Shown in pieces: positions 1 to 64,000 of a stretch of 64,000 nt of DNA. This stretch comes from a virus: positions 1 through 64,000 of IMG/VR virus record IMGVR_UViG_3300017917_004642; one strand, given 5' to 3'. Both the position numbers and the translations under genes were made by a program. The stretch's first letter is position 1; the number at the start of each line of letters is the position of its first letter. The notes beneath the pieces were generated by a model. It ran no database searches, was not told the DNA's origin, and was given only the letters and a program-made list of their open reading frames with translations.

Positions 1-299
1 CCAGGTAAAGAAGAAGGTGATGCAGATTACGACGTAAAAGTTGTAACAGCTAAAGCCAAAAACCCAGAAGTAATGGATATAGATCCAGATTTAGCTTCTG
101 CACCCGGCGACGAAAAAGCAAAATCTCTTGATTATGAGGTTAACAAAGAAATGGGATATAATGTAGACGAATCTGCTGACATTATGAAAACGGATCAGGA
201 ATTAGCCAAAGCACCAGGTAAAGAAGAAGGTGATGCAGATTACGACGTAAAAGTTGTAACAGCTAAAGCCAAAAACCCAGAAGTAATGGATATAGATCC
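1..299 (+). repeat. Perfect 86-nt direct repeat (1-86 and 214-299), period 213 nt, in frame
   Basis: ccaggtaaagaagaaggtgatgcagattac...gatatagatcc occurs identically twice. Confidence 0.95.
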
Positions 300-504
300 T
301 AATTTCGCCAAAGCACCTGAAAAAGGATCAAAGGCAGATACTGATGTGGAGGTAAATTCTGAAATGGGTTATAATCTTGGTGAAGCTATTGAATACTTGA
401 AGAAGAATATGAATACTGAAGAAGTAAAGAAATTCTTGCAAGAAATGGCAACTGAGCTTGAAGCTAATTCTTTAGACGAAAGCGAAGAATCAAAAAAAAA
501 CTAA
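1..504 (+). CDS. 3' part of an acidic, repeat-containing hypothetical (probably virion) protein; 5' end lies outside the window
   Basis: Frame is open from position 1 (PGKEEGDADY...) to TAA at 502-504. Recurrent LAKAPG/LASAPG motifs and a 71-aa repeat period. Confidence 0.8.
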   Translation, partial: PGKEEGDADYDVKVVTAKAKNPEVMDIDPDLASAPGDEKAKSLDYEVNKEMGYNVDESADIMKTDQELAKAPGKEEGDADYDVKVVTAKAKNPEVMDIDPNFAKAPEKGSKADTDVEVNSEMGYNLGEAIEYLKKNMNTEEVKKFLQEMATELEANSLDESEESKKN

Positions 505-677
505 AGAAAATACTCAGTAGAGTTTGGTCGGTAGCACCATCAAGCTCTGAGCAAGACGAAAAGCCAAAACCTTTCGTTGACGATTATAAAAAAGGGATGA
601 GTGTAGCCCCAGACGGAAAAGATAAGTCTGAGGATGCACTCATTTCTTATGAAGAGGGTGAGGAGAAGAAGTAATCT

Positions 678-706
678 GAAACTATCCTCGAGGTTTAGGC
701 TAAAAT
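678..706 (+). promoter_or_regulatory. Putative ECF-like promoter, GAAACT-N15-GCTAAAAT
   Basis: The same bipartite motif lies upstream of the genes at 6977, 11439, 29702 and 32659. Confidence 0.5.
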
Positions 707-730
707 CTTAGATAAAATAATTTTAATTTA

Positions 731-1090
731 ATGGCAAAAGCATACGTAAATAATACGGACTTAATGGCTGCAATCCTACAGTCCAAAGAAAAGGGGCAGC
801 TAACGCCAGAAACAATTAAAATGTTTACCTTAATGATTCAGGGCATTTCTAAGAAAATGGCTTATAAAGACCCTGAAGATAGAGAGGATTGTATGGCTTT
901 TGCAATGGAGGACCTGGTTAAATATTGGAACAGATTCGATCCATCCAAGTCCAATAACCCATTTGCTTACTATACACAGATTGCTAAAAACGGTTTTGCC
1001 AAGGGGTGGAAAAAGATGCATCCGCCAAAAGCACCTAAAACAATTCCATTTTCATATATTACAGGCGACGATAATTCTTATAATGTTTAA
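731..1090 (+). CDS. gp55: T4 gp55-like late-transcription sigma factor
   Basis: YVNN near the N-terminus and EDREDC...YWNRFDPSKSNNPFAYYTQIAKN are typical of the gp55 family. Confidence 0.85.
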   Translation: MAKAYVNNTDLMAAILQSKEKGQLTPETIKMFTLMIQGISKKMAYKDPEDREDCMAFAMEDLVKYWNRFDPSKSNNPFAYYTQIAKNGFAKGWKKMHPPKAPKTIPFSYITGDDNSYNV

Positions 1091-1095
1091 TCTAA

Positions 1096-1581
1096 ATGAC
1101 TGATATAAAAAAGATAAAGCCAAACGGTGATTATAAGTCTGGCCTTTTTGTACCTCAGAATCCAGACAAATACATCGGAGACGTTCACAATATAATTTGC
1201 AGATCCTCTTGGGAATTCAGATTTTGTAAATATTGCGATACGAACCCAAGAATATTAAAGTGGAGTTCGGAACCTGTTGTAATTCCTTATTACAATCCAT
1301 TGGACAAGAAGGAACATAATTATAATGTTGATTTCTATATGAAAGTTATACAGGAGGATGGGCAGGAAGCCGAATGGATAATCGAGATCAAGCCAGAGAA
1401 CCAACATAAAAAACCCATTTATGAAGGTAGCGCAACATTACCTAAGCTAAAATCTTACAACTACAAAATGCAAATTTGGATTACGAATCAATCTAAATTT
1501 AAAGCAGCAAGGGCTTGGGCAGAAGCAAGAGGAATGAAATTTGGTGTGGTTGATGAAAATTTCCTATTTAAAAGCTCGTGA
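1096..1581 (+). CDS. gp4: Head completion nuclease (T4 gp4-like, TnsA-type PD-(D/E)xK)
   Basis: KYIGD..IICRSSWE...KWSSE..IPY....HNYNVDF...IEIKP motifs. Confidence 0.85.
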   Translation: MTDIKKIKPNGDYKSGLFVPQNPDKYIGDVHNIICRSSWEFRFCKYCDTNPRILKWSSEPVVIPYYNPLDKKEHNYNVDFYMKVIQEDGQEAEWIIEIKPENQHKKPIYEGSATLPKLKSYNYKMQIWITNQSKFKAARAWAEARGMKFGVVDENFLFKSS

Positions 1582-2180
1582 AGACTTTTCTTGAACAGCT
1601 TAAACAGCTCAAGGAAAAATCCCAATCTATTTCAGCACTATCGTCTGAAGTGAATGCTTACATATCTAAAAAATATGGCGCTAATAGCAAAGGTGGCGAT
1701 GAATCTTTTAAAGACTTCGTAAGCGGTAAGATATATTTTTCTGAGTATATTACACCAACAAGGCTATCAGATAAGGTAAGATATATCAACAGATATCCAT
1801 TGTTTTTATTCGTTTCTGAGGAAAGGATTGACAATGAAACTATCTGCAAAGTTTTGGATCTAAATGTTATACCTCCTGAATACAGAGGAAATATTTTAAC
1901 TAAGATATTTGACCATTATTTTCAAAAGATCAACGAGAATAGTGAAGATCCAAATTCAGCACAGCAATCTTTAGGTCTAAATGGAATTGCATTACAATCC
2001 CTTTTGAAGGATACTGGATATCAGAGTTCTGTAACGGGATTTAAAAAGAAATATCTTATAAACCCTAAGGTCGTAGACTATAAGGATTGGGTAAGGATAC
2101 CCTACATTTCTATCTCTTCCATACAGGGTCTTCCAGTAGAGCAGATATATACTTCTTATAGATCGAAATTAAACCAATAA
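1578..2180 (+). CDS. DNA end protector protein (T4 gp2-like)
   Basis: GKIYFSEY...INRYPL...LDLNVIPPEYR resembles gp2 motifs; adjacent to gp4; GTG start overlaps the upstream stop. Confidence 0.6.
   Translation: MKTFLEQLKQLKEKSQSISALSSEVNAYISKKYGANSKGGDESFKDFVSGKIYFSEYITPTRLSDKVRYINRYPLFLFVSEERIDNETICKVLDLNVIPPEYRGNILTKIFDHYFQKINENSEDPNSAQQSLGLNGIALQSLLKDTGYQSSVTGFKKKYLINPKVVDYKDWVRIPYISISSIQGLPVEQIYTSYRSKLNQ
2144..2151 (+). promoter_or_regulatory. Putative late promoter GATATATA upstream of the portal genes
   Basis: Recurrent octamer before structural genes. Confidence 0.55.
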
Positions 2181-2213
2181 TCCAATCTAAAAACATACAT
2201 CTAAAATCGCAAG

Positions 2214-3866
2214 ATGCCAGGATTTGTAGAAAACCCAAACAGCAACCCAATTTTTCAGAGGATTAGAGACTCTGTTAAAAATCTGAGCAATTTCGGTTTG
2301 AGGTATGGAGATATGGTTGTTAAGAACTCGCAAGCAATCGGAACAACAGAAGCTGAGTTTCTAAAAAAAGGTCCGATCGAAGACGAGACAACTTTCTTTT
2401 CTTTAGGAAGACAGGATACAACAACCAGACAATACATTGCATACTTTGATAAAGATTATGCAGGAAAGAGAGATTATCTTAGAAAGTTCTCTTTGAACCC
2501 GGAGATTGAATACATCCTTGATACAATCTGTGACGAATCCATAACTTACGACCCGTTTAACTTTTTTGCATATCCAGCTTTTCTAAATCTTACTGGGCTA
2601 AAACCGAAAGTTGTAGACCGTGTCGATTCTGCCTACAAACAGCTGTATGACATGTTTGGATTCAATGACGACATCAGTGCATGGCAATATTTTAGACAAT
2701 TATTGGTAGATGGATTTATAGCATTCGAGATTGTATACGATGACAAGGGAAAAAATGTGATTGGATTTAAAGAATTGGATGCTACCACATTAATGTCATC
2801 TGTTGAAAAGCAGCCTGATGGTTCTTATCTTAATGTTTGGTACCAATACCCAAAAGATGAGAAGAAGAGAAGAATGCTTTACGACTCACAGATCATTTAC
2901 ATTTCTCACGCAAAAGGAAATTCAGTATCTAGAGTAAGCTATACAGAGCGTTTAATTCGTCCGTATAACGTTCTGAGGATCATCGAATACACAAGAGTAA
3001 TCTGGTCGGTGATGAATGCATCGTTTAGAATGAAAATGACCGTTCCTGTTGGGTCCAGATCACAACAAAAAGCAATGCAAACACTTGGAGAATTGATGAG
3101 CATCTATAAAGAAGATATTCAATTCAATGACGAGAGCGGAGAACTTGCGGTAAATGGACAGCCAAAGATTCAGTTTTATAAAAACTATCTTATGCCCAAG
3201 GGAGTAAATGGGACACCAACCATTGAGCCTTTAAATACCGCTGGACCAAATCTTAACGATCCAGCTCCTTTAGCTTATTTCTTCGATAAATTGGTCCAAG
3301 AATCTAAGGTACCTTTTTCGAGGTTTCAAGGACCAGATGGCGGATCAATAGGAAACTATTCGAATGCTGCTGAAGGACTAGACAAGGAAGAAATAAGATT
3401 TGCTAAGTTCATCATGAGACTTAGATCCAATTTCCAGGATATACTTATAAAGCCTTTGTGGCTTCAACTATGTAAAGATTTTCCAGAACTGGAGAAAGAT
3501 TACATGTTTAAAAGTCAGCTTGGATTAACTTTCATTTCGGATAACCCTTTTAGGGTAAACCAGGAAATCGAAAGCATGAGTAAGAAAAAAGAGTCTATCG
3601 ATGCTCTTTATGGATTACTTGGTGAGGATGGACAACCTTTCTTTTCGTTAGCTTATCTCATCGAAAATTATTTGGGCATGACTGAGGACGATATCCAAGC
3701 TAACAAAGAAGCTAAGCTTAAGAGAGAAAAAGAAAAGCAAAAAGAAGCTAAGAAAGCTCAAGCAGAAGCACCACCTGCAGAAAGTGAAGAAACCTCAACT
3801 AGCACAGAGACTGAAGCACCACCGGCAGAAGAAGCACCACCGGCAGAAGAGGCTACACCGGCTTAA
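2214..3866 (+). CDS. gp20: Portal vertex protein, T4 gp20-like, paralogue 1
   Basis: LNPEIEYILDTICDE, FRQLLVDG, SYTERLIRPYNVLRIIE, NYLMP, YFFDKL..VPFSRF and EEIRFAKFIMRLR follow the gp20 motif order. Confidence 0.9.
   Translation: MPGFVENPNSNPIFQRIRDSVKNLSNFGLRYGDMVVKNSQAIGTTEAEFLKKGPIEDETTFFSLGRQDTTTRQYIAYFDKDYAGKRDYLRKFSLNPEIEYILDTICDESITYDPFNFFAYPAFLNLTGLKPKVVDRVDSAYKQLYDMFGFNDDISAWQYFRQLLVDGFIAFEIVYDDKGKNVIGFKELDATTLMSSVEKQPDGSYLNVWYQYPKDEKKRRMLYDSQIIYISHAKGNSVSRVSYTERLIRPYNVLRIIEYTRVIWSVMNASFRMKMTVPVGSRSQQKAMQTLGELMSIYKEDIQFNDESGELAVNGQPKIQFYKNYLMPKGVNGTPTIEPLNTAGPNLNDPAPLAYFFDKLVQESKVPFSRFQGPDGGSIGNYSNAAEGLDKEEIRFAKFIMRLRSNFQDILIKPLWLQLCKDFPELEKDYMFKSQLGLTFISDNPFRVNQEIESMSKKKESIDALYGLLGEDGQPFFSLAYLIENYLGMTEDDIQANKEAKLKREKEKQKEAKKAQAEAPPAESEETSTSTETEAPPAEEAPPAEEATPA
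3813..3848 (+). repeat. Perfect 18-nt tandem repeat (EAPPAE x2) in the acidic tail of portal 1
   Basis: gaagcaccaccggcagaa twice. Confidence 0.9.
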
Positions 3867-3881
3867 TAAAAAACTAGAGGA

Positions 3882-5474
3882 ATGGCAGGATTTTTAGATA
3901 ACTCAGTAGAAAGAACATTTTTAGGGAATTTATATAAGAACTTAGCTAAGGTTAGCAAGTTCGGTATGCAATATGAGGATATGGTTATTCGTAATTCTCA
4001 AGCAATTGGTGCCACTGAATCAACATTTTTTAATAGCGAGGGAACTGGATTTACCGAAAATAATGCTTTCTTCTGGACTCTAGGATATCAAGACACAAGG
4101 GTTAGAAAATACATTGCATATTTCGACAAGGATTATCTAGGAAAAAGAGACTTCCTGAGAAAATTTGCTTTGAATGGTGAGATTGATTTTATTCTGGATA
4201 CCCTTTCTGATGATGCTGTAAATTACGACGACAAGAATTTCTTTTCTTATCCAAGTTTAGTAAACATAGATCTAAAAGACGAGATAAAAGAAAAGGTAGA
4301 AGAGAACTTTAGAAATCTTTACATGCTATTTGGTTTCCAGCAGAGTATTCTTGCCTGGCAATACTTTAGACAATTTCTTATTGATGGATTTTTAGCTTTT
4401 GAGATCGTTTATTCAACCGACGGTAAAAAGATAGTAGGTTTTAAGGAATTAGATGCTACTTCTTTGCAACCTGCAACAGAGCAAATGCCGAATGGTGAAT
4501 TCCAACAGATCTGGATTCAGTACCCTCAAGATAATAGAATGACCAGAAAACTGAAATCTGAACAAGTTCTGTATCTTTCGTATGCTAAAGGTAACACGGT
4601 ATCTAGAGTAAGCTACACAGAAAGATTAATTAGATCTTATAACATTCTTAGAGTGATGGAAAACACCAGAGTAATCTGGAATGTTATGAATGCTTCTTAC
4701 CGTTTAAAGTTTGTTATCCCTGTTGGAACACAGTCCATGCAAAAGGCAATGCAAACTTTGGGGCAGTTAATGTCTGTGTACAAGGAAGAAATCCAAATCA
4801 ATGATTACTCAGGTGAACTTACAGTAAATGGTACACCTAAGGTTCAGTTTTATAAAAATTACCTTTTCCCTGAAAAAGATGGCGAATCTCCAGACATTAA
4901 CACATTAAACCCGTCTGGACCTGACTTCAACGTTATGGAGAACGTGGTTTATTTTTACAATAAGCTTAAGTTAGATTCAAAATTACCCTATGCAAGATTT
5001 GCATTTAGAGGTGGAACCCCTGCTAATTACCAAATCAGTATTGATCAGCTTGAGAGAGACGAGATTAGATACGAAAAATTTGTAGGCAGACTTAGATCTA
5101 TATTCCAAGAGATAATTGTAAAGCCTTTGTACATCCAAATGTGTTTGGATTTTCCTGAATTGTCTAAGGATAGAACTTTTAAGGCCAATCTTGGTTTGAA
5201 TTTTGTCAAAGAGAATATGTTTGAACAATTGATTCAGCTTTCTAATTACACAAAGAGATCTGATTTTATTACATCAATGGGAGATATGAAGCAGAGAATC
5301 GGTGAGGAAGAAGTTGCTTATTTTGACAAGGAATTCTTGATTAAAAGATGGCTTGGTTTAAGCATGGACGAATACAGGATGAACCAGAAGTACAAAGACG
5401 AAGAAGCAGCTCAGTCGGAAAAGAAGAAAGAAGAAGGAGGAGCAGAAGGAGCAGAGGGAGGATTTACCCTTTAA
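3882..5474 (+). CDS. gp20: Portal vertex protein, T4 gp20-like, paralogue 2
   Basis: Colinear with 2214..3866 (NSQAIG, YIAYFDKDY.GKRD.LRKF, GFKELDAT, SRVSYTERLIR, RDEIRYEKF). Confidence 0.9.
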   Translation: MAGFLDNSVERTFLGNLYKNLAKVSKFGMQYEDMVIRNSQAIGATESTFFNSEGTGFTENNAFFWTLGYQDTRVRKYIAYFDKDYLGKRDFLRKFALNGEIDFILDTLSDDAVNYDDKNFFSYPSLVNIDLKDEIKEKVEENFRNLYMLFGFQQSILAWQYFRQFLIDGFLAFEIVYSTDGKKIVGFKELDATSLQPATEQMPNGEFQQIWIQYPQDNRMTRKLKSEQVLYLSYAKGNTVSRVSYTERLIRSYNILRVMENTRVIWNVMNASYRLKFVIPVGTQSMQKAMQTLGQLMSVYKEEIQINDYSGELTVNGTPKVQFYKNYLFPEKDGESPDINTLNPSGPDFNVMENVVYFYNKLKLDSKLPYARFAFRGGTPANYQISIDQLERDEIRYEKFVGRLRSIFQEIIVKPLYIQMCLDFPELSKDRTFKANLGLNFVKENMFEQLIQLSNYTKRSDFITSMGDMKQRIGEEEVAYFDKEFLIKRWLGLSMDEYRMNQKYKDEEAAQSEKKKEEGGAEGAEGGFTL

Positions 5475-5568
5475 TTCCCATTACTATCTAATTTTTTAAG
5501 GATGCAGTTCTTGTTTTCCTTTTTATGATTAACCAAAGATTTTATTTTTTTAAACCGCATTTCTTTTC

Positions 5569-5576
5569 TAGATTTG
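5569..5576 (+). promoter_or_regulatory. Bacteroidota housekeeping-sigma -7 element TAGATTTG (early promoter)
   Basis: Matches TAnnTTTG, 5 nt before the ligase ATG. Confidence 0.6.
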
Positions 5577-5580
5577 CAAC

Positions 5581-6927
5581 ATGATCAAAGAACTCAGAAC
5601 ATTAGCGGAGGTTGAACTCTTAACCGGTAACGGTTCTCAAAAAGAGAAGCAAAGACTCATTTCGGAGAACCTGTCCGAAGAAATGCTTTACATAATCGAC
5701 ATCTGCTTCAATCCTTTCGTTACCACGAAATTGCATAAACTGGAGATTGAAAAAACTAGAGGAATTATACCACCCTCAGCATTTCCAGGATTCCAAGCTT
5801 TCAAGGATCTTGTTGAAGATCTCAAAAAGGCACCAGCTGCAAATGATTCTCTTAGACAAAGAGCTAACTTCCTGATTAACTCTTGCCTCGTCGAAGATCC
5901 AAAAGAGGATCTTTTGTTACGTGATATCCTGATGAAAATTCTTACAAAAAGAATGAATATTGGGATTGGTGCTAAGCTTATCAATAAAGCAGTTGGAAGC
6001 GAATTAATTCCGGATCCTTCAGTAATGCTTGCTTCTGATGACCAAAAAGAAGTTTCTGGCTGGAGCAAAATTTATTGCGAAGAGAAATATGATGGTGTTC
6101 GAGTAATTGCAGTTGGAAACAGAGAAAATGGATTTCAATTTTACACCAGAGCATTTAACGAGCTTGACAAGACTAAGCTTTCTGGTATAGAATCTGAGCT
6201 CGTTAAGATGCTACATGCTGCTAACGTGATTTCAGATGTTTTCTTTGACGGAGAACTCACAGATCTCAATAGAAAATCTGTTTCGGGAAAAGTAACACAG
6301 ATCCTTAAAGGGACTGCTTCAAACGACATCGACAAAGAATTCATCTTCAATGTTTTTGATGTCGAAAAATCAGAAGTTTTGAAGACTGGAAAGGGAACCA
6401 CACCCTTCATTAAAAGAAGACAAGAGCTCGAATTCCTCACCGGTTTTTTGCCGGAACAAAGCCCGGTTAAATTAGCTCGCCAGTGGGTAGTGGATTCAAT
6501 GGAGAAAACCCACGAGATATATGGACTGATAGTATCGATGGGAGGGGAAGGCGTTATTCTAAAACCTGAGGATCACGTCTATGAATGTAAACGCAGTAAA
6601 AAATGGATTAAATTAAAGCAGATCCAGGACTGTGATTTGGAGATCACTGGGTGGTATCCAGGTGAAGGTAAAAGAGAAGGCTTTATAGGCGGATTCATCT
6701 GTACGGATTCATCTAAAACTTTGAATGTAAAAATTGGGTCTGGGTTTACTGATAAGGATCTTCAAGAACTTAGTAAAGATCCAGACACACTGATTGGTAA
6801 AATCATAGCTGTACAGTACAATGAGCCAATCACTGATAAGTTTGGAGGCAGGAGCTTGTTTCTACCACGTTTTATTGAGGTTCGACACGATAAGAATGAA
6901 GCAGACGACCTTTCCAAAAAGTTCTAA
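5581..6927 (+). CDS. lig: ATP-dependent DNA ligase (T4 gp30-like)
   Basis: EEKYDGVR (motif I), FDGEL, EGVILK, KRSKKWIKLK, GSGFTD, SLFLPRF...R.DK. Confidence 0.95.
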   Translation: MIKELRTLAEVELLTGNGSQKEKQRLISENLSEEMLYIIDICFNPFVTTKLHKLEIEKTRGIIPPSAFPGFQAFKDLVEDLKKAPAANDSLRQRANFLINSCLVEDPKEDLLLRDILMKILTKRMNIGIGAKLINKAVGSELIPDPSVMLASDDQKEVSGWSKIYCEEKYDGVRVIAVGNRENGFQFYTRAFNELDKTKLSGIESELVKMLHAANVISDVFFDGELTDLNRKSVSGKVTQILKGTASNDIDKEFIFNVFDVEKSEVLKTGKGTTPFIKRRQELEFLTGFLPEQSPVKLARQWVVDSMEKTHEIYGLIVSMGGEGVILKPEDHVYECKRSKKWIKLKQIQDCDLEITGWYPGEGKREGFIGGFICTDSSKTLNVKIGSGFTDKDLQELSKDPDTLIGKIIAVQYNEPITDKFGGRSLFLPRFIEVRHDKNEADDLSKKF

Positions 6928-6932
6928 ATGTG

Positions 6933-6961
6933 GAAACTTAACCCCCCTTTTTCCGTAAGAT
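6933..6961 (+). promoter_or_regulatory. Putative ECF-like promoter, GAAACT-N15-CGTAAGAT
   Basis: Intergenic, 15 nt before the clamp loader ATG; recurrent motif. Confidence 0.55.
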
Positions 6962-6976
6962 AAGAAAAGGTTTTCC

Positions 6977-7927
6977 ATGATAGACCAACTACTTACAGAG
7001 AAATTAAGACCAAAGGAAGTTAAGCACATGATTCTCCCAAACAGAATTAGGATTCTGTTTGAGGGTAAAGGATTAAATCAGAACATTTTATTGGCTGGTT
7101 CACCTGGCTGCGGAAAGACAACACTAGCAAAAATCCTGTCCAGAGATTTACCACACATTTTCATCAACGTTTCCGATGAAAGTTCGGTTGAGACTATCAG
7201 AACAAAGATCAATGATTTTTGTTCTACGATTAGCATACTGGACGGAAAATCGGCAAAGAAGGTGGTAGTTCTTGACGAGTTCGATGGTGCTTCTGATCAA
7301 TTTTATAAAGCTCTTCGAGGAACTATAGAAAAATTTGCTGGCAACACTAGATTTGTTGCAACATGCAATTGGATCAATAAAGTACCAGAAGCCATCCAAT
7401 CCAGGTTTGAAGTCATTAATTTTGATCCAATTAATCAGGAAGAAGAAGACTTTGTAAAGAATGAATGGAAAGGAAGGATTAGACTCATTCTTACTAAACT
7501 TGGTATTTCTATTGATGATTCTTCTTTGGATGAATTCGAAAAGGAATATTTCCCTGATCTTAGATCAGCACTAAACAGAATCCAGTCTTGGCAGATAGAA
7601 GGAATCTCCTCAGTCGATTCCTCTAAGATAAAAGATTCAGCTTGGTCTTACGAAGATCTATACCAAATGATTTTTAATTCAAAGGATCCGATTTCTAATT
7701 ATCAGGTTATTGTCGGACAATATTCTAGTAAGGTTGATGATGTCATGACAGCTTTGGGTGAAGAATTTATTAATTGGATTATTAAAAATAAACAAAACAT
7801 GTCCAAGATTATTCCTGGAGTAGTAGTTTTGGTAGCAGAACATCAAGCACAAAGAACACAGGTAATTGACCCTGTAGTTTCTCTCTTAGCACTAATCTTC
7901 AAAATTCAAAAATTAACAGACAACTAA
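6977..7927 (+). CDS. gp44: Clamp loader AAA+ subunit (T4 gp44 / RFC-small)
   Basis: EKLRP, Walker A GSPGCGKTT, Walker B VVVLDEFD, ALRG.IE, IQSRF, DLRSALN. Confidence 0.95.
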   Translation: MIDQLLTEKLRPKEVKHMILPNRIRILFEGKGLNQNILLAGSPGCGKTTLAKILSRDLPHIFINVSDESSVETIRTKINDFCSTISILDGKSAKKVVVLDEFDGASDQFYKALRGTIEKFAGNTRFVATCNWINKVPEAIQSRFEVINFDPINQEEEDFVKNEWKGRIRLILTKLGISIDDSSLDEFEKEYFPDLRSALNRIQSWQIEGISSVDSSKIKDSAWSYEDLYQMIFNSKDPISNYQVIVGQYSSKVDDVMTALGEEFINWIIKNKQNMSKIIPGVVVLVAEHQAQRTQVIDPVVSLLALIFKIQKLTDN

Positions 7928-8247
7928 TGGATCTTTTATCGGAAGAAATCAGAAAAAACGGGTTCATCTACCGTCTTGAAAAAAGAGGTGAAAAGGCCAT
8001 GATGTATCGTCAGATTTGCCCAGAGGAAGGCGACACTATTGCTTATGAGGTTTTCAAAATAAAAGTTGATAAACCCAAGGTTGTATTTGGTATTCAGCTT
8101 AACGAGAGAGAAATTTTTCCCGGTAACGAAGACTTTGGTAAATGGGCTTGGTCTACTAGATACCCAGATAGAGCGGAGATCATCTACGAAAGGATTGAAT
8201 CTGGAATAGTAGATGATGATCAGGAAAAGGAACCAGCAGATGAATAA
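7927..8247 (+). CDS. Hypothetical protein
   Basis: Translationally coupled to the upstream gene (TAATG); plausible composition. Confidence 0.7.
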   Translation: MDLLSEEIRKNGFIYRLEKRGEKAMMYRQICPEEGDTIAYEVFKIKVDKPKVVFGIQLNEREIFPGNEDFGKWAWSTRYPDRAEIIYERIESGIVDDDQEKEPADE

Positions 8248-8755
8248 GAGGATCATAATAGTAGGAAAGGGCGGATCTGGTAAGGACCATCTTAGAAAGT
8301 CTCTTTCTGAAATTGGCTATAAATATTGCGTGTCTCACACTTCAAGACCGCCTAGACAAGGAGAAGAAAATGGGGTTGATTATTTCTTTGTAGATCTTAA
8401 TGAAGTTTCAGATCCGAAATTTCTAGAAAAGAATTTCTACGAGTATGTTATGTTCAATGGATGGTTTTATGGAACATCAATTCCAGAATTTAAAAAAAGC
8501 GATCTGTTAATCATGACGCCATCGGGTGTAGAAAAGCTAAAACCAGAGGACAGGAAAGAATCCCATATAATCTATTTAGATATCTCTGAGAATATCAGAA
8601 GAGAAAGACTATTATCTAGAAATGATGCGGATAATGCTGAAAGAAGAATAAAGACAGATCATGAAGATTTCTTAAACTTCACTGACTATGACGATCGAAT
8701 CACGGATCCGTTTTTTGATCTTCAAACAATTCTAACTGATTACACAAAAAAATAA
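8240..8755 (+). CDS. gmk: Guanylate kinase
   Basis: GKGGSGKD P-loop, VSHTSRPPRQGEENGVDYFFV, WFYGT. Start moved to the ATG at 8240. Confidence 0.9.
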   Translation: MNKRIIIVGKGGSGKDHLRKSLSEIGYKYCVSHTSRPPRQGEENGVDYFFVDLNEVSDPKFLEKNFYEYVMFNGWFYGTSIPEFKKSDLLIMTPSGVEKLKPEDRKESHIIYLDISENIRRERLLSRNDADNAERRIKTDHEDFLNFTDYDDRITDPFFDLQTILTDYTKK

Positions 8756-8760
8756 AAGAT

Positions 8761-9900
8761 ATGATAAATGTGTGTGTTGATGGAAATTATATTTTCCACA
8801 AGACCTTTGGCGTTTTCGGCGGATATGGATCTAAGGATCCAGCTGAAGTCCTGAAAACAAAGGGAGAGCAAGCTATGTTCATCAAAAAGATTGCTACTGA
8901 TTTGTGCTCAAGCCTTAAAATGATACCGACTGGAGGAAGATTAATCTTTACTATAGATAGCAAAAGCTGGAGAAAAGATGTTGAGATAGAGGATGGAGGA
9001 TATAAGTCAAATCGGGTAAAGGATGAAAATGTAGATTGGTCTATTTTTTATGATCTTATGCTTGATTTCGGTAAACAGCTTGAAAAGATGGGTTTTATTT
9101 TTTCTAAAGTCGAGGGAGCAGAGGGTGATGACCTATTGTATTTCTGGGCGGATCACTTCAATAAATCCGGTGAGGATTGCATTATAATTTCTGGCGATAA
9201 GGACATGCACCAGATGGCTAGGTATACTGGTAAAAATTGGACTGCTGTATGGAATAGCAATTCAAAGAACAATGTAATTTCTGTACCACAAGGATGGGAA
9301 GAAAATTGGCTAAATTCATCAGGCCCAGTTTCAGTTTTTGAAATGTCTGACATAATGGCTCCTGATAAAAATAAGATGAAGGAATTCCTGACCAAAGTTT
9401 CGTTAGAAACTATTAATCCCAGAGACTTTATTTTCAATAAAATGCTAATTGGTGATAAGGGTGATGCAGTTCCTAGCATTTGGGAATTCGAACCAACCCC
9501 GGGAAAAAATTCCAAGCTTTCTCCCAAAAAAGCTGAATCTATTATGGAGTCTTTGTCTCAATCGAAATGGGGAGACTGTTCATTCAATTATCTTTTATCT
9601 GATAGTGAATTTTTAGATTGGGTCTCTGGGTACACACTTCGTCTTATGAAGGATGTTGATAACAGAGAAAACAGAGATAAAGTAACCAAAAATTTACTAA
9701 GAAATTATACGTTAATGTGGCTTGACCATTCGGTTATACCAGACTGGGTAACTCAGAAAGCTCAAAATGAAATCGAAAGAGGAATGAGTCTTCCTAGGAA
9801 ATCTATAACGTTAGATAGAATTAAAATTCTAGATGGAACTGAATGGGCAACTGCTCAGTCTGCACCTAAAACATTTGATCCGTTCGCTGACTTTATTTAA
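8761..9900 (+). CDS. rnh: 5'-3' exonuclease / T4 RNase H-like flap endonuclease
   Basis: VDGN, SWRK...YKSNR, EGAEGDD, IISGDKDMHQ, GDKGDAVP. Confidence 0.9.
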   Translation: MINVCVDGNYIFHKTFGVFGGYGSKDPAEVLKTKGEQAMFIKKIATDLCSSLKMIPTGGRLIFTIDSKSWRKDVEIEDGGYKSNRVKDENVDWSIFYDLMLDFGKQLEKMGFIFSKVEGAEGDDLLYFWADHFNKSGEDCIIISGDKDMHQMARYTGKNWTAVWNSNSKNNVISVPQGWEENWLNSSGPVSVFEMSDIMAPDKNKMKEFLTKVSLETINPRDFIFNKMLIGDKGDAVPSIWEFEPTPGKNSKLSPKKAESIMESLSQSKWGDCSFNYLLSDSEFLDWVSGYTLRLMKDVDNRENRDKVTKNLLRNYTLMWLDHSVIPDWVTQKAQNEIERGMSLPRKSITLDRIKILDGTEWATAQSAPKTFDPFADFI

Positions 9901-9901
9901 G

Positions 9902-10336
9902 ATGGAATTATTCGATATAATTAAAACTATATTCAAATCTGATAAAGATTGGAAGAACGTAGGAAGAAATGACAAGGTTAGAAATTTCTTTATGATAAAT
10001 CGAATTATGTCTATCCAATTCCCTGCTCAGGCAAATCAGTTTAATCATACGAAAGTTTCTCCTAGACCGGTAGTAGATTGGTGGCACAACACTTTGTCTA
10101 AGCACTACAGCAAACAGCCAAGCTGGATTTTTACAAGCACCAAAAAGAAAGCTAAAACGGAGGAAAAGAAAGATCCCGAAATTTATTCAGCTGCAGAAGA
10201 ATTTATAATTAAAAGATTTGAGATATCTAAGAGAGAAATCTCAGATCTAAAGAAATTCTATCCTGAGAAATACCAAACGTGGATAAAATCAATAAATGAC
10301 CAGATAGGATCTGTTTCAAAAAAAGAAGATATATAA
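9902..10336 (+). CDS. Possible clamp loader small subunit (gp62-like)
   Basis: MELFDIIKTI...FFMINRIMS...ANQFN loosely resembles gp62; same operon as gp44. Start set at ATG 9902. Confidence 0.45.
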   Translation: MELFDIIKTIFKSDKDWKNVGRNDKVRNFFMINRIMSIQFPAQANQFNHTKVSPRPVVDWWHNTLSKHYSKQPSWIFTSTKKKAKTEEKKDPEIYSAAEEFIIKRFEISKREISDLKKFYPEKYQTWIKSINDQIGSVSKKEDI

Positions 10337-10352
10337 AGTAATTACTTTCCTT

Positions 10353-10895
10353 ATGCACAAAGATTTTCAAAAATTGATCGATAAATTAATCCAAAGTTTA
10401 GATTGGGATTCGATATTTACTATTCACCAGGCATTCAAATTTGGTGTTGGTGAAGGTAGCGAAGTCATTCCTGGCTTAAAGAGGAAGGTATTTAGCGAAA
10501 ACCTATCGAAAAACGATATTAAAAACGAGCTAAAGACACTCTTGAAGTTTGTTATCGAGAATGATTTAAACAAGATGGTATATGGACAGTGGATGATCTT
10601 TTGGTTCAACCAGGAGTGGGATATTGACCAGGAACTGGAAATGGGAGAAGACATTGATGAGGATGAAGAAATGGAGATTGAATTCTATATTACCGAGTCC
10701 AGAATTGAAGTGATCTATGCTCCTCAAAGAATTTGTCTAACTGTCGATGCTAACTCTGGTCAACTTCCTGTTGCTGCACAATCTGATTATTCAACTTTAC
10801 AATCTATGCTGGAAAAAGCTCTTGCAAAAGAAGACTATGAATTAGCACAAAAACTTCAAGAAATCTTAAAGCTCACAAATAACACTGAGCAGTGA
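10353..10895 (+). CDS. Hypothetical protein with a C-terminal UVR (UvrB/UvrC) motif
   Basis: LQSMLEKALAKEDYELAQKLQEIL; GATATATA at 10328. Confidence 0.7.
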   Translation: MHKDFQKLIDKLIQSLDWDSIFTIHQAFKFGVGEGSEVIPGLKRKVFSENLSKNDIKNELKTLLKFVIENDLNKMVYGQWMIFWFNQEWDIDQELEMGEDIDEDEEMEIEFYITESRIEVIYAPQRICLTVDANSGQLPVAAQSDYSTLQSMLEKALAKEDYELAQKLQEILKLTNNTEQ

Positions 10896-10921
10896 GATAA
10901 ATACAATAAATAAGTTTTACT

Positions 10922-11404
10922 TTGAATCACATTTTAACCATAAACGAATATTTTGACTCCGGTATCTTTGGTGATACGTATGGATATGGCGGTGCTAATG
11001 GAATCTTCAAAGTTACTTATAAACCGTATAGGGATCTTGCGGTTACCGTAGGACCAGATCCTAACGTACCCAGAGATATTGAAGGATCTAAATTTCAGGT
11101 TGGTGACATTGTATTAGGCATTCCTTTAAATTCTAAAAAGAAGGTGGCAGGGATGGTAGTAAAAAATGTAAGAACACCGGACAATAAAAGCTATAGATAT
11201 TTTGTTCAAGTTCATCAAAGAGGTAAAAAGGATGAAAATGTCCTTGAGCTAGTTCCAGATACTGTTGAATTTGTCGATATGGGAGATAAAGGTCATAGAC
11301 AAGTAGTTTCTCAGTACAAGTTTAACAATTTACCTGCTGACGTTTATAACTCTAAAACAGTTTACAATAACCCTGGACTGGGTATTGAAGCTGTTGGTGG
11401 ATAA
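10922..11404 (+). CDS. Hypothetical, probable head-associated protein
   Basis: TTG start; N-terminal HILTINEY resembles a capsid-targeting motif; GATAAATA at 10896. Confidence 0.65.
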   Translation: MNHILTINEYFDSGIFGDTYGYGGANGIFKVTYKPYRDLAVTVGPDPNVPRDIEGSKFQVGDIVLGIPLNSKKKVAGMVVKNVRTPDNKSYRYFVQVHQRGKKDENVLELVPDTVEFVDMGDKGHRQVVSQYKFNNLPADVYNSKTVYNNPGLGIEAVGG

Positions 11405-11433
11405 GGAACTTTCCTAGACTTATTCTCTAGAGA
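11405..11433 (+). promoter_or_regulatory. Putative ECF-like promoter, GGAACT-N15-TCTAGAGA
   Basis: Recurrent motif immediately before the ATG at 11439. Confidence 0.45.
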
Positions 11434-11438
11434 TCTAG

Positions 11439-12326
11439 ATGATTCTGAGTAAAACCCCACACAAGTTGGGATGCGTTATTAAAAACAATCTTACCGCATT
11501 TGATCCTAATACAGGCAGATTCGAGTTTGTTGAAAAAATTCTAAATTGCGTTGAGTCTAACCATAAACTTGGTATCGAATTAACATGTTTTGAATTACCT
11601 CAGGATAGCTCAGGTTTCCCAGACTTTTGTGTTGTTGAAGAGGATGAAATTGAAAACGATATCTTAGATAAATTAGCTTTCTTTGTTAGGAATAGCTCAC
11701 ATAAAATTTTCTTTATGCTACCTCAGCACTATTTTCTGGGAAGCCAAATAGAATCTGTTGTGTCTGATACCTCAGCTTTACTTTACAAGATTTCATATTT
11801 TCTTGAACATCTTGGTATTCAATCATCTTCAATAATAATTAGAATTGGTAGTGCATACGGGAATAGAAAAACGACTATGACCCGTTTTAACACAGAAGTT
11901 AATGGATTACATTCCGGTGTAAGAAAATTATTGTGCGTAACAAACGATGAAAAGCCAAGCCTTTTCTCTGTAACTGATCTTATGTCGGGTGTTTTTTACT
12001 CTACAAATTTACCTATTTGCTTTCGATTTCTTCCACATCAGTTTAATTCTGGCGGACTGTCTGCCAGAGAGGCTTTGTTCCTAAGCTGTTCGACGTGGCA
12101 GGATGGAGTTAAACCAATTTTCATCCACGCAGAATCGAATGAATGCGACGAGAATGGATTAGCCTTATCGGTTTCTCCTAGCCCTTTACTTAAACATAGG
12201 ATACCAACTTTTGGTCTGGATGTTGATGTTATTATTGACAATTCGGATCCAAAAAATTCCTGTATTAAGTACCTGGCAGAATCATACGGTCTTAAACCGA
12301 TGGTTATAAATAAAGTCTCAAAGTAA
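11439..12326 (+). CDS. uvsE: UV-damage endonuclease (UvsE/UVDE)-like protein with a degenerate active site
   Basis: IIIRIGSAYGNRKTTMTRF, LCVTNDEKPSLFSVTDL, EALFLSCSTW..G.KP follow the UvsE layout; metal ligands substituted. Confidence 0.75.
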   Translation: MILSKTPHKLGCVIKNNLTAFDPNTGRFEFVEKILNCVESNHKLGIELTCFELPQDSSGFPDFCVVEEDEIENDILDKLAFFVRNSSHKIFFMLPQHYFLGSQIESVVSDTSALLYKISYFLEHLGIQSSSIIIRIGSAYGNRKTTMTRFNTEVNGLHSGVRKLLCVTNDEKPSLFSVTDLMSGVFYSTNLPICFRFLPHQFNSGGLSAREALFLSCSTWQDGVKPIFIHAESNECDENGLALSVSPSPLLKHRIPTFGLDVDVIIDNSDPKNSCIKYLAESYGLKPMVINKVSK

Positions 12327-12350
12327 TTTTTTATTTACGACTTAAGAGCA

Positions 12351-12358
12351 TAAGTTTG
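12351..12358 (+). promoter_or_regulatory. Bacteroidota -7 element TAAGTTTG
   Basis: TAnnTTTG upstream of the glycosylase gene. Confidence 0.55.
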
Positions 12359-12372
12359 TAAAAAGAAAAAAA

Positions 12373-13167
12373 ATGCCAGAATTAGCCGAGCTGAAATTAA
12401 CAGCAGATTTTATAAACCGACATTCTGAAGGTAAAGTTTTCCATTCAATTTGGAAAAACCCAGTGCACAAAGGTAATGAAGTTAGGTTTTCATATCCCTT
12501 TGAATTGAAAGCATTCTCAAGAGGAAAGGAACTAATGCTTCAGGTTTTTGCTGCTGATTGTTTTTTAACCGATGCCAATAACGAGTTTATCCCTTTAATG
12601 ATGACCATGGGCATGTCAGGTCATTTCCAATGGGCACATAAAAACGACAGACCTAAACACACCCACCTTGCTTTCGATTGTGATGAAGATAGTCTTTGTT
12701 TTGTAGACGTTAGAAGGTTTGGCAGATGGAATTTTGGGTGGTGGAATTCAAACAGAGGTCCAGATCCAACATTGAACTTCAACGAATTTGTTGAGAACAT
12801 ACAGAAAAAAGGATTGCAGAGTAAAGAATTCCAAAAGCCAATTCACGAGGTACTGATGAACCAAACTTACTTTAACGGGATTGGAAATTATCTTAGAGCA
12901 GAGATTCTTTATAGAGTTGATTGCAATCCTTTCGTTTCTGCCGAGAGAGCAATAAAAGAACATCCAGAAATCTTGGACCTTTGTAGAGACATTCCTCTTC
13001 TATCGTACAGTCTGGGCGGGGGTAGGTTAAAAGATTGGAAAAACCCGAATGGAGAGGAGCCACCAAAAAATTGGGGCGAATTCATGAAATGTTATGCAAT
13101 CAAAGGAATGGAAAAAATACAGGATAAAAACGGTCGTACTTTTTGGTACGATCCCAAATGGAAATAA
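12373..13167 (+). CDS. nei: Fpg/Nei-family DNA glycosylase/AP lyase, NEIL1-like
   Basis: MPELAE, RGKEL, GMSG, FVDVRRFGRW, H2TH motif FNGIGNYLRAEILYR, zincless finger QDKNGRTFW. Confidence 0.92.
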   Translation: MPELAELKLTADFINRHSEGKVFHSIWKNPVHKGNEVRFSYPFELKAFSRGKELMLQVFAADCFLTDANNEFIPLMMTMGMSGHFQWAHKNDRPKHTHLAFDCDEDSLCFVDVRRFGRWNFGWWNSNRGPDPTLNFNEFVENIQKKGLQSKEFQKPIHEVLMNQTYFNGIGNYLRAEILYRVDCNPFVSAERAIKEHPEILDLCRDIPLLSYSLGGGRLKDWKNPNGEEPPKNWGEFMKCYAIKGMEKIQDKNGRTFWYDPKWK

Positions 13168-13169
13168 AA

Positions 13170-13880
13170 ATGATAGCAAAAGAAATTTTAAATAAGTGTC
13201 TCTTTTTTGACGTTGAAACCGCTGGGTGTGCACCAGACTATGAACATCTTAAGAATGAAAACCCAAGACTTGCTAAGCTTTTCAACAGAAGACTAAAATA
13301 CTATCAAGGAACACCAGAGTTCCAGAATTCCACTATAGATGAGGTCTTTTTGAGTAAATCTGGATTAGAACCAGAATACGCAAAAATAGTCTGCGTTTCT
13401 TTTGGTACTCTGTTTATTGATTCTGATGGTGTACAAAAAAATAAACTGATCTCTTTTTACGGTGAAGACGAGACGGAAATTTTAATTAAATCAAACAAAG
13501 TTTTTTCAAATGCAGCATCGAAGGGAATGAAAATATGCGGCCACAACATTAAAGGATTCGATGTCCCATGTTTAGGAAAACGCATGCTTTACAATTCAAT
13601 TGAACCTGCTGGGATTCTTAACATCTGGGACAAGAAACCGTGGGAGGTCCCATTCCTGGACACATCTGAAGTCTTTTCTTTCGGATCGTGGTCTCAACAG
13701 AAATATCTAAGTCTTGATCTGCTGGCATGTTCTTTAGGTGTAGATTCACCCAAAGAGGATATCGACGGATCTCAAGTACACAACACATTTTGGCAAGAGA
13801 AAGACTACGAAAAGATAAAAATCTATTGTGAGAAAGACGTTGAAACAGTCATAAACGTCTTGAATAAGATTTCACACTAA
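13170..13880 (+). CDS. Stand-alone DEDD 3'-5' exonuclease (PolB-exo related)
   Basis: FFDVET, GHNIKGFDVP, FLDT, SLDLLAC.LGV.SPKEDIDGSQV, YCEKDV. Confidence 0.85.
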   Translation: MIAKEILNKCLFFDVETAGCAPDYEHLKNENPRLAKLFNRRLKYYQGTPEFQNSTIDEVFLSKSGLEPEYAKIVCVSFGTLFIDSDGVQKNKLISFYGEDETEILIKSNKVFSNAASKGMKICGHNIKGFDVPCLGKRMLYNSIEPAGILNIWDKKPWEVPFLDTSEVFSFGSWSQQKYLSLDLLACSLGVDSPKEDIDGSQVHNTFWQEKDYEKIKIYCEKDVETVINVLNKISH

Positions 13881-13900
13881 ACCCGCTTTACTTTTTACTG

Positions 13901-13940
13901 AAAGATTGTTTGGATATATAGTCCAAACAATCTTTTTTTT
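13901..13940 (+). terminator. 14-bp hairpin with U-tract; a late promoter octamer overlaps the loop
   Basis: AAAGATTGTTTGGA-tatatag-TCCAAACAATCTTT-ttttt. Confidence 0.75.
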
Positions 13941-14729
13941 GTGGACCCAGTAAAAAGCTTTTCCGATTTTTTATTTGAGAACAAGGTAGGTTCTTTTTAT
14001 AACGATGAGTTAAATCCGAAGTTCTGGGATAAGCATGTTAATAAAGAGGGATCTGTTAAATACGAGTTCGATCCAATCGTCAGAAAAAAACTTCTGAAGA
14101 TAGCTGATGACTTCTTTTCCAAGTTTGGAGATTTATTAGGTGGTGCCAAAATACAGGATATCCAGCTCACTGGCTCGTTAGCAAATTTTAATTACACGGA
14201 TTATTCTGATCTAGATGTCCATGTCCTAATTAATTTTAGTGATGTTGATGCTCCGAAGGATTTGTTAAAGTCTGCAATAGACGGTATTAGATTTATTTGG
14301 AATCTAAGACATGATGTAATAATTAGAGGTCATGATGTGGAATTGTACCTACAGGATGCGAAAGAACCCCACGTAGCATCTGGTCTATTTTCACTAAAGG
14401 ATAACGAATGGATTAAAAAGCCAAAATTCGATCCTCCGACTGTAGATGATCAGGACGTACAGAAAAAATTTGATGGTATCGCTTCAGATATCAATCAGCT
14501 TGAATCCAAATTATTGCTTGTTAAAAACATGCCATCCGATGCAAAAGAACTTTACAAAAGAGCAAACAAGGTAAAGGAAAAATTGCAAAAGATGAGAAAA
14601 GAAGATCTTGCAAAGAATGGTGAATTCTCTGTTGGTAATCTTGCCTTTAAGAAGCTTAGAAATGAGGGATATATAGAAAAGCTCATAGATATTATCTCTG
14701 GAGCATATGGAAGAATCTACTCAGAATAA
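13941..14729 (+). CDS. Pol-beta-superfamily nucleotidyltransferase, probably virion-packaged
   Basis: LTGSLANFNYTDYSDLDVHV (GS...DxD) and DVELY; N-terminal SFSDFLFE motif; GTG start. Confidence 0.8.
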   Translation: MDPVKSFSDFLFENKVGSFYNDELNPKFWDKHVNKEGSVKYEFDPIVRKKLLKIADDFFSKFGDLLGGAKIQDIQLTGSLANFNYTDYSDLDVHVLINFSDVDAPKDLLKSAIDGIRFIWNLRHDVIIRGHDVELYLQDAKEPHVASGLFSLKDNEWIKKPKFDPPTVDDQDVQKKFDGIASDINQLESKLLLVKNMPSDAKELYKRANKVKEKLQKMRKEDLAKNGEFSVGNLAFKKLRNEGYIEKLIDIISGAYGRIYSE

Positions 14730-14740
14730 AAGAAGCTAAA

Positions 14741-17371
14741 ATGATTTTAATTTTTAAAAGAGGGTCAAAGTTTAAGGGAACCGTCGGCAACGAAGATATT
14801 GATGCCGAAGGTAATACCTTTCCCCTAATATCACTTCCTGTAAACGAAGAAGGATCTCCCACAGAGTTAAACGATTTCCAGTGGTGGGCTTTTACAGATC
14901 AATGGAATCAATGGCTTAAAAAGAACCCAAGAGAATGGACTGCAGAATCGAGTCAAAGTCCTATTGACAATGCTCAAAAGATCTGGGAAGAAGTTTTCAA
15001 CAAGCCTAATCCATATTCTCAATTTTTCAACTTTCAGGTTTCTTCAATTCTGGAAAAAGGTAAAATATCTTCTTTCGATGAATTTGCAAAAGTTTATGAA
15101 GCGGAAGAAGCAGATGCATCCGGTGTTACCAAAAAATTTATAAAACTAGGCTACGCAATCGAAGCATTAGTAAAGGCGGGAACTCTAAAACCTGATCTTT
15201 CCTTAGATGATGTCAGAGACGGAGAAAAGATTGCACTTGTTGTTGATTTTAGAGACGAGAAAGGAAATGCAATCCTCGAAAGTAGACAGGCATTAAGATT
15301 TGCAAAGATTAAAGATACAGAAAAGCTAACCCTTGGTCTAATTGACTATAGCATCCCGATCGGTGAAATAAAAGATGATCCAGGATCACTATTGAAAAAA
15401 GTCGGTGAATATGCAGCCGCAGTTTTAGTTGGCGGAATAGCAGTTGGCAGTCTAATTCTGGTTGGACAGGTTGCTGGTGGTTTGGCTAGTGCTTGGGCTT
15501 TGAATAAAGCGGTAAGAGGTGTCTACTCAAATTTTGCAAAACCTCAGAGTGTTTCTAAAGTTGTGAATTCTCCTGGTATGTGGGACAAAATCAAAAACTT
15601 TGGATCCTCGATATTTGGTAGAGGAGCAGCTTCTTCAGCATCTGGTGTTGCAAATGCTGCTAGAGTAGTTTTACCGTCTGGAGCCTATGTTGAAGGCGGG
15701 ATTGCTTATAATGCAGCGGGAACAGCATTGAGAGGTGCTGCTGCAAAGGGAGTACAGGCAGCAGCCGCAAGGACAGTTACTGCAGGAGCAGCTCAGGCAG
15801 CAGCTGCTGGTGGTAGCGGATTGGCTGCAGCTGAAGCATCAAATCCAGTAGGGTGGATAATTGCTGCAGCGTCAGCAGTAGCTTCTGCAGGTCAGCAGTT
15901 GTATAACTGGATGAGTGATAAACAGGCTCCTAAATTTGGTGATGTAGATGACTTCGCTAAGGGTGAATTCAAACCTGCTCAGATTCCAGTTGGAAAGCCC
16001 ATTACTATCTGTTGGACCAGCGATGGCGGTGCAGGTTTTTGGGGTGGAGTGCTTAAGGTTTTAACACTTTCTAAAGACGACACAAGAACAACCATGGACC
16101 TAGTTAAGATAGGTGATTTTGGCGGTAGGTCTATCTTTATACTTCTTGATGTGCATTCTCAGTCAATGGAAAAAACACTTAAAGAGAATGATCTAATAAT
16201 GTTGTCATTTGACAATGATGTAACTTTCGAAAGAGGGTATCTTGATAATGATGATCTTGAATTCAACACGATTGCAATTCCTGACATGAAAGCATTCATG
16301 ATATCGACATCTTTCGTCGGATATTGTTCGTGGGAAGATATGCAGGAAGCATACAGTAAAGCACCTGATGTTCCATTTGTTGTACCAGAAAATGCCCCAG
16401 AAGAATATCAGTTTAATTACACCAACAATAAAGGAGAAAAGATAAACGTAAATGGTAGTCTTTTATCTGCTGAAGAACTAGAGCAGATGAACATCGAAGA
16501 AATTCTACCAACTACTTCTGAGATTGCTACATCAGAGTCTTTCCAAGATTACAGAAACTATAAAATTATCAATGAGGATTCAAGAGTTTTGTCTTTTGCT
16601 GATTTTAGCTCATCTCTTATCGTGGAGGCAGAGAAAAAATCGGATTCAAAAAAGGAATCTGAAAAAATAATTGATCAATGGGTAAACGATTACACCAAAG
16701 ATTCTAACGTTGCTAAAGGCCAAGAATTGCAAGCCAAAAAGACAGAAAGCAGCTATGGTCAGGTTTCTATGCCTGTTTACAAGGCAACTGAAATTCAATT
16801 TGTAGATCCAAATTCAAAAGGAGAAGTTCCTAAATTTAGATATTTCATCGTTGGTGACGAAAGCTTGGATGCAGAAAAGGATGAAGCGATCAACGTTGAG
16901 GTTACATCTAGCGATGCAGTAAATGCACCAAGATACGGACTTGCAACCTACGTACCTCCTGCACAGAAAGAAGAGGAAAGTGAGGAAGATTCGGAGGAAG
17001 GAGTTAAACCAATCACGCAAGAAGATCTTGAGAAATCTCCAGAGTTTGTGACAAACAGGGAAGACGTTGACGTCAAGCAAAAGAAAAATTCACTAGTTAT
17101 CTCAGATACTGATACTGAAACAGAAGAAGACGTAAATGTACTGGAAGACTTTGTTACAGAATTGGACAAAAAGGAATTGGGCATTAAAGACTGGAAAAAC
17201 CTAACAAAAATGACAGTTAGGTACGATAGCTCAAAGAACCCAGTTAAAGTAATACTTAGAAACAAGTTCGGCGGCGAAGACAAGGTTAGAAGAATCAGAA
17301 AGGGAGAAGCAGGTTTTGATGCAGCGGTTAAGCTCGTCGACAAGGTGAAATCTGGAATTAAATACGATTGA
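14741..17371 (+). CDS. Large hypothetical virion protein with hydrophobic and Ala/Gly-rich segments
   Basis: AAAVLVGGIAVGSLILVG, NPVGWIIAAASAVASAG; GATATATA at 14668. Confidence 0.7.
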   Translation: MILIFKRGSKFKGTVGNEDIDAEGNTFPLISLPVNEEGSPTELNDFQWWAFTDQWNQWLKKNPREWTAESSQSPIDNAQKIWEEVFNKPNPYSQFFNFQVSSILEKGKISSFDEFAKVYEAEEADASGVTKKFIKLGYAIEALVKAGTLKPDLSLDDVRDGEKIALVVDFRDEKGNAILESRQALRFAKIKDTEKLTLGLIDYSIPIGEIKDDPGSLLKKVGEYAAAVLVGGIAVGSLILVGQVAGGLASAWALNKAVRGVYSNFAKPQSVSKVVNSPGMWDKIKNFGSSIFGRGAASSASGVANAARVVLPSGAYVEGGIAYNAAGTALRGAAAKGVQAAAARTVTAGAAQAAAAGGSGLAAAEASNPVGWIIAAASAVASAGQQLYNWMSDKQAPKFGDVDDFAKGEFKPAQIPVGKPITICWTSDGGAGFWGGVLKVLTLSKDDTRTTMDLVKIGDFGGRSIFILLDVHSQSMEKTLKENDLIMLSFDNDVTFERGYLDNDDLEFNTIAIPDMKAFMISTSFVGYCSWEDMQEAYSKAPDVPFVVPENAPEEYQFNYTNNKGEKINVNGSLLSAEELEQMNIEEILPTTSEIATSESFQDYRNYKIINEDSRVLSFADFSSSLIVEAEKKSDSKKESEKIIDQWVNDYTKDSNVAKGQELQAKKTESSYGQVSMPVYKATEIQFVDPNSKGEVPKFRYFIVGDESLDAEKDEAINVEVTSSDAVNAPRYGLATYVPPAQKEEESEEDSEEGVKPITQEDLEKSPEFVTNREDVDVKQKKNSLVISDTDTETEEDVNVLEDFVTELDKKELGIKDWKNLTKMTVRYDSSKNPVKVILRNKFGGEDKVRRIRKGEAGFDAAVKLVDKVKSGIKYD

Positions 17372-17404
17372 TAAAAAAGGTCAATTTTTCTCAGAAAGAG
17401 AGAA

Positions 17405-17412
17405 GATATATA
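17405..17412 (+). promoter_or_regulatory. Putative late promoter GATATATA
   Basis: Intergenic, just before the prohead protease gene. Confidence 0.65.
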
Positions 17413-17426
17413 AGCTTAAATAAAAG

Positions 17427-19457
17427 ATGACTGAAGGAATGGAAAAATCCACGTCTATGAACGAAAATCTGGTTTTTATTCTAGAGAAGCAATCCAATAA
17501 TTTGTCTGCTTCAAAAGAAAAGACTAACGACGGAGACAGCTATGTTCTTCAGGGTATTGCCGCTCAATTTGGCAAAGAGAACAACAACAACAGAATCTAC
17601 GAGGAAGGTGAGTATTTACCACACCTAGATTATTTGAACGACAAGATTTCTCAAAAAAGATTACTTGGCGAGTTGGATCACCCTGAAAAATTTGATGTAT
17701 CGCTAAAAAACATCTCACACGTTATCGAGGAGCTTTCTTACGATAAAGATGGAAGAGTCCTTAAGATAAAAGTTAGATTGTTGGATACACCAGCTGGACA
17801 AATTGCAAAAAAATTAGTTGATGCTGGAATTCCTCTTTCTATTTCATCAAGAGCAGCAGGAAATGTTGGCCCTGATAAAAAAGTACAGATCAAAAAAATC
17901 TTTACTTATGATTTAGTTGCTGATCCTGGATTTCAGGATGCACAACTTGAACGCGTTTACGAAAGCGCAGGTTTTACGTTTTCTGAATTCTCAGAAAGAA
18001 CCAAAAATTCTATTGTTAATTCTTTAGTGTGCATGAACGAATCATTAGGTATTAAAAATGATTCTGGATTGATGATATATAATGTCGACAATAACGAAGA
18101 ATTCGAAAAAATCTTTAAGCAAGAAAAAAATAAATCCGATATTATGGAGTCCAATAAAAAAGAATTTGTAACTAGCGAAGAGCTCAATAGTTATTCGATT
18201 TTCCTTAAGAAAAAGATGGATGAACTTGAGTCTCAGATCTCTGAGATGAAAAAAACACCCGCAGCAGTTTCTGAAAACAAAACCGAAGAAGTTTCTGAAC
18301 TCGAAGAAAGAGTTGCTCGTTTAGAAAAGTACTCCGAGTACCTAGCAGAAAATTTGGAAAGCGCAATTAAGTATGGCGAATACCTCGCAGAAAATCTTGA
18401 TAGCAGCATTACTTACAGTAAGTATTTGGCTGAAAACCTAGACAAAACTATTTCATACTCGAAATACATTGCAGAAAACGTAGATAAGTCTATTTCTTAT
18501 TCTGAGTATGTAGCAGAGAATGTAGATAAAGCAATCGATTACTCTAAGTATTTGGCTGAGAAAGTAGATGACAATATCCAGTACACAGAATACGTTGCTG
18601 AAAATTTGGATAAGACCATTTCTTATTCTGAATACTTAGCAGAAAACGTAGATAAGTCTATCTCTTATTCTGAGTATCTTGCAGAAAACCTTGACAAAGG
18701 TATTGCTTATTCTGAGTACATTGCAGAAAAACTAGATCAAGGTATTTCTTACACTGAGTATCTTGCAGAAAATGTAAACAAGACCATTTCTTATTCTGAG
18801 TATCTTGCAGAAAGCTTAAATAAAGGAATTGCTTATTCCGATTATTTGGCAGAAAAATTAAATGGCACGATTTCTAATGCCGAATCTCTTTCAGAAGGTG
18901 AAAAGACTACTAAAGTCAATTCACTTAACGAAAGCGCAAAAGAACAAGCAGAAATCGCTTCTAAAACTGAATTAGTAGAGTCTGGATTTGCTGGTGATTA
19001 TGGATCACTTTCAAATCAACTAGACGCTCTGATTGAATCAGTCCAAACACAAAAGACTGACGAATTAATACAAAAGGCTGAAAGCAAATTCCAGCCAGCT
19101 GCTCAAACACAAAAAGCGGAAGAGACTTTAAATGAGAACGAAGCATCAGCTAAAGTTCAGTCATCAGGTCACAAGTTTATTGATGAAATGCCCGAAGATT
19201 ACGTTCAGATTTGGGAATCTCTAAATGAAGGTCACAAGCAATCAGTTATTGCACAATCAACTTTCTACAATTTAGAAACACCTTATCAGATCAAAAATTT
19301 CTGGTCAACTCGTCAGCTTGGTGCTAAACCTGTTGGTCTTCAGAAACTCACTGAAAGTCAAGAAACAACAACCACTTCAACCACTTCAGCTCAACCTTAT
19401 AACTCAGATTATCTGGCATGGGTGGCTAAGTCATTAGAAGGAAAATTCAAAAACTAA
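17427..19457 (+). CDS. gp21: Prohead protease (T4 gp21-like) fused to a scaffold/core domain
   Basis: NNNNRIY, LGELDHP, SHVI, LLDTPAG, ISSRAAG, TYDLVADPGF in the N-terminal ~180 aa; long helical C-terminus; directly upstream of the major capsid gene. Confidence 0.92.
   Translation: MTEGMEKSTSMNENLVFILEKQSNNLSASKEKTNDGDSYVLQGIAAQFGKENNNNRIYEEGEYLPHLDYLNDKISQKRLLGELDHPEKFDVSLKNISHVIEELSYDKDGRVLKIKVRLLDTPAGQIAKKLVDAGIPLSISSRAAGNVGPDKKVQIKKIFTYDLVADPGFQDAQLERVYESAGFTFSEFSERTKNSIVNSLVCMNESLGIKNDSGLMIYNVDNNEEFEKIFKQEKNKSDIMESNKKEFVTSEELNSYSIFLKKKMDELESQISEMKKTPAAVSENKTEEVSELEERVARLEKYSEYLAENLESAIKYGEYLAENLDSSITYSKYLAENLDKTISYSKYIAENVDKSISYSEYVAENVDKAIDYSKYLAEKVDDNIQYTEYVAENLDKTISYSEYLAENVDKSISYSEYLAENLDKGIAYSEYIAEKLDQGISYTEYLAENVNKTISYSEYLAESLNKGIAYSDYLAEKLNGTISNAESLSEGEKTTKVNSLNESAKEQAEIASKTELVESGFAGDYGSLSNQLDALIESVQTQKTDELIQKAESKFQPAAQTQKAEETLNENEASAKVQSSGHKFIDEMPEDYVQIWESLNEGHKQSVIAQSTFYNLETPYQIKNFWSTRQLGAKPVGLQKLTESQETTTTSTTSAQPYNSDYLAWVAKSLEGKFKN
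18327..18872 (+). repeat. 13 tandem 42-nt (14-aa) coding repeats, consensus SYSEYLAENLDKxI
   Basis: Counted in the translation from KYSEYLAENLESAI to AYSDYLAEKLNGTI. Confidence 0.95.
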
Positions 19458-19471
19458 AAAAACATAAAAAA

Positions 19472-21190
19472 ATGAAACTCATCAACGAAGCAGAAATCTT
19501 CGATACCTGGGCGCCTATCATTGAGCAAAAAGCCGGTATTGTTGATTCAGAAAAAAAACAGTGGCTTTCTAAATACTGCCACTACCACTCATTAAACGAA
19601 TCAGCTGGTGCTTACCAGTCTTTGAACGTTGTTAACGGTATGGGTCCCGTTGCACCTCCAGCATTCCCAGCTTCTACGCAAGCAGGTTCTGTAGGCGGTT
19701 ATTCACCTAACCAAGGATTCTACAGCCAGTCATGGCAAGGATCTGGCGATAAATTCCCTTCACTTCTTCCTTTGGCTATTCAGGTAGCTGCGAAGACTGT
19801 AGGTTTTGATATCGTTCCAGTTATCCCTATGTCAGGTCCTTCAGGCGTATTGTCATACCTTGACTACGTTTACGCTGGTGGTAAAGTTAGCCCAGCAAGT
19901 GTTGGTACAACCTCTGCAGATGCTTTGGCTGCTGCTCCAACCATGATCAAAGTACAGATCACTTCTTATGCTGCAGGTTATCCTGATTCATTCGTAGTTG
20001 GTACTACTTACTACATCACTAACGCTACATCAGCAAGTGCTTACTTGACTACCAAATTTGTTGGTCTTTCAAGAATCGATGGTTATCCTATCTTCGAAAT
20101 CACCGACGTAACTGCAGGTGAGTCAGTAGCTTCTGTAATTAACGGTGGTGCTACTAAAATTGGTACAGCTCCTGACGGTTCACAAGCTGGTACTACTACT
20201 GCTTCTGCATCTTTGGTAAAAGCTCTTGAAGATCATATCCAAGGTTTCTCTGGTGCTGGTTTCTATGACAACCAAAACTGGCAAGGTCCTTTCGTAGATG
20301 GTACCAAGACTTACAACCCAATGTTGAGAAGCGTAGGAGAAGAAAACTACTACAACTTGATGGGTCTTTCGACTTTCACCAAGTTCGTAGAAGCTGATAC
20401 TTTCCAAGTAGCTGCTTCAGTTACAACTGAGCAAATCCAAGATCTTAATAAGCAATTCGGTATCGACGTAATTTCTATGATCGAGAACGCATTGGTTAAT
20501 GAGGTTTCACAAGCTATTAACAAGCACATCCTTGCTAGAGCTTTTGCTCTTGGTTGGTCTAACAACAACGCTTTCTTCACAACTGAAGGCCAAAACCTTA
20601 ACCTTAACCTTGTAATTGGTGGTACTGCTGGTTCTTACACCATCCCATCTTACGTAGGTAAAGACGATACCGCCATCACAATGGCTGGTACTGCTGGTCC
20701 TGCTAGCACAAACTACGAGAACTTGTCAACTTTACAAAGAAGATTGTTCTCTAGAATTCTTGCTGCAGCTAACGTAGTAGCTAACAGAGGTAGAAGAGGT
20801 CCTGCTAACTTCATCGTAACTAACGCTAACTTGGCGTCTTCGATGCAAGATATCAGCCAATTCACTTTCGCTCCATTCTCAAACACCCTTACCCAAAACA
20901 ACGGAACTCTTTATCCAGTAGGTTCTCTTGCAGGTATGACAGTGTATGTAGATCAGAACATGAAATACAATGACACTAGAATCCTTATCGGTAGAAAAGG
21001 TGGTGATGATGAGCCAGGTTTGAAATTCATGCCTTACATGATGGCTGAGTCAATCCAGACTATTTCTGAAGGAACTATGTCTCCTAAGATCGCAGTTAAG
21101 TCACGTTATGCTTTAGTAGAAGCTGGTTTCCATCCAGAAACTATGTATTTCTGCTTCAACGTTAACGTTCCAACTGGCGGTTTGAACTAA
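19472..21190 (+). CDS. gp23: Major capsid protein (T4 gp23-like)
   Basis: WAPII, VIPMSGPSG, TTEQIQDL, RRGPANFIV, VGSLAGMTVYVD, FMPY, PKIAVKSRYAL; codon bias of a highly expressed gene. Confidence 0.95.
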   Translation: MKLINEAEIFDTWAPIIEQKAGIVDSEKKQWLSKYCHYHSLNESAGAYQSLNVVNGMGPVAPPAFPASTQAGSVGGYSPNQGFYSQSWQGSGDKFPSLLPLAIQVAAKTVGFDIVPVIPMSGPSGVLSYLDYVYAGGKVSPASVGTTSADALAAAPTMIKVQITSYAAGYPDSFVVGTTYYITNATSASAYLTTKFVGLSRIDGYPIFEITDVTAGESVASVINGGATKIGTAPDGSQAGTTTASASLVKALEDHIQGFSGAGFYDNQNWQGPFVDGTKTYNPMLRSVGEENYYNLMGLSTFTKFVEADTFQVAASVTTEQIQDLNKQFGIDVISMIENALVNEVSQAINKHILARAFALGWSNNNAFFTTEGQNLNLNLVIGGTAGSYTIPSYVGKDDTAITMAGTAGPASTNYENLSTLQRRLFSRILAAANVVANRGRRGPANFIVTNANLASSMQDISQFTFAPFSNTLTQNNGTLYPVGSLAGMTVYVDQNMKYNDTRILIGRKGGDDEPGLKFMPYMMAESIQTISEGTMSPKIAVKSRYALVEAGFHPETMYFCFNVNVPTGGLN

Positions 21191-21211
21191 TAAACTAGAT
21201 TAACTAACTAT

Positions 21212-21241
21212 AAAACCCCAAGCTTCGGCTTGGGGTTTTTT
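21212..21241 (+). terminator. Rho-independent terminator after the major capsid gene
   Basis: AAAACCCCAAGC-TTCG-GCTTGGGGTTTT plus T-run; UUCG tetraloop. Confidence 0.95.
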
Positions 21242-21303
21242 GTGTTTATCATTTAATGGTATGATATATAGTCTAAAGTAAATCTTCGGATAGTATATAA
21301 GCT

Positions 21304-22425
21304 ATGAGCAAAATTTTTAGATTTGAGCAATATTTAGAAGAAAGGGATTATTTTTCACCTGTCTCTGAAGATTTGTACTCAGAAATATCTGATTGGGTTA
21401 CTAATGAATCCATTAACGAAGGACTGCTGGATACAATTAAAAACAAGCTATCAAAAAATCTATTGGGTGATTTTTCTAAGGTTTCCGCAATAGATGCAAT
21501 CAGAAAGGGCAATCTTGAAATTGAAAAGGATCTTGTTTTGAAGAAATATGATTTCAACGATAAGCTTGATGCTTTGGAATTGAAACTAGCTAAGGTTACA
21601 AGAAGCGGAAATAGATCTGCAATCTTGGCAGTACAGAACGAAATTGATAAGAAAAGGGCAGAACAAAAAGCTTACATAAAAAGTAAAAAAGCTCAAATTG
21701 AAAACGGATTGTTATTACTGTCTAAAGCTATCGATAAGAATAAGAGAAGAAAAGAATATTATGAAGCTGGTAAAGCAGAGGATGAATTAGCATTTGCCAA
21801 TTTCGAATATGATATCGCAAAGAAAAAATCAAGCTCACAGAAAGAGGTTGATAAATTGAAAAAATCTTTGGATAAAGCTAAAGCAGATGCTGAAGAACTT
21901 ATTAAAAGATTCAAGGATTCTGTTTCTGTTTCTAATGATAATCCAGTTGAAATAGAAAGCAAAGACCTTATAAACCCAGATAAGATCAAGAAAAAGCTTT
22001 CTGCCAAGAAATTCAGTGACCTTATAGAGATTAAAGAAAAAACAAAGCAAAACGTTAACAAGAAAAAAGAAGACCTTGTTAAGTACCTTGAAGATCTAGC
22101 TAATACCATCGAGAAGCATAGTAAAGCTATGGTCAATGTTAAAAGCTCGGTTTTAGCATCAGCTGAAAAAAAATCTACCGATTTAGCAAATGAAATTGAT
22201 GCTCAAATTAATCTTCTTAATCTTTATAATAATATAGGTAATTCCCAAACCGAGATCGAAAAGGTATTAAAGGATCCTTCCGATTTAAAATCTTTGTTTT
22301 CAAAAATCAGTAATGCAATTAAAGATTCTAAGGATGATTCCTCTGGGATTTCAAAAGAAATTCTTGTTGTTTTTTCTGATCCGACTGCTAAAAAATTGAA
22401 ACAAGCAATTAAAAAAATTAAATAA
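21304..22425 (+). CDS. Coiled-coil hypothetical, probable internal head protein
   Basis: KIFRFEQYLEE and SINE motifs; Lys/Glu-rich helices; GATATATA at 21263. Confidence 0.7.
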   Translation: MSKIFRFEQYLEERDYFSPVSEDLYSEISDWVTNESINEGLLDTIKNKLSKNLLGDFSKVSAIDAIRKGNLEIEKDLVLKKYDFNDKLDALELKLAKVTRSGNRSAILAVQNEIDKKRAEQKAYIKSKKAQIENGLLLLSKAIDKNKRRKEYYEAGKAEDELAFANFEYDIAKKKSSSQKEVDKLKKSLDKAKADAEELIKRFKDSVSVSNDNPVEIESKDLINPDKIKKKLSAKKFSDLIEIKEKTKQNVNKKKEDLVKYLEDLANTIEKHSKAMVNVKSSVLASAEKKSTDLANEIDAQINLLNLYNNIGNSQTEIEKVLKDPSDLKSLFSKISNAIKDSKDDSSGISKEILVVFSDPTAKKLKQAIKKIK

Positions 22426-22426
22426 G

Positions 22427-23317
22427 ATGCTGTATAACTTTAAACGGTGGCAAAATGAAATTGCCTTAAACGAATCTAAATCCATGGATAGCATCATGAA
22501 TTGGCTTAGCTCCAATTTTGGCGGTTCTGTGGCAAAGATAGATTCCCTACTCGGTAACATTCTTTCTATTGAAGAAGATTACATGAAAGAATGGAATGAT
22601 ATACAAACAGAAATAGACTCTTTGGAAGTTCAAAAAGCACAGATCAAAAGTGATCCGGCTGAAGCTAAAAAATTGGAAAGAATGATTTCCAGAAGCCACA
22701 AGCTTCTTGACGCATTATCCAAGAAAAGAAGAGCTAAGATTGATGACGTTGAGAAAAAGGTGGAAGCTGCTACAGAAGGCAAACAAAGACTGATCGCTTA
22801 TTGGAACATGAAGAAATCTGAGGCTGAATCTGATGTTGCTGAAAAGTTGTATAAGATTGCTAAAAATCTTACCGATTCTTCGATTGCTGATGAACTATAC
22901 GACAAGTATAAAGATGCTGCATTAATGGCAAAAAAGAAAGATGAACAATTCAGATCTAAATTTGGTGAACTTAAACTTTCTTCAGCAAGTACTTCACTCG
23001 ACTCTGATGAAAAGCCATCTAAAACTAGTAGTTTTTCACTAGACCCTATCCTTGCAATGAATGCTGTTCAATTTACCAAGTATGTTCAAGGATTAGAAAA
23101 AGGTGCGGTTAAAGAGCTAATCAAATTTATGATGACCGAAAGAAACGAAAGGTATGCAACCATTGACACAGAAAGGGATAGGCTTGAAGCTCAAGCTGAT
23201 AAAAAAGGACTTTCTGCATCCGATGTTAAATCAAGTCTGAAAGATTTAAGAGAAACCCTGATGGAGCAGGTCAGAGATTTAAGAACGAAAATAACCATCG
23301 CAAGAAGATATGCCTAA
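22427..23317 (+). CDS. Coiled-coil hypothetical, probable paralogue of 21304..22425
   Basis: ALNESKSMDSIMNWLSSNFGG resembles INEGLLDTIKNKLSKNLLG. Confidence 0.7.
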   Translation: MLYNFKRWQNEIALNESKSMDSIMNWLSSNFGGSVAKIDSLLGNILSIEEDYMKEWNDIQTEIDSLEVQKAQIKSDPAEAKKLERMISRSHKLLDALSKKRRAKIDDVEKKVEAATEGKQRLIAYWNMKKSEAESDVAEKLYKIAKNLTDSSIADELYDKYKDAALMAKKKDEQFRSKFGELKLSSASTSLDSDEKPSKTSSFSLDPILAMNAVQFTKYVQGLEKGAVKELIKFMMTERNERYATIDTERDRLEAQADKKGLSASDVKSSLKDLRETLMEQVRDLRTKITIARRYA

Positions 23318-23594
23318 TCTAAGTCAATCACCTAAAATTGTTGGGCTTAAGGATTTCCAAATTAACGAGGGTGTTAATGAGAATTTAATCACTGCAAAGA
23401 AACTTGTTAATGATAAACTTGCAGAGATTGCCGGTGAAATTGCTAACGAGAAAAAACAAATCACAACTCCCAATAAAATTGCTAGTATGAGAAAGCAGGC
23501 GACACTCTATAGTCAAATGCCAGCTCTTATTAACAAACTAGCAGATGCTATAGATGCTAAAGAAAAATCAGGAGATAGAACAAACATTTATTAA
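23310..23594 (+). CDS. Small hypothetical, probable head protein
   Basis: KIVGLKDFQINE motif; overlaps the upstream stop. Confidence 0.65.
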   Translation: MPNLSQSPKIVGLKDFQINEGVNENLITAKKLVNDKLAEIAGEIANEKKQITTPNKIASMRKQATLYSQMPALINKLADAIDAKEKSGDRTNIY

Positions 23595-23598
23595 GACT

Positions 23599-26049
23599 AT
23601 GAAAAATTACTTTGGTAATAACCCAATTGCTAGACAGATAGCATTAGATACCTACAGATTAGATGAGAATGCTTCTGTTGATAGTTTATTAAAGAGAGCA
23701 ACCGAGGTTACACTCGATACTTTTAAAAAGTTGATATTTGATCTTGCTGTAAAATCAAGTAGAAATCCGGATGCCCTCCGTCTTAAATTAACTGATGTTG
23801 GCTCTTCTAAGACTATCAAGAATCTTGTAGCCAAAATTAAAGATTATGCTAGTGAGGTTGAACTCTCTGATTCTAAATATGCTGAAGTGAAACAGATGTA
23901 TCTTAAAGCTTTGGATCAGATTTCTGATGCTCTAAAAAGACTTGTTGAGGTTGATCCAAAACTTGGAGATATGGCGATTGATAATTTCCAAGAGCTTTCA
24001 ACTAAACTTGTAAAGTCTTTGGAAGAAATAGCCACTTCATATTCTTCAAAAATGAACGATTCTGCTGACTTCGAAGGAACTCCGTTGAACGAATCTATTT
24101 TTACCGGATACAAAGGAAGAATCGAAAAGCTTAGAAAAAAGCTAGTAAATCTTATCTCTGATTCGAAAGGAAAGGATACTAAATCAGGATATGGTAGAGA
24201 TTGGCAGAGAATGTTTAGTGCATTGGATCAAAAGCTAGATGCAATTGATACAGCAAAAGATGTAGTTGGTGAGAAGGATAGAAAAAATCTTGCGGATCTA
24301 GAAAAGCAAACTGACAATCTAGCACAGGAGTATTACAATTACAAGATTAAAGCGACAGAGCAGGTTATGAAGAAAATCGTTGATGACGATGAGCTTGTGA
24401 CCAAATTTTCTGATGTGAATGATCTAATTACAACAGCTCTTGATATGATTGCTAAAGCCAATGTACAGGAAGCTATCATCGAAACCAGAATTAGAGAAGA
24501 TCTCGAGGAAGAAGAAGCTAAAATTAACGAGAAGGTATTTCCGATTAAAACTGGTTCTAAGGACACCGATCTTAAGTACAAAAAATCAGGCATCATTAAA
24601 GCAGTTCAGAAATCATTAATGGATGCATTCCCATCAATTGGCAGGTTGCTGTCAGAAAGAGGTGGGTCTGATGGTATCTACGGGGATAGAACAACTGTGG
24701 CAATTAAAGCAATACAGGGTGCATTCGGCAACAAAAACGTTAACGGTGAATTGGACAAAGCCTTACTCGATACCATTTTATCTTTAGATCAAGTTTCCTC
24801 TGATAATAAAAAATTGATTAACGAAAGTTTGGAGAAGCTGAAAAAAGCTTATGCAGTTTCAGAAAGTAATAGAGTATTAAGTTCTCTTGAATTCTTAAAA
24901 ATGAACGAGGCTTCTTTGTACATCAATGACGAGGATCTACAGAAGCAGATTGAAAAACACTCAGAGGATCTAGCAAATTCACCAGTTACCAATTCTGCTC
25001 CCGGTAAAATTTCAACCTCCGATTCAGAATTGGCTAAAGATTTAGCAAAGGGCCTACGCAAAGAAGGATATAACAAGAATGCGGAGGAAGACAATTTCAT
25101 TAGAGAGGATGGAACGTTTAAAGCTTCTTACCCTGTTGAGTATGTTCAGGCCTGGTATGACACTATAGTGGCAAACGAGGGCAAAGATAAAAAGCCTTCT
25201 TTCTTCTGGCTTCAAAAAGAAGGAGATGATATTGGTGGACTTTACCCAACAAGAAGACTTTCTGGTAACATAAAGAAGCCATGCAACTGGCCAAAGTGGA
25301 GTGAATTGTCTAGTTCTGATTCTGATTCAGAAATTAATAGCTTTGCTAACTGGTACACTAGCATATATTCAAATTTTGGTGGTGCAACAGATTCAGCAAG
25401 ATTGGATACTCTGAAAGATATTTTAACGTTTCATGCAGATTCGGAAAATGTCGACGAAGCTCCTGCTGGAATGAGTGACGAAGTATCAAGATTGGTTTCT
25501 TCCTATGATGAAGTTAGAGATTCCTTAAGATCCGAGAAATCAGAAGGGAAGGACAATGCCTACGAGTATTTTTCTAGGGGATACATTACTCCAGCAACGA
25601 TGAAAATTATTGCAGAAGCTGCTAAAAAAGGTGCCCAAGTAGGAGACAAGGATCCAGATTTGGGTGAATATGATTTTATGCTAATTGCAAACCTAATTGC
25701 ATTGGTAGCAACTTGTGTAACTTATGATAACAAAAATAAAAAGTTTTCTCCCGCTATAGATATTCTGTTAAGAGATGCTCTTAATGAAGAAGTCATGTCA
25801 AGAATCATGAAGGATAAAAGCTTTAGCACAGGTAAGAAAAAACACAAGATGGCAAAGCTTGTTAGCGGAAGCGGAATTATAGTTGGAGATAAGGAATACG
25901 ATGCTAAAAAAGTTATGGAGAACAACATTAAGAGAGCAAAAGAGGTTCATAAAAAATTAATCGAGCAACATGCATCTAGAATGAATATGAAAAATATCGA
26001 CGATGCTTCTGCTGCTGCCAGCGCTACCATTTACGTGGTGCCAGAATAA
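23599..26049 (+). CDS. Large virion protein with a central peptidoglycan-binding (PG_binding_1-like) domain
   Basis: PIKTGSK...IKAVQKSL...DGIYGDRTTVAIKAIQ...NGELD. Start set at ATG 23599. Confidence 0.7.
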   Translation: MKNYFGNNPIARQIALDTYRLDENASVDSLLKRATEVTLDTFKKLIFDLAVKSSRNPDALRLKLTDVGSSKTIKNLVAKIKDYASEVELSDSKYAEVKQMYLKALDQISDALKRLVEVDPKLGDMAIDNFQELSTKLVKSLEEIATSYSSKMNDSADFEGTPLNESIFTGYKGRIEKLRKKLVNLISDSKGKDTKSGYGRDWQRMFSALDQKLDAIDTAKDVVGEKDRKNLADLEKQTDNLAQEYYNYKIKATEQVMKKIVDDDELVTKFSDVNDLITTALDMIAKANVQEAIIETRIREDLEEEEAKINEKVFPIKTGSKDTDLKYKKSGIIKAVQKSLMDAFPSIGRLLSERGGSDGIYGDRTTVAIKAIQGAFGNKNVNGELDKALLDTILSLDQVSSDNKKLINESLEKLKKAYAVSESNRVLSSLEFLKMNEASLYINDEDLQKQIEKHSEDLANSPVTNSAPGKISTSDSELAKDLAKGLRKEGYNKNAEEDNFIREDGTFKASYPVEYVQAWYDTIVANEGKDKKPSFFWLQKEGDDIGGLYPTRRLSGNIKKPCNWPKWSELSSSDSDSEINSFANWYTSIYSNFGGATDSARLDTLKDILTFHADSENVDEAPAGMSDEVSRLVSSYDEVRDSLRSEKSEGKDNAYEYFSRGYITPATMKIIAEAAKKGAQVGDKDPDLGEYDFMLIANLIALVATCVTYDNKNKKFSPAIDILLRDALNEEVMSRIMKDKSFSTGKKKHKMAKLVSGSGIIVGDKEYDAKKVMENNIKRAKEVHKKLIEQHASRMNMKNIDDASAAASATIYVVPE

Positions 26050-26067
26050 ATTAAAAACAAATTTAAT

Positions 26068-26100
26068 AAATGGAGCACTTTTAAGTGTTCCATTTTTTTT
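26068..26100 (+). terminator. Rho-independent terminator
   Basis: AAATGGAGCACT-ttta-AGTGTTCCATTT-ttttt. Confidence 0.85.
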
Positions 26101-26124
26101 GCACGAAGGATTTTAGTAATTTTG
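26098..26124 (+). promoter_or_regulatory. Bacteroidota-type promoter, TTTG...TAATTTTG
   Basis: TAnnTTTG at 26117-26124 with an upstream TTTG. Confidence 0.55.
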
Positions 26125-26146
26125 ATTAGTAACAAAAAACAGAATT

Positions 26147-26512
26147 ATGAAAACAAACATCCTTTTGCTCGCAATTTTATCCTTAGCCATTTTCTCTTGT
26201 ACCGAAGAAAAGAAAACCACAGCACCAGTGGTTAAAGCACATCACCTGGATGGATTTCTCGAAAAATCTAAATCTGCAACTAAGGAGATTCAGGATTCAG
26301 AGATAGACGTCGAATCGACTACCAAATTGGCCATTTGTCTGGATGAATGGAAAAGCGAATTTCCTGGTGATTATGACGTAATTTCTAAAGAATCCAATGG
26401 ATGGGAGATTGCCAAGAAACTAAAGAGAAACAAAAATTTCGTACAGATAGCTCAACGTAATGGATTTGGCATCAAATCAATTCACTATATAGAGAATGGT
26501 CTTACCCAATAA
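26147..26512 (+). CDS. Lipoprotein
   Basis: Signal peptide MKTNILLLAILSLAIFS-C followed by charged TEEKK, typical of Bacteroidetes lipoproteins. Confidence 0.8.
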   Translation: MKTNILLLAILSLAIFSCTEEKKTTAPVVKAHHLDGFLEKSKSATKEIQDSEIDVESTTKLAICLDEWKSEFPGDYDVISKESNGWEIAKKLKRNKNFVQIAQRNGFGIKSIHYIENGLTQ

Positions 26513-26592
26513 TCAGTTGCAAGGTTCACAAATAACGAAAAATCCGAAATAACTTTTCTTAGGTGCAGTAAAATGTTCAAAAGGAAAGGATT

Positions 26593-27132
26593 ATGATCAC
26601 TATATTCGAAGGACCAAGGAATTCTGGAAAAACATTTTTAGCAAACAGATATTCCAAGCTAAAGAATTCAAAGATATTTAAATTTGACTTTGTTGGCTGG
26701 TTCAATGAATTAGAATTACAAGACTCGTCCGAATCGACACACCTCTTTGCTTTGGGCAAAGAGGCTATGTTGTTGCAATTGAATCGTGACGGAATGCTTC
26801 CGGATTTTGTGTTGGATAGAGGCTTTCTTACTGTATTAACGTGGGGTATATTATCTGGCAGAATAACGGAGGATCAAGCACATCGTCATTTAATAATACT
26901 TGCAGAAAAGGGTCTGCTAAAAGACTGTAAGATTATTTACGTCCTTGGCCAGAACCCAAATAAAGACACTAGAAATAAAGATAACTGGGATCATGTTGAA
27001 GAATCTGGTAGGGAAAGAGATGTTATGGAAAATTTAAGAGATTTTATCTGTAATCAACCGTATAACGTAGAAACTATATTTGTCCACAATCCATTTAATG
27101 ATTCTGTAAACTTACAATTGGAAAAAATTTGA
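26593..27132 (+). CDS. P-loop nucleotide kinase (thymidylate/dNMP kinase-like)
   Basis: IFEGPRNSGKT Walker A; VLDRG motif. Confidence 0.75.
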   Translation: MITIFEGPRNSGKTFLANRYSKLKNSKIFKFDFVGWFNELELQDSSESTHLFALGKEAMLLQLNRDGMLPDFVLDRGFLTVLTWGILSGRITEDQAHRHLIILAEKGLLKDCKIIYVLGQNPNKDTRNKDNWDHVEESGRERDVMENLRDFICNQPYNVETIFVHNPFNDSVNLQLEKI

Positions 27133-27133
27133 T

Positions 27134-28531
27134 ATGTGCGGAATACTATTAACTAATGATGGATCTGAAAAGGTTCTAAATTCAATTCAACACAGGGGAA
27201 TTGAAAAAAGCGTGATTGAAAAAAATGGATTCTTTTTATGCCACCATAGATTACCGATCCAAACTTCTGACGGTGACGACTGGAATCAGCCCAGAGAAAT
27301 ATCACCCGGTGTATTTCTTATGTTTAATGGCGAGATATTCAATTATGAAAAATCTAACTATAGCTCCGACATCGAATACCTCTGTTCAATCTTCAGCATG
27401 TATAAAGGTGGATCCTTCCAGATGTTTTGTGCTATGTTTCTGCCGAGAATACAAACGTGGGACGGGTTTTGGTCGATTGTAATATACGACTCAAACAATA
27501 AGGAAGTAATTGCATTTACAGATCCACTCGGCAAGAAGTGTTTATATTATAATCAGGATGGCGAGATTTCTTCCGAGATTAAAAGTTTATATCATTCACA
27601 AAGTCCAGTTGATGAGCACTTTATAAGTTCAGTTAGAAAATGGGGATACGTGACAAACGATTCTACCCCCTTCGGAGACGTAAAAAGATTCCTGCCAAAT
27701 AACATCTATCACTACAGTCTGGACAATCCTGATTTTAAGATAACATACCCCAATTATTATAAGGGTTTTGAACACCCAATCGAGGAGCTTAAAGGATGCA
27801 CATACGAAGAACATTTAGAATGGCTGTGGAATAAAATGTTTGAATCCGTTCAGAATAGACTTGTTTCAAAGAATTATCCCATTTCTCTTCTGGTATCTGG
27901 TGGATTAGATTCATCGATAATTGCTGCAATACTTTCAGAGCTAAATGCAGATGTAAAATGGTTTAGCATCGAAAACGGAGAAAAAGAGTACATAGACATT
28001 CTAAGGAAGCATCTTAATAAGGAGGTTACATTCCTTGATTACAGTATGGACGATTCAATCGTTAAAGAAATATACCAAATCTGGAACGAAGGACCGATAG
28101 ATCTAGGATCTGTTATTCCTCAATACCACTTGTTTGAGGCTGTAAAAAAATTCGGTGGTTATCGTATTGTTTTAAGCGGAGACGGATCTGATGAACTCTT
28201 TGGTGGGTATAGCAGAATCAACGAATACGATTCACAGAAGTCAGATGTCTTTGACGAGCTTTCTTTTTACCATCTGCCGAGACTTGATAAAATGTCAATG
28301 GCCCATACATTGGAATTAAGAAGTCCTTTCTTACATCTTGATATTGTAAGGTTTGCCCTTCACCTTCCTTTGGAGTGGAGAAAAGGTAAACAGATCCTTA
28401 AAGATACTTTTTCACCTCTACTTCCTTCTGAGATTGTTGACAGAAAAAAAGAAGCTTTAAAGAATCCAAAGATCAAAGCTGATAAACTTGCATATCGTCA
28501 GCATGCTGTTGATCTATTTCTAGATCTTTAA
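27134..28531 (+). CDS. asnB: Asparagine synthetase B-like glutamine amidotransferase
   Basis: Ntn N-terminus MCGI, HRG, HRL, FNGEIFNY, DPLGKK.LYY; PP-loop SGGLDSS; SGDGSDELFGGY; ELRSPFL. Confidence 0.9.
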   Translation: MCGILLTNDGSEKVLNSIQHRGIEKSVIEKNGFFLCHHRLPIQTSDGDDWNQPREISPGVFLMFNGEIFNYEKSNYSSDIEYLCSIFSMYKGGSFQMFCAMFLPRIQTWDGFWSIVIYDSNNKEVIAFTDPLGKKCLYYNQDGEISSEIKSLYHSQSPVDEHFISSVRKWGYVTNDSTPFGDVKRFLPNNIYHYSLDNPDFKITYPNYYKGFEHPIEELKGCTYEEHLEWLWNKMFESVQNRLVSKNYPISLLVSGGLDSSIIAAILSELNADVKWFSIENGEKEYIDILRKHLNKEVTFLDYSMDDSIVKEIYQIWNEGPIDLGSVIPQYHLFEAVKKFGGYRIVLSGDGSDELFGGYSRINEYDSQKSDVFDELSFYHLPRLDKMSMAHTLELRSPFLHLDIVRFALHLPLEWRKGKQILKDTFSPLLPSEIVDRKKEALKNPKIKADKLAYRQHAVDLFLDL

Positions 28532-28548
28532 TAACTCAAACCTAGGAA

Positions 28549-28556
28549 GATATATA
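28549..28556 (+). promoter_or_regulatory. Putative late promoter GATATATA, within the GAAGATAT...ATATCTTC inverted repeat
   Basis: Intergenic, recurrent octamer. Confidence 0.6.
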
Positions 28557-28577
28557 GCTTAAATATCTTCTATTTCG

Positions 28578-29270
28578 ATGATTAAAAAATTTGGCGAATT
28601 CGTAAAGAAGCCTGTTAATGAAGCGGATCTTTTTTCGTGGGATACTGTAACATCTCTATTTGGTAAGGGATTGGATGCCGTGTCCGATGTGGTTAAATCG
28701 AAAGTAGTATCTACTCTATTATCTAAATTAGGAATTAAAGAAGGTACTATTTTTAGTAAGCTAGTTGAAAATTTCGTAGAGACAATTCCAGTTGGAGATT
28801 ATTACTCTTTAATGTTTAAAGGTAAGGCAAGTGCTCCTTACTTAGCTCCAAAGGCTGCTCAGGCAACGATTGAATTCCTTATGGAAAAAGGAGTTGATGG
28901 TGTAGCAGAAAGTCTTGGTATAGAAAAAGATGGACTTATCTACAGAACAGTCTCTGAAATGATAACTAACGAAACATCTAGAGAAAATTTCAAAAAGACT
29001 TTAGAAAAATTCTACTTGGAAATATTTGGAGGCATAGAGCCTACGTCAGTAGAACAATTCAAAAAAGATCTAAGCTCTGATGAAAAAACACAGATTATGT
29101 CAAGCTTAGAGAAAACTGCAAAATCACAGGGTACTGATCTAAAAGACCAGGATGCAAAACAGGGTATGTTTGATTCGTTCTTTGGTAATCTTGCAACCGC
29201 ATCTAATGCAAATATGGCCCAATCATCAACAACCTCAGGTGATTTTTTCAAAAATTTAACCGGAAAATAA
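28578..29270 (+). CDS. Hypothetical, probable head protein
   Basis: N-terminal MIKKFGEFVKKPVNE motif. Confidence 0.7.
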   Translation: MIKKFGEFVKKPVNEADLFSWDTVTSLFGKGLDAVSDVVKSKVVSTLLSKLGIKEGTIFSKLVENFVETIPVGDYYSLMFKGKASAPYLAPKAAQATIEFLMEKGVDGVAESLGIEKDGLIYRTVSEMITNETSRENFKKTLEKFYLEIFGGIEPTSVEQFKKDLSSDEKTQIMSSLEKTAKSQGTDLKDQDAKQGMFDSFFGNLATASNANMAQSSTTSGDFFKNLTGK

Positions 29271-29280
29271 AACAACAAGC

Positions 29281-29634
29281 ATGAATATAAATGATGTTTC
29301 AAAAAGAGAAATCCTAGACTTTAAGCAGTTTCTCGGTAAAGTTATGGACAATACATACAAACCTCTTTCTCCAGAGAATCAAAAAGATAGTTCGGATAGA
29401 ACTGGTTTACATGTAATTAAACGCGAACCAGCTTACGATTGGGTAGGATATGCAAATGCAGTATTTAGTCCAGATCAGGCAGGTATAGAAGTTCCAGGTT
29501 ACAATGCTACAGACAACAGACAATATGTCAACGCTATCGGTGGTGTTGGTATCGTTCAAAAGATTGCAAATGCTATCAAAGCAAACGAATCTGAAGAAAT
29601 TGATTCAACTCTTAAAAGATTGAAAGATTTCTAA
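29281..29634 (+). CDS. Hypothetical, probable head protein
   Basis: EILDFKQF motif; followed by a terminator. Confidence 0.7.
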   Translation: MNINDVSKREILDFKQFLGKVMDNTYKPLSPENQKDSSDRTGLHVIKREPAYDWVGYANAVFSPDQAGIEVPGYNATDNRQYVNAIGGVGIVQKIANAIKANESEEIDSTLKRLKDF

Positions 29635-29651
29635 TCACAAATTGATTTTTT

Positions 29652-29684
29652 AAAAAGGACAGGTTTTGGAACTTGTCCTTTTTT
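29652..29684 (+). terminator. Rho-independent terminator overlapping a GGAACT promoter motif
   Basis: AAAAAGGACAGGTT-ttgg-AACTTGTCCTTTTT. Confidence 0.8.
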
Positions 29685-29701
29685 GTTTTCTATGACTCTG
29701 C

Positions 29702-30373
29702 ATGCATAGGATTAAACTCGTTCACATTTTAACCGAAATTGATGCACAAAGAGAAATTGCTTCTGTTGAATCCGTCTCTGGAGTTTCTGAATATGGTGTG
29801 GATTACATTAAACAAGTCAACACCAGGTACAAAGGTGACGGATGGAAAAATACTCCTGCAATAAGTCAAAGCCAATTCACTAACCACGGACCGGGTCATT
29901 TCGGTGCTTTTCAATCTTTCAAGAAAGCAATCATAGATAATTTCACACCCGATGTAGATGCTCTAGTTTTATGTGAGTGCGATTGCATCATAGAAACATC
30001 GCTTGATTTCTTTGTAAAAAAACTTAGTGATGGTATCGATTTTTGCAACCGCTATCAAATAGAATATCTTTCCTTGGGATCAAGGTTTGTAAATGGTTTT
30101 TTGCAATCCCCAGTCATTGAAGAGATAGAAAGTTATCCTGATTTTTATGTCACAAATAAAATCATACTTGCCCACTGTCTTGTTCTACCACAGAGGTCAA
30201 GGCAGTTTTTACTGGAAGCTCTAAACAAATATTCCTGGGATAGCCCGGACATCTGGTTCAATGAGGTTTATTGGAGGGAAGGAAGATCCAAATTTGGTAT
30301 CATCAAAGAAAGATTAGCTAGGCAACACGAGGGTTTGTCTTTAATAGATAATGTGTGGAAAGAATCTCAGTGA
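29702..30373 (+). CDS. Glycosyltransferase-like protein (GT-A, GT25-like)
   Basis: GHFGAFQSFKKAI...ALVLCECDC (DxD-like), ILAHCLVL, PDIWF. Confidence 0.6.
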   Translation: MHRIKLVHILTEIDAQREIASVESVSGVSEYGVDYIKQVNTRYKGDGWKNTPAISQSQFTNHGPGHFGAFQSFKKAIIDNFTPDVDALVLCECDCIIETSLDFFVKKLSDGIDFCNRYQIEYLSLGSRFVNGFLQSPVIEEIESYPDFYVTNKIILAHCLVLPQRSRQFLLEALNKYSWDSPDIWFNEVYWREGRSKFGIIKERLARQHEGLSLIDNVWKESQ

Positions 30374-31095
30374 AAATTATCGTTCTGAGTTTCCTGTTTT
30401 TCCATTTCTCTTATAAAAAGCTCTTTTGCAATTTTTAGAATAACCGAATCCTTATTGAAATCCTCTTCGATTTCCATAATTATTGTTCTTGGACATTCTT
30501 TCAATTCCAGGTTTAAATTCTGAACAATCTCGTGAATAAGGAATTCATAAGAAAGAGAGTAATAACTATTCAATAGATTTACTTTCTTCATAAGAACACC
30601 ATTTCCGTTTGCTGCAGAATTCCCAGTGTACCACCAATAGGGAATTACCTCGTCAGTAGCCATATTTCTTAAAAGTAGTATACCTATGTTCTTCTCTGAA
30701 CTTGTAGTTGGTATTTCGAAAGAATTAATTCTTTGCTCTATTTTCTTCCAAATGGAAGCACCAAGATCAGCATATCTGTAAAGACTTGCTAGAGATATCT
30801 CTACGATTTCCTTTAACTCCTCATTTTCTTCCTCCGAGAAAAGAGACGATTCGTAAAACTCGATAACACTTTTCTCACCCTTTGTCAGATTTTGGTTTAT
30901 GAATTCCGATTTTTCTAGAAGACCTTTTGCTAATGCTAATTCTCTAATCATCGAAAAGATCTTTTTAACCGGCGTGTAAATGTCATCTCTTTGAATGTCT
31001 TCATTCACGCTTTGCAAAAAATCTAAAAGGACGTACTGCTTGTGCTCCGAATCTATTGGATGGTGGAGAAACCATGTTGTTTTAATCTCTTTCAT
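30367..31095 (-). CDS. Hypothetical protein
   Basis: 242-aa minus-strand ORF with no plus-strand alternative; CATATATA upstream on the minus strand. Confidence 0.75.
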   Translation of the reverse strand: MKEIKTTWFLHHPIDSEHKQYVLLDFLQSVNEDIQRDDIYTPVKKIFSMIRELALAKGLLEKSEFINQNLTKGEKSVIEFYESSLFSEEENEELKEIVEISLASLYRYADLGASIWKKIEQRINSFEIPTTSSEKNIGILLLRNMATDEVIPYWWYTGNSAANGNGVLMKKVNLLNSYYSLSYEFLIHEIVQNLNLELKECPRTIIMEIEEDFNKDSVILKIAKELFIREMEKQETQNDNFH

Positions 31096-31212
31096 GGCTA
31101 GTAAATTTTGTTCACACTATATATGACACAATAAAAAAAAGACTTGAGAGATTTTAATATCCATTTTCAATTTTCGATATATAATACATAAAAAAGTGTC
31201 CCAACTACAACT

Positions 31213-31647
31213 ATGCCAAGAATACAAGATTATGTAGATTTCAGTGTACAGAAAAAGAAATTGGTTTCTTCTGAATACTCTTTTTCAGCTGAAATTGATT
31301 ATTTGGACATTAATGTTATAAATAGACCACCAGAACTTTCAGATATTGATGACATAAAATGCGAGATTGAATATGATGCTTCAATAGTCAGAAAAAAAAC
31401 TGGAATCGAGGATATTAATTTCAAGGTTAAGCTTATTGAACTTGAAATGAAGGTTGATGACTACCCAAACGACCCAAAAGAGTTTGAGTTTGATATATTT
31501 CCTGGTGGAAATATTAACGAAAATAGCGTGGTGATCAAGAGAAGAGAAAAGCTAGTTCCTTCCTCACCGACAATGCTTAACATAGATATGAGAAAATCTA
31601 TGAATGTTTCCGATTTTAAAATCGATGTATATTTTGGAAATGATTGA
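31213..31647 (+). CDS. Hypothetical protein
   Basis: ORF downstream of GATATATA at 31176. Confidence 0.7.
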   Translation: MPRIQDYVDFSVQKKKLVSSEYSFSAEIDYLDINVINRPPELSDIDDIKCEIEYDASIVRKKTGIEDINFKVKLIELEMKVDDYPNDPKEFEFDIFPGGNINENSVVIKRREKLVPSSPTMLNIDMRKSMNVSDFKIDVYFGND

Positions 31648-32560
31648 TAGATCCATAATTTTAAATTTCTCCGACTTTAATCTTTTGAACGAGTCATATT
31701 CAGCCGGGAAAAAAAATTTAGGTATTATCGGACCTCTTGCAAACTGGTCCATGAAGATCCAAGCTTATCCCGAGCCAAATAATGGAATGATTGGGTATGC
31801 ATTAGATGAAGATGCAATCGAGTTATTCCACGGCAACCATAAATTGAAAATTCCGTCTAAATACTGTAACTTCGAAAAGAAGCCAGAATATCTAGTAGTT
31901 GAAATTAAGCCACATACAAAGTGGATCGATTCAGCAAACTCTAGAGAAGATCTAGAGAATTTCATAGAGGAATATGTAAATTTAAAAACAAAGCAAAATC
32001 TAGATCCAGCTCAATCCGTTAGCGATGATATAGAAATGATCATAGATCTTTTAGGTCTTGATGCAAAGGTTAAAAGTTGCAATCGCTCCAGGGATAATTT
32101 CTTCGAAGCTGACCTGGATAATGGAATGCAAATTGAATTAAAGAAAGGTCAAAACGAAGACCTGTTCAAGAATTTCAAAATCTATCGTGACAGCACTTCT
32201 AGATTTCCTGATGTGAAAATAAAAAGATCTGGTGTTGGCAAGGTTGGTGAATTTAGAACTAAAATGGGAGAATTCACTGAATCTGGTGATTCGATAAGTG
32301 ATCTCTTCAAACAGCCCTGCACCAAATATCTAATACAGAATTCACTGGGATCTGCAGACGAAGAAACAAAAAACGACCTTCTTTCCCATTATAAGAACCT
32401 TCTTAAGCATCATGAATTTTACAAAGAAGATTCGTCACACAACTTAGTAAAACATGAAATGGAGAAACAAGAGATCTCCCGTGTAAAAAGGATATTATCC
32501 AATAGCCTATCCGAAGAAGATTTAGAAAAGATCTATAACGAATTTAGATGTTCTAAATAA
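31640..32560 (+). CDS. Hypothetical, probable head protein
   Basis: IILNFSDFNLLNE motif; ATG at 31640 overlaps the upstream stop. Confidence 0.7.
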   Translation: MIDRSIILNFSDFNLLNESYSAGKKNLGIIGPLANWSMKIQAYPEPNNGMIGYALDEDAIELFHGNHKLKIPSKYCNFEKKPEYLVVEIKPHTKWIDSANSREDLENFIEEYVNLKTKQNLDPAQSVSDDIEMIIDLLGLDAKVKSCNRSRDNFFEADLDNGMQIELKKGQNEDLFKNFKIYRDSTSRFPDVKIKRSGVGKVGEFRTKMGEFTESGDSISDLFKQPCTKYLIQNSLGSADEETKNDLLSHYKNLLKHHEFYKEDSSHNLVKHEMEKQEISRVKRILSNSLSEEDLEKIYNEFRCSK

Positions 32561-32563
32561 ATC

Positions 32564-32591
32564 GGAACTTTCCACTTTTTGTACGTATAAT
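32564..32591 (+). promoter_or_regulatory. Putative ECF-like promoter, GGAACT-N14-CGTATAAT
   Basis: Intergenic, recurrent bipartite motif. Confidence 0.55.
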
Positions 32592-32658
32592 CTCCAAACG
32601 TGGTTTATCGTGCCAAATCTATACCTAATTAAAGTTTTATTAAAATTTACTAACTAGT

Positions 32659-33300
32659 ATGGAATGGCTAAAGAAATTATTCACAAAAGAAAAAAGAATG
32701 AGCTTAAAGGACAAAAGTTATGATGAGTTAGTTGAATTTCTGCATAATAAAGATTTTCAATGGCTAAAAGGTGATCAAATGGGAAATATCGAAAAGTACA
32801 AAGGTGTTGAAGTTGACACTAGTACTGGTATGACCTTCGTAAGCTTTAAGTCTGGTGGAAGAATGAACGTTGAACTCATTAATGAGTACTTGGATCTTTT
32901 TCCTTCCAATGGAAATGACTTTGGATTACAAAACGATGTTCCACCTGTTAATAAGCAAGCTCCTAAAGTAGCTGAGAAAGATATTCCTGTTACTGCTCAA
33001 CGCAAAAACACTGTATCTGTAGTGGAGCTTGAAGATTCACCGATATATACATTGCTTAAAAAGCAAAAACCTAACTGGGTGAGTGTAAACATTTCTTTGA
33101 AATTAAATTTACCCACGAAAAATCTTTACGGTATCCTTACCTCTTCGTTTGATGAAGCAGAAACTGAGGTGATTAATTACGTCACCGAGGGTATTGATAT
33201 CGAGGATATAAGGGCTGCTTTAAGCGAATCTATCTTATCTTATTACGATAAGAAAAAAACTAATATGTTGCAAAATCAAATTGAAGGTAATGGAGAATAA
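32659..33300 (+). CDS. Hypothetical protein
   Basis: 213-aa ORF; alternative start at 32698. Confidence 0.75.
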   Translation: MEWLKKLFTKEKRMSLKDKSYDELVEFLHNKDFQWLKGDQMGNIEKYKGVEVDTSTGMTFVSFKSGGRMNVELINEYLDLFPSNGNDFGLQNDVPPVNKQAPKVAEKDIPVTAQRKNTVSVVELEDSPIYTLLKKQKPNWVSVNISLKLNLPTKNLYGILTSSFDEAETEVINYVTEGIDIEDIRAALSESILSYYDKKKTNMLQNQIEGNGE

Positions 33301-33871
33301 AACATTTTTCGAAAACGATTCATTTAAACTTGTTGAAAGGAACGGAATGGTTGGAATTATTCCACTTTTTACAAATGTCGTTGTAATGCCTTTTATTTCT
33401 GACGAGCAAGGCTTACCTCTTTCTATTGGTGTGCTAAAAGAACCAAACCCCTTTAGAGACGGCGGAATGTCAGTTTGTTTGATAACAGGAACTTCTGATG
33501 AGGATGATCCAGATCTTTTGTCGACCGCCAAAAGAGAATTAAAGGAAGAGAGCGGATTTGATGTACCAGATAATTCTAGATGGTATTTCCTTGGGTCTGT
33601 TACATCTTCTAAATTCGTAGATCATGAGCAGCCATGTTTTGCAGTAGATGTTACTGGTATAGAAAAAGGTGAACCACAGCCTGATGACAACGAAAAGGAG
33701 CAAAATATGGAATTTAAATTCATCTCTGCAAATGACGTTGTTAAGGCTAAGGATGTTTTCATCCCTGGGCTATTCCTAAAACTTTTCAAATACGTTTTGG
33801 GAATTGATATCCAGGGTCAAGAACAAGGTTTTAGCTTAGGTAAAGATAAAGGTTTTAATTTTTCAATTTAA
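33290..33871 (+). CDS. NUDIX hydrolase
   Basis: Nudix box GTSDEDDPDLLSTAKRELKEESGF. Confidence 0.85.
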   Translation: MENKTFFENDSFKLVERNGMVGIIPLFTNVVVMPFISDEQGLPLSIGVLKEPNPFRDGGMSVCLITGTSDEDDPDLLSTAKRELKEESGFDVPDNSRWYFLGSVTSSKFVDHEQPCFAVDVTGIEKGEPQPDDNEKEQNMEFKFISANDVVKAKDVFIPGLFLKLFKYVLGIDIQGQEQGFSLGKDKGFNFSI

Positions 33872-33872
33872 T

Positions 33873-34211
33873 ATGAGTAGTCAATCAAGACGCCAAAGAA
33901 GGGCAATAGCAAAACAGCTGGGTTATCTGGGCAAAAAAGAATCTGTTACAGAATTTTTAGAAAGAACTAAGAGATCCTCAGATTTTGGAAAGCAGCTTCA
34001 CACGTTACAACTGGAACAGAATATGAACTACCAGTTGGAGAACGAAAGATCGAAAAAGGCGTTACAGGAAATGGATCAGATCCAGCAAGCTATCGTTTCA
34101 AGTCCAAGTGATGAAATTGAAGCAAAATTGGATAGCGAAGCCTTTACCTTTCTGAAAGAAACATACCAAGAAGGTCCAGAGCCTAGTGCTTCTGAACTTG
34201 ATGTTTTATAA
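33873..34211 (+). CDS. Hypothetical protein
   Basis: Tightly packed ORF with a basic N-terminus (SRRQRR). Confidence 0.7.
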   Translation: MSSQSRRQRRAIAKQLGYLGKKESVTEFLERTKRSSDFGKQLHTLQLEQNMNYQLENERSKKALQEMDQIQQAIVSSPSDEIEAKLDSEAFTFLKETYQEGPEPSASELDVL

Positions 34212-34215
34212 AATA

Positions 34216-34551
34216 ATGTCAGATTGTTTGCAAGTAGCTAAGTTCGTTTTAACCAGATGTTCAGTAAAGGAAGCAAAAAAGAAATTTTGTGCCGGTGCTG
34301 ATTTTTATGTGGTTGATATAGGAAAGATAATCCGTGAGCTTGGGTACGATACTTCCTATCTAACACAGGAATCCGAATTTGTTATAAATTACTCCGTTCA
34401 GAAGAAAATTTTACAAGGAATATATAGTACTAGATGTAATGATATCTTAGTTGTGTACAAAAACATCTCAGACGATTTTGTCGATAATCTCAAAGAGTTT
34501 CTCGATGGAAGATCTGAAGAAGGTTTAGAGTACGTAATAGAGATATTATAA
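34216..34551 (+). CDS. Hypothetical protein
   Basis: Tightly packed ORF; start set at ATG 34216. Confidence 0.65.
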   Translation: MSDCLQVAKFVLTRCSVKEAKKKFCAGADFYVVDIGKIIRELGYDTSYLTQESEFVINYSVQKKILQGIYSTRCNDILVVYKNISDDFVDNLKEFLDGRSEEGLEYVIEIL

Positions 34552-34566
34552 AAATAAGTACTATAG

Positions 34567-36480
34567 ATGCCAGGAAGCCAATTCCAAGGAACAAATACAC
34601 CAACCCCAGGAAATACTTTTTCAGTAGCAGATGGATTATTAAATCCAACTCTAAAAGAGTATTGGTTTGGTTCTAGGGAAGCTGCCCAGCAAGAGATATC
34701 TGCTGATATAACTTCTCGGTGGTCAAACTTAGGTAGTGCAAATCCATTAAAGGGTCCAACTGCAAGATCGTTATTTTATAATGCTGCAAATCTTTATGGT
34801 GACGACGCCAAATATGGACAATTTCTCTTTTATTCTTTTTCTAATAACCAGAATACTTTTAGACAAGAATACTATCAATCAGAGCAAACTGAATTTAATC
34901 CATTTATTTCTTCTGTTGCTTCTAAAAACCCATCTGCCGGTGCTTTAGTCAGGGAAACAAACAACAATCTTACTGCAACACAAAGTGACCAAATTGGTAA
35001 CGATGTGAATACTGGAAATAATACCATTGGTAATCCAAGTAAAATTATAGGCGGAGCATCGGCTCCCTATTACTGGAGAGATTTTTTATATTGCAAGTAC
35101 TATGGTGCAATTCCAAATAACTACATGATTACTTTAAGAAGATTCCCTGCTCCAATGCGGGACAATCTATCAATCCCAACACAGTTGTTACAAAGTAATC
35201 TTTACAGAAAAAAAGGAGCAGGAAGACCTGTAGCACAGGCAGTTACCTGGTGGGGACCAAATACCGGAAACAGCTTAAATGATGTAGTTTCATTTACTAC
35301 CGGATTAAATTGGGATTCCAAAACTCAAGCTGAGATAGCAAATGTCGAAGGATTTGATCAGGGATTCTTTAAAACTGTTTTAGGTAGGGCTTTTGGAGCG
35401 GCAGCAGGAGCAGTTGGTGGAGCTGGTGTTTTAGCAGCAATGGGAGATGCAGCATCTGTAGTAATTGCTTCAACTGATAGCGGAAGATCTGAAATTACGA
35501 TGCCTAAGATCAACCAGGCTTTGCGTGATAAATTCAGCACAAACAACGGTCCATTATCTGATTTCATTTTTAATCCAGTAGATACAGTCGATTCAACTTA
35601 TTTCAGAGCAAGAGGGCTTAATTTTCAAGCTGGCCCAATTGATTTAAAATTCCACTATGAACTAACTTCTGTTGGTGAGGTTAACACCAAAGCTGCAATG
35701 GTGGATATTATCGGAAATCTATTAGCACTTGGAACAAACTATGGAAACTTCTTAACCCCAGACGTTAGATACGATAATGGGTTTCCTGCTATTGGATTCC
35801 CTGGTGGCGATAAAGGTCTATTCAAATTTTATTCTGATCCATTAGGTTGGACAAAAAAAGCAATTCAGTATTTAGCAGATCCTAACGGTACAACTAATGA
35901 AGATCCTGAGTTGGAAGAATTTAGAAGAGCACAGACCGAAATTGACCAGTCTGTTCAACAATTGGAAAGTGTAATTAGCCAAATTTCATCCGAAGGTGGG
36001 GACTTGGACAGTTTAGCAAAACAACTTGACGGACCATTGGGTAATATTCTTGCTTATGCACTTGCTGACGATCTTATTGAAAAGGTTGCAGTTCCTTTAT
36101 CTTTGAAGACCGGAGCTCCTGTTGGAGAATGGCATCTTGTAGTTGGCAATCCGATGAACCCTGTTGCTATGATAGGAAACCTCATCTGTAAGGGAGTTAA
36201 GATTGAATTTGGCGAAGTTTTAGGACCTGACGATTTTCCAACCGAGGTTATTGCAACTTTCACTTTAGAACACGGCAGAGACAGAGAAAGAGGCGAAATT
36301 GAGTCAATGTTCAATCGTGGAGATGGAAGATTATATCAAAGTAATTTACCAACTTATTCGAATACGCAATCCCTTGCAAACGTTGCACTTACTGACGGTA
36401 GCAGTATACCTGTAGATCAGACTGATTCTACACTCTCGAATCCTTATGGGTTCTTCAACGATTTCCAATTTGGTAACTAA
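34567..36480 (+). CDS. Structural protein, possibly baseplate/tail-tube junction
   Basis: First gene of the baseplate module; C-terminal beta-rich segment (NLIC..V..FGE.LGPDDFPTE...FTL) suggests a tube fold. Confidence 0.45.
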   Translation: MPGSQFQGTNTPTPGNTFSVADGLLNPTLKEYWFGSREAAQQEISADITSRWSNLGSANPLKGPTARSLFYNAANLYGDDAKYGQFLFYSFSNNQNTFRQEYYQSEQTEFNPFISSVASKNPSAGALVRETNNNLTATQSDQIGNDVNTGNNTIGNPSKIIGGASAPYYWRDFLYCKYYGAIPNNYMITLRRFPAPMRDNLSIPTQLLQSNLYRKKGAGRPVAQAVTWWGPNTGNSLNDVVSFTTGLNWDSKTQAEIANVEGFDQGFFKTVLGRAFGAAAGAVGGAGVLAAMGDAASVVIASTDSGRSEITMPKINQALRDKFSTNNGPLSDFIFNPVDTVDSTYFRARGLNFQAGPIDLKFHYELTSVGEVNTKAAMVDIIGNLLALGTNYGNFLTPDVRYDNGFPAIGFPGGDKGLFKFYSDPLGWTKKAIQYLADPNGTTNEDPELEEFRRAQTEIDQSVQQLESVISQISSEGGDLDSLAKQLDGPLGNILAYALADDLIEKVAVPLSLKTGAPVGEWHLVVGNPMNPVAMIGNLICKGVKIEFGEVLGPDDFPTEVIATFTLEHGRDRERGEIESMFNRGDGRLYQSNLPTYSNTQSLANVALTDGSSIPVDQTDSTLSNPYGFFNDFQFGN

Positions 36481-36485
36481 TAATC

Positions 36486-37085
36486 ATGCTTAACATAGAT
36501 ACACTTTACAGAAATAAAAGTATATTTAATCCCAATAAGGAGTTACAGAACCAAGGGGTTGGTATATGGGATCTTACTGGTGGATCCATGTCATATAGAA
36601 ACATTAATCTTAAGATAACCGGATATCAGCTGGTTAGAGAAGAGTTTCAAATGAGACCGGACCAGATTGCTTTCCAAACGTACGGTGATCTTTCCTACAC
36701 GGGTTCTCTGATGAAGATTAATGGTATATCAAACCCATTTGCAGTCAAAGAAGGAAATCTTTTTGTGATACCTACACAAGAAAGAATTGATGCTGCATTC
36801 GATCTTAAGCAAGCAACTATTTTGCAGTCTAATACTACTAGTAACCCAAACCAGCAATTTAGGAATATTCAAGAGCAAAAGAAATTTAAGATCAGTAATT
36901 CTAGACAAAAGTTTCTTGAACTCAGAGGTAAAGCTAAAAATCCAGTTGCACAAATTATACCTTCCAACTTAACACAAGCAGGGGAAAGACAAACTGTTAG
37001 AACTAATGTTGTAATTGGACTTGCACCTGATGTAAGCAATGCAGCACCAAATCCAGCAGGAAATCTTAATTCCAATCCGACATAA
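36486..37085 (+). CDS. Baseplate wedge protein, gp53/LysM-like
   Basis: MRPDQIAFQTYGD...LMKINGISNPF...G..FVIP. Confidence 0.7.
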   Translation: MLNIDTLYRNKSIFNPNKELQNQGVGIWDLTGGSMSYRNINLKITGYQLVREEFQMRPDQIAFQTYGDLSYTGSLMKINGISNPFAVKEGNLFVIPTQERIDAAFDLKQATILQSNTTSNPNQQFRNIQEQKKFKISNSRQKFLELRGKAKNPVAQIIPSNLTQAGERQTVRTNVVIGLAPDVSNAAPNPAGNLNSNPT

Positions 37086-37087
37086 TT

Positions 37088-38590
37088 ATGGCAGCAGAGG
37101 ATATTGTCATACAAAACATTGCCAGAACCAGCATCCAAATAGATGAACTCGTAGTTCCAAATAGAACTGGAGGTCCAAACGCTGGTTTAGATGACGCACT
37201 TATGGACGCCGATGATAAATCATTCGGTGGTTATAGACCTGTAGTTTTCATCAACGGGTATTATGTTGAAAAATACCTTGAATTCTTTGAACTTGACATG
37301 ACTGGATTTTTGCCTGTTATAAGATTTAAATTCACAATGGGAAATCCACTTTTTATAAGTGTTAACTATCCAACTGATGGTGACATAGTGTCTGTGTATT
37401 TTAGATCCTGGGTAAGCGTTTATAGACCATTAAGAATGGATTTTAATGTTCTAAGCGTGAGATCTTCTCCATCCGAGAACTCTGAGGGGACAGGTCTTAC
37501 TTTCACCATATTAGGCGAGACTAGAATTCCTGGTTTATATAATGAGGTTTCGAAAGCATTTAGAACAAGAACATCGTACGATACACTCTTTGACATCTCT
37601 CAGGATTTAGATCTTGGGTTTTCGACAAACGAAGCCGAGGTTGTTGATACTATGACCTGGATCTGTCCAAATTTATCCTATTATGATTTCATCAAGGAGG
37701 TTGTGAGCAGATCTTATAAAGATGATAGAAGCTTCTTCACATCCTTTATCGACGGGTACTACAATCTAAATTTCGTAAATCTGAACAATCAGCTAAGTAC
37801 TAATGATGTAGCACAGACATGCAAAGTAATTAGAGGCTTAAGAACAGGAACTGCTGATGATACTGCATTTGCTAAAACCGAATTAAGCGAAGTAGAAGTT
37901 GGCTTGCTACTGACCAATGAAAAAGGAGCGGCAGATTTACCATTCTATATTTCTGGTTATACGTTGCTTTCAAAAGCTGGAAACGTGACAAATCACAGAG
38001 GCTATGTCCAAGAAGTACAATTTTGGGATGAAGGATTGGTAACAGACAATCCACTTGAAAGATACATTTCTTATTCCGTTGAATCCATAACAACCGAGAA
38101 CGTTGGTGAAAATATGATTCTCCAAAAAGGAAGAGCAAAGGAAAATGAATATCTAAAAGAGTACAGAAAAAACTGGTATGGTGTACTAAATAATTACGCC
38201 GATGGTGGAGTGCACGAAAATTTTATTCAAGCCCTAATTCAAAACGAATTCAACAACGACGATCTTCACAAGTTTACTCTCCAAGTTGAGACTAATTCCT
38301 ATTTTGGTGGATTCTACAGAGGTCAAGTTATTCCTGTTGCAATATACGTGAATGAACAGGGAATAAGAAAGCAAAACGCTGGAGCAAACAACAACCAAAA
38401 TCCAGAGCAAAGTATTAATCCTGTATTGGATCGTTTTCTTTCTGGAATCTATGTAATTACCGGAATGCAGGTAAACTACGACAGGTATAAAGGAATCTAT
38501 ATGGTATTAAATCTCAATAAAAGAGAATGGACACTTAACAGTGCTGGTCAATTCCCGAAAGCATTCCCTCTAAATCTTGTAACCGGATAA
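37088..38590 (+). CDS. Probable baseplate hub protein (gp27-like)
   Basis: Located between gp53-like and gp5-like genes; C-terminal DRFLSGIYVITG pattern typical of hubs. Confidence 0.5.
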   Translation: MAAEDIVIQNIARTSIQIDELVVPNRTGGPNAGLDDALMDADDKSFGGYRPVVFINGYYVEKYLEFFELDMTGFLPVIRFKFTMGNPLFISVNYPTDGDIVSVYFRSWVSVYRPLRMDFNVLSVRSSPSENSEGTGLTFTILGETRIPGLYNEVSKAFRTRTSYDTLFDISQDLDLGFSTNEAEVVDTMTWICPNLSYYDFIKEVVSRSYKDDRSFFTSFIDGYYNLNFVNLNNQLSTNDVAQTCKVIRGLRTGTADDTAFAKTELSEVEVGLLLTNEKGAADLPFYISGYTLLSKAGNVTNHRGYVQEVQFWDEGLVTDNPLERYISYSVESITTENVGENMILQKGRAKENEYLKEYRKNWYGVLNNYADGGVHENFIQALIQNEFNNDDLHKFTLQVETNSYFGGFYRGQVIPVAIYVNEQGIRKQNAGANNNQNPEQSINPVLDRFLSGIYVITGMQVNYDRYKGIYMVLNLNKREWTLNSAGQFPKAFPLNLVTG

Positions 38591-38613
38591 ATAATAAAAA
38601 GAAAAACACTTAG

Positions 38614-40932
38614 ATGGGAATTCAGGCAACAGATAAAAATCGTACTCTCTTTCTCAAGGGGTTTAAACTTTCAGACCAGGGTAAGAACGAAGATCCAACA
38701 TATCTTGGATTTAAATTCGTTTTTGACTTTGGTGCTTTGCCCGTTGATCCTGAATTTGGCTGGGCACCTAGTCCATTGTTAAGAGTGAATAATTACACTC
38801 CCGGAAACGGTGCAGGAATTGCATCTGGACTGCAGAATCCGTTTGGCCAGCCTGCTTATAATTTAGGTGGGCCTATTTATTATTCTGCATACAATTACCT
38901 TCTACAAAGAGAAGGTGCTTTTGCTGGTACATCCAACCAAATTAAAAGAGCACAAGCACTTAGACAATTTCAGGTTTTATTGAATGACATTAACACAAAT
39001 TCACCTTGGTTTTTCCAATCTGTTGAAGGTCTTAATGAATTGGAAAAAGTTAAAATATCTGGGTTTCAAACAGAAGGCGAGGTGGACGATTTCAATCCTC
39101 AGAGAACGTCAGGAAAGGTTCTAACGATAAACTGTTTGGAATCTATAAATTTAAGGATTTCCGCTTTAGCTAACCTTTACAATCAGGCAGTTTTCGATGC
39201 AGATAATATGAGATGGCTGGTTCCCAGGAACATGCGAAAATTTACTATGTGGATTTTCGTCACCGAGATTAGAAATTTCTATAAAACTTCAAGACTTACC
39301 GGTTCTTCTACAGTCCTAGCTGCATTAGATAATCTTTCGTCTACACTAACAACGAACCGAAATCCGGGTTCGAATATCCAGGTAAATGACACTGGCCAAT
39401 ATTCTGTTGATGGTTATAATCTTTCAGATCCTGTTGAAAATATGTCAGGAAATCCTGGTAACTCTTTTTCAAGCTTTGTTTCTAATGCGTTCAGTCAGTC
39501 TGGTGTTCAAAGTGACGCTCAAGCTTTTAGAAACCAATCGGATCAGAGTGGAATTAAGCCTGTCTTGATTTACGAATGCCAGCAGTGCGAATTTGATTTC
39601 AGCGAAAGCACACCTTTGAAATCCTCTGTCGATATGGGTTCAAGCACTGCTGATCCAGAAAACCAAAGCTTTAAGATTCACGTCGGAAAGGTTAGGATGA
39701 AAAATCAATACCCGAACATTAGGGTCGATAAGAAGCCATTAATTCTAGCAGATGGAACTTATCAGGATAGAACTTCTGTTTATGTCTATGACGATTCGTT
39801 AAGTATCGAGAGGTTGGCATCATTGGGAAATGAGCTTATTTCCAATTTTACCACAGCAGCTATTAACGACCTAGTAAATGAAGGAGTCAATCAATTTGTT
39901 AATCCTCTACTAAGCGGTGTAAACCAATCCCTTCTTGGCAACATATATTCATTCAACCCATCACAGCTTGGAAGGCTTACAAATCAGAATGGAAATTTTG
40001 CTTTTAATAATGCGCAGAATTTTTTAAATGGTGCTGCAGAAACTGGGATAGATAACATTTTCAAAGGCAACCTACCAAACCCACAAACTATGGGACTTGG
40101 AGGTCCGCAAGAAAGAGCATATCCACCAATAAATCCTCCACAGGACGTTTACCCAAATGTACCTGGGACAGATCAGGGTGTTCCAGATAGAGTATACCCA
40201 GCCCCAGTAGGAGACGCTTATCCAAATGTACCCGGACCTGATCTTGGAGTACCTGATAGAGTTTATCCTCCTTCTCAGGGAGATGCTTATCCAGATGTTC
40301 CTGGGTTTGATCTTGGAGTACCTGATAGAGTATATCCTGCACCCGGCGGTGATGTTTACGATAGAGTACCTGGACCTGATCTTGGAGTACCTGATAGAGT
40401 TTACGTAGCTCCGGGTGGAGATGCTTATCCAGATGTACCCGGTTCTGATCTGGGAGTACCAGATAGAGCATACCCAGCACCCGGCGGGGATGCGTATCCA
40501 AATGTACCTGGACCTGATCTTGGAGTACCAGATAGAAATTACACTACACCACCTTTGGGTGATGCATACGGGACTGTCCCTGGATCGGATCTAGGTGTTC
40601 CTGCCAGAAAATATCCACAGTTTAATGAGGATGTATACACAAACACTTTTACACCAGATTCTTTAAATCCTGAAGTTGTCTATCCTCCTTCAGAGTTATT
40701 GAACATAGGTGGTGAATTAAGATCCCCTGAAAATTCATTCTCTTCCCCTCCTAGTGCGGTATATCAGTCAGAAGCATTCGCGTATCAAAGGGGTGATATA
40801 GGAAAAGTGTACCCACCGACACTTGGTGATTTTATAATAGAACCTCCATTAAATCTTGGTAATTCTAAGCCATCTAATAAATTCAACCCAAGTCTTGGTA
40901 CATTCAACCCAGACACTTCTGAAGAACAATAA
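38614..40932 (+). CDS. Structural (tail-tube/baseplate) protein with Pro-rich C-terminal repeats
   Basis: Baseplate context; GATAAATA at 38586; 23-aa repeats. Confidence 0.55.
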   Translation: MGIQATDKNRTLFLKGFKLSDQGKNEDPTYLGFKFVFDFGALPVDPEFGWAPSPLLRVNNYTPGNGAGIASGLQNPFGQPAYNLGGPIYYSAYNYLLQREGAFAGTSNQIKRAQALRQFQVLLNDINTNSPWFFQSVEGLNELEKVKISGFQTEGEVDDFNPQRTSGKVLTINCLESINLRISALANLYNQAVFDADNMRWLVPRNMRKFTMWIFVTEIRNFYKTSRLTGSSTVLAALDNLSSTLTTNRNPGSNIQVNDTGQYSVDGYNLSDPVENMSGNPGNSFSSFVSNAFSQSGVQSDAQAFRNQSDQSGIKPVLIYECQQCEFDFSESTPLKSSVDMGSSTADPENQSFKIHVGKVRMKNQYPNIRVDKKPLILADGTYQDRTSVYVYDDSLSIERLASLGNELISNFTTAAINDLVNEGVNQFVNPLLSGVNQSLLGNIYSFNPSQLGRLTNQNGNFAFNNAQNFLNGAAETGIDNIFKGNLPNPQTMGLGGPQERAYPPINPPQDVYPNVPGTDQGVPDRVYPAPVGDAYPNVPGPDLGVPDRVYPPSQGDAYPDVPGFDLGVPDRVYPAPGGDVYDRVPGPDLGVPDRVYVAPGGDAYPDVPGSDLGVPDRAYPAPGGDAYPNVPGPDLGVPDRNYTTPPLGDAYGTVPGSDLGVPARKYPQFNEDVYTNTFTPDSLNPEVVYPPSELLNIGGELRSPENSFSSPPSAVYQSEAFAYQRGDIGKVYPPTLGDFIIEPPLNLGNSKPSNKFNPSLGTFNPDTSEEQ
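40144..40617 (+). repeat. 7 tandem ~69-nt (23-aa) coding repeats, DAYPxVPGxDLGVPDRVYPAPGG
   Basis: gatcttggagtacctgatagagt recurs at 69-nt spacing. Confidence 0.95.
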
Positions 40933-40934
40933 CT

Positions 40935-41603
40935 ATGTCATCACCACGATTATACCTTGGAGAAATTGTTGATATTAACGACCCTAGAAAAGAAGGCAGG
41001 GCTCGTGTAAAAGTATTTGGCCTTTTTGATAACATCGAAGTTCAAGATACCCCTTGGGCAGATCAGATTAGCGGTCTGTCTTTTGGTAAAAATGGAAGTG
41101 GTGGAATAACAATACCTAGACTAGGGGCTGTTGTTGCAGTTGAATTTGACGGGCAGAATTACTACAAGATGTCGTACCATTACGAAAAGGAAAGTGCTCC
41201 CGATCTTCTTGCAGAGATTGCAGATTCGTATGAAGGAGCACAATCTATTTGGTATGATGGTGATGCTCTACCCGGACCACTTAAACTGTTTTACACCAGA
41301 AAAAAGGGAGCGGTATTCTCTTTAGGCGACGCAAAAATACAGCTTGATACACAAGACGGCGGACAACTAAGAGTTGTAATTGAAATGGGCCAGGATCAGA
41401 TTAGAATGGAAAATAACAAGGTTATAATCAATTCTAATAACATTGAGCTTGGTGAGAATGCAATTCAATCTGTAATCAAAGGAAATCTCTTCCAAACATA
41501 CTTTAATAGTCATACACACATTGGGAATCTTGGAGCTCCAACAAGTCCACCAGTAATACCATCGGATCCTTCGCATTTGTCTAATGTTTCTAAAACTCTT
41601 TAA
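40935..41603 (+). CDS. Baseplate central spike (gp5/gpV-like OB-fold, no lysozyme domain)
   Basis: GEIVDINDPRKEGRARVKVFG..PWA..IPRLGAVVAVEF; C-terminal HTH metal-binding tip. Confidence 0.85.
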   Translation: MSSPRLYLGEIVDINDPRKEGRARVKVFGLFDNIEVQDTPWADQISGLSFGKNGSGGITIPRLGAVVAVEFDGQNYYKMSYHYEKESAPDLLAEIADSYEGAQSIWYDGDALPGPLKLFYTRKKGAVFSLGDAKIQLDTQDGGQLRVVIEMGQDQIRMENNKVIINSNNIELGENAIQSVIKGNLFQTYFNSHTHIGNLGAPTSPPVIPSDPSHLSNVSKTL

Positions 41604-41606
41604 TCC

Positions 41607-44270
41607 ATGGCAATTCTTCCTGATAAAATTTTATCTGATTCTGAGATAAATTCTTTCATTGAGAGGGTAAACGCAACTGCTGATGAGATAGTCGGTGACA
41701 GCAAATTTCAGATTACCAATTCAAGCTTGCCTGGACTAGGTCTTCTGGTCAAACTACAGATCCGTGCTTTTGAAAAGTCTATTGCTTCATCTTTTGCACC
41801 AATTTTTATTGGCGCTAAGATTATTAATGATGCTAAAGAAAGTCCGGCCAGATTTTTTTCGATCGTTAACGAAGGAATAGATTCAGTCAACACACTGTTT
41901 AAGAACCCGATCCAATTCATTCTGGATGAAGGGATAAACAATTCGCTAAAAGAATTCCCATTCCCGATAGCTATTCTCTTCAACGGACAAACTAAAGATA
42001 CCAATAGACTAAAACAGCTAATTGATTCTTCACAGCCAAGTCAAGGATCATCTCAACTGCAGGAATATAATTACAATCTTGTATTAAATAATGCTTTGCC
42101 ACCTGGTCCAGGTGAAGCTGTCTCTACAGCTACTACAGTAAACTCAATTAAAAGCATCTCAGTTAACTACCAAACAAAAACAACCGGAGAAAAAGCACCA
42201 GTACAGTTTCTTGCAGAAGGTGACACTTTTTCTGTCTCTGACGGTCTTATTACAGCAACATACAGTGTATCTTCAGTTAAACCAGACAACGAATTTGCTG
42301 TAGTGTTTCTTCAACTCGTAGCATCGGATTCGCCGAGTGCGGGAGACAATAAAACAGTAGCAATCCCTGGTTTTAGACAATCTGGAATTTCCCTGTCGAA
42401 GAACGTCTCGTTAAGAGAATTTCTTTTACCTGACGGTAGACTCATTATACCTTTTAGTGTTCTTGGTATCGATTTACCACTACTTTCAAACGTTGGTTTT
42501 GAAATTGGAAATTTTTCAAACCTAAAAGAAGGTAGCCCAACCAAAGATTTTGTCGTCCAGCTAGAAGCAAGAAGCGGTTTAAAGTTCAACCAGGTTTTTT
42601 CTTCTATGATAGATGGGATTTTCCCTCAGATCGATTGGGTTTCTTTAACTAATGAAAAATCCGGTTTAGACAGCAAGGCAAAAGAAACCTCTAAGGAGGA
42701 GCTAGTTTCGTTGGCTAGACTTTTACAGATTGGGACTGACAATCCGTTTTTTCTTATTAAAGTCTTACTCAATTACATTAAGCTTTTACTACTTCCTTTA
42801 CAACTAGTGCTTGGAGTTTTCCAGTCTTTTGCTAGCCTGATTACAAGCCCAGCAAAATTAATCCAGACGGTTTTTCTGTTTATCACAGATCCTCTAAAAG
42901 CATTGTGCAATTTAATTTCTGAATCTTTTTTAACCTTTCTCCGTCCTTATCTTGAGCCGGTTGTATCTGCGGTGATGCCTTACAGTGAAGCACTACAAGA
43001 TCCGGATGATAAAAGCAGGGGTCTAAAACCTTTATTCTCTGATCTGGTCTGCGGTAAATTCTCTGGTAAATTAAAAAACTATGTTCCCAATGCCAATTTC
43101 TTTGCAACACAAAGAAATAGTTCGGAACCATCTACAACAAATCTAAATCCGCCTGTCCAACTGCCATTTACTCTCAGCGAGAATAAACAAATACCAGAAC
43201 CCGGCGAAATAGTCACAAATTCTAAAAATCCATCCTCTGTAACTAATTTGAGAATCAGCACGGTTACTAATACTGTTGAAGATGGAATAGCTTACCTAGC
43301 ATCTATTCAAACAGGCTCTGTTATTAGCTTATCTGTTTCTAACAAATATCAAACTTATCTAGTTACATCAAAAACTTTGCAGCAAAATAACGGACAAAGC
43401 TATTTCGAGTATCTAGTTCAACCCACTACACAATCCATAAGAAGAGGACAAAGTGGTGCACAAACACAATCTTTCTCTGATGGACTATTAGCTTCTTTAA
43501 GTGTAGATAATCCAAATAAAGCATTCCTATTCATTGTCGAGAACTACCTTCCAATAAAATTGATAGGAAGCTGGGAATCTATTAAAGGAATACTAGCAAT
43601 TACTATCTCTTTAGCAGCAGAGATTCCTTCTTTAGTTCCGGCAATTTTCAGAAGCATTTTTGCAATAGATCAGCAAACTAATCCAACCTCTCCTGCAAAC
43701 GAATCAGCAACAGACTTGCTTCTTTTGCTTGCTAACGGTGAAGACTCTTTACTTCGGGGATTGGTTGGGAATAACAGCGAACAGTATGACGAAATTGTAA
43801 GATCTATTATCGGTAACACAAATGATGTGTCAAGCTCTGGAATAGAAACCATATTTTCTAACCTATCTGATTTTCGCCAACCACAATCTCAAAGCACGAT
43901 AATCTATAGAAACGACGTGAGCTCAGACGTCAGATCCGATTTTAGGTATAATGAAATTAGTCTATCTGAATTGGGTCAGAATATAAAGGGATTACTTCAG
44001 ATCTATTATTCGATTAGAGATGAGAAAAATGCTGGAGGTTTAAACTACGTTAATAAAGATCGACCCGTTGGTAAGATATATGGTGTAAAATCCGGTACTG
44101 TTGAAATCCTTTATGATGGCGGAATTTACGATGCTTTCGAAAAATTCAAACTCACGAATTCTAATCCAACTACTCTTCTTAAAACCGTTCAGGTTAAATC
44201 GCTGAGAGAAACCATCGTTAACAATCTAAATTATGCTGCAATTTATCTAGTTCCAGCTCTAGAAAATTAG
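41607..44270 (+). CDS. Large hypothetical structural protein with an internal duplication
   Basis: Follows the spike gene; hydrophobic helical blocks alternate with two PxPGE beta-rich modules. Confidence 0.65.
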   Translation: MAILPDKILSDSEINSFIERVNATADEIVGDSKFQITNSSLPGLGLLVKLQIRAFEKSIASSFAPIFIGAKIINDAKESPARFFSIVNEGIDSVNTLFKNPIQFILDEGINNSLKEFPFPIAILFNGQTKDTNRLKQLIDSSQPSQGSSQLQEYNYNLVLNNALPPGPGEAVSTATTVNSIKSISVNYQTKTTGEKAPVQFLAEGDTFSVSDGLITATYSVSSVKPDNEFAVVFLQLVASDSPSAGDNKTVAIPGFRQSGISLSKNVSLREFLLPDGRLIIPFSVLGIDLPLLSNVGFEIGNFSNLKEGSPTKDFVVQLEARSGLKFNQVFSSMIDGIFPQIDWVSLTNEKSGLDSKAKETSKEELVSLARLLQIGTDNPFFLIKVLLNYIKLLLLPLQLVLGVFQSFASLITSPAKLIQTVFLFITDPLKALCNLISESFLTFLRPYLEPVVSAVMPYSEALQDPDDKSRGLKPLFSDLVCGKFSGKLKNYVPNANFFATQRNSSEPSTTNLNPPVQLPFTLSENKQIPEPGEIVTNSKNPSSVTNLRISTVTNTVEDGIAYLASIQTGSVISLSVSNKYQTYLVTSKTLQQNNGQSYFEYLVQPTTQSIRRGQSGAQTQSFSDGLLASLSVDNPNKAFLFIVENYLPIKLIGSWESIKGILAITISLAAEIPSLVPAIFRSIFAIDQQTNPTSPANESATDLLLLLANGEDSLLRGLVGNNSEQYDEIVRSIIGNTNDVSSSGIETIFSNLSDFRQPQSQSTIIYRNDVSSDVRSDFRYNEISLSELGQNIKGLLQIYYSIRDEKNAGGLNYVNKDRPVGKIYGVKSGTVEILYDGGIYDAFEKFKLTNSNPTTLLKTVQVKSLRETIVNNLNYAAIYLVPALEN

Positions 44271-44273
44271 TTT

Positions 44274-44281
44274 GATATATA
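44274..44281 (+). promoter_or_regulatory. Putative late promoter GATATATA
   Basis: Intergenic, before the S1-like gene. Confidence 0.6.
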
Positions 44282-44312
44282 GCAGGACTAACTTTCTTAA
44301 ACAAAAATATTA

Positions 44313-45473
44313 ATGAACACCTTTCAAGAAGAAAACTCAATTAGCGGAGTATTTAACTGGGATATACCCAGTACGCTAACTGTGAACAAAAAAATTAAAA
44401 CTAGCGATAAATCTAAAGTTTATTGTCACGATGACTATGCTGAAAATCTATATCAGCAAATCCTGGGCAATATCAAAGATGTACAGTCTTCTAAAGACCT
44501 AGTTCAAGGAGAGCTTTACAGTTGCAAGATTATCTCAATTAACGAACAATATGCATTGGCACAAACCGATGCTGGACAAACTGTTTACATTGATCTTAAA
44601 AAAGAATACAAAGATGCAAATCGTTTGGGAATCACCGCAATGGATTTTGTTATTGGTGGTAAGATTGAGGCATTAGTTAGAAATTCTACAGGTACCTATT
44701 ATGGTTCTGTAATTGAATGTTACATCCAGAATCTTAAATCTGAATTCTTTGAACAGATTAAAAAAGAATCTTCTGCATACGAAGCTGTTGTTGAGTCGGT
44801 AAACAAGGGTGGATATATGGTGGACGTACAGGGAATCAAATGCTTCTTACCAGGATCACTTGCTGCCGCTAACAAGATTACTGATTTTGATGCTTTCATC
44901 GGCAAAAAATTCTATGTTATGATTGACGGTTATGTACCTGCCAAAGACATTTTCGTTGTTTCTTATAAAAAGTACTTAACCAGGATCATGGACCAAAAGA
45001 TCCAAGAGCTTGACCTAACTAAAAAATACAAAGGTCACGTAACTGGAACATCTAACTTTGGTGTATTTGTAGAATGGGAAGACATCTACACTGGCTTGAT
45101 CCACAAGACTGAATTTGAAAATCAAGTTGTTTCTGGTTTCTATCCTGGTGACGAGATTGAATTCTACATCAAAGAAGTTAAAGAAGACAATAGATTGACC
45201 CTGACGTTCGGTCAGCCAGTCGAAAAAACCATGAGACTTTACGATCTGAAGAAACTAGCAGATGAGGGAAAGGGTCTGGAGGTTTATGCTTCTATTAAGC
45301 ACAAGAGAAAAAATGGAGCTCTAGTTGAACTCATCGGTGAGAACCTGATGGCTTTAATTCCTCAGGAGAAACTAGAAAAGAGCAACAAAAACATTAAAAC
45401 TGGCGATTCCCTGCTTGTTAAAATCTACCAGGTGGATCCAGTTTTAGGAAAAATATTTGCAAGACCAGTATAA
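44313..45473 (+). CDS. rpsA: Ribosomal protein S1-like multi-S1-domain protein
   Basis: About 4 S1/OB domains: VESVNKGGYMVDVQGIKCFLPGS, GHVTGTSNFGVFVE...GLIHKTE, GALVEL...ALIP. Confidence 0.8.
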   Translation: MNTFQEENSISGVFNWDIPSTLTVNKKIKTSDKSKVYCHDDYAENLYQQILGNIKDVQSSKDLVQGELYSCKIISINEQYALAQTDAGQTVYIDLKKEYKDANRLGITAMDFVIGGKIEALVRNSTGTYYGSVIECYIQNLKSEFFEQIKKESSAYEAVVESVNKGGYMVDVQGIKCFLPGSLAAANKITDFDAFIGKKFYVMIDGYVPAKDIFVVSYKKYLTRIMDQKIQELDLTKKYKGHVTGTSNFGVFVEWEDIYTGLIHKTEFENQVVSGFYPGDEIEFYIKEVKEDNRLTLTFGQPVEKTMRLYDLKKLADEGKGLEVYASIKHKRKNGALVELIGENLMALIPQEKLEKSNKNIKTGDSLLVKIYQVDPVLGKIFARPV

Positions 45474-46870
45474 TGTCCAACCAGTCACATTTCGACAAAG
45501 CTCATGCACTCGCTTCCTCTGTTATAGGATTTGAGTTTGAATTCTTCTCTGATATGGTCAGAGGCAGAATTATTGAGTCTTTGTCGAAATTGCTGGGTAA
45601 GAAAATTGTACTTTCTTCTAAATATCATTCCAAAATTCCAGTAAGCGCTTCTACGTTTAAACTCGAACCTGATTACTCAGGCGGAAGTAAAATGAATGAA
45701 TTGATTACCGGCCCCATGCCTTATGCTGAGGCTATTCCTGTACTGATTAAAGTCCTTAATTGGATAGATGAAAATGGCTGGACCAATGACAAGTGTGCCT
45801 TCCAATTTTCAATAAGCTTCGATAACAGAGATCGAAAATTGGACAAGATGGAAAGACTTGATAGACTCAAGTTTATTCTTGGTATTGATGAAAATGTAAT
45901 CTATTCAAACTTCGGAAACCGAACTAACAACGTTTACGCTAAGTCAATAAAAAGAATAGTACCACAGAATAGATTTTCTATCTTAGAAAATGTAACTAGC
46001 ATAGATCCGAAATTATTTAAATTGCCGGACGACAAATACTTTGGTGCTAATTTTACAAAACTCCCACAGGGCTATATCGAAATAAGATATCTTGGAGGAA
46101 AAGACTATCAAAAGAAAGTTGGTGCAATTAGGGATGTTATTAATTACGTTGTACTATTTCTACATGATATACTTTCTGGCAAAAAGCCTTATGACAAAAA
46201 TGATCTTGATCGTCTTAGAGAGATGATGAGAGAACACACTAAGGTTGTTAGAAGCTTCTCTGATCCAGATTCTTTCTTCATGAATTTCCCGGATTTTCAC
46301 GTTCTTGTTGATTTGAAGGGTTATGAGGAGAACATTAAAACATATTGGTCTCACATCAGAGAAAAAATATTTGATCTTATCGTAGAAGGAGGTGTAAAAT
46401 CTTGCTTCTTTAACTATGATACAGCTGTTGGCAGATTTCAGATTAAAGATGCAAAAAGCAAGGATGCAATCTTTATCAAAGATGTTGACATACTAGATTC
46501 AAGAATAAAAAATGGAAAGATCTACAACTGCAGATTGTATGGCTGTGAGGTTAAAAATTCGGAAGTTTATGAATCACAATTGATCAACGGAAACAAAGTC
46601 GTTGATTCTAAATTCCAATCATCTTCTGCAGATTATGGAAATGCTCTAGAAAATTGTTATATCGATTCACCTGGAAAGAAAATTGACTGTGACGTTAAAG
46701 GTGGAGTTATACGTAAGGCAGATCTTGGGCGAAATGCAGAGGTTAGCAAAGAAACTGAAAAGGTTAATGACTTTAACGAGCTAAGACTAACAAGATTTAT
46801 CACAGATTCAAGACTTAAGGATTTGAACGATCCTGCAAGAAAAATCAATTTCAAAAATTCTAATTACTAA
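45473..46870 (+). CDS. Putative amidoligase (COOH-NH2 ligase type 2-like) with a C-terminal beta-helix-like region
   Basis: IGFEFEF, LEPDYS, ELITGPM, TNDKC, KYFGANF, IEIRYLGG. Confidence 0.65.
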   Translation: MSNQSHFDKAHALASSVIGFEFEFFSDMVRGRIIESLSKLLGKKIVLSSKYHSKIPVSASTFKLEPDYSGGSKMNELITGPMPYAEAIPVLIKVLNWIDENGWTNDKCAFQFSISFDNRDRKLDKMERLDRLKFILGIDENVIYSNFGNRTNNVYAKSIKRIVPQNRFSILENVTSIDPKLFKLPDDKYFGANFTKLPQGYIEIRYLGGKDYQKKVGAIRDVINYVVLFLHDILSGKKPYDKNDLDRLREMMREHTKVVRSFSDPDSFFMNFPDFHVLVDLKGYEENIKTYWSHIREKIFDLIVEGGVKSCFFNYDTAVGRFQIKDAKSKDAIFIKDVDILDSRIKNGKIYNCRLYGCEVKNSEVYESQLINGNKVVDSKFQSSSADYGNALENCYIDSPGKKIDCDVKGGVIRKADLGRNAEVSKETEKVNDFNELRLTRFITDSRLKDLNDPARKINFKNSNY

Positions 46871-46871
46871 G

Positions 46872-47651
46872 ATGACACTAGAGGAACTAATACAGGAAAT
46901 TAAAGATGATATTTCAGCAAGTTGCTCTTTGCCTTACAATCTGAATGACGACGAGATAATACGTATTATCAATCGTGCTAAGGCCTGGATGTATGATAAC
47001 TATCAATACTCAGTGGAAAAAAGATACTTCGTTCTAGCGAATTATTTTTTCCAAACACCTCAGTTTAGAAACACCAGACAGATTCAACTTCCTCCGAAGA
47101 TTGTGACCGTTTTTGACGTTAGACAAACCAACGGCAATGGAATTTCTGGAAACCCTGATAAAGACTTTAGCGATTCTAAATTGCTTGGATCTGAATTATT
47201 GCTTTCTCCATTTACTGGGGACAACTTAGTTTACCGTACAGTAATGTACTCTTACTTTGATTTAGCTCAGGCATATGTTTTGCCGACCTACGCTTTTAAC
47301 TGGAATAAAAACACCAAGAAGCTTACAATCTTAGGACGAGATCCAGCAAGAAGCGGAAATAACACGTCCACTGGAACTGGAGCTGGACACATGGGTCAGG
47401 ATTTGGCTGTTAGCTGTTTTGTTGCCATCGAAGACTATGAGTTATTCCAAGATGAATTGTTTGTTAGATACTGCATGGCAAAAGCAAAAATTTCCCTTTC
47501 TAGAGTATTAAGTGCATTTGATTATAACCTGCCAGGTGGTGTAAAAGTTAACACATCCCTGATAAGACAAGATGGCGAAAGAGAACTTCAGGAGGTTATG
47601 GATATGATAAACGGCGAAAACACTCCGTCTTATTTCTTGCAATGGAATTGA
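46872..47651 (+). CDS. gp13: Neck protein (T4 gp13-like)
   Basis: EELIQEI...LNDDEI..II.RA; C-terminal LPGGVKVN...DGERELQE. Confidence 0.75.
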   Translation: MTLEELIQEIKDDISASCSLPYNLNDDEIIRIINRAKAWMYDNYQYSVEKRYFVLANYFFQTPQFRNTRQIQLPPKIVTVFDVRQTNGNGISGNPDKDFSDSKLLGSELLLSPFTGDNLVYRTVMYSYFDLAQAYVLPTYAFNWNKNTKKLTILGRDPARSGNNTSTGTGAGHMGQDLAVSCFVAIEDYELFQDELFVRYCMAKAKISLSRVLSAFDYNLPGGVKVNTSLIRQDGERELQEVMDMINGENTPSYFLQWN

Positions 47652-47797
47652 CCTCCATACACTAAAAAATTAGTAATGTACGCTTAAAAAAGTTTTTATC
47701 TCAGAATTGGGCAGGCCGATCTAAGAAGTAATTTCTAGATTATAAAAAAACTCAGAAAATTGATAAATTGCCTAGTTTTTCTTCTCTTTAATTTCTT

Positions 47798-47805
47798 GAT
47801 ATATA
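47798..47805 (+). promoter_or_regulatory. Putative late promoter GATATATA
   Basis: 17 nt before the gp25-like ATG. Confidence 0.6.
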
Positions 47806-47822
47806 TGGGAAACTAGATCCCA

Positions 47823-48194
47823 ATGATAGAGATTTATAACAGAGACCCCGGTGACCCATTTTACAAAAGTGATGTTATAGAGATCACAGATCCTATCGAG
47901 ATCTGCATTGGTCAGCTTAAAATGCTTCTGTTGACTATCAAGGGTGAGGTTCTCGGAGATCCATCTTTTGGATTAAGTCTGGAAGAGCTTGTTTTTAGCA
48001 TGGATCTCTCACAGAAGACCTTAACCGACATCATAGATCGTAACATCAGAAACTATGTTCCCATGTTTTATCAGCTTGGCGGATACTTCAATGTTGAGTT
48101 TTATGCTGGTACCTCAAGAGATATTGTTTATCTAAATTTTTATATCCCAAGTTACGGAGGACAAAGTCCTTTAGTTTCTTTGAAAGTAACCTAA
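47823..48194 (+). CDS. gp25: Baseplate wedge protein, gp25-like
   Basis: LKMLLLTIKGEVLGDPSFGLSLEELVF. Confidence 0.8.
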   Translation: MIEIYNRDPGDPFYKSDVIEITDPIEICIGQLKMLLLTIKGEVLGDPSFGLSLEELVFSMDLSQKTLTDIIDRNIRNYVPMFYQLGGYFNVEFYAGTSRDIVYLNFYIPSYGGQSPLVSLKVT

Positions 48195-48200
48195 AACCAA

Positions 48201-49931
48201 ATGGCTAATAACATTTTTCAAAAAAATAACATTTTAGTAAGGGGTCTTTTAAACGACACCTACAATTTTCTGCAAAGAACTTACAATCAGACTAAAAATG
48301 TTTTCACTGTAGCTTCTGCTTGGGGTCAAATCCTGTTTGTTCTTGAGAACATTTCACAGCTTATTCTTTATTTCATTGAAGATTCAATTACAGAATTAAA
48401 CATCTATCAGGCAACAAGAGATTACTCGATTCGAAGTCTGGCTAGAATTGCTGGATATGATCCAGCTAGAGGTATGGCTGCACAGGGAGAAATCGAGCTA
48501 AGCTGGAACTTAAAAAGTGCCGATGTTGGTGGTGGTGCTGTTATTCTAAGTGGGAATCCTAGGATACAGTGCGAGCAAAATGGATTGGTTTACACTATCG
48601 TTCTAAATTCACCAACAGTAAAAATCCCCTTAAATCGGGGTGCTTCTTTCAATTTCAAGATTGTTCAGGGAGCTTTTGCTACAGCACAATTTACTGGAAC
48701 TGGAGCAGCTTTACAGAGCTACAATGTGGTTTCAAGATCTGGTACTTTGATAGACCAATTCTATGTTAATATCTCAGTGAATGATAACCCATGGAAGAAA
48801 TATTTCTCTTTGTATGATATTCCTCTTAATGCAAAGGGGTATCTAATTAAATCTGGTATTTCTGAAGGTATTGACATCTATTTTGGTAACGGAAACTTTG
48901 GTCAGCCCCCACTAAAAGGAAGTATAATTAGAGTTGATTATTTGCAGACCAGCGGATTTAACGGCAACATTAAGGCACAAAAAGATGCCCAGTTAACATA
49001 TAGATTTCTTGACACTGGTACGGATCTTTTTGGTAAAGAGGTGAATTTGAATACTTATATAAGAATTGCCGGTATTCTGGATCCATCATTCGGTAGTGAT
49101 CCTGAACCAATCGAATTAACAAGACTTGTTGCACCAAAAACAAGTAGAGCATTTGTTTTTGCAAATCCGGAGAATTACGAGATCTACCTTCAGAGATTCA
49201 ACATATTTTCGCAAATTCAGGCTTTTACAACGTTCGGAGATGATTTCTTAGATGATGATAATGTGGTTTACCTGTTCTTGATCCCTGACGTGAGCATCAG
49301 CATTCTTACCGGGCAAGACTATTTTGACATTCCGGTCGAGAATTTCATATTGACAACATCTCAAAAACTTTCCATCCTAAATTTAATAGAGGATTCTGGA
49401 CAAATGATTGCCACAACTGTTGTAAAGATTCTAGATCCTCAGATTCAGAACTATGTGGGTAATTTGATTCTTTCAATTTTTGAAGGCTACGATCCTGAAG
49501 TTATCAAAGACAAAGCAAGAACATCAATTTCTGAATATTTTCTAAATATTAAAAGAAGAGATAGAGTTCCAAAATCTGATATCATTGCGATTGTTGAAGC
49601 GATAGAGGGAGTAGATTCTGTCTCGTTTTATTTTGTTGGTCAGGCCAATGAAGAGTATCATTCAACCATCGATAGTCTTGCTAACGCTAGTACAGCACAG
49701 CTTAATAGACAGATAGGATTGGATGATTTTGGCGACATCATCATAAATTCCGGAGAGCTTGTCCTTCTTAGAGGCGGATGGACAGATAGATACGGAACTG
49801 CCTATGAGGTTGGTATAGTACCAGGTAAACCTTCGGCCTTGAATATTTCGATAGCGTCTGTCAACCAGAAGACCCTAAATAATCAGCTTAACTCAGAGCA
49901 AAGAGCAAGAATAATAGCACAAAATCAATAA
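48201..49931 (+). CDS. gp6: Baseplate wedge protein, gp6/gpJ-like
   Basis: SIRSLARIAGY, IYFGNGNFG.PP..G..I.V.YL.T.G..GN, GSDPE.IE..R..AP. Confidence 0.85.
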   Translation: MANNIFQKNNILVRGLLNDTYNFLQRTYNQTKNVFTVASAWGQILFVLENISQLILYFIEDSITELNIYQATRDYSIRSLARIAGYDPARGMAAQGEIELSWNLKSADVGGGAVILSGNPRIQCEQNGLVYTIVLNSPTVKIPLNRGASFNFKIVQGAFATAQFTGTGAALQSYNVVSRSGTLIDQFYVNISVNDNPWKKYFSLYDIPLNAKGYLIKSGISEGIDIYFGNGNFGQPPLKGSIIRVDYLQTSGFNGNIKAQKDAQLTYRFLDTGTDLFGKEVNLNTYIRIAGILDPSFGSDPEPIELTRLVAPKTSRAFVFANPENYEIYLQRFNIFSQIQAFTTFGDDFLDDDNVVYLFLIPDVSISILTGQDYFDIPVENFILTTSQKLSILNLIEDSGQMIATTVVKILDPQIQNYVGNLILSIFEGYDPEVIKDKARTSISEYFLNIKRRDRVPKSDIIAIVEAIEGVDSVSFYFVGQANEEYHSTIDSLANASTAQLNRQIGLDDFGDIIINSGELVLLRGGWTDRYGTAYEVGIVPGKPSALNISIASVNQKTLNNQLNSEQRARIIAQNQ

Positions 49932-49932
49932 G

Positions 49933-50463
49933 ATGGCACAAAGTTATTCACCGTATTTTCCACAAGATACTGTTAACGCATACACGGTTAATGGTGTAAA
50001 ATTCAATTCGACAACAACGAATTTTGAAACAAGCAACGACCTGTATCTTTCCTCCGATAAAGCTTCTATCAGAGCAACCAATATTGGGTGCCAGGGATAT
50101 AGATCTGTAATAGCTAACTCTGTTGGTCAGCCTCAGTATGCTCCATGCACTACCTTTGCAGCATATCAAGAAATTATGAAACAGATGGAGGTTACAAACC
50201 CAAGCAGAAGATACTATGAATTTGATCCTTTAGAGAATGTTGATGACGTGATGAACTCGATCAATGACAGAGTTTATGAGGGATTTATATACAAAGATCA
50301 AATCTTCGAAAGAACAATGTCCAACCTTCTCTTTAAAGACCCAACTAAGAATTTAATTTTGAGATATTTCCAAAGAGTTGTTTACTCGTTGATTGAGACG
50401 ACCAAGCAGATCAAGAATTATTTTAATTACACAGTACCTTTTAACAATAGAAGAGTTTTTTAA
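49933..50463 (+). CDS. Hypothetical baseplate-module protein
   Basis: Tightly packed between structural genes. Confidence 0.65.
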   Translation: MAQSYSPYFPQDTVNAYTVNGVKFNSTTTNFETSNDLYLSSDKASIRATNIGCQGYRSVIANSVGQPQYAPCTTFAAYQEIMKQMEVTNPSRRYYEFDPLENVDDVMNSINDRVYEGFIYKDQIFERTMSNLLFKDPTKNLILRYFQRVVYSLIETTKQIKNYFNYTVPFNNRRVF

Positions 50464-50464
50464 A

Positions 50465-53400
50465 ATGGCAAATCTTGGTTTAAGATTCTATAATAAACAA
50501 GGTGATCCCTTAAATCTTGAGTACGTCGGGCCAACAGCTTCTGCTCCGTTGGACACGTCGTTTACTTACAGAACTAATTCACAGAATACCACTCCTGGTC
50601 AGGGGTATATCTCTTTTTTGAATCTGTCAAGCAATCTGGTTTATATGAACCTGCTGGATGTAAGCGGGTTTGATCTAACCACTTGGTGTAATAGTGTAAA
50701 TAACTCTGTTGCAAATGGAGCAAACGTTACTATCGTTTATACTTTTGCTCCAGCACAAACACTTACCTGTGTCATCTCCGGAATAACTATATCTAGTGGG
50801 GTTGCAACACTTGCTATTAGTTCAGCAATTGGACCTGTTAGTATTTCGAACGATGTTGTAATGTACTGTCAGACGAAGTATCAAAATCTTCCTGGTGGAT
50901 ATTTTTCAGGTACGGTTTATTTCAATGAAGTGTCTGCTGGACTGTATGAAAACGATCAAATTTTTATTGTTCAAGAATTCGTAGATCCAGTTTCCAGTGC
51001 ACGCTTTTTAGGTTATCCCCACACCGGATCTACTGGTGGTACTGGTCCTACATCTTGGAGGACAAGGTGGGATAACAACACTTACGGAAATGTTGATGTT
51101 ACGGACATTATCTTTACGTATCAGATAGAGGAGAATGATCCTGAAATTGATGGTGATCCTGCAATCATTAATTATCAGAACATAGCAATTCCAGTAATAC
51201 AGAATAGCTCAGACTATGTACAGGGTGGATTTGTATATACTGCAGAATCACAAACTCCATCTAAAGCTCTTCAAATTAATGTTGCCTTAAATTCTTCTGG
51301 TGCTGCTGCAGAAATCTACGAGAGAAAATTAATCGTAGAGGATTTAACATCTGGAACACCTGAGAAAATTCTAGAACTTCAATTCTATGGTCAAATTATT
51401 GGAGAGGACGAAAGATTAAATGTACTAACTCAAAACCTGGGCAGGGCTTTCTATGGGACAGATTCTGTAATATTAAGGAATCATGATCCAAACGAGATAT
51501 TTCCAAATTACGTTGAGATAAACGAAAAGAGAAAAGAGCTTATGATAGCCGGGGAAGAGATATTCCCTTACATCGGAAGTTATAAAGGTCTAATTGGTGC
51601 TCTTAAGTTTTTTGGATATCAAGATCTGAGAATCAAAGAATATTGGCTAAATCTAAACTACAATAAATTAACATTACAGCCACTCCAGGAAAATCAGGCA
51701 TTCCTGGATAACTATCTAAATACTCCATTTCCAAATCAGCAGATTGCTGTCGCAGATGTTTTGGAAAATGAGAATTCTGGAAAGTATCGTTTAGAACAGA
51801 CATATGGTCCTAATTCCGATGGCGAGTATGTGCTAAACGTATCAAGCGAGAATACACTAGTTCCAAGCAGGACGTACAAGAAAACTGCTCTGTTTGGTCT
51901 ATATTACGATCTTGTTAACACGACAGATTCTGTAGACCCTTATGGATATCCAATTACACAGGAGACATTTGCGTTTACCCAAGAGGAAGTACTCCTTAAG
52001 CTGTTTGCTCTAAAGGAAAGACTTAAGCAAAGCTATCTACCGTTAAATGCAAGAATAGTCGACATCACGGGAGAAGGTGTTTATTTCAACGTTTATAATA
52101 CTAAAGAATGGACAGATTTTCTGGATCGAAGTGACGTAGAATCTGGAAACAATATCGAATTTATTGCAAACCCAGATTTTGGGTTTATCGAAGATCTAAG
52201 AGCATTTGGAATCAGGAACAATCCTCTCTCCATACAGGCTCCGATGAACTATTACGATGTTGTCGACGTCTATGTTAGCGTTGCTGGTCCATCAGGTGAT
52301 GCTTTCAGATTTGCAGGATCTACTGGTGATCTAGTTCAGAATTTTTCTGCAACAGGTGACAATCCAACAATCCAGCTATCCAGAGGAAAACAGTACAATT
52401 TTAACCTTGTTACTCCTGGATATGATCTGTATTTCACTACCCAACCAGGACTGAGTCAAATAGATCCTCTTGGTATAGAAAATAATGGTGCTTCTGCTGG
52501 AACTGTTGTATTAAACGTTAATCCACAGGAACAGGATCAGATCTATTATTATTCCACTGTAAACACTGCAAAGCTCAGTGGTAGTGCTGATGTGTTTGAT
52601 TCTCCTGTTTCTGATCTTGGTAATTTGATACAGCCCCTGTTCAACAACCAGCAATATACTGCTAGTCAAAATTCATCATTGGTAACTTCCATTTCAAATT
52701 TTTACAATCTGAAAGAGAATGGACTGATTAAAAATCTTGGTGATGGATTGCAGGACCCGGTTGCTTTTGTTGATCCAACAACGGGTGAGACATACGAAAA
52801 TCCAGTAGGAATGCCTATAGTTCTGGAACTTGTACTTGATAGATGGGTTTGGAATGACTTAGGTCAGAATTGGATTGCATTAGATCTTCCATCATTTACA
52901 AGCCAGCAAGCTGCACTTACGTGGGACACCATAGATTTTTCTGCATATAACGAAATAGAATGGATTATAGAGAAAAGTCAAAGTCAAACAGGGTCTGGGT
53001 ATTACTTTTCGACCAGAGGATTTGCTGTTGATTTCTATAAGCTAGCACATTTCCTCCCGTACACTGGAGATTATAACGTTACCTGTCTTCTATATGATTC
53101 TTTTAACTTTGTCAACAGAAAAATAGTTCAGACTGCAATTAAGGTTGCACCAAAGCAAATTACAATTGACGCCTGGACTAGATACAGAGAAAATGAAATC
53201 TACCTTTGGGATCAAACAATTAGAGGATGGGATGCTTACGAATCCATTTGGGAGTATCCAGCGGAAGGTAAAACATTTGACGATGTTTCAAAGCAAATAC
53301 CAAAAGAGATTTTAGATTTTGCTGTTTACGGCAACAATTCTCAAGAAGGACAAACTTTACAGGTTAGATCTGATATACAACCACAAGGAGCATCGGGTAA

Positions 53401-54544
53401 TATAGTTCTAAATCAGAACATATTGGATGTTACTAAAGCATATTCTCTTTTCGTTTCTGGAGCACAGTATGGAAATTTAATAGTGTTCACCAGTCAACCT
53501 CATGGATTTACATCAGGATCTCAGGTTTATCTAGAAGGCATGATGCCAGAAATAAATAAATCGTGGGAAATAACAGTTCCAAGCGGATCTACAGGATACT
53601 CGTTCGAGGTTCCTTATGTGCTTGGCCTCACAGCTGGTGTTGGTGCAACTTCTGGCATTGGGTCAATTGCTGGAGCAACAGCTTATTACATAATCCCAAG
53701 TTATTATCCAACACAAACTGTTACTGGAGGTGGAAGCATTAGTGTCAGTGTCAATGGGAGAGTAATCGGTGCAACAAGTTCGGGTTCAAATTTACAGGCC
53801 ACTGTCAATTCGATTATCCAAGAGATAAACTCTGTAAAAACACAACCTGATTATTTTGCACAAACTTATGTTCCCAATCAATTTCCGGTCTCTCTAAATA
53901 TCTCAGCAGATACTAGCACAGGGAATATTGGTAACGGTAACACATTAACTGCTACTGTAACAGGATCTTTAGAAATCGTCAGTATAGACACAGCTTTAAG
54001 TGGAGGAGTAACAGGATCAAATTCTTACCTAGATTGGAATCCTGTAACCGGAGGCTTGCCTGTTGAATCTTTGAAATATTTTGGAACTAAAAATCTAACG
54101 TGGAATACTTTCAATGAATCCCTTTGGGATGAGGCGTATGCTCATGGATGGTACGACTTTGAGTATGAAAGCGGATGGCTAGGAGGGTTTGAAATACACA
54201 GTTCTAAGGTTGGTGACAATATTAAAGTTAGCACAGGAAACGAAACGTATCCATTCCCTGTGGGTGTAACGTTTGCTGCAACTGGAGGAATCACCGGACC
54301 ATCCGGTTATATCACACTAGGTGCTGTAGCCGAACAACTTAACAATTCTTCGGACACACATATTACCAATTTTTATTATCGGGTTGTACCATCTAACGCT
54401 ACAGCTCTGTTGACTACAAACGGTCCGGTTTCACCGATCTTTAGCTCTTTCCCAGCAACAGGTGGTTCCGCTTCGGTTCCAGCTACTGTGCCAGGATCAC
54501 CACCAGTTCTAACTGTTTCTTTCACCTATGCTACAGGACCATAA
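50465..54544 (+). CDS. Large baseplate/tail structural protein (possibly gp7-like wedge with added domains)
   Basis: YIGSYKGLIGALKFFGY motif; follows gp6; Ser/Thr/Gly-rich. Start set at ATG 50465. Confidence 0.6.
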   Translation: MANLGLRFYNKQGDPLNLEYVGPTASAPLDTSFTYRTNSQNTTPGQGYISFLNLSSNLVYMNLLDVSGFDLTTWCNSVNNSVANGANVTIVYTFAPAQTLTCVISGITISSGVATLAISSAIGPVSISNDVVMYCQTKYQNLPGGYFSGTVYFNEVSAGLYENDQIFIVQEFVDPVSSARFLGYPHTGSTGGTGPTSWRTRWDNNTYGNVDVTDIIFTYQIEENDPEIDGDPAIINYQNIAIPVIQNSSDYVQGGFVYTAESQTPSKALQINVALNSSGAAAEIYERKLIVEDLTSGTPEKILELQFYGQIIGEDERLNVLTQNLGRAFYGTDSVILRNHDPNEIFPNYVEINEKRKELMIAGEEIFPYIGSYKGLIGALKFFGYQDLRIKEYWLNLNYNKLTLQPLQENQAFLDNYLNTPFPNQQIAVADVLENENSGKYRLEQTYGPNSDGEYVLNVSSENTLVPSRTYKKTALFGLYYDLVNTTDSVDPYGYPITQETFAFTQEEVLLKLFALKERLKQSYLPLNARIVDITGEGVYFNVYNTKEWTDFLDRSDVESGNNIEFIANPDFGFIEDLRAFGIRNNPLSIQAPMNYYDVVDVYVSVAGPSGDAFRFAGSTGDLVQNFSATGDNPTIQLSRGKQYNFNLVTPGYDLYFTTQPGLSQIDPLGIENNGASAGTVVLNVNPQEQDQIYYYSTVNTAKLSGSADVFDSPVSDLGNLIQPLFNNQQYTASQNSSLVTSISNFYNLKENGLIKNLGDGLQDPVAFVDPTTGETYENPVGMPIVLELVLDRWVWNDLGQNWIALDLPSFTSQQAALTWDTIDFSAYNEIEWIIEKSQSQTGSGYYFSTRGFAVDFYKLAHFLPYTGDYNVTCLLYDSFNFVNRKIVQTAIKVAPKQITIDAWTRYRENEIYLWDQTIRGWDAYESIWEYPAEGKTFDDVSKQIPKEILDFAVYGNNSQEGQTLQVRSDIQPQGASGNIVLNQNILDVTKAYSLFVSGAQYGNLIVFTSQPHGFTSGSQVYLEGMMPEINKSWEITVPSGSTGYSFEVPYVLGLTAGVGATSGIGSIAGATAYYIIPSYYPTQTVTGGGSISVSVNGRVIGATSSGSNLQATVNSIIQEINSVKTQPDYFAQTYVPNQFPVSLNISADTSTGNIGNGNTLTATVTGSLEIVSIDTALSGGVTGSNSYLDWNPVTGGLPVESLKYFGTKNLTWNTFNESLWDEAYAHGWYDFEYESGWLGGFEIHSSKVGDNIKVSTGNETYPFPVGVTFAATGGITGPSGYITLGAVAEQLNNSSDTHITNFYYRVVPSNATALLTTNGPVSPIFSSFPATGGSASVPATVPGSPPVLTVSFTYATGP

Positions 54545-54557
54545 GTTATAAAAAATC

Positions 54558-56177
54558 ATGGCAGAACAAATTCAAATATTTCAAACTCAGGCAGTAAATT
54601 TTACTGATACGTCAAGTGGTGGGCAACCGCCTTTAAGCAGATTGTGGTCTTTCCAGGGAGGATCAATTTCTTCCGCCACCGGAGCAACAGCCACTGTTTA
54701 TTATTCGAACCCGGGATTATACAATGTGAGTCTTACTGTTACTGATAGCTTAGATACTAGCAAGATTCTCACAAAAACAAACCTGGTAAACGTATCTCCT
54801 GCTTACGTAACTTCAGATTTTACCGGAACACCAACGTCAAGTGTTTTAATGAGCACTCCGATAAATTTTGTCGATGTCTCTACTGGACAGCCACAGGCAC
54901 CAGATACTTGGTCTTGGAATATAGCTGGTGTTACCTCTACATCGCAGAACTTTTCGTTTAGTGGTTTTAACGACTGGTTTTCAATTGGTGGTGTTTCTGG
55001 TGATTCACCAGGACATGTTATTTCTGTCAATGCTCAGCTTACTGCATCAAGAGGTGGACTTTCAGATGTTAATGTTAAAAGCTTTCCTGTAACTAAAATT
55101 GGACCAGCAGAGACTAATTGGATTAATTCTGGTGGATCGACAGGAGCTTGGGTAATAGATTCATCATTCTCGTTCGAGATGAATGGTTTGGTACCACTAA
55201 ATACATCAGACATTTCGTATCCTGGTACTGATATTATCTATAATCTTGGACTGTCTGGGGGTTCACAGAATATCGATAAGTTCCATACAACCACTGAAGA
55301 TGCTACTCTTACATACACGGGCGGTATATTACCTTCAAATACCGGGATTTGCGAATCGCCAGGCTATATTATCATCGAGGATTCTCTATATGCAAGCGGA
55401 TTTCCGTCTATAGAATATGGTCAATTTATTTCACCCGCATTGGTTAATAACCTGTACTTTACTTCACAACAATTGGATTCAGCCTACAATGGTAACTATA
55501 TTGTCGGATATAGCTATTCTCAAGCATTAATCGAGGATTGTGTTAACTCTAGATACCCACAAACCAATTCTGGTCAAGCTCCATCTCTAAACAAAGTGTT
55601 TCCGTTTAACGAAGCATTTGGAACTGATGAATATCCGGTAGTACCTTCACAAACATATTATTACCAAACTTCTGGTACTACTGGAACATATCAAATAATA
55701 ATCGATGTTGATTTTTTTGGCGGAACCGCTGCTAGCGCAACAGTAAACTTCACTGCTAACTCTGGTCTTGGAAACGAACCCGGAGGTGGCTTACAAGGTT
55801 TTTATTATGTGATGCAGGACATTGGGCCAAATCTTGGTGTTGCAACACAAATCAATAATGCAATTGCTTCATCTAGCATTCCTGGAGGAACTTCTTCGAT
55901 TGAAGCTTACGCAAGCCCGATTTATAATACAAAAACAGGAGGATTAACTGGCGATTATTACGGGTTGTCTTTGCAGTTTAAAAACGTAAACATACAAACC
56001 GTTACAATCACTGACAATTCAGATTTATTGAATCCTTTAGCATTAACATTTCCTTTTTCACTTTCAAATTCAAACCCAGCACCTGCAACATGTACTGGAA
56101 TAATCGGTACCATGGATTTGAGCTCATATACACCGGGATTTGGAACACGATTAGATTATGGAGGTTCAATCTACTAA
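54558..56177 (+). CDS. PKD-domain virion protein
   Basis: VNFTDTSSG...WSFQGG...YSNPGLYNVSLTVTD, plus a second INFVDVSTG..TWSW. Confidence 0.8.
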   Translation: MAEQIQIFQTQAVNFTDTSSGGQPPLSRLWSFQGGSISSATGATATVYYSNPGLYNVSLTVTDSLDTSKILTKTNLVNVSPAYVTSDFTGTPTSSVLMSTPINFVDVSTGQPQAPDTWSWNIAGVTSTSQNFSFSGFNDWFSIGGVSGDSPGHVISVNAQLTASRGGLSDVNVKSFPVTKIGPAETNWINSGGSTGAWVIDSSFSFEMNGLVPLNTSDISYPGTDIIYNLGLSGGSQNIDKFHTTTEDATLTYTGGILPSNTGICESPGYIIIEDSLYASGFPSIEYGQFISPALVNNLYFTSQQLDSAYNGNYIVGYSYSQALIEDCVNSRYPQTNSGQAPSLNKVFPFNEAFGTDEYPVVPSQTYYYQTSGTTGTYQIIIDVDFFGGTAASATVNFTANSGLGNEPGGGLQGFYYVMQDIGPNLGVATQINNAIASSSIPGGTSSIEAYASPIYNTKTGGLTGDYYGLSLQFKNVNIQTVTITDNSDLLNPLALTFPFSLSNSNPAPATCTGIIGTMDLSSYTPGFGTRLDYGGSIY

Positions 56178-56190
56178 GATAAATACATAA

Positions 56191-59100
56191 ATGGCAAACT
56201 CGTTACTTTACATAAATCAAGGTGCACTAGATTCGTCAGAAAACGTTTGGTGTGTCGGAAGAGACCTTACTGTTTACGATGGTCAATCTTGGACATACTT
56301 CAATTACCTCAATTCGATAGTACCAAACAATAGCCCTTATTTTTTGGATACCAGATCAATCTCGATTGATTCTGATGATACAAAGTGGATTGGTTGTGCT
56401 GTATCAAGTGGTTTGTCACAGGATCTAATCTTTTATGCAGAAGGACCTCAAGCTGCAACAGGTTCATCCTGGACTATTAACGATTTTAATCTTTCTGGTG
56501 CAAACTGGGAGGTTCCAACAATTTATGCTAGTCCTTATGGAGACGAGATTCTTGCTTTCATTTCGCCACTAAACGGAGGTGGAGGAACAGGAGCTACTGG
56601 AAACGTGGGTGTCACCGGGGGTTATCTTTGGTCATACAATAAGATAAGTTCAGAGTGGAAAGAAGTATCTCCTGGTTATGTTTGGCCACACATTTATGAA
56701 ATCAAGGCCAAGGGAAAGGATGGAATAAATTGGGATTACTATCTAGCTACTACAGATGGTGTACAGATAATTCCAAATGGAATTCTTGATACCTCAGTTT
56801 TGCAGGACGGAAGTAAATTTATACCAAATCTCAAAAAAATAAACGGGTACAATTCAAGTCTGAATTCCAATACAGTTTATTCCATAAGCTTTGACGAGAA
56901 TGGTCACTATTGGCTGGGAACTGAAGCTGGTCTAACTTATTGGGATGGATCCAAATATTATAATTGGGTAACACCGGGTTCTGAATCTGTTCAATCTGTT
57001 GTTGCAAGGCCTAACGGTCACGTTTTTTTCAGCGAAGGAAATCCGTTTGAAACACCGTCAGGAACAAATGGTTTCTATCATTTCAATGGTGATACATTTA
57101 CTAATTACAATACCTCAAATTCCACACTGCCGGACGATTTAGTTATCTCTATTCTATTAGTCCCTGAAAAGACTTCCAAAGGATCGCTAACGCTCTATCC
57201 CAACGATCTTTGGATAGTTGCTGGAAATTATGTAGTTCTTTTTGATTATGTCATACCACACGTCTATGGATCTTCCAAGTATGAAGGTACGACAGGCTGG
57301 AATTTTATTGACTACACACCAAATGCAACAGGTGCAACAACGGATGCAGCGAATCTACCAAAAACTGAAAGGTTCAACTGGGTTTATCCTTCTTGGCAGG
57401 GATATGAAAATTTTGAGCTTTCTAACAATCATCCTGGTATGGACCCAAGAAATCTATTTCTTGATACCGATTTCAAAGCTATTGCTGATGGGAGAGCGGG
57501 AAATCAAGATTACTGGAACTGGGGACAAGTCATTCCTTACGAACAACAGGTAGAAGCTGGGTTGATCCCTGATTACACCTGGATTAACGGAATAACAGGG
57601 GCAAGTCAGATTACGATATCTTCTGTTTCTAGATACAAGAATTTAAATGTTCTATCTGGATACAGTAACAACCCGTACACAAACTTTGGCCCATCTAGTA
57701 ACACAGAGAATGAATTCATAGTTGCCAATCCTAATCCTACAAACGGCACATCAGGAACACAGAATTTTGGATTTGTAACATTCTATAGCGACGGAGGGCA
57801 GGTACAGGGGACTATTCCTTTTAGAGGCTATAACACTAGGGTTTTAAGTGCAAAACCATCATATGACAATTCTTCACTCGTAGTTTTGGGTTCTTATTCA
57901 GGATATGTTGAAGGCGGTAAGTTTGTGTGGGGATCTGAGTATCCTACTGCTGCCAATATGACAGTAACTGGAACAACAGGTCCAATTGGTGGACCAATTG
58001 GATTTTCTAATATTGCTACTCCTGGAATTACCGCAAGTTTTGATTACCCATGGATATTAAACGGAGCGACAGGAGCGACCTCTGGTGTCTATATCCCACA
58101 GCCTTCGGTCTTAACTTCTACTATTGGGTATTTCCTAGCAGAAGTTGATTTTGAAATTGGCGACGAAACAAGTTATGGCGGGATAGATTTTTCAACAGAA
58201 ACAACATCTTCCAAATTTTGTCTTAAGAATTTTAGAACCTTCCCTGGCGCAAACTCAAGTTATGACCCAGCAATACACCCTGCAGGAACATTACCAACGC
58301 AGATTGGAAATTCGGATCTGTCTATAAGTCAAAATTCAATTAGATTTACTGGTAATATAACCGGTGGAATATCAACACTAAAAAATGATTATGAAAATAC
58401 AAACGACCTACCAAACTCTCCTGAATTTATTTTCTCATCCTTTAGCAATTCCTCTTATGTTTCAAGTGGATTCGTTATTGATGTTAGCCCTGATTTTTTC
58501 TTAAAGAATGGATCTTCTGTTGGTATGACCGGTAACGGCTCATTAGATACCATCGCATCACTTCCAAACGGTCAAACTTTTTTACTAACCGGAACTTCAA
58601 CAGATAACTTAAGCTACGAAAATCTCAATGTTCCACATTCATCAGGCGGAGCCATGTATCCCTGGTTTGTTCTATCTGATGAAAACAACCGGGGTATCAC
58701 TGGTTCATTCTTTAAAAATAGCTCAAGCGGTGATGCAAACTACCAGTCGTGGAACAATACAGTAACATCCTTTTCTAGCACTAGCAATTTCTATAGTGCG
58801 ATGATTTACACAGGAAACGGATCCATTGAAAGCTATAATGGATCTTCTCTGACTGTTGGAGGTGCATCTGGAGCAGTAAATTCTGCAATCGTCTCTATTA
58901 CACCAGGTGGAAAAGTAAGTCTAGCATCAAGCTACGAAATACTACCTTCTGATTACGAGTTTGCGTATAATGCAACAATAAGTTCTGTACAAGGTGTTAG
59001 AGCAAATGATTCATACTATTTAGCAGTAAATTATCAACACAATCCTGGTGTTACTGGAAACGGAAATATCATAATTAAAAGATCAGTGAGTGGAACTCAC

Positions 59101-59835
59101 GTTGATGATTTCTCAACCTTCCCTATTGATCCAAACAGTGGTACACAAAGTCCATTAAAATTAAGTGTTGATGCAGATCTAAATGTATTCGTTGCTGGTG
59201 GAAATTCTGGAATAACCGGTCCTACAGGTCTTCCTTACCCTGCTGGAAATCTTTCCTTTGTTTCACTGCTTGAAAGTTTTAAACCACCAGTTGGTGTTGA
59301 TATGGGTGATATCATATCTAGAGCGGGATCTGGTGCATGGACTTGGGTAGATGTTCATAATTCAGATTCAGATCTGAATGTACCTATGCTCTCGACAGTT
59401 TTCTTTAGCAACTACAATTCACAAATTTTTGGTAAAAATTCAAATCGATGGGTGTTAACCGATGCAAGATTGGGTGAAGTAATACTGGATGTCAAACAAA
59501 TCCCATATTTCATATACACGTTTGTTAAGTCCGGATACTACTCAATACAGAACACAGTGGAAGATGCTGCAGGCAACGTTTACGAGATTGCTAAACCAGC
59601 TTTCATAAAAGTTGTCAATCAATCAATTGCAAGAGCAGATGACCCAAATCCATTCTTGGTAAATTCAGCAGATTACGGGTATGTACAAGAAAAAAGAGGA
59701 TTTGAAAACGAAGCTGAAAAACTGGACAAAGACATGCTTGAGCAGCAGATTGAGATTAGACTTAAAAACATTCCTCCTTTTGGATCTGGATTAATTATCA
59801 AAGACGATCCAGATGCGACATTTAGAGGCGATTAA
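56191..59835 (+). CDS. Beta-propeller-containing tail/receptor-binding protein
   Basis: Reg_prop-like blades (NSSLNSNTVYSISFDENGHYWLGTEAGL; NSTLPDDLVISI); GATAAATA at 56178. Confidence 0.7.
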   Translation: MANSLLYINQGALDSSENVWCVGRDLTVYDGQSWTYFNYLNSIVPNNSPYFLDTRSISIDSDDTKWIGCAVSSGLSQDLIFYAEGPQAATGSSWTINDFNLSGANWEVPTIYASPYGDEILAFISPLNGGGGTGATGNVGVTGGYLWSYNKISSEWKEVSPGYVWPHIYEIKAKGKDGINWDYYLATTDGVQIIPNGILDTSVLQDGSKFIPNLKKINGYNSSLNSNTVYSISFDENGHYWLGTEAGLTYWDGSKYYNWVTPGSESVQSVVARPNGHVFFSEGNPFETPSGTNGFYHFNGDTFTNYNTSNSTLPDDLVISILLVPEKTSKGSLTLYPNDLWIVAGNYVVLFDYVIPHVYGSSKYEGTTGWNFIDYTPNATGATTDAANLPKTERFNWVYPSWQGYENFELSNNHPGMDPRNLFLDTDFKAIADGRAGNQDYWNWGQVIPYEQQVEAGLIPDYTWINGITGASQITISSVSRYKNLNVLSGYSNNPYTNFGPSSNTENEFIVANPNPTNGTSGTQNFGFVTFYSDGGQVQGTIPFRGYNTRVLSAKPSYDNSSLVVLGSYSGYVEGGKFVWGSEYPTAANMTVTGTTGPIGGPIGFSNIATPGITASFDYPWILNGATGATSGVYIPQPSVLTSTIGYFLAEVDFEIGDETSYGGIDFSTETTSSKFCLKNFRTFPGANSSYDPAIHPAGTLPTQIGNSDLSISQNSIRFTGNITGGISTLKNDYENTNDLPNSPEFIFSSFSNSSYVSSGFVIDVSPDFFLKNGSSVGMTGNGSLDTIASLPNGQTFLLTGTSTDNLSYENLNVPHSSGGAMYPWFVLSDENNRGITGSFFKNSSSGDANYQSWNNTVTSFSSTSNFYSAMIYTGNGSIESYNGSSLTVGGASGAVNSAIVSITPGGKVSLASSYEILPSDYEFAYNATISSVQGVRANDSYYLAVNYQHNPGVTGNGNIIIKRSVSGTHVDDFSTFPIDPNSGTQSPLKLSVDADLNVFVAGGNSGITGPTGLPYPAGNLSFVSLLESFKPPVGVDMGDIISRAGSGAWTWVDVHNSDSDLNVPMLSTVFFSNYNSQIFGKNSNRWVLTDARLGEVILDVKQIPYFIYTFVKSGYYSIQNTVEDAAGNVYEIAKPAFIKVVNQSIARADDPNPFLVNSADYGYVQEKRGFENEAEKLDKDMLEQQIEIRLKNIPPFGSGLIIKDDPDATFRGD

Positions 59836-60257
59836 TTTTTTGGTTTAGCATTTCCAGTACCGCCCTGTGCTTTACTGTGCTTCCATTCCTCATATCTTTT
59901 TACGATTTCTTTCAGAATTTTAGATCTGACGATATCTTCTTCACCGAATTGAAATTCTCCAATGTTTTTAACCCCTCTTACAAGTTCCATAAAGAAAGGT
60001 AAAGCAACCTTCTCATAAGAAATGTCGTGCTGGGTTACATCTCCCGCAATCACCATCTTTGAATTTTTACCCAACCGAGAAGTGTAAAGCATTAACTGTT
60101 TCATATCACAATTCTGAGATTCGTCAAGAATCATAATGCAATTTTTACTTAATAGACCATGTGTGGCAAAGTAATTGTGATTATCTTTTACGTTTACGGA
60201 AAAGAATGGTACATTTTCATACTCACTCTCAATCCTAGTTATTTTTTTTACTCTCAT
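59832..60257 (-). CDS. phoH: Split-intein C-fragment (39 aa) fused to the PhoH C-terminal extein
   Basis: MRVKKI...VNVKDNHNYFATHGLLSKN|CIMILDESQN...SRLGKNSKMVIAGDVTQHD...DIVRS. Confidence 0.92.
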   Translation of the reverse strand: MRVKKITRIESEYENVPFFSVNVKDNHNYFATHGLLSKNCIMILDESQNCDMKQLMLYTSRLGKNSKMVIAGDVTQHDISYEKVALPFFMELVRGVKNIGEFQFGEEDIVRSKILKEIVKRYEEWKHSKAQGGTGNAKPKN

Positions 60258-61501
60258 TTATATAAATTATAATTTGTTAGATCCAGACTATCATCGACCA
60301 AACCAAAAAACCACCCGTCTATTTCTTCTTTTGTCTCGAAGCATTTATCTTTATATTTTCTGTGTGGCAAAGGTTTGAAATTTGATAATTTTTCTTTGCA
60401 GAATTTTTTAAAGTTACCCGCAGTAACCCATTTTTCACCATTTGGGAAATGTATGATTATCTTTTTTGACATCGGATTCTTATCACCCGATATTTTCTCG
60501 CCGTTTTTATAATTTGGGTTATTTATTCCCATCCGGTATTTTGCCATCCATTCATTAAATTCTTTTTCTCCTAATTGAACACGGTTTTTATGAAATGATG
60601 AATTATCCCCCCTTCTTACATCTTCCATATATTTTTCTCTTTCTTCCGGAGGTAAAGAATTTAATTTTTTTGAAAATGGATTATTTACAGAAGAACTGTT
60701 ATTGAATATCCATTCTTTTTTTTCCTCTTCATTTAATCCTGATAAAAATTTGTAATATGCTGAATTATCACCTGTCCTATCCGTTTTTTTAAAACAGCTT
60801 ATACACATTGAAGATTTATTACCTTTTCTTCCTGAACAAATTTTGCATATCGTTTTCCCTTTCCAATGTGGACTATTTTCTTTTAATATATATTTGGATT
60901 TCCATAATTCCAATTCTTCTTCACTTTTATTTCTAAAATGATTAGATTTTTTAACCGATATTGAAAATTGTAATCTGAATGAATCGTCACATTCCGCCCA
61001 GAATTTTTTTAATCCATTTGATATTTTAGTCTTTATTTCCTCTATTTCATTTTCTTTCTTATTTTCGAAAATGTTTTTCCCATACATTGGGTTCCTTTCG
61101 CCACTTAAGATTGGGTTCCTAACCCCTGGGATTGTTAAATTGCAAAGACTTCCTTCCCCTATTTCATCAGATATCTTTGTTCTAGTACCAATCTGTTCGC
61201 AAACCTTATATTCTATTTCAAGAGCTTTATCCTCCGTTAATCCATCTTTTATTTTTATAATGAATTTATCCTTGAAATCGTTTACGGTTACATCCGATAA
61301 AATTTTACTTATTATTCTATTTTTCAGCGGGTTATTTTTTATAGGTTTAAGATGATCGTATAATCTATTACCTTTACCCTTACCGACATAAAATGGCTGA
61401 AATTCCAGTGTAAATCTATCACCATCAATAATTAATTCCCTAGATTCTGGTTTTCTAGGATCTAAATATACGTAAGTGTAAAATGAATTATCACATTTCA
61501 T
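60254..61501 (-). mobile_element. Free-standing GIY-YIG homing endonuclease with NUMOD3-like repeats, inside the fractured phoH
   Basis: FYTYVYLDPR...FYVGKGKGNRLYDH, E..ALEIE, LCNLT; GERNPMYGK and GDKNPMSK repeats; more AT-rich than the flanks. Confidence 0.88.
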
Positions 61502-62192
61502 AGTATATTATATCATCTTCTTCCGTAAGATCTTTTGCCTCTACAATACCCCTATTTGATGTGTAAAATTTATGAGAATCTGTTACGTTTATGCTTGAAC
61601 CATTTTCCAATTCTACACAAATGTATTTATTTGTTAGTGACATTGAAATTGCATCTAATTCTTTTTCTTCTAATTCCCCTTTCGGGTTTGAAGTTATAAC
61701 AATATGATATATCCCATTTGAAGCATCCTCAAAAATTTGGTCCACCGTAATGTAACCTTTGTTCGTAAGTATTTTTTCACCCGAAATTAAACATTCATCA
61801 AACGTTGCACCTCTCATATATGCCAATGGTCTAAATTCGATTACTTTATCGTTTATTAATTGGGTTAGAACATCTTTCTTTATGATCTTTTCCATAGTGA
61901 TCAAAAAGCTTTCCATGTAGGGTCCAATCTTTTCTCCAACGTCTCCTGGTAAACTTCCAAGTTTTTCCCCCGATTCCTGGATTGGCTTGGTAAAGATTAT
62001 TTTTTCGATGACTCCTTTTTGTAAAAGTCTAAGAGCTGTATAGCAGGCAGAAAATGTTTTAGAAGATCCAGCAGGTCCCCAACAAAAGGTAATCGTATTG
62101 TTGAAGATTGTTTCTGAATACTCTTTTTGTTTTGGTGATAATGAAATGTCTAAAAATGAGCTTGCGGTTAACTTGTTTTTTCCTACTGGCAT
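61491..62192 (-). CDS. phoH: PhoH N-terminal extein (133 aa) fused to a split-intein N-fragment (100 aa)
   Basis: GPAGSSKT, LGSLPGD, PLAYMRGATFDE|CLISGEKILT...VTDSHKFYT..RG.VEAKDL. Confidence 0.92.
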   Translation of the reverse strand: MPVGKNKLTASSFLDISLSPKQKEYSETIFNNTITFCWGPAGSSKTFSACYTALRLLQKGVIEKIIFTKPIQESGEKLGSLPGDVGEKIGPYMESFLITMEKIIKKDVLTQLINDKVIEFRPLAYMRGATFDECLISGEKILTNKGYITVDQIFEDASNGIYHIVITSNPKGELEEKELDAISMSLTNKYICVELENGSSINVTDSHKFYTSNRGIVEAKDLTEEDDIIYYEM

Positions 62193-62215
62193 ATTTGAGT
62201 GTTTGTTAATAGTGT

Positions 62216-62223
62216 GATATATA
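62216..62223 (+). promoter_or_regulatory. Putative late promoter GATATATA in a divergent intergenic region
   Basis: Recurrent octamer upstream of 62258. Confidence 0.55.
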
Positions 62224-62257
62224 TTTCTAAACTTAGAAACTAAAAAATTGACCTCAA

Positions 62258-63142
62258 ATGGCTACAGTAAGCACTACTTCAATTCTAGGATCTGATTCAA
62301 TTTCTGGATCTAGACCCACAATTAATTCTAATTTTCAGATTTTAGAAAACTGGATTAATCAATACAATAATGTATTTGGCATTGATTCAACGAATGGTAT
62401 TTTGGACCTTTCTGCTGCTTCAACTGGAAGAGTATCAGCTAGAACCGGAAGATTTGACCAAATCATCGTTCCGAGCGGAGGAACAGCACTTGCCCAGATT
62501 CTTTCAACAGGTTCTGCTTCTTTCGTTAGTACAGCAACAACGACTTTAACAGCAAGCGGGGCATCAACTTTAAATGGTGTTTTCACTTCAAACAATAGCT
62601 CGACATTTAACTCGACGACTAATCTTTTTGGCGCAACCAACCTTAATAGCTCATTCACAATCTCTTCTGCTGGTCACTTTGTTGGACAAAATACAACTTA
62701 TGCAACTGGTGCAACTGCTGGAACTGCCTTCCCTGCTAACACCCTTGGTGGTGGCGGTAGAGCTTCTTCTCTAGCTGTACCTTACCAAATCACTGGTTTA
62801 GAGGATATCATCTATGCTCAGTGTGGTGGCGGATTTTATATGACAGTTGGAACTACCGGTGCTACTGCTTCTAATTTGGCTGCAGGTACAAGAATTACCA
62901 TTATCAATACTGGAGGAACAGGCGGATTTATAGCTACTGGAATTCAAAACGGTGGAGCATATTACACTGGATTTAATACCCAAGCATCTTATGGTAATTT
63001 CCCATCCACTGGAATAACATGTGATAATTTAAGACCTTACCAATCAGCTTTACAGCTTCAATGGGAACCAAGAGTAGGAAAAGGAACCGGCACACAAGAG
63101 GGATCTTGGGTAGTTTTGGGTTCTTCAAAAATGACTTGGTAA
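62258..63142 (+). CDS. Gly/Thr-rich virion structural protein
   Basis: DSISGSRPTINSNF N-terminal anchor-like motif; fibre-like composition. Confidence 0.7.
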   Translation: MATVSTTSILGSDSISGSRPTINSNFQILENWINQYNNVFGIDSTNGILDLSAASTGRVSARTGRFDQIIVPSGGTALAQILSTGSASFVSTATTTLTASGASTLNGVFTSNNSSTFNSTTNLFGATNLNSSFTISSAGHFVGQNTTYATGATAGTAFPANTLGGGGRASSLAVPYQITGLEDIIYAQCGGGFYMTVGTTGATASNLAAGTRITIINTGGTGGFIATGIQNGGAYYTGFNTQASYGNFPSTGITCDNLRPYQSALQLQWEPRVGKGTGTQEGSWVVLGSSKMTW

Positions 63143-63158
63143 TAATAAAATTTTCTAA

Positions 63159-64000
63159 ATGGCAAAAACCCCGTTTATACGTCCTTTACAGGTTCAAGGT
63201 GGTACATTCTACGCCTTTTCTTCTGCTGCAGAAGACTTATCTTTTACTTTCAATAATTCTGTAAATAAATTTAAGTTTTCTAAATTTGCTTTGCTTAACA
63301 TCCCAGAAATAAATTCTGGTGATCCCTTGGGTAATAGCTTGAAGTTGAACGCTCCCGACAGTGCATTCATAGACAAAGCTACAAATGCTCAGAATATAAT
63401 TACCAATAACGCAAACGTTAATTTTTCTCAAAGTTTCCAAAGTTATTGCCTTAACCTAGAAACAACAATCTTAAGCGGTTCTGATTACGATTCAAGTCTA
63501 AAACAGAATATCTCAGAGAGAGTATTTTGGAAATGGCTTAAAGAACTTGGTGGAATGAGATATCAACCAGCTTCTTCGGATCAGGTTGTTTCTACACTGG
63601 ACCAGAACACTGTTTTAACCATTAACAATATACCAGTTACACAAAAAAGATATGTCGAAGGTGATCCTGCAGGCGGAACTGGATCCTATGGTTTAACTGG
63701 AGCAACCTACAATAGAGTTGTTCAGTACATTGGAAACCTTGACATTGTAAATTCTGTAAAAAACAACAGTAACACATATTCTGAAGTTTATGTTTTAGTT
63801 CCAACCAAAGACGGTAACACGCCAACTGTTCTTTTTAAGAATGTAACGGATCAGAACTACCTATTGGATTATGGCTGGACTAATAATCCGGCGGATCCTT
63901 TGAATGACGAATATTTAACAGGACGTGCATATGATGAGTTGAACCCTAGCGGATTAACAAATTTAGCAATATTCGATGACGATGTAATCGGACAACCCAC
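63159..64000 (+). CDS. 5' part of a large structural protein running off the window (absent from the ORF track)
   Basis: ATG at 63159, MAKTPFIRPLQVQGGTFYAFSSAAEDL...ERVFWKWLKELGG; no stop seen in the part translated. Confidence 0.8.
   Translation, partial: MAKTPFIRPLQVQGGTFYAFSSAAEDLSFTFNNSVNKFKFSKFALLNIPEINSGDPLGNSLKLNAPDSAFIDKATNAQNIITNNANVNFSQSFQSYCLNLETTILSGSDYDSSLKQNISERVFWKWLKELGGMRYQPASSDQVVSTLDQNTVLTINNIPVTQKRYVEGDPAGGTGSYGLTGATYNRVVQYIGNLDIVNSVKNNSNTYSEVYVLVPTKDGNTPTVLFKNVTDQNYLLDYGWTNNPADPLNDEYLTGRAYDELNPSGLTNLAIFDDDVIGQP

Follow-up and report, generated by a model that had tools for sequence, protein, structure and literature searches.

No machine of tailed phages and herpesviruses is more conserved than the portal and, to our knowledge, every model of head assembly, packaging and ejection treats it as a homo-dodecamer. 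Duplication of a virion building block with retention of both copies has a precedent in T4, where the major capsid protein gp23 and its vertex paralogue gp24 are both kept, each with a fixed place in the particle; gp24, however, makes its own pentamers, leaving the capsomers unmixed, and no full-length gp23 paralogue accompanies the portal pair described here.

The closest described counterpart of this pair is T4 gp20 (PF07230; PDB 3JA7, 6UZC, 9MKB, 9LU6/9LU7), which belongs to the same family, has the same wing-stem-clip-crown build, is the best structural match and is encoded in the same type of late/head module neighbourhood. According to the structural work on T4, a single gene supplies a homo-dodecamer whose clip tip binds the terminase (PMC4493910), whereas the clade considered here possesses two portal genes, 49% identical to each other. 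Both copies are only about 18-20% identical to gp20 in structural alignments, and they differ from one another in the inner clip loop and the tunnel loop. A second parallel is offered by phage G, a very large myophage in which gp179 and gp180 have been described as adjacent tail-tube candidates (PMC8570332) and have both been reported among the proteins detected by proteomics (bioRxiv 10.1101/2024.12.16.628780). These tandem paralogues of a ring-forming DNA-conduit protein resemble the tube gene pair of the present clade; in phage G, however, it is the tube that is duplicated, while the portal, gp14, is described as single and lambda-like (bioRxiv 10.1101/2024.12.16.628780).

Identity and setting of the two genes

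The analysed DNA, hereafter the window, is a stretch of 64,000 nucleotides from the IMG/VR record IMGVR_UViG_3300017917_004642, a jumbo-phage fragment of 83,576 bases (CheckV 30% complete). The original prediction had described two adjacent open reading frames in it, here called A and B, as intact, clearly diverged gp20 paralogues, colinear over their whole length. By BLASTP they shared 250/507 identities (49%) and 72% positives with 8 gaps (E = 0.0), the alignment spanning A 1-501 and B 1-505; colinearity thus holds for this span and not for the remaining low-complexity C-terminal tails. Both reading frames were full and matched the Pfam profile Portal_T4 (PF07230) far above its gathering threshold of 22.9 bits, A with 204.2 bits (E 4e-60, profile positions 7-429 of 433) and B with 194.6 bits (E 3.4e-57, positions 9-433 of 433), and both matched the portal protein family phrog_213 (E 3e-59 and 6e-54, respectively), bearing out both their integrity and their assignment to gp20. 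Divergence at the DNA level was equally evident, exact nucleotide matches between the two genes of one genome reaching at most 12-23 nt across 52 distinct genome pairs, window included. In the AF2 models (pLDDT 79.6 for A and 77.7 for B) the wing, stem helices, clip, tunnel loop and crown were all present, and Foldseek returned T4 gp20 chains at the top for both, followed by other phage portals, the best match in either case being 9mkb (E 7e-20 for A, 4e-19 for B). By profile and predicted fold A and B are of the T4 gp20 type, and both are probably real, functional portal subunits.

Table 1. Portal pair and neighbouring late and head genes in the window
Feature	Position	Strand	Basis
Late sigma factor, T4 gp55-like, upstream of A in the same orientation	731..1090	+	phrog_234, E 3.6e-16
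Head-completion ('head closure') protein, TnsA-like nuclease fold	1096..1581	+	phrog_218, E 2e-46; PF08722, E 5e-19
200-aa ORF of unassigned family, directly 5' of A	1578..2180	+	No PHROG or Pfam match
Portal paralogue A, T4 gp20 type, 550 aa, acidic Pro/Ala/Glu-rich C-terminal tail	2214..3866	+	ORF, PF07230, phrog_213, AF2
A-B spacer, 15 nt: second in-frame TAA, then AGAGGA Shine-Dalgarno-like motif	3867..3881	+	Sequence read directly
Portal paralogue B, T4 gp20 type, 530 aa	3882..5474	+	ORF, PF07230, phrog_213, AF2
Prohead protease, 676 aa, protease domain in the first ~220 aa	17427..19457	+	phrog_207, E 5e-39; PF03420
Major capsid protein, gp23 type, full-length	19472..21190	+	PF07068, E 6e-37; phrog_138

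The surroundings of the pair correspond to a T4-like late/head module, with a gp55-like sigma factor, a head-completion protein (which we take to be T4 gp4-like), a protease and a gp23-type capsid protein all in the window (Table 1). The small ORF directly 5' of A had no BLASTP match in the syntenic relative G001 (230 kb). A paralogue of the prohead protease and a second full-length gp23-type capsid protein were sought in the record and in G001, and neither was found. G001 itself harbors a single terminase large subunit, a single full-length capsid protein and a single protease; the terminase was recovered through PHROGs, the PF17289 (Terminase_6C) profile having no match in G000-G003. Upstream in G001 lie the terminase and two tail-tube genes, with a 1220-aa ORF between the latter that is presumed to be the sheath by its position alone and has no paralogue.

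The two portal genes are tightly coupled. The Shine-Dalgarno-like motif sits 3 nt 5' of the ATG of B, and on inspection by eye the 15-nt spacer showed no room for a promoter or terminator. Across 70 related loci the gap between A and B measured 2-23 nt (median 6), with both genes on the same strand and A always first. A readthrough fusion of A and B, which share a frame in the window, was rejected in view of the two consecutive stops and of the differing frames in G001.

Distribution, origin and selection

The tandem of A followed by B was found in 76 of 78 related IMG/VR loci, which derive from 71 different dataset numbers (counted from their names), and in the remaining two (L019, L065) the contig ends inside copy A; the pair is therefore no assembly duplicate, as had been claimed. 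Both copies were complete and uninterrupted in 65 loci plus the window, and the window's record, G001, G002 and G003 each carry two full-length portal genes. Lesions were observed in two of the 78 loci, an in-frame TAG in A of L043 and a 1-nt deletion in B of L006; being single changes in otherwise conserved genes with intact close relatives, they could reflect either an error in sequencing or a variant that arose recently. Identity to the orthologues in related loci ranged from 53 to 92% for A and from 51 to 96% for B. The clade consists of uncultured jumbo myophages and is broad, with 2118 homologues at E <= 1e-50 on contigs of up to 328 kb from many freshwater-type datasets, and its syntenic relatives include genomes of 230 kb (85% complete) and 219 kb (79% complete). 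The source annotations of these homologues, many of which are intermediate sequences at 65-72% identity, give nothing beyond 'hypothetical protein'. A megablast search of the deposited phages with the 3.3-kb portal region returned no match, and no isolate of the two-portal clade was found among the deposited phages searched. The window comes from a pond or freshwater habitat, and the closest relatives in culture have Bacteroidota and Sphingomonas as hosts.

Deposited phages follow the single-gene norm assumed by the original prediction: every one checked had one portal gene as against two in this clade, and none of the 1082 deposited records with a gp20-like match contained two full copies. 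A second gp20-like place occurred in two of the 1082 only (LR756501 and LR756503, both of 735,411 bases and with the same coordinates), and in LR756501 it is a 22-bit fragment. Where the context was readable, namely in LR756500, LR756501, PAU, PTm1 and L097, there was one portal each. The closest deposited sequence is the portal of LR756500, an uncultured phage, 43-44% identical to A and to B over the full length; its 462-kb record contains no other portal gene, and in the tree the sequence belongs to the same broad gp20 subgroup. Among the near outside representatives (P0004, P0005 and P0006), P0004 and P0005 are 56% identical and sister taxa in the tree. When P0004 was used as query, IMG/VR yielded two loci, both cut within the portal, and the metagenome scan another two, of which L097 has a single portal with flanks of 2.9 kb upstream and 4 kb downstream. 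The MAG scan gave one distant match (37%), a single copy with no second copy within 4 kb downstream; it yielded no clue to the host. Lak phage portals were left out of the tree, having no long open frame under table 11.

In the phylogeny the A clade, the B clade and A+B together were well delimited (SH-aLRT 99, 98 and 98, respectively), the A and B subtrees mirrored each other, and no lineage lacked A or lacked B. When the shallow and the deep subclades were each given a duplication of their own, the tree was 41 lnL units worse (p-AU 0.026). As reconstructed from the sequences, the pair goes back to one tandem duplication at the base of the clade, followed by parallel divergence with the copies kept side by side. 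Gene conversion between A and B was rejected, within-genome identity being steady at 46.7-52.8%. Both copies are equally far from the single-copy outgroups (2.04 for A vs. 2.07 for B), and dN(A) was about equal to dN(B) in all comparisons with the window, from 0.04/0.04 up to 0.40/0.39. Synonymous sites were saturated already at dN 0.04, so that median omega could be drawn from only 27 unsaturated pairs out of 2145, giving 0.028 for A and 0.014 for B. On these rates purifying selection on A and on B is strong and nearly equal, and the check by phylogeny and dN/dS proposed earlier for neutral evolution of one copy found neither of them neutral (omega ~0.03 and ~0.01, with equal dN).

The two-portal clade also possesses a tandem pair of tail-tube genes, whereas the single-portal outgroups have one tube gene, LR756500 included. 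A possible reading of this coincidence is that the DNA conduit has been rebuilt out of paralogue pairs over its entire length, portal to tube.

Divergence pattern and possible composition of the portal ring

Domain limits were carried over from T4, as defined in PMC4493910, by means of a HMMER alignment. A and B are most alike in stem helix a5 (75% identity), the clip (62%) and the wing (55-58%), and least alike in the tunnel loop (27%), the crown (20%) and the C-terminal tail (4%). Domain by domain, conservation within A equals conservation within B; crown, tunnel loop, inner clip loop and C-tails are specific to each paralogue and conserved within each clade, while the clip tip, which in T4 binds the terminase, is kept in both. 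In A the tunnel loop is acidic, in B it bears a conserved Arg, and at two other conserved positions the charges are swapped reciprocally, D19 and K178 of A corresponding to K19 and D180 of B. Strict class-specific (type II) sites amounted to only seven, mostly conservative, and there is therefore no strong signature of a re-engineered interface, which counts against a mixed ring. Relative to the outgroups the inner clip loop is retained in B and derived in A, segment A 322-342 (score -1.74 vs. a null 5% of -1.28) being the only significantly asymmetric one; the tunnel loop of A is the more outgroup-like of the two, below significance (protein-wide top window score 1.00 vs. a null 95% of 1.40).

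We tentatively favor, at a probability somewhat below even, the reading in which A and B are expressed together and build a single portal ring containing both. One late transcript would cover the two genes, translation would yield about as much of A as of B, and the products would join in the mixed ring. Toward the single terminase and neck, both subunits would present a clip and stem that hardly differ, and the inward or DNA-facing parts (tunnel loop, inner clip loop, crown, C-terminal tail) would have become paralogue-specific. Co-assembly is favored because of the tight gene coupling, the near-identical clip and stem, the symmetric constraint and the single terminase, capsid protein and protease. 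The portal is present in only 12 copies per virion, and since these suffice, dosage is an implausible reason for two genes. When a homomeric ring protein gives rise to paralogues, these usually end up in the same ring, as in CCT, the proteasome alpha and beta rings, MCM2-7 and the V-ATPase c-ring, and the same logic of duplication, co-assembly and mutual dependence would apply here; those are cellular machines, however, and co-assembly in this clade is a proposal by analogy. The simplest mixed ring would be an alternating (AB)6, pseudo-12-fold and truly 6-fold. The original prediction had raised a 6+6 arrangement of this kind, alongside a second special vertex and distinct packaging and ejection roles. 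That the portal is an obligate hetero-dodecamer of this kind, with A and B alternating in true six-fold symmetry, is possible, if rather doubtful. No description of a portal built from two gene products was found in the literature searched. A complex prediction with A(20-505) and B(20-510), run on alignments built for this analysis, scored 0.02 and returned 'no answer', speaking neither for nor against binding.

The strongest alternative, which we regard as unlikely, is that A and B form two separate homo-dodecamers that dock to the same terminase and neck and differ in their channel loops and crown, either within one particle, as a second special vertex or as packaging and exit portals, or in two virion subtypes. 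If both rings dock in this way, the sequence pattern fits two homo-dodecamers just as well as a mixed ring. Separate rings agree with the paralogue-specific tunnel loop, inner clip loop, crown and C-tails, each conserved inside its own clade, and the charge swap between D19/K178 and K19/D180, if paired across subunits, would favor A-A and B-B contacts and could insulate homomers. Duplication of the tail tube could likewise point to two alternative conduit sets, each matched to its portal. On the other hand, the genes are adjacent and tightly coupled, so that the two proteins would be made at the same time and place, and wing and stem are conserved, so that mixing would be the default unless actively prevented. 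Terminase, capsid protein and protease are each single, and the presumed sheath ORF is likewise without a paralogue. If the duplication served defence evasion or bet-hedging, fast diversifying evolution would be expected, in contrast to the omega of 0.01-0.03. We know of no tailed phage with two portal vertices. As a precedent for this alternative, separate exit and packaging portals have been reported for the unrelated Mimivirus (PMC2430901); against it, head assembly is described as nucleating on one portal (PMC4493910).

A still less probable alternative is that only one paralogue is the structural portal, the other having taken up a distinct though related function: it might initiate or chaperone ring assembly, form an additional ring on top of the portal, or moonlight against the host. 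Divergence of the tunnel and inner clip loops would be just as compatible with a split of tasks, and the one significantly asymmetric segment is the inner clip loop, where A has left the outgroup pattern and B retains it. A portal with a second activity has been reported in T7, where gp8 binds and inhibits RelA and SpoT (bioRxiv 10.64898/2026.01.27.700999). A change of job should, however, have relaxed or shifted the constraint somewhere, and neither copy shows this: every domain is constrained to the same degree in A and B, the outgroups lie equally far from both, dN is equal throughout, and the full wing, stem, clip, crown and clip tip are kept in both. That the pair is redundant, decaying or an artefact of assembly, a view for which only the lesions of L043 and L006 could be adduced, is effectively refuted by the recurrence in 76 of 78 loci, the strong purifying selection, the absence of copy loss in the tree and the intact relatives of those two single lesions.

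Significance for tailed-virus portals

A large and diverse clade keeping two diverged, equally constrained portal genes is a candidate for an exception in nature to the rule that portals are homo-dodecamers. If the obligate mixed ring is true, it would be the first tailed-virus portal made from two gene products, and its head-side channel would present six acidic and six Arg-bearing tunnel loops, with two kinds of crown. Channel loops, crown and N-terminal whiskers would then come in two flavours at fixed positions. In T4 the step from 12-fold to 6-fold symmetry lies between gp13 and gp14; with a mixed ring it would shift into the portal itself. Both the identity of the loops that grip DNA and the symmetry mismatch of a 12-fold portal with the 5-fold capsid, the 5-fold motor and the 6-fold neck would become testable. 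If two separate rings are instead formed, a tailed phage would for the first time be seen to possess two portal complexes. Under either reading, it is unsafe for annotation pipelines, portal-based phylogenies or marker counts to take a single portal gene in each genome for granted.

Two gp20-type portal genes in tandem

The original prediction of two full-length, diverged portal paralogues in tandem is upheld by the coordinates of the adjacent genes A and B and by their colinearity: BLASTP aligns residues 1-501 of A with 1-505 of B at 49% identity (250/507), 72% positives and 8 gaps (E 0.0), and only the low-complexity C-terminal tails stay unaligned. Both proteins match PHROG 213 ('portal protein') and almost the whole Pfam profile PF07230 Portal_T4 (E 4e-60 for A and 3.4e-57 for B; cut-off 22.9 bits). 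The AlphaFold2 models, built on alignments with 96 (A) and 101 (B) sequences, reached pLDDT values of 79.6 and 77.7, have an identical order of helices and strands, and retrieved T4 gp20 chains as top Foldseek matches (9MKB, 9LU7, 6UZC, 3JA7; E 7e-20 for A, 4e-19 for B), with other phage portals ranking next. T4-type portals were also the sole phmmer matches among PDB sequences.

The genes around the pair, separated internally by a spacer of 15 nt (TAA, a second TAA, and AGAGGA 3 nt before the ATG of B), make up a late and head module distantly like that of T4. The ORF preceding portal A has no Pfam or PHROG match and no counterpart in G001, a syntenic relative in which the head-completion gene ends at 35405 and portal A starts at 35507, about 100 nt further on. 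Replication genes, DNA ligase and clamp loader among them, begin after a 106-nt AT-rich gap downstream of B, and the protease/capsid block further along is accompanied by genes for baseplate and tail. In the prohead protease, the protease domain (phrog_207, PF03420) is confined to the first ~220 residues; what follows, a long C-terminal stretch, may represent a scaffold or core protein fused to it. The annotation of the neighbouring gene in Tenacibaculum phage PTm1 reads 'prohead core scaffolding protein and protease'. An S1 RNA-binding domain is clearly recognizable (PF00575, E 1.5e-17) in a protein oddly located amid the baseplate/tail block.

The IMG/VR virus record comprises 83,576 bases, its first 64 kb being the window, and is 30% complete by CheckV; it is syntenic with G001 (230 kb, 85% complete), and contigs of the portal-pair family reach 267-328 kb. 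Carriers of the pair are jumbo phages. In an all-against-all search, A and B were by far the strongest paralogue pair of the record. A second tandem pair, beyond the window, is 31% identical over ~340 aa, and its G001 counterparts give weak tail-fibre PHROG matches. Separately, an ORF weakly matching GIY-YIG endonucleases splits a PhoH-like gene, whose N part has a weak intein-splicing match at its end; the G001 gene is single and uninterrupted. The arrangement resembles a mobile insertion, the remnant of an intein or of a homing endonuclease.

Coordinates of the portal genes, their neighbours and related features
Feature	Genome	Position	Strand	Remarks
gp55-like late sigma factor	window	731-1090		
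Head-completion protein	window	1096-1581		TnsA-like nuclease fold
ORF between head-completion gene and portal A	window	1578-2180	+	200 aa
Portal paralogue A	window	2214-3866	+	550 aa; ORF, PF07230, PHROG 213
Charge-swap codons, A residues 19, 178	window	2268-2270, 2745-2747		
Portal paralogue B	window	3882-5474	+	530 aa; ORF, PF07230, PHROG 213
Charge-swap codons, B residues 19, 180	window	3936-3938, 4419-4421		
Prohead protease	window	17427-19457	+	676 aa
gp23-type capsid protein	window	19472-21190		
S1-domain protein	window	44313-45473	+	386 aa
PhoH-like gene, split	window	59832-62192	-	C part 59832-60257, N part 61491-62192, one frame
ORF between PhoH halves	window	60254-61501		415 aa
Second tandem paralogue pair	record, beyond window	74586-76061, 76063-77628	+	
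PhoH, uninterrupted	G001	92053-92757		
Tail-tube pair	G001	21836-22390, 22406-22987		locus L100:1836-2987
Tail-tube pair	G002	93464-94626		
Tail-tube pair	G003	101493-102649		

Recurrence and origin of the pair

Scanning IMG/VR with A gave 146 confirmed stretches, and the best 80 of these, corresponding to 78 loci, span 71 dataset numbers, as counted from names. In 76 of the 78 loci an A-type ORF (53-92% identity with A) lies immediately ahead of a B-type ORF (51-96% identity with B), which extends the tandem arrangement well beyond the window; the contigs of the other two (L019, L065) end within copy A. Both genes are complete and uninterrupted in 65 loci plus the window, with an A-to-B gap of 2-23 nt (median 6; 70 loci). 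Single lesions occur in only two of the 78 loci: copy A of L043 has an in-frame TAG (6601-6603, a variable Lys/Asn position), and copy B of L006 lacks 1 nt (around 8250, relative to the 95% identical L008). Close relatives are intact at both places, and either sequencing error or a rare defective variant may account for each lesion.

The phylogeny of both copies (IQ-TREE, LG+G4, quick search) was reconstructed from 130 rows left after removal of near-identical ones (96% or more; 40 of 170), i.e., 25 A, 30 B, 71 sequences retrieved by searching 1.84 billion cluster representatives, and 4 named outgroups. A formed a single clade (SH-aLRT 99) that contains one cluster representative, P0003, as did B (98) and A and B together (98), and the A and B subtrees have the same shape. 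A constraint that joins A and B of a shallow subclade, as independent duplications or conversion would, was 41 lnL units worse (p-AU 0.026), for a group chosen after the tree was seen. Gene conversion between the copies is ruled out by an A-B identity of 46.7-52.8% inside one genome (52 distinct pairs) and a longest exact nucleotide run of 12-23 nt, the latter also confirming the predicted divergence at the DNA level.

Relatives with readable context have one portal each: the deposited records LR756500 (462 kb) and LR756501 (735 kb, plus a 22-bit fragment), the isolates PAU and PTm1, and a metagenome contig (L097) readable for 2.9 kb upstream and 4 kb downstream; a MAG contig (L199) shows no second copy in the 4 kb readable downstream. 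Among 1082 deposited phage records with a gp20-like match, a second gp20-like place was found only in LR756501 and LR756503, both of 735,411 bases and with matches at identical coordinates.

Portal and tail-tube duplications co-occur, since all three double-portal genomes checked (G001, G002, G003) carry a tandem tube pair and the single-portal outgroups LR756500 and LR756501 one tube gene each; in the window's record, this position falls upstream of its start. The two G001 copies share 52% identity, with matches to phrog_32623 and phrog_45. Two adjacent copies are present in 78 of 80 IMG/VR tube loci, the other two ending just past the first copy, and in the tube tree upstream copies group at SH-aLRT 90 and downstream copies weakly (25). 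Phage G, with one portal, likewise has two adjacent tube candidates, both detected by proteomics according to a preprint (PMC8570332; bioRxiv 10.1101/2024.12.16.628780).

Constraint and divergence between A and B

Nei-Gojobori estimates for 2145 orthologous pairs revealed synonymous sites saturated nearly throughout; even the relatives closest to the window, at a dN of 0.03-0.04, were no exception. Only 27 pairs had 0.05 < dS < 1 in A as well as in B; among these close and mutually non-independent relatives, median omega was 0.028 for A and 0.014 for B. Values of dN(A)/dN(B) were almost equal in all window comparisons (0.044/0.040, 0.106/0.107, 0.371/0.371, up to 0.411/0.423). Neither copy is decaying, and the neutral evolution of one of them, for which dN/dS had been proposed as a check, was not seen.

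With domain limits carried from T4 gp20 (PMC4493910) via phmmer alignment to PDB sequences, A-B identity is 75% in stem helix a5, 62% in the clip, 55-58% in the wing, 39% in the N-terminal region, 33% in stem helix a7, 27% in the tunnel loop, 20% in the crown and 4% in the C-tail. Conservation within A equals that within B in all domains, and only 7 columns are fixed differently between the clades. The clip tip, which binds terminase in T4 (PMC4493910), is almost identical. In A the tunnel loop has an acidic character (RFxGPDG or RFDREDR, resembling the outgroups' RFD); in B it has a conserved Arg (RFAFRGG or RFSSRFG). Conserved charge class differs at sixteen columns, including a conserved reciprocal swap, D19 and K178 in A vs. 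K19 and D180 in B, which would bear directly on homo- vs. hetero-assembly if these residues pair across subunits.

Possible portal architectures

Co-assembly of A and B into one mixed ring fits best, given two complete, equally constrained subunits from adjacent, coupled and always co-retained genes, near-identical terminase/neck surfaces, and a single set of partner proteins, although we rate it slightly short of an even chance. In G001, the terminase large subunit, the full-length capsid protein and the protease each occur once, and the 1220-aa ORF between terminase and tube pair, which from its position we take to be the sheath, is without paralogue. Ring-subunit duplication with mixing gave rise to the CCT, proteasome, MCM and V-ATPase rings. 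With both proteins present and their wing and stem conserved, mixing may be regarded as the default here too. The products of two tightly coupled genes, present at the same time, would enter one ring of mixed composition, and an alternating (AB)6 ring would have six-fold symmetry; in T4, the 12-to-6 step occurs from gp13, present in 12 copies, to gp14, present in 6 (PMC12929587). Of the original prediction, the two complete, diverged gp20-type portals stand, and the hetero-oligomer it proposed we infer tentatively, together with stoichiometry and subunit order.

The alternative of two separate homo-dodecamers, serving a second vertex, distinct packaging and exit portals or two virion types, we consider rather unlikely; it could draw its main support from the charge swap and the loop differences. 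Still less probable is one true portal beside a re-purposed paralogue. The inner clip loop (A 322-342) is the sole segment with significant outgroup asymmetry, B retaining the outgroup pattern P-x-K-D/G-G-E and A having a derived P-S/K-G-V-N-G-T, and overall both copies are equally similar to 15 outgroup sequences (mean BLOSUM score 2.04 for A, 2.07 for B). Redundancy or artefact can be practically dismissed for a pair recurring intact across so many loci.

No description of two portal genes or of a heteromeric portal in a tailed phage was found in full-text searches, though a supplement or a subscription journal may hold one; passages of a review of 224 jumbo phages cite the gp20 orthologue with no word of a duplication (PMC7824862), and source annotations of the homologues read only 'hypothetical protein'. 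A and B belong to the gp20 family without conforming to its 'one gene, homo-oligomer' pattern, and a heteromeric portal, if shown, would be new in kind.
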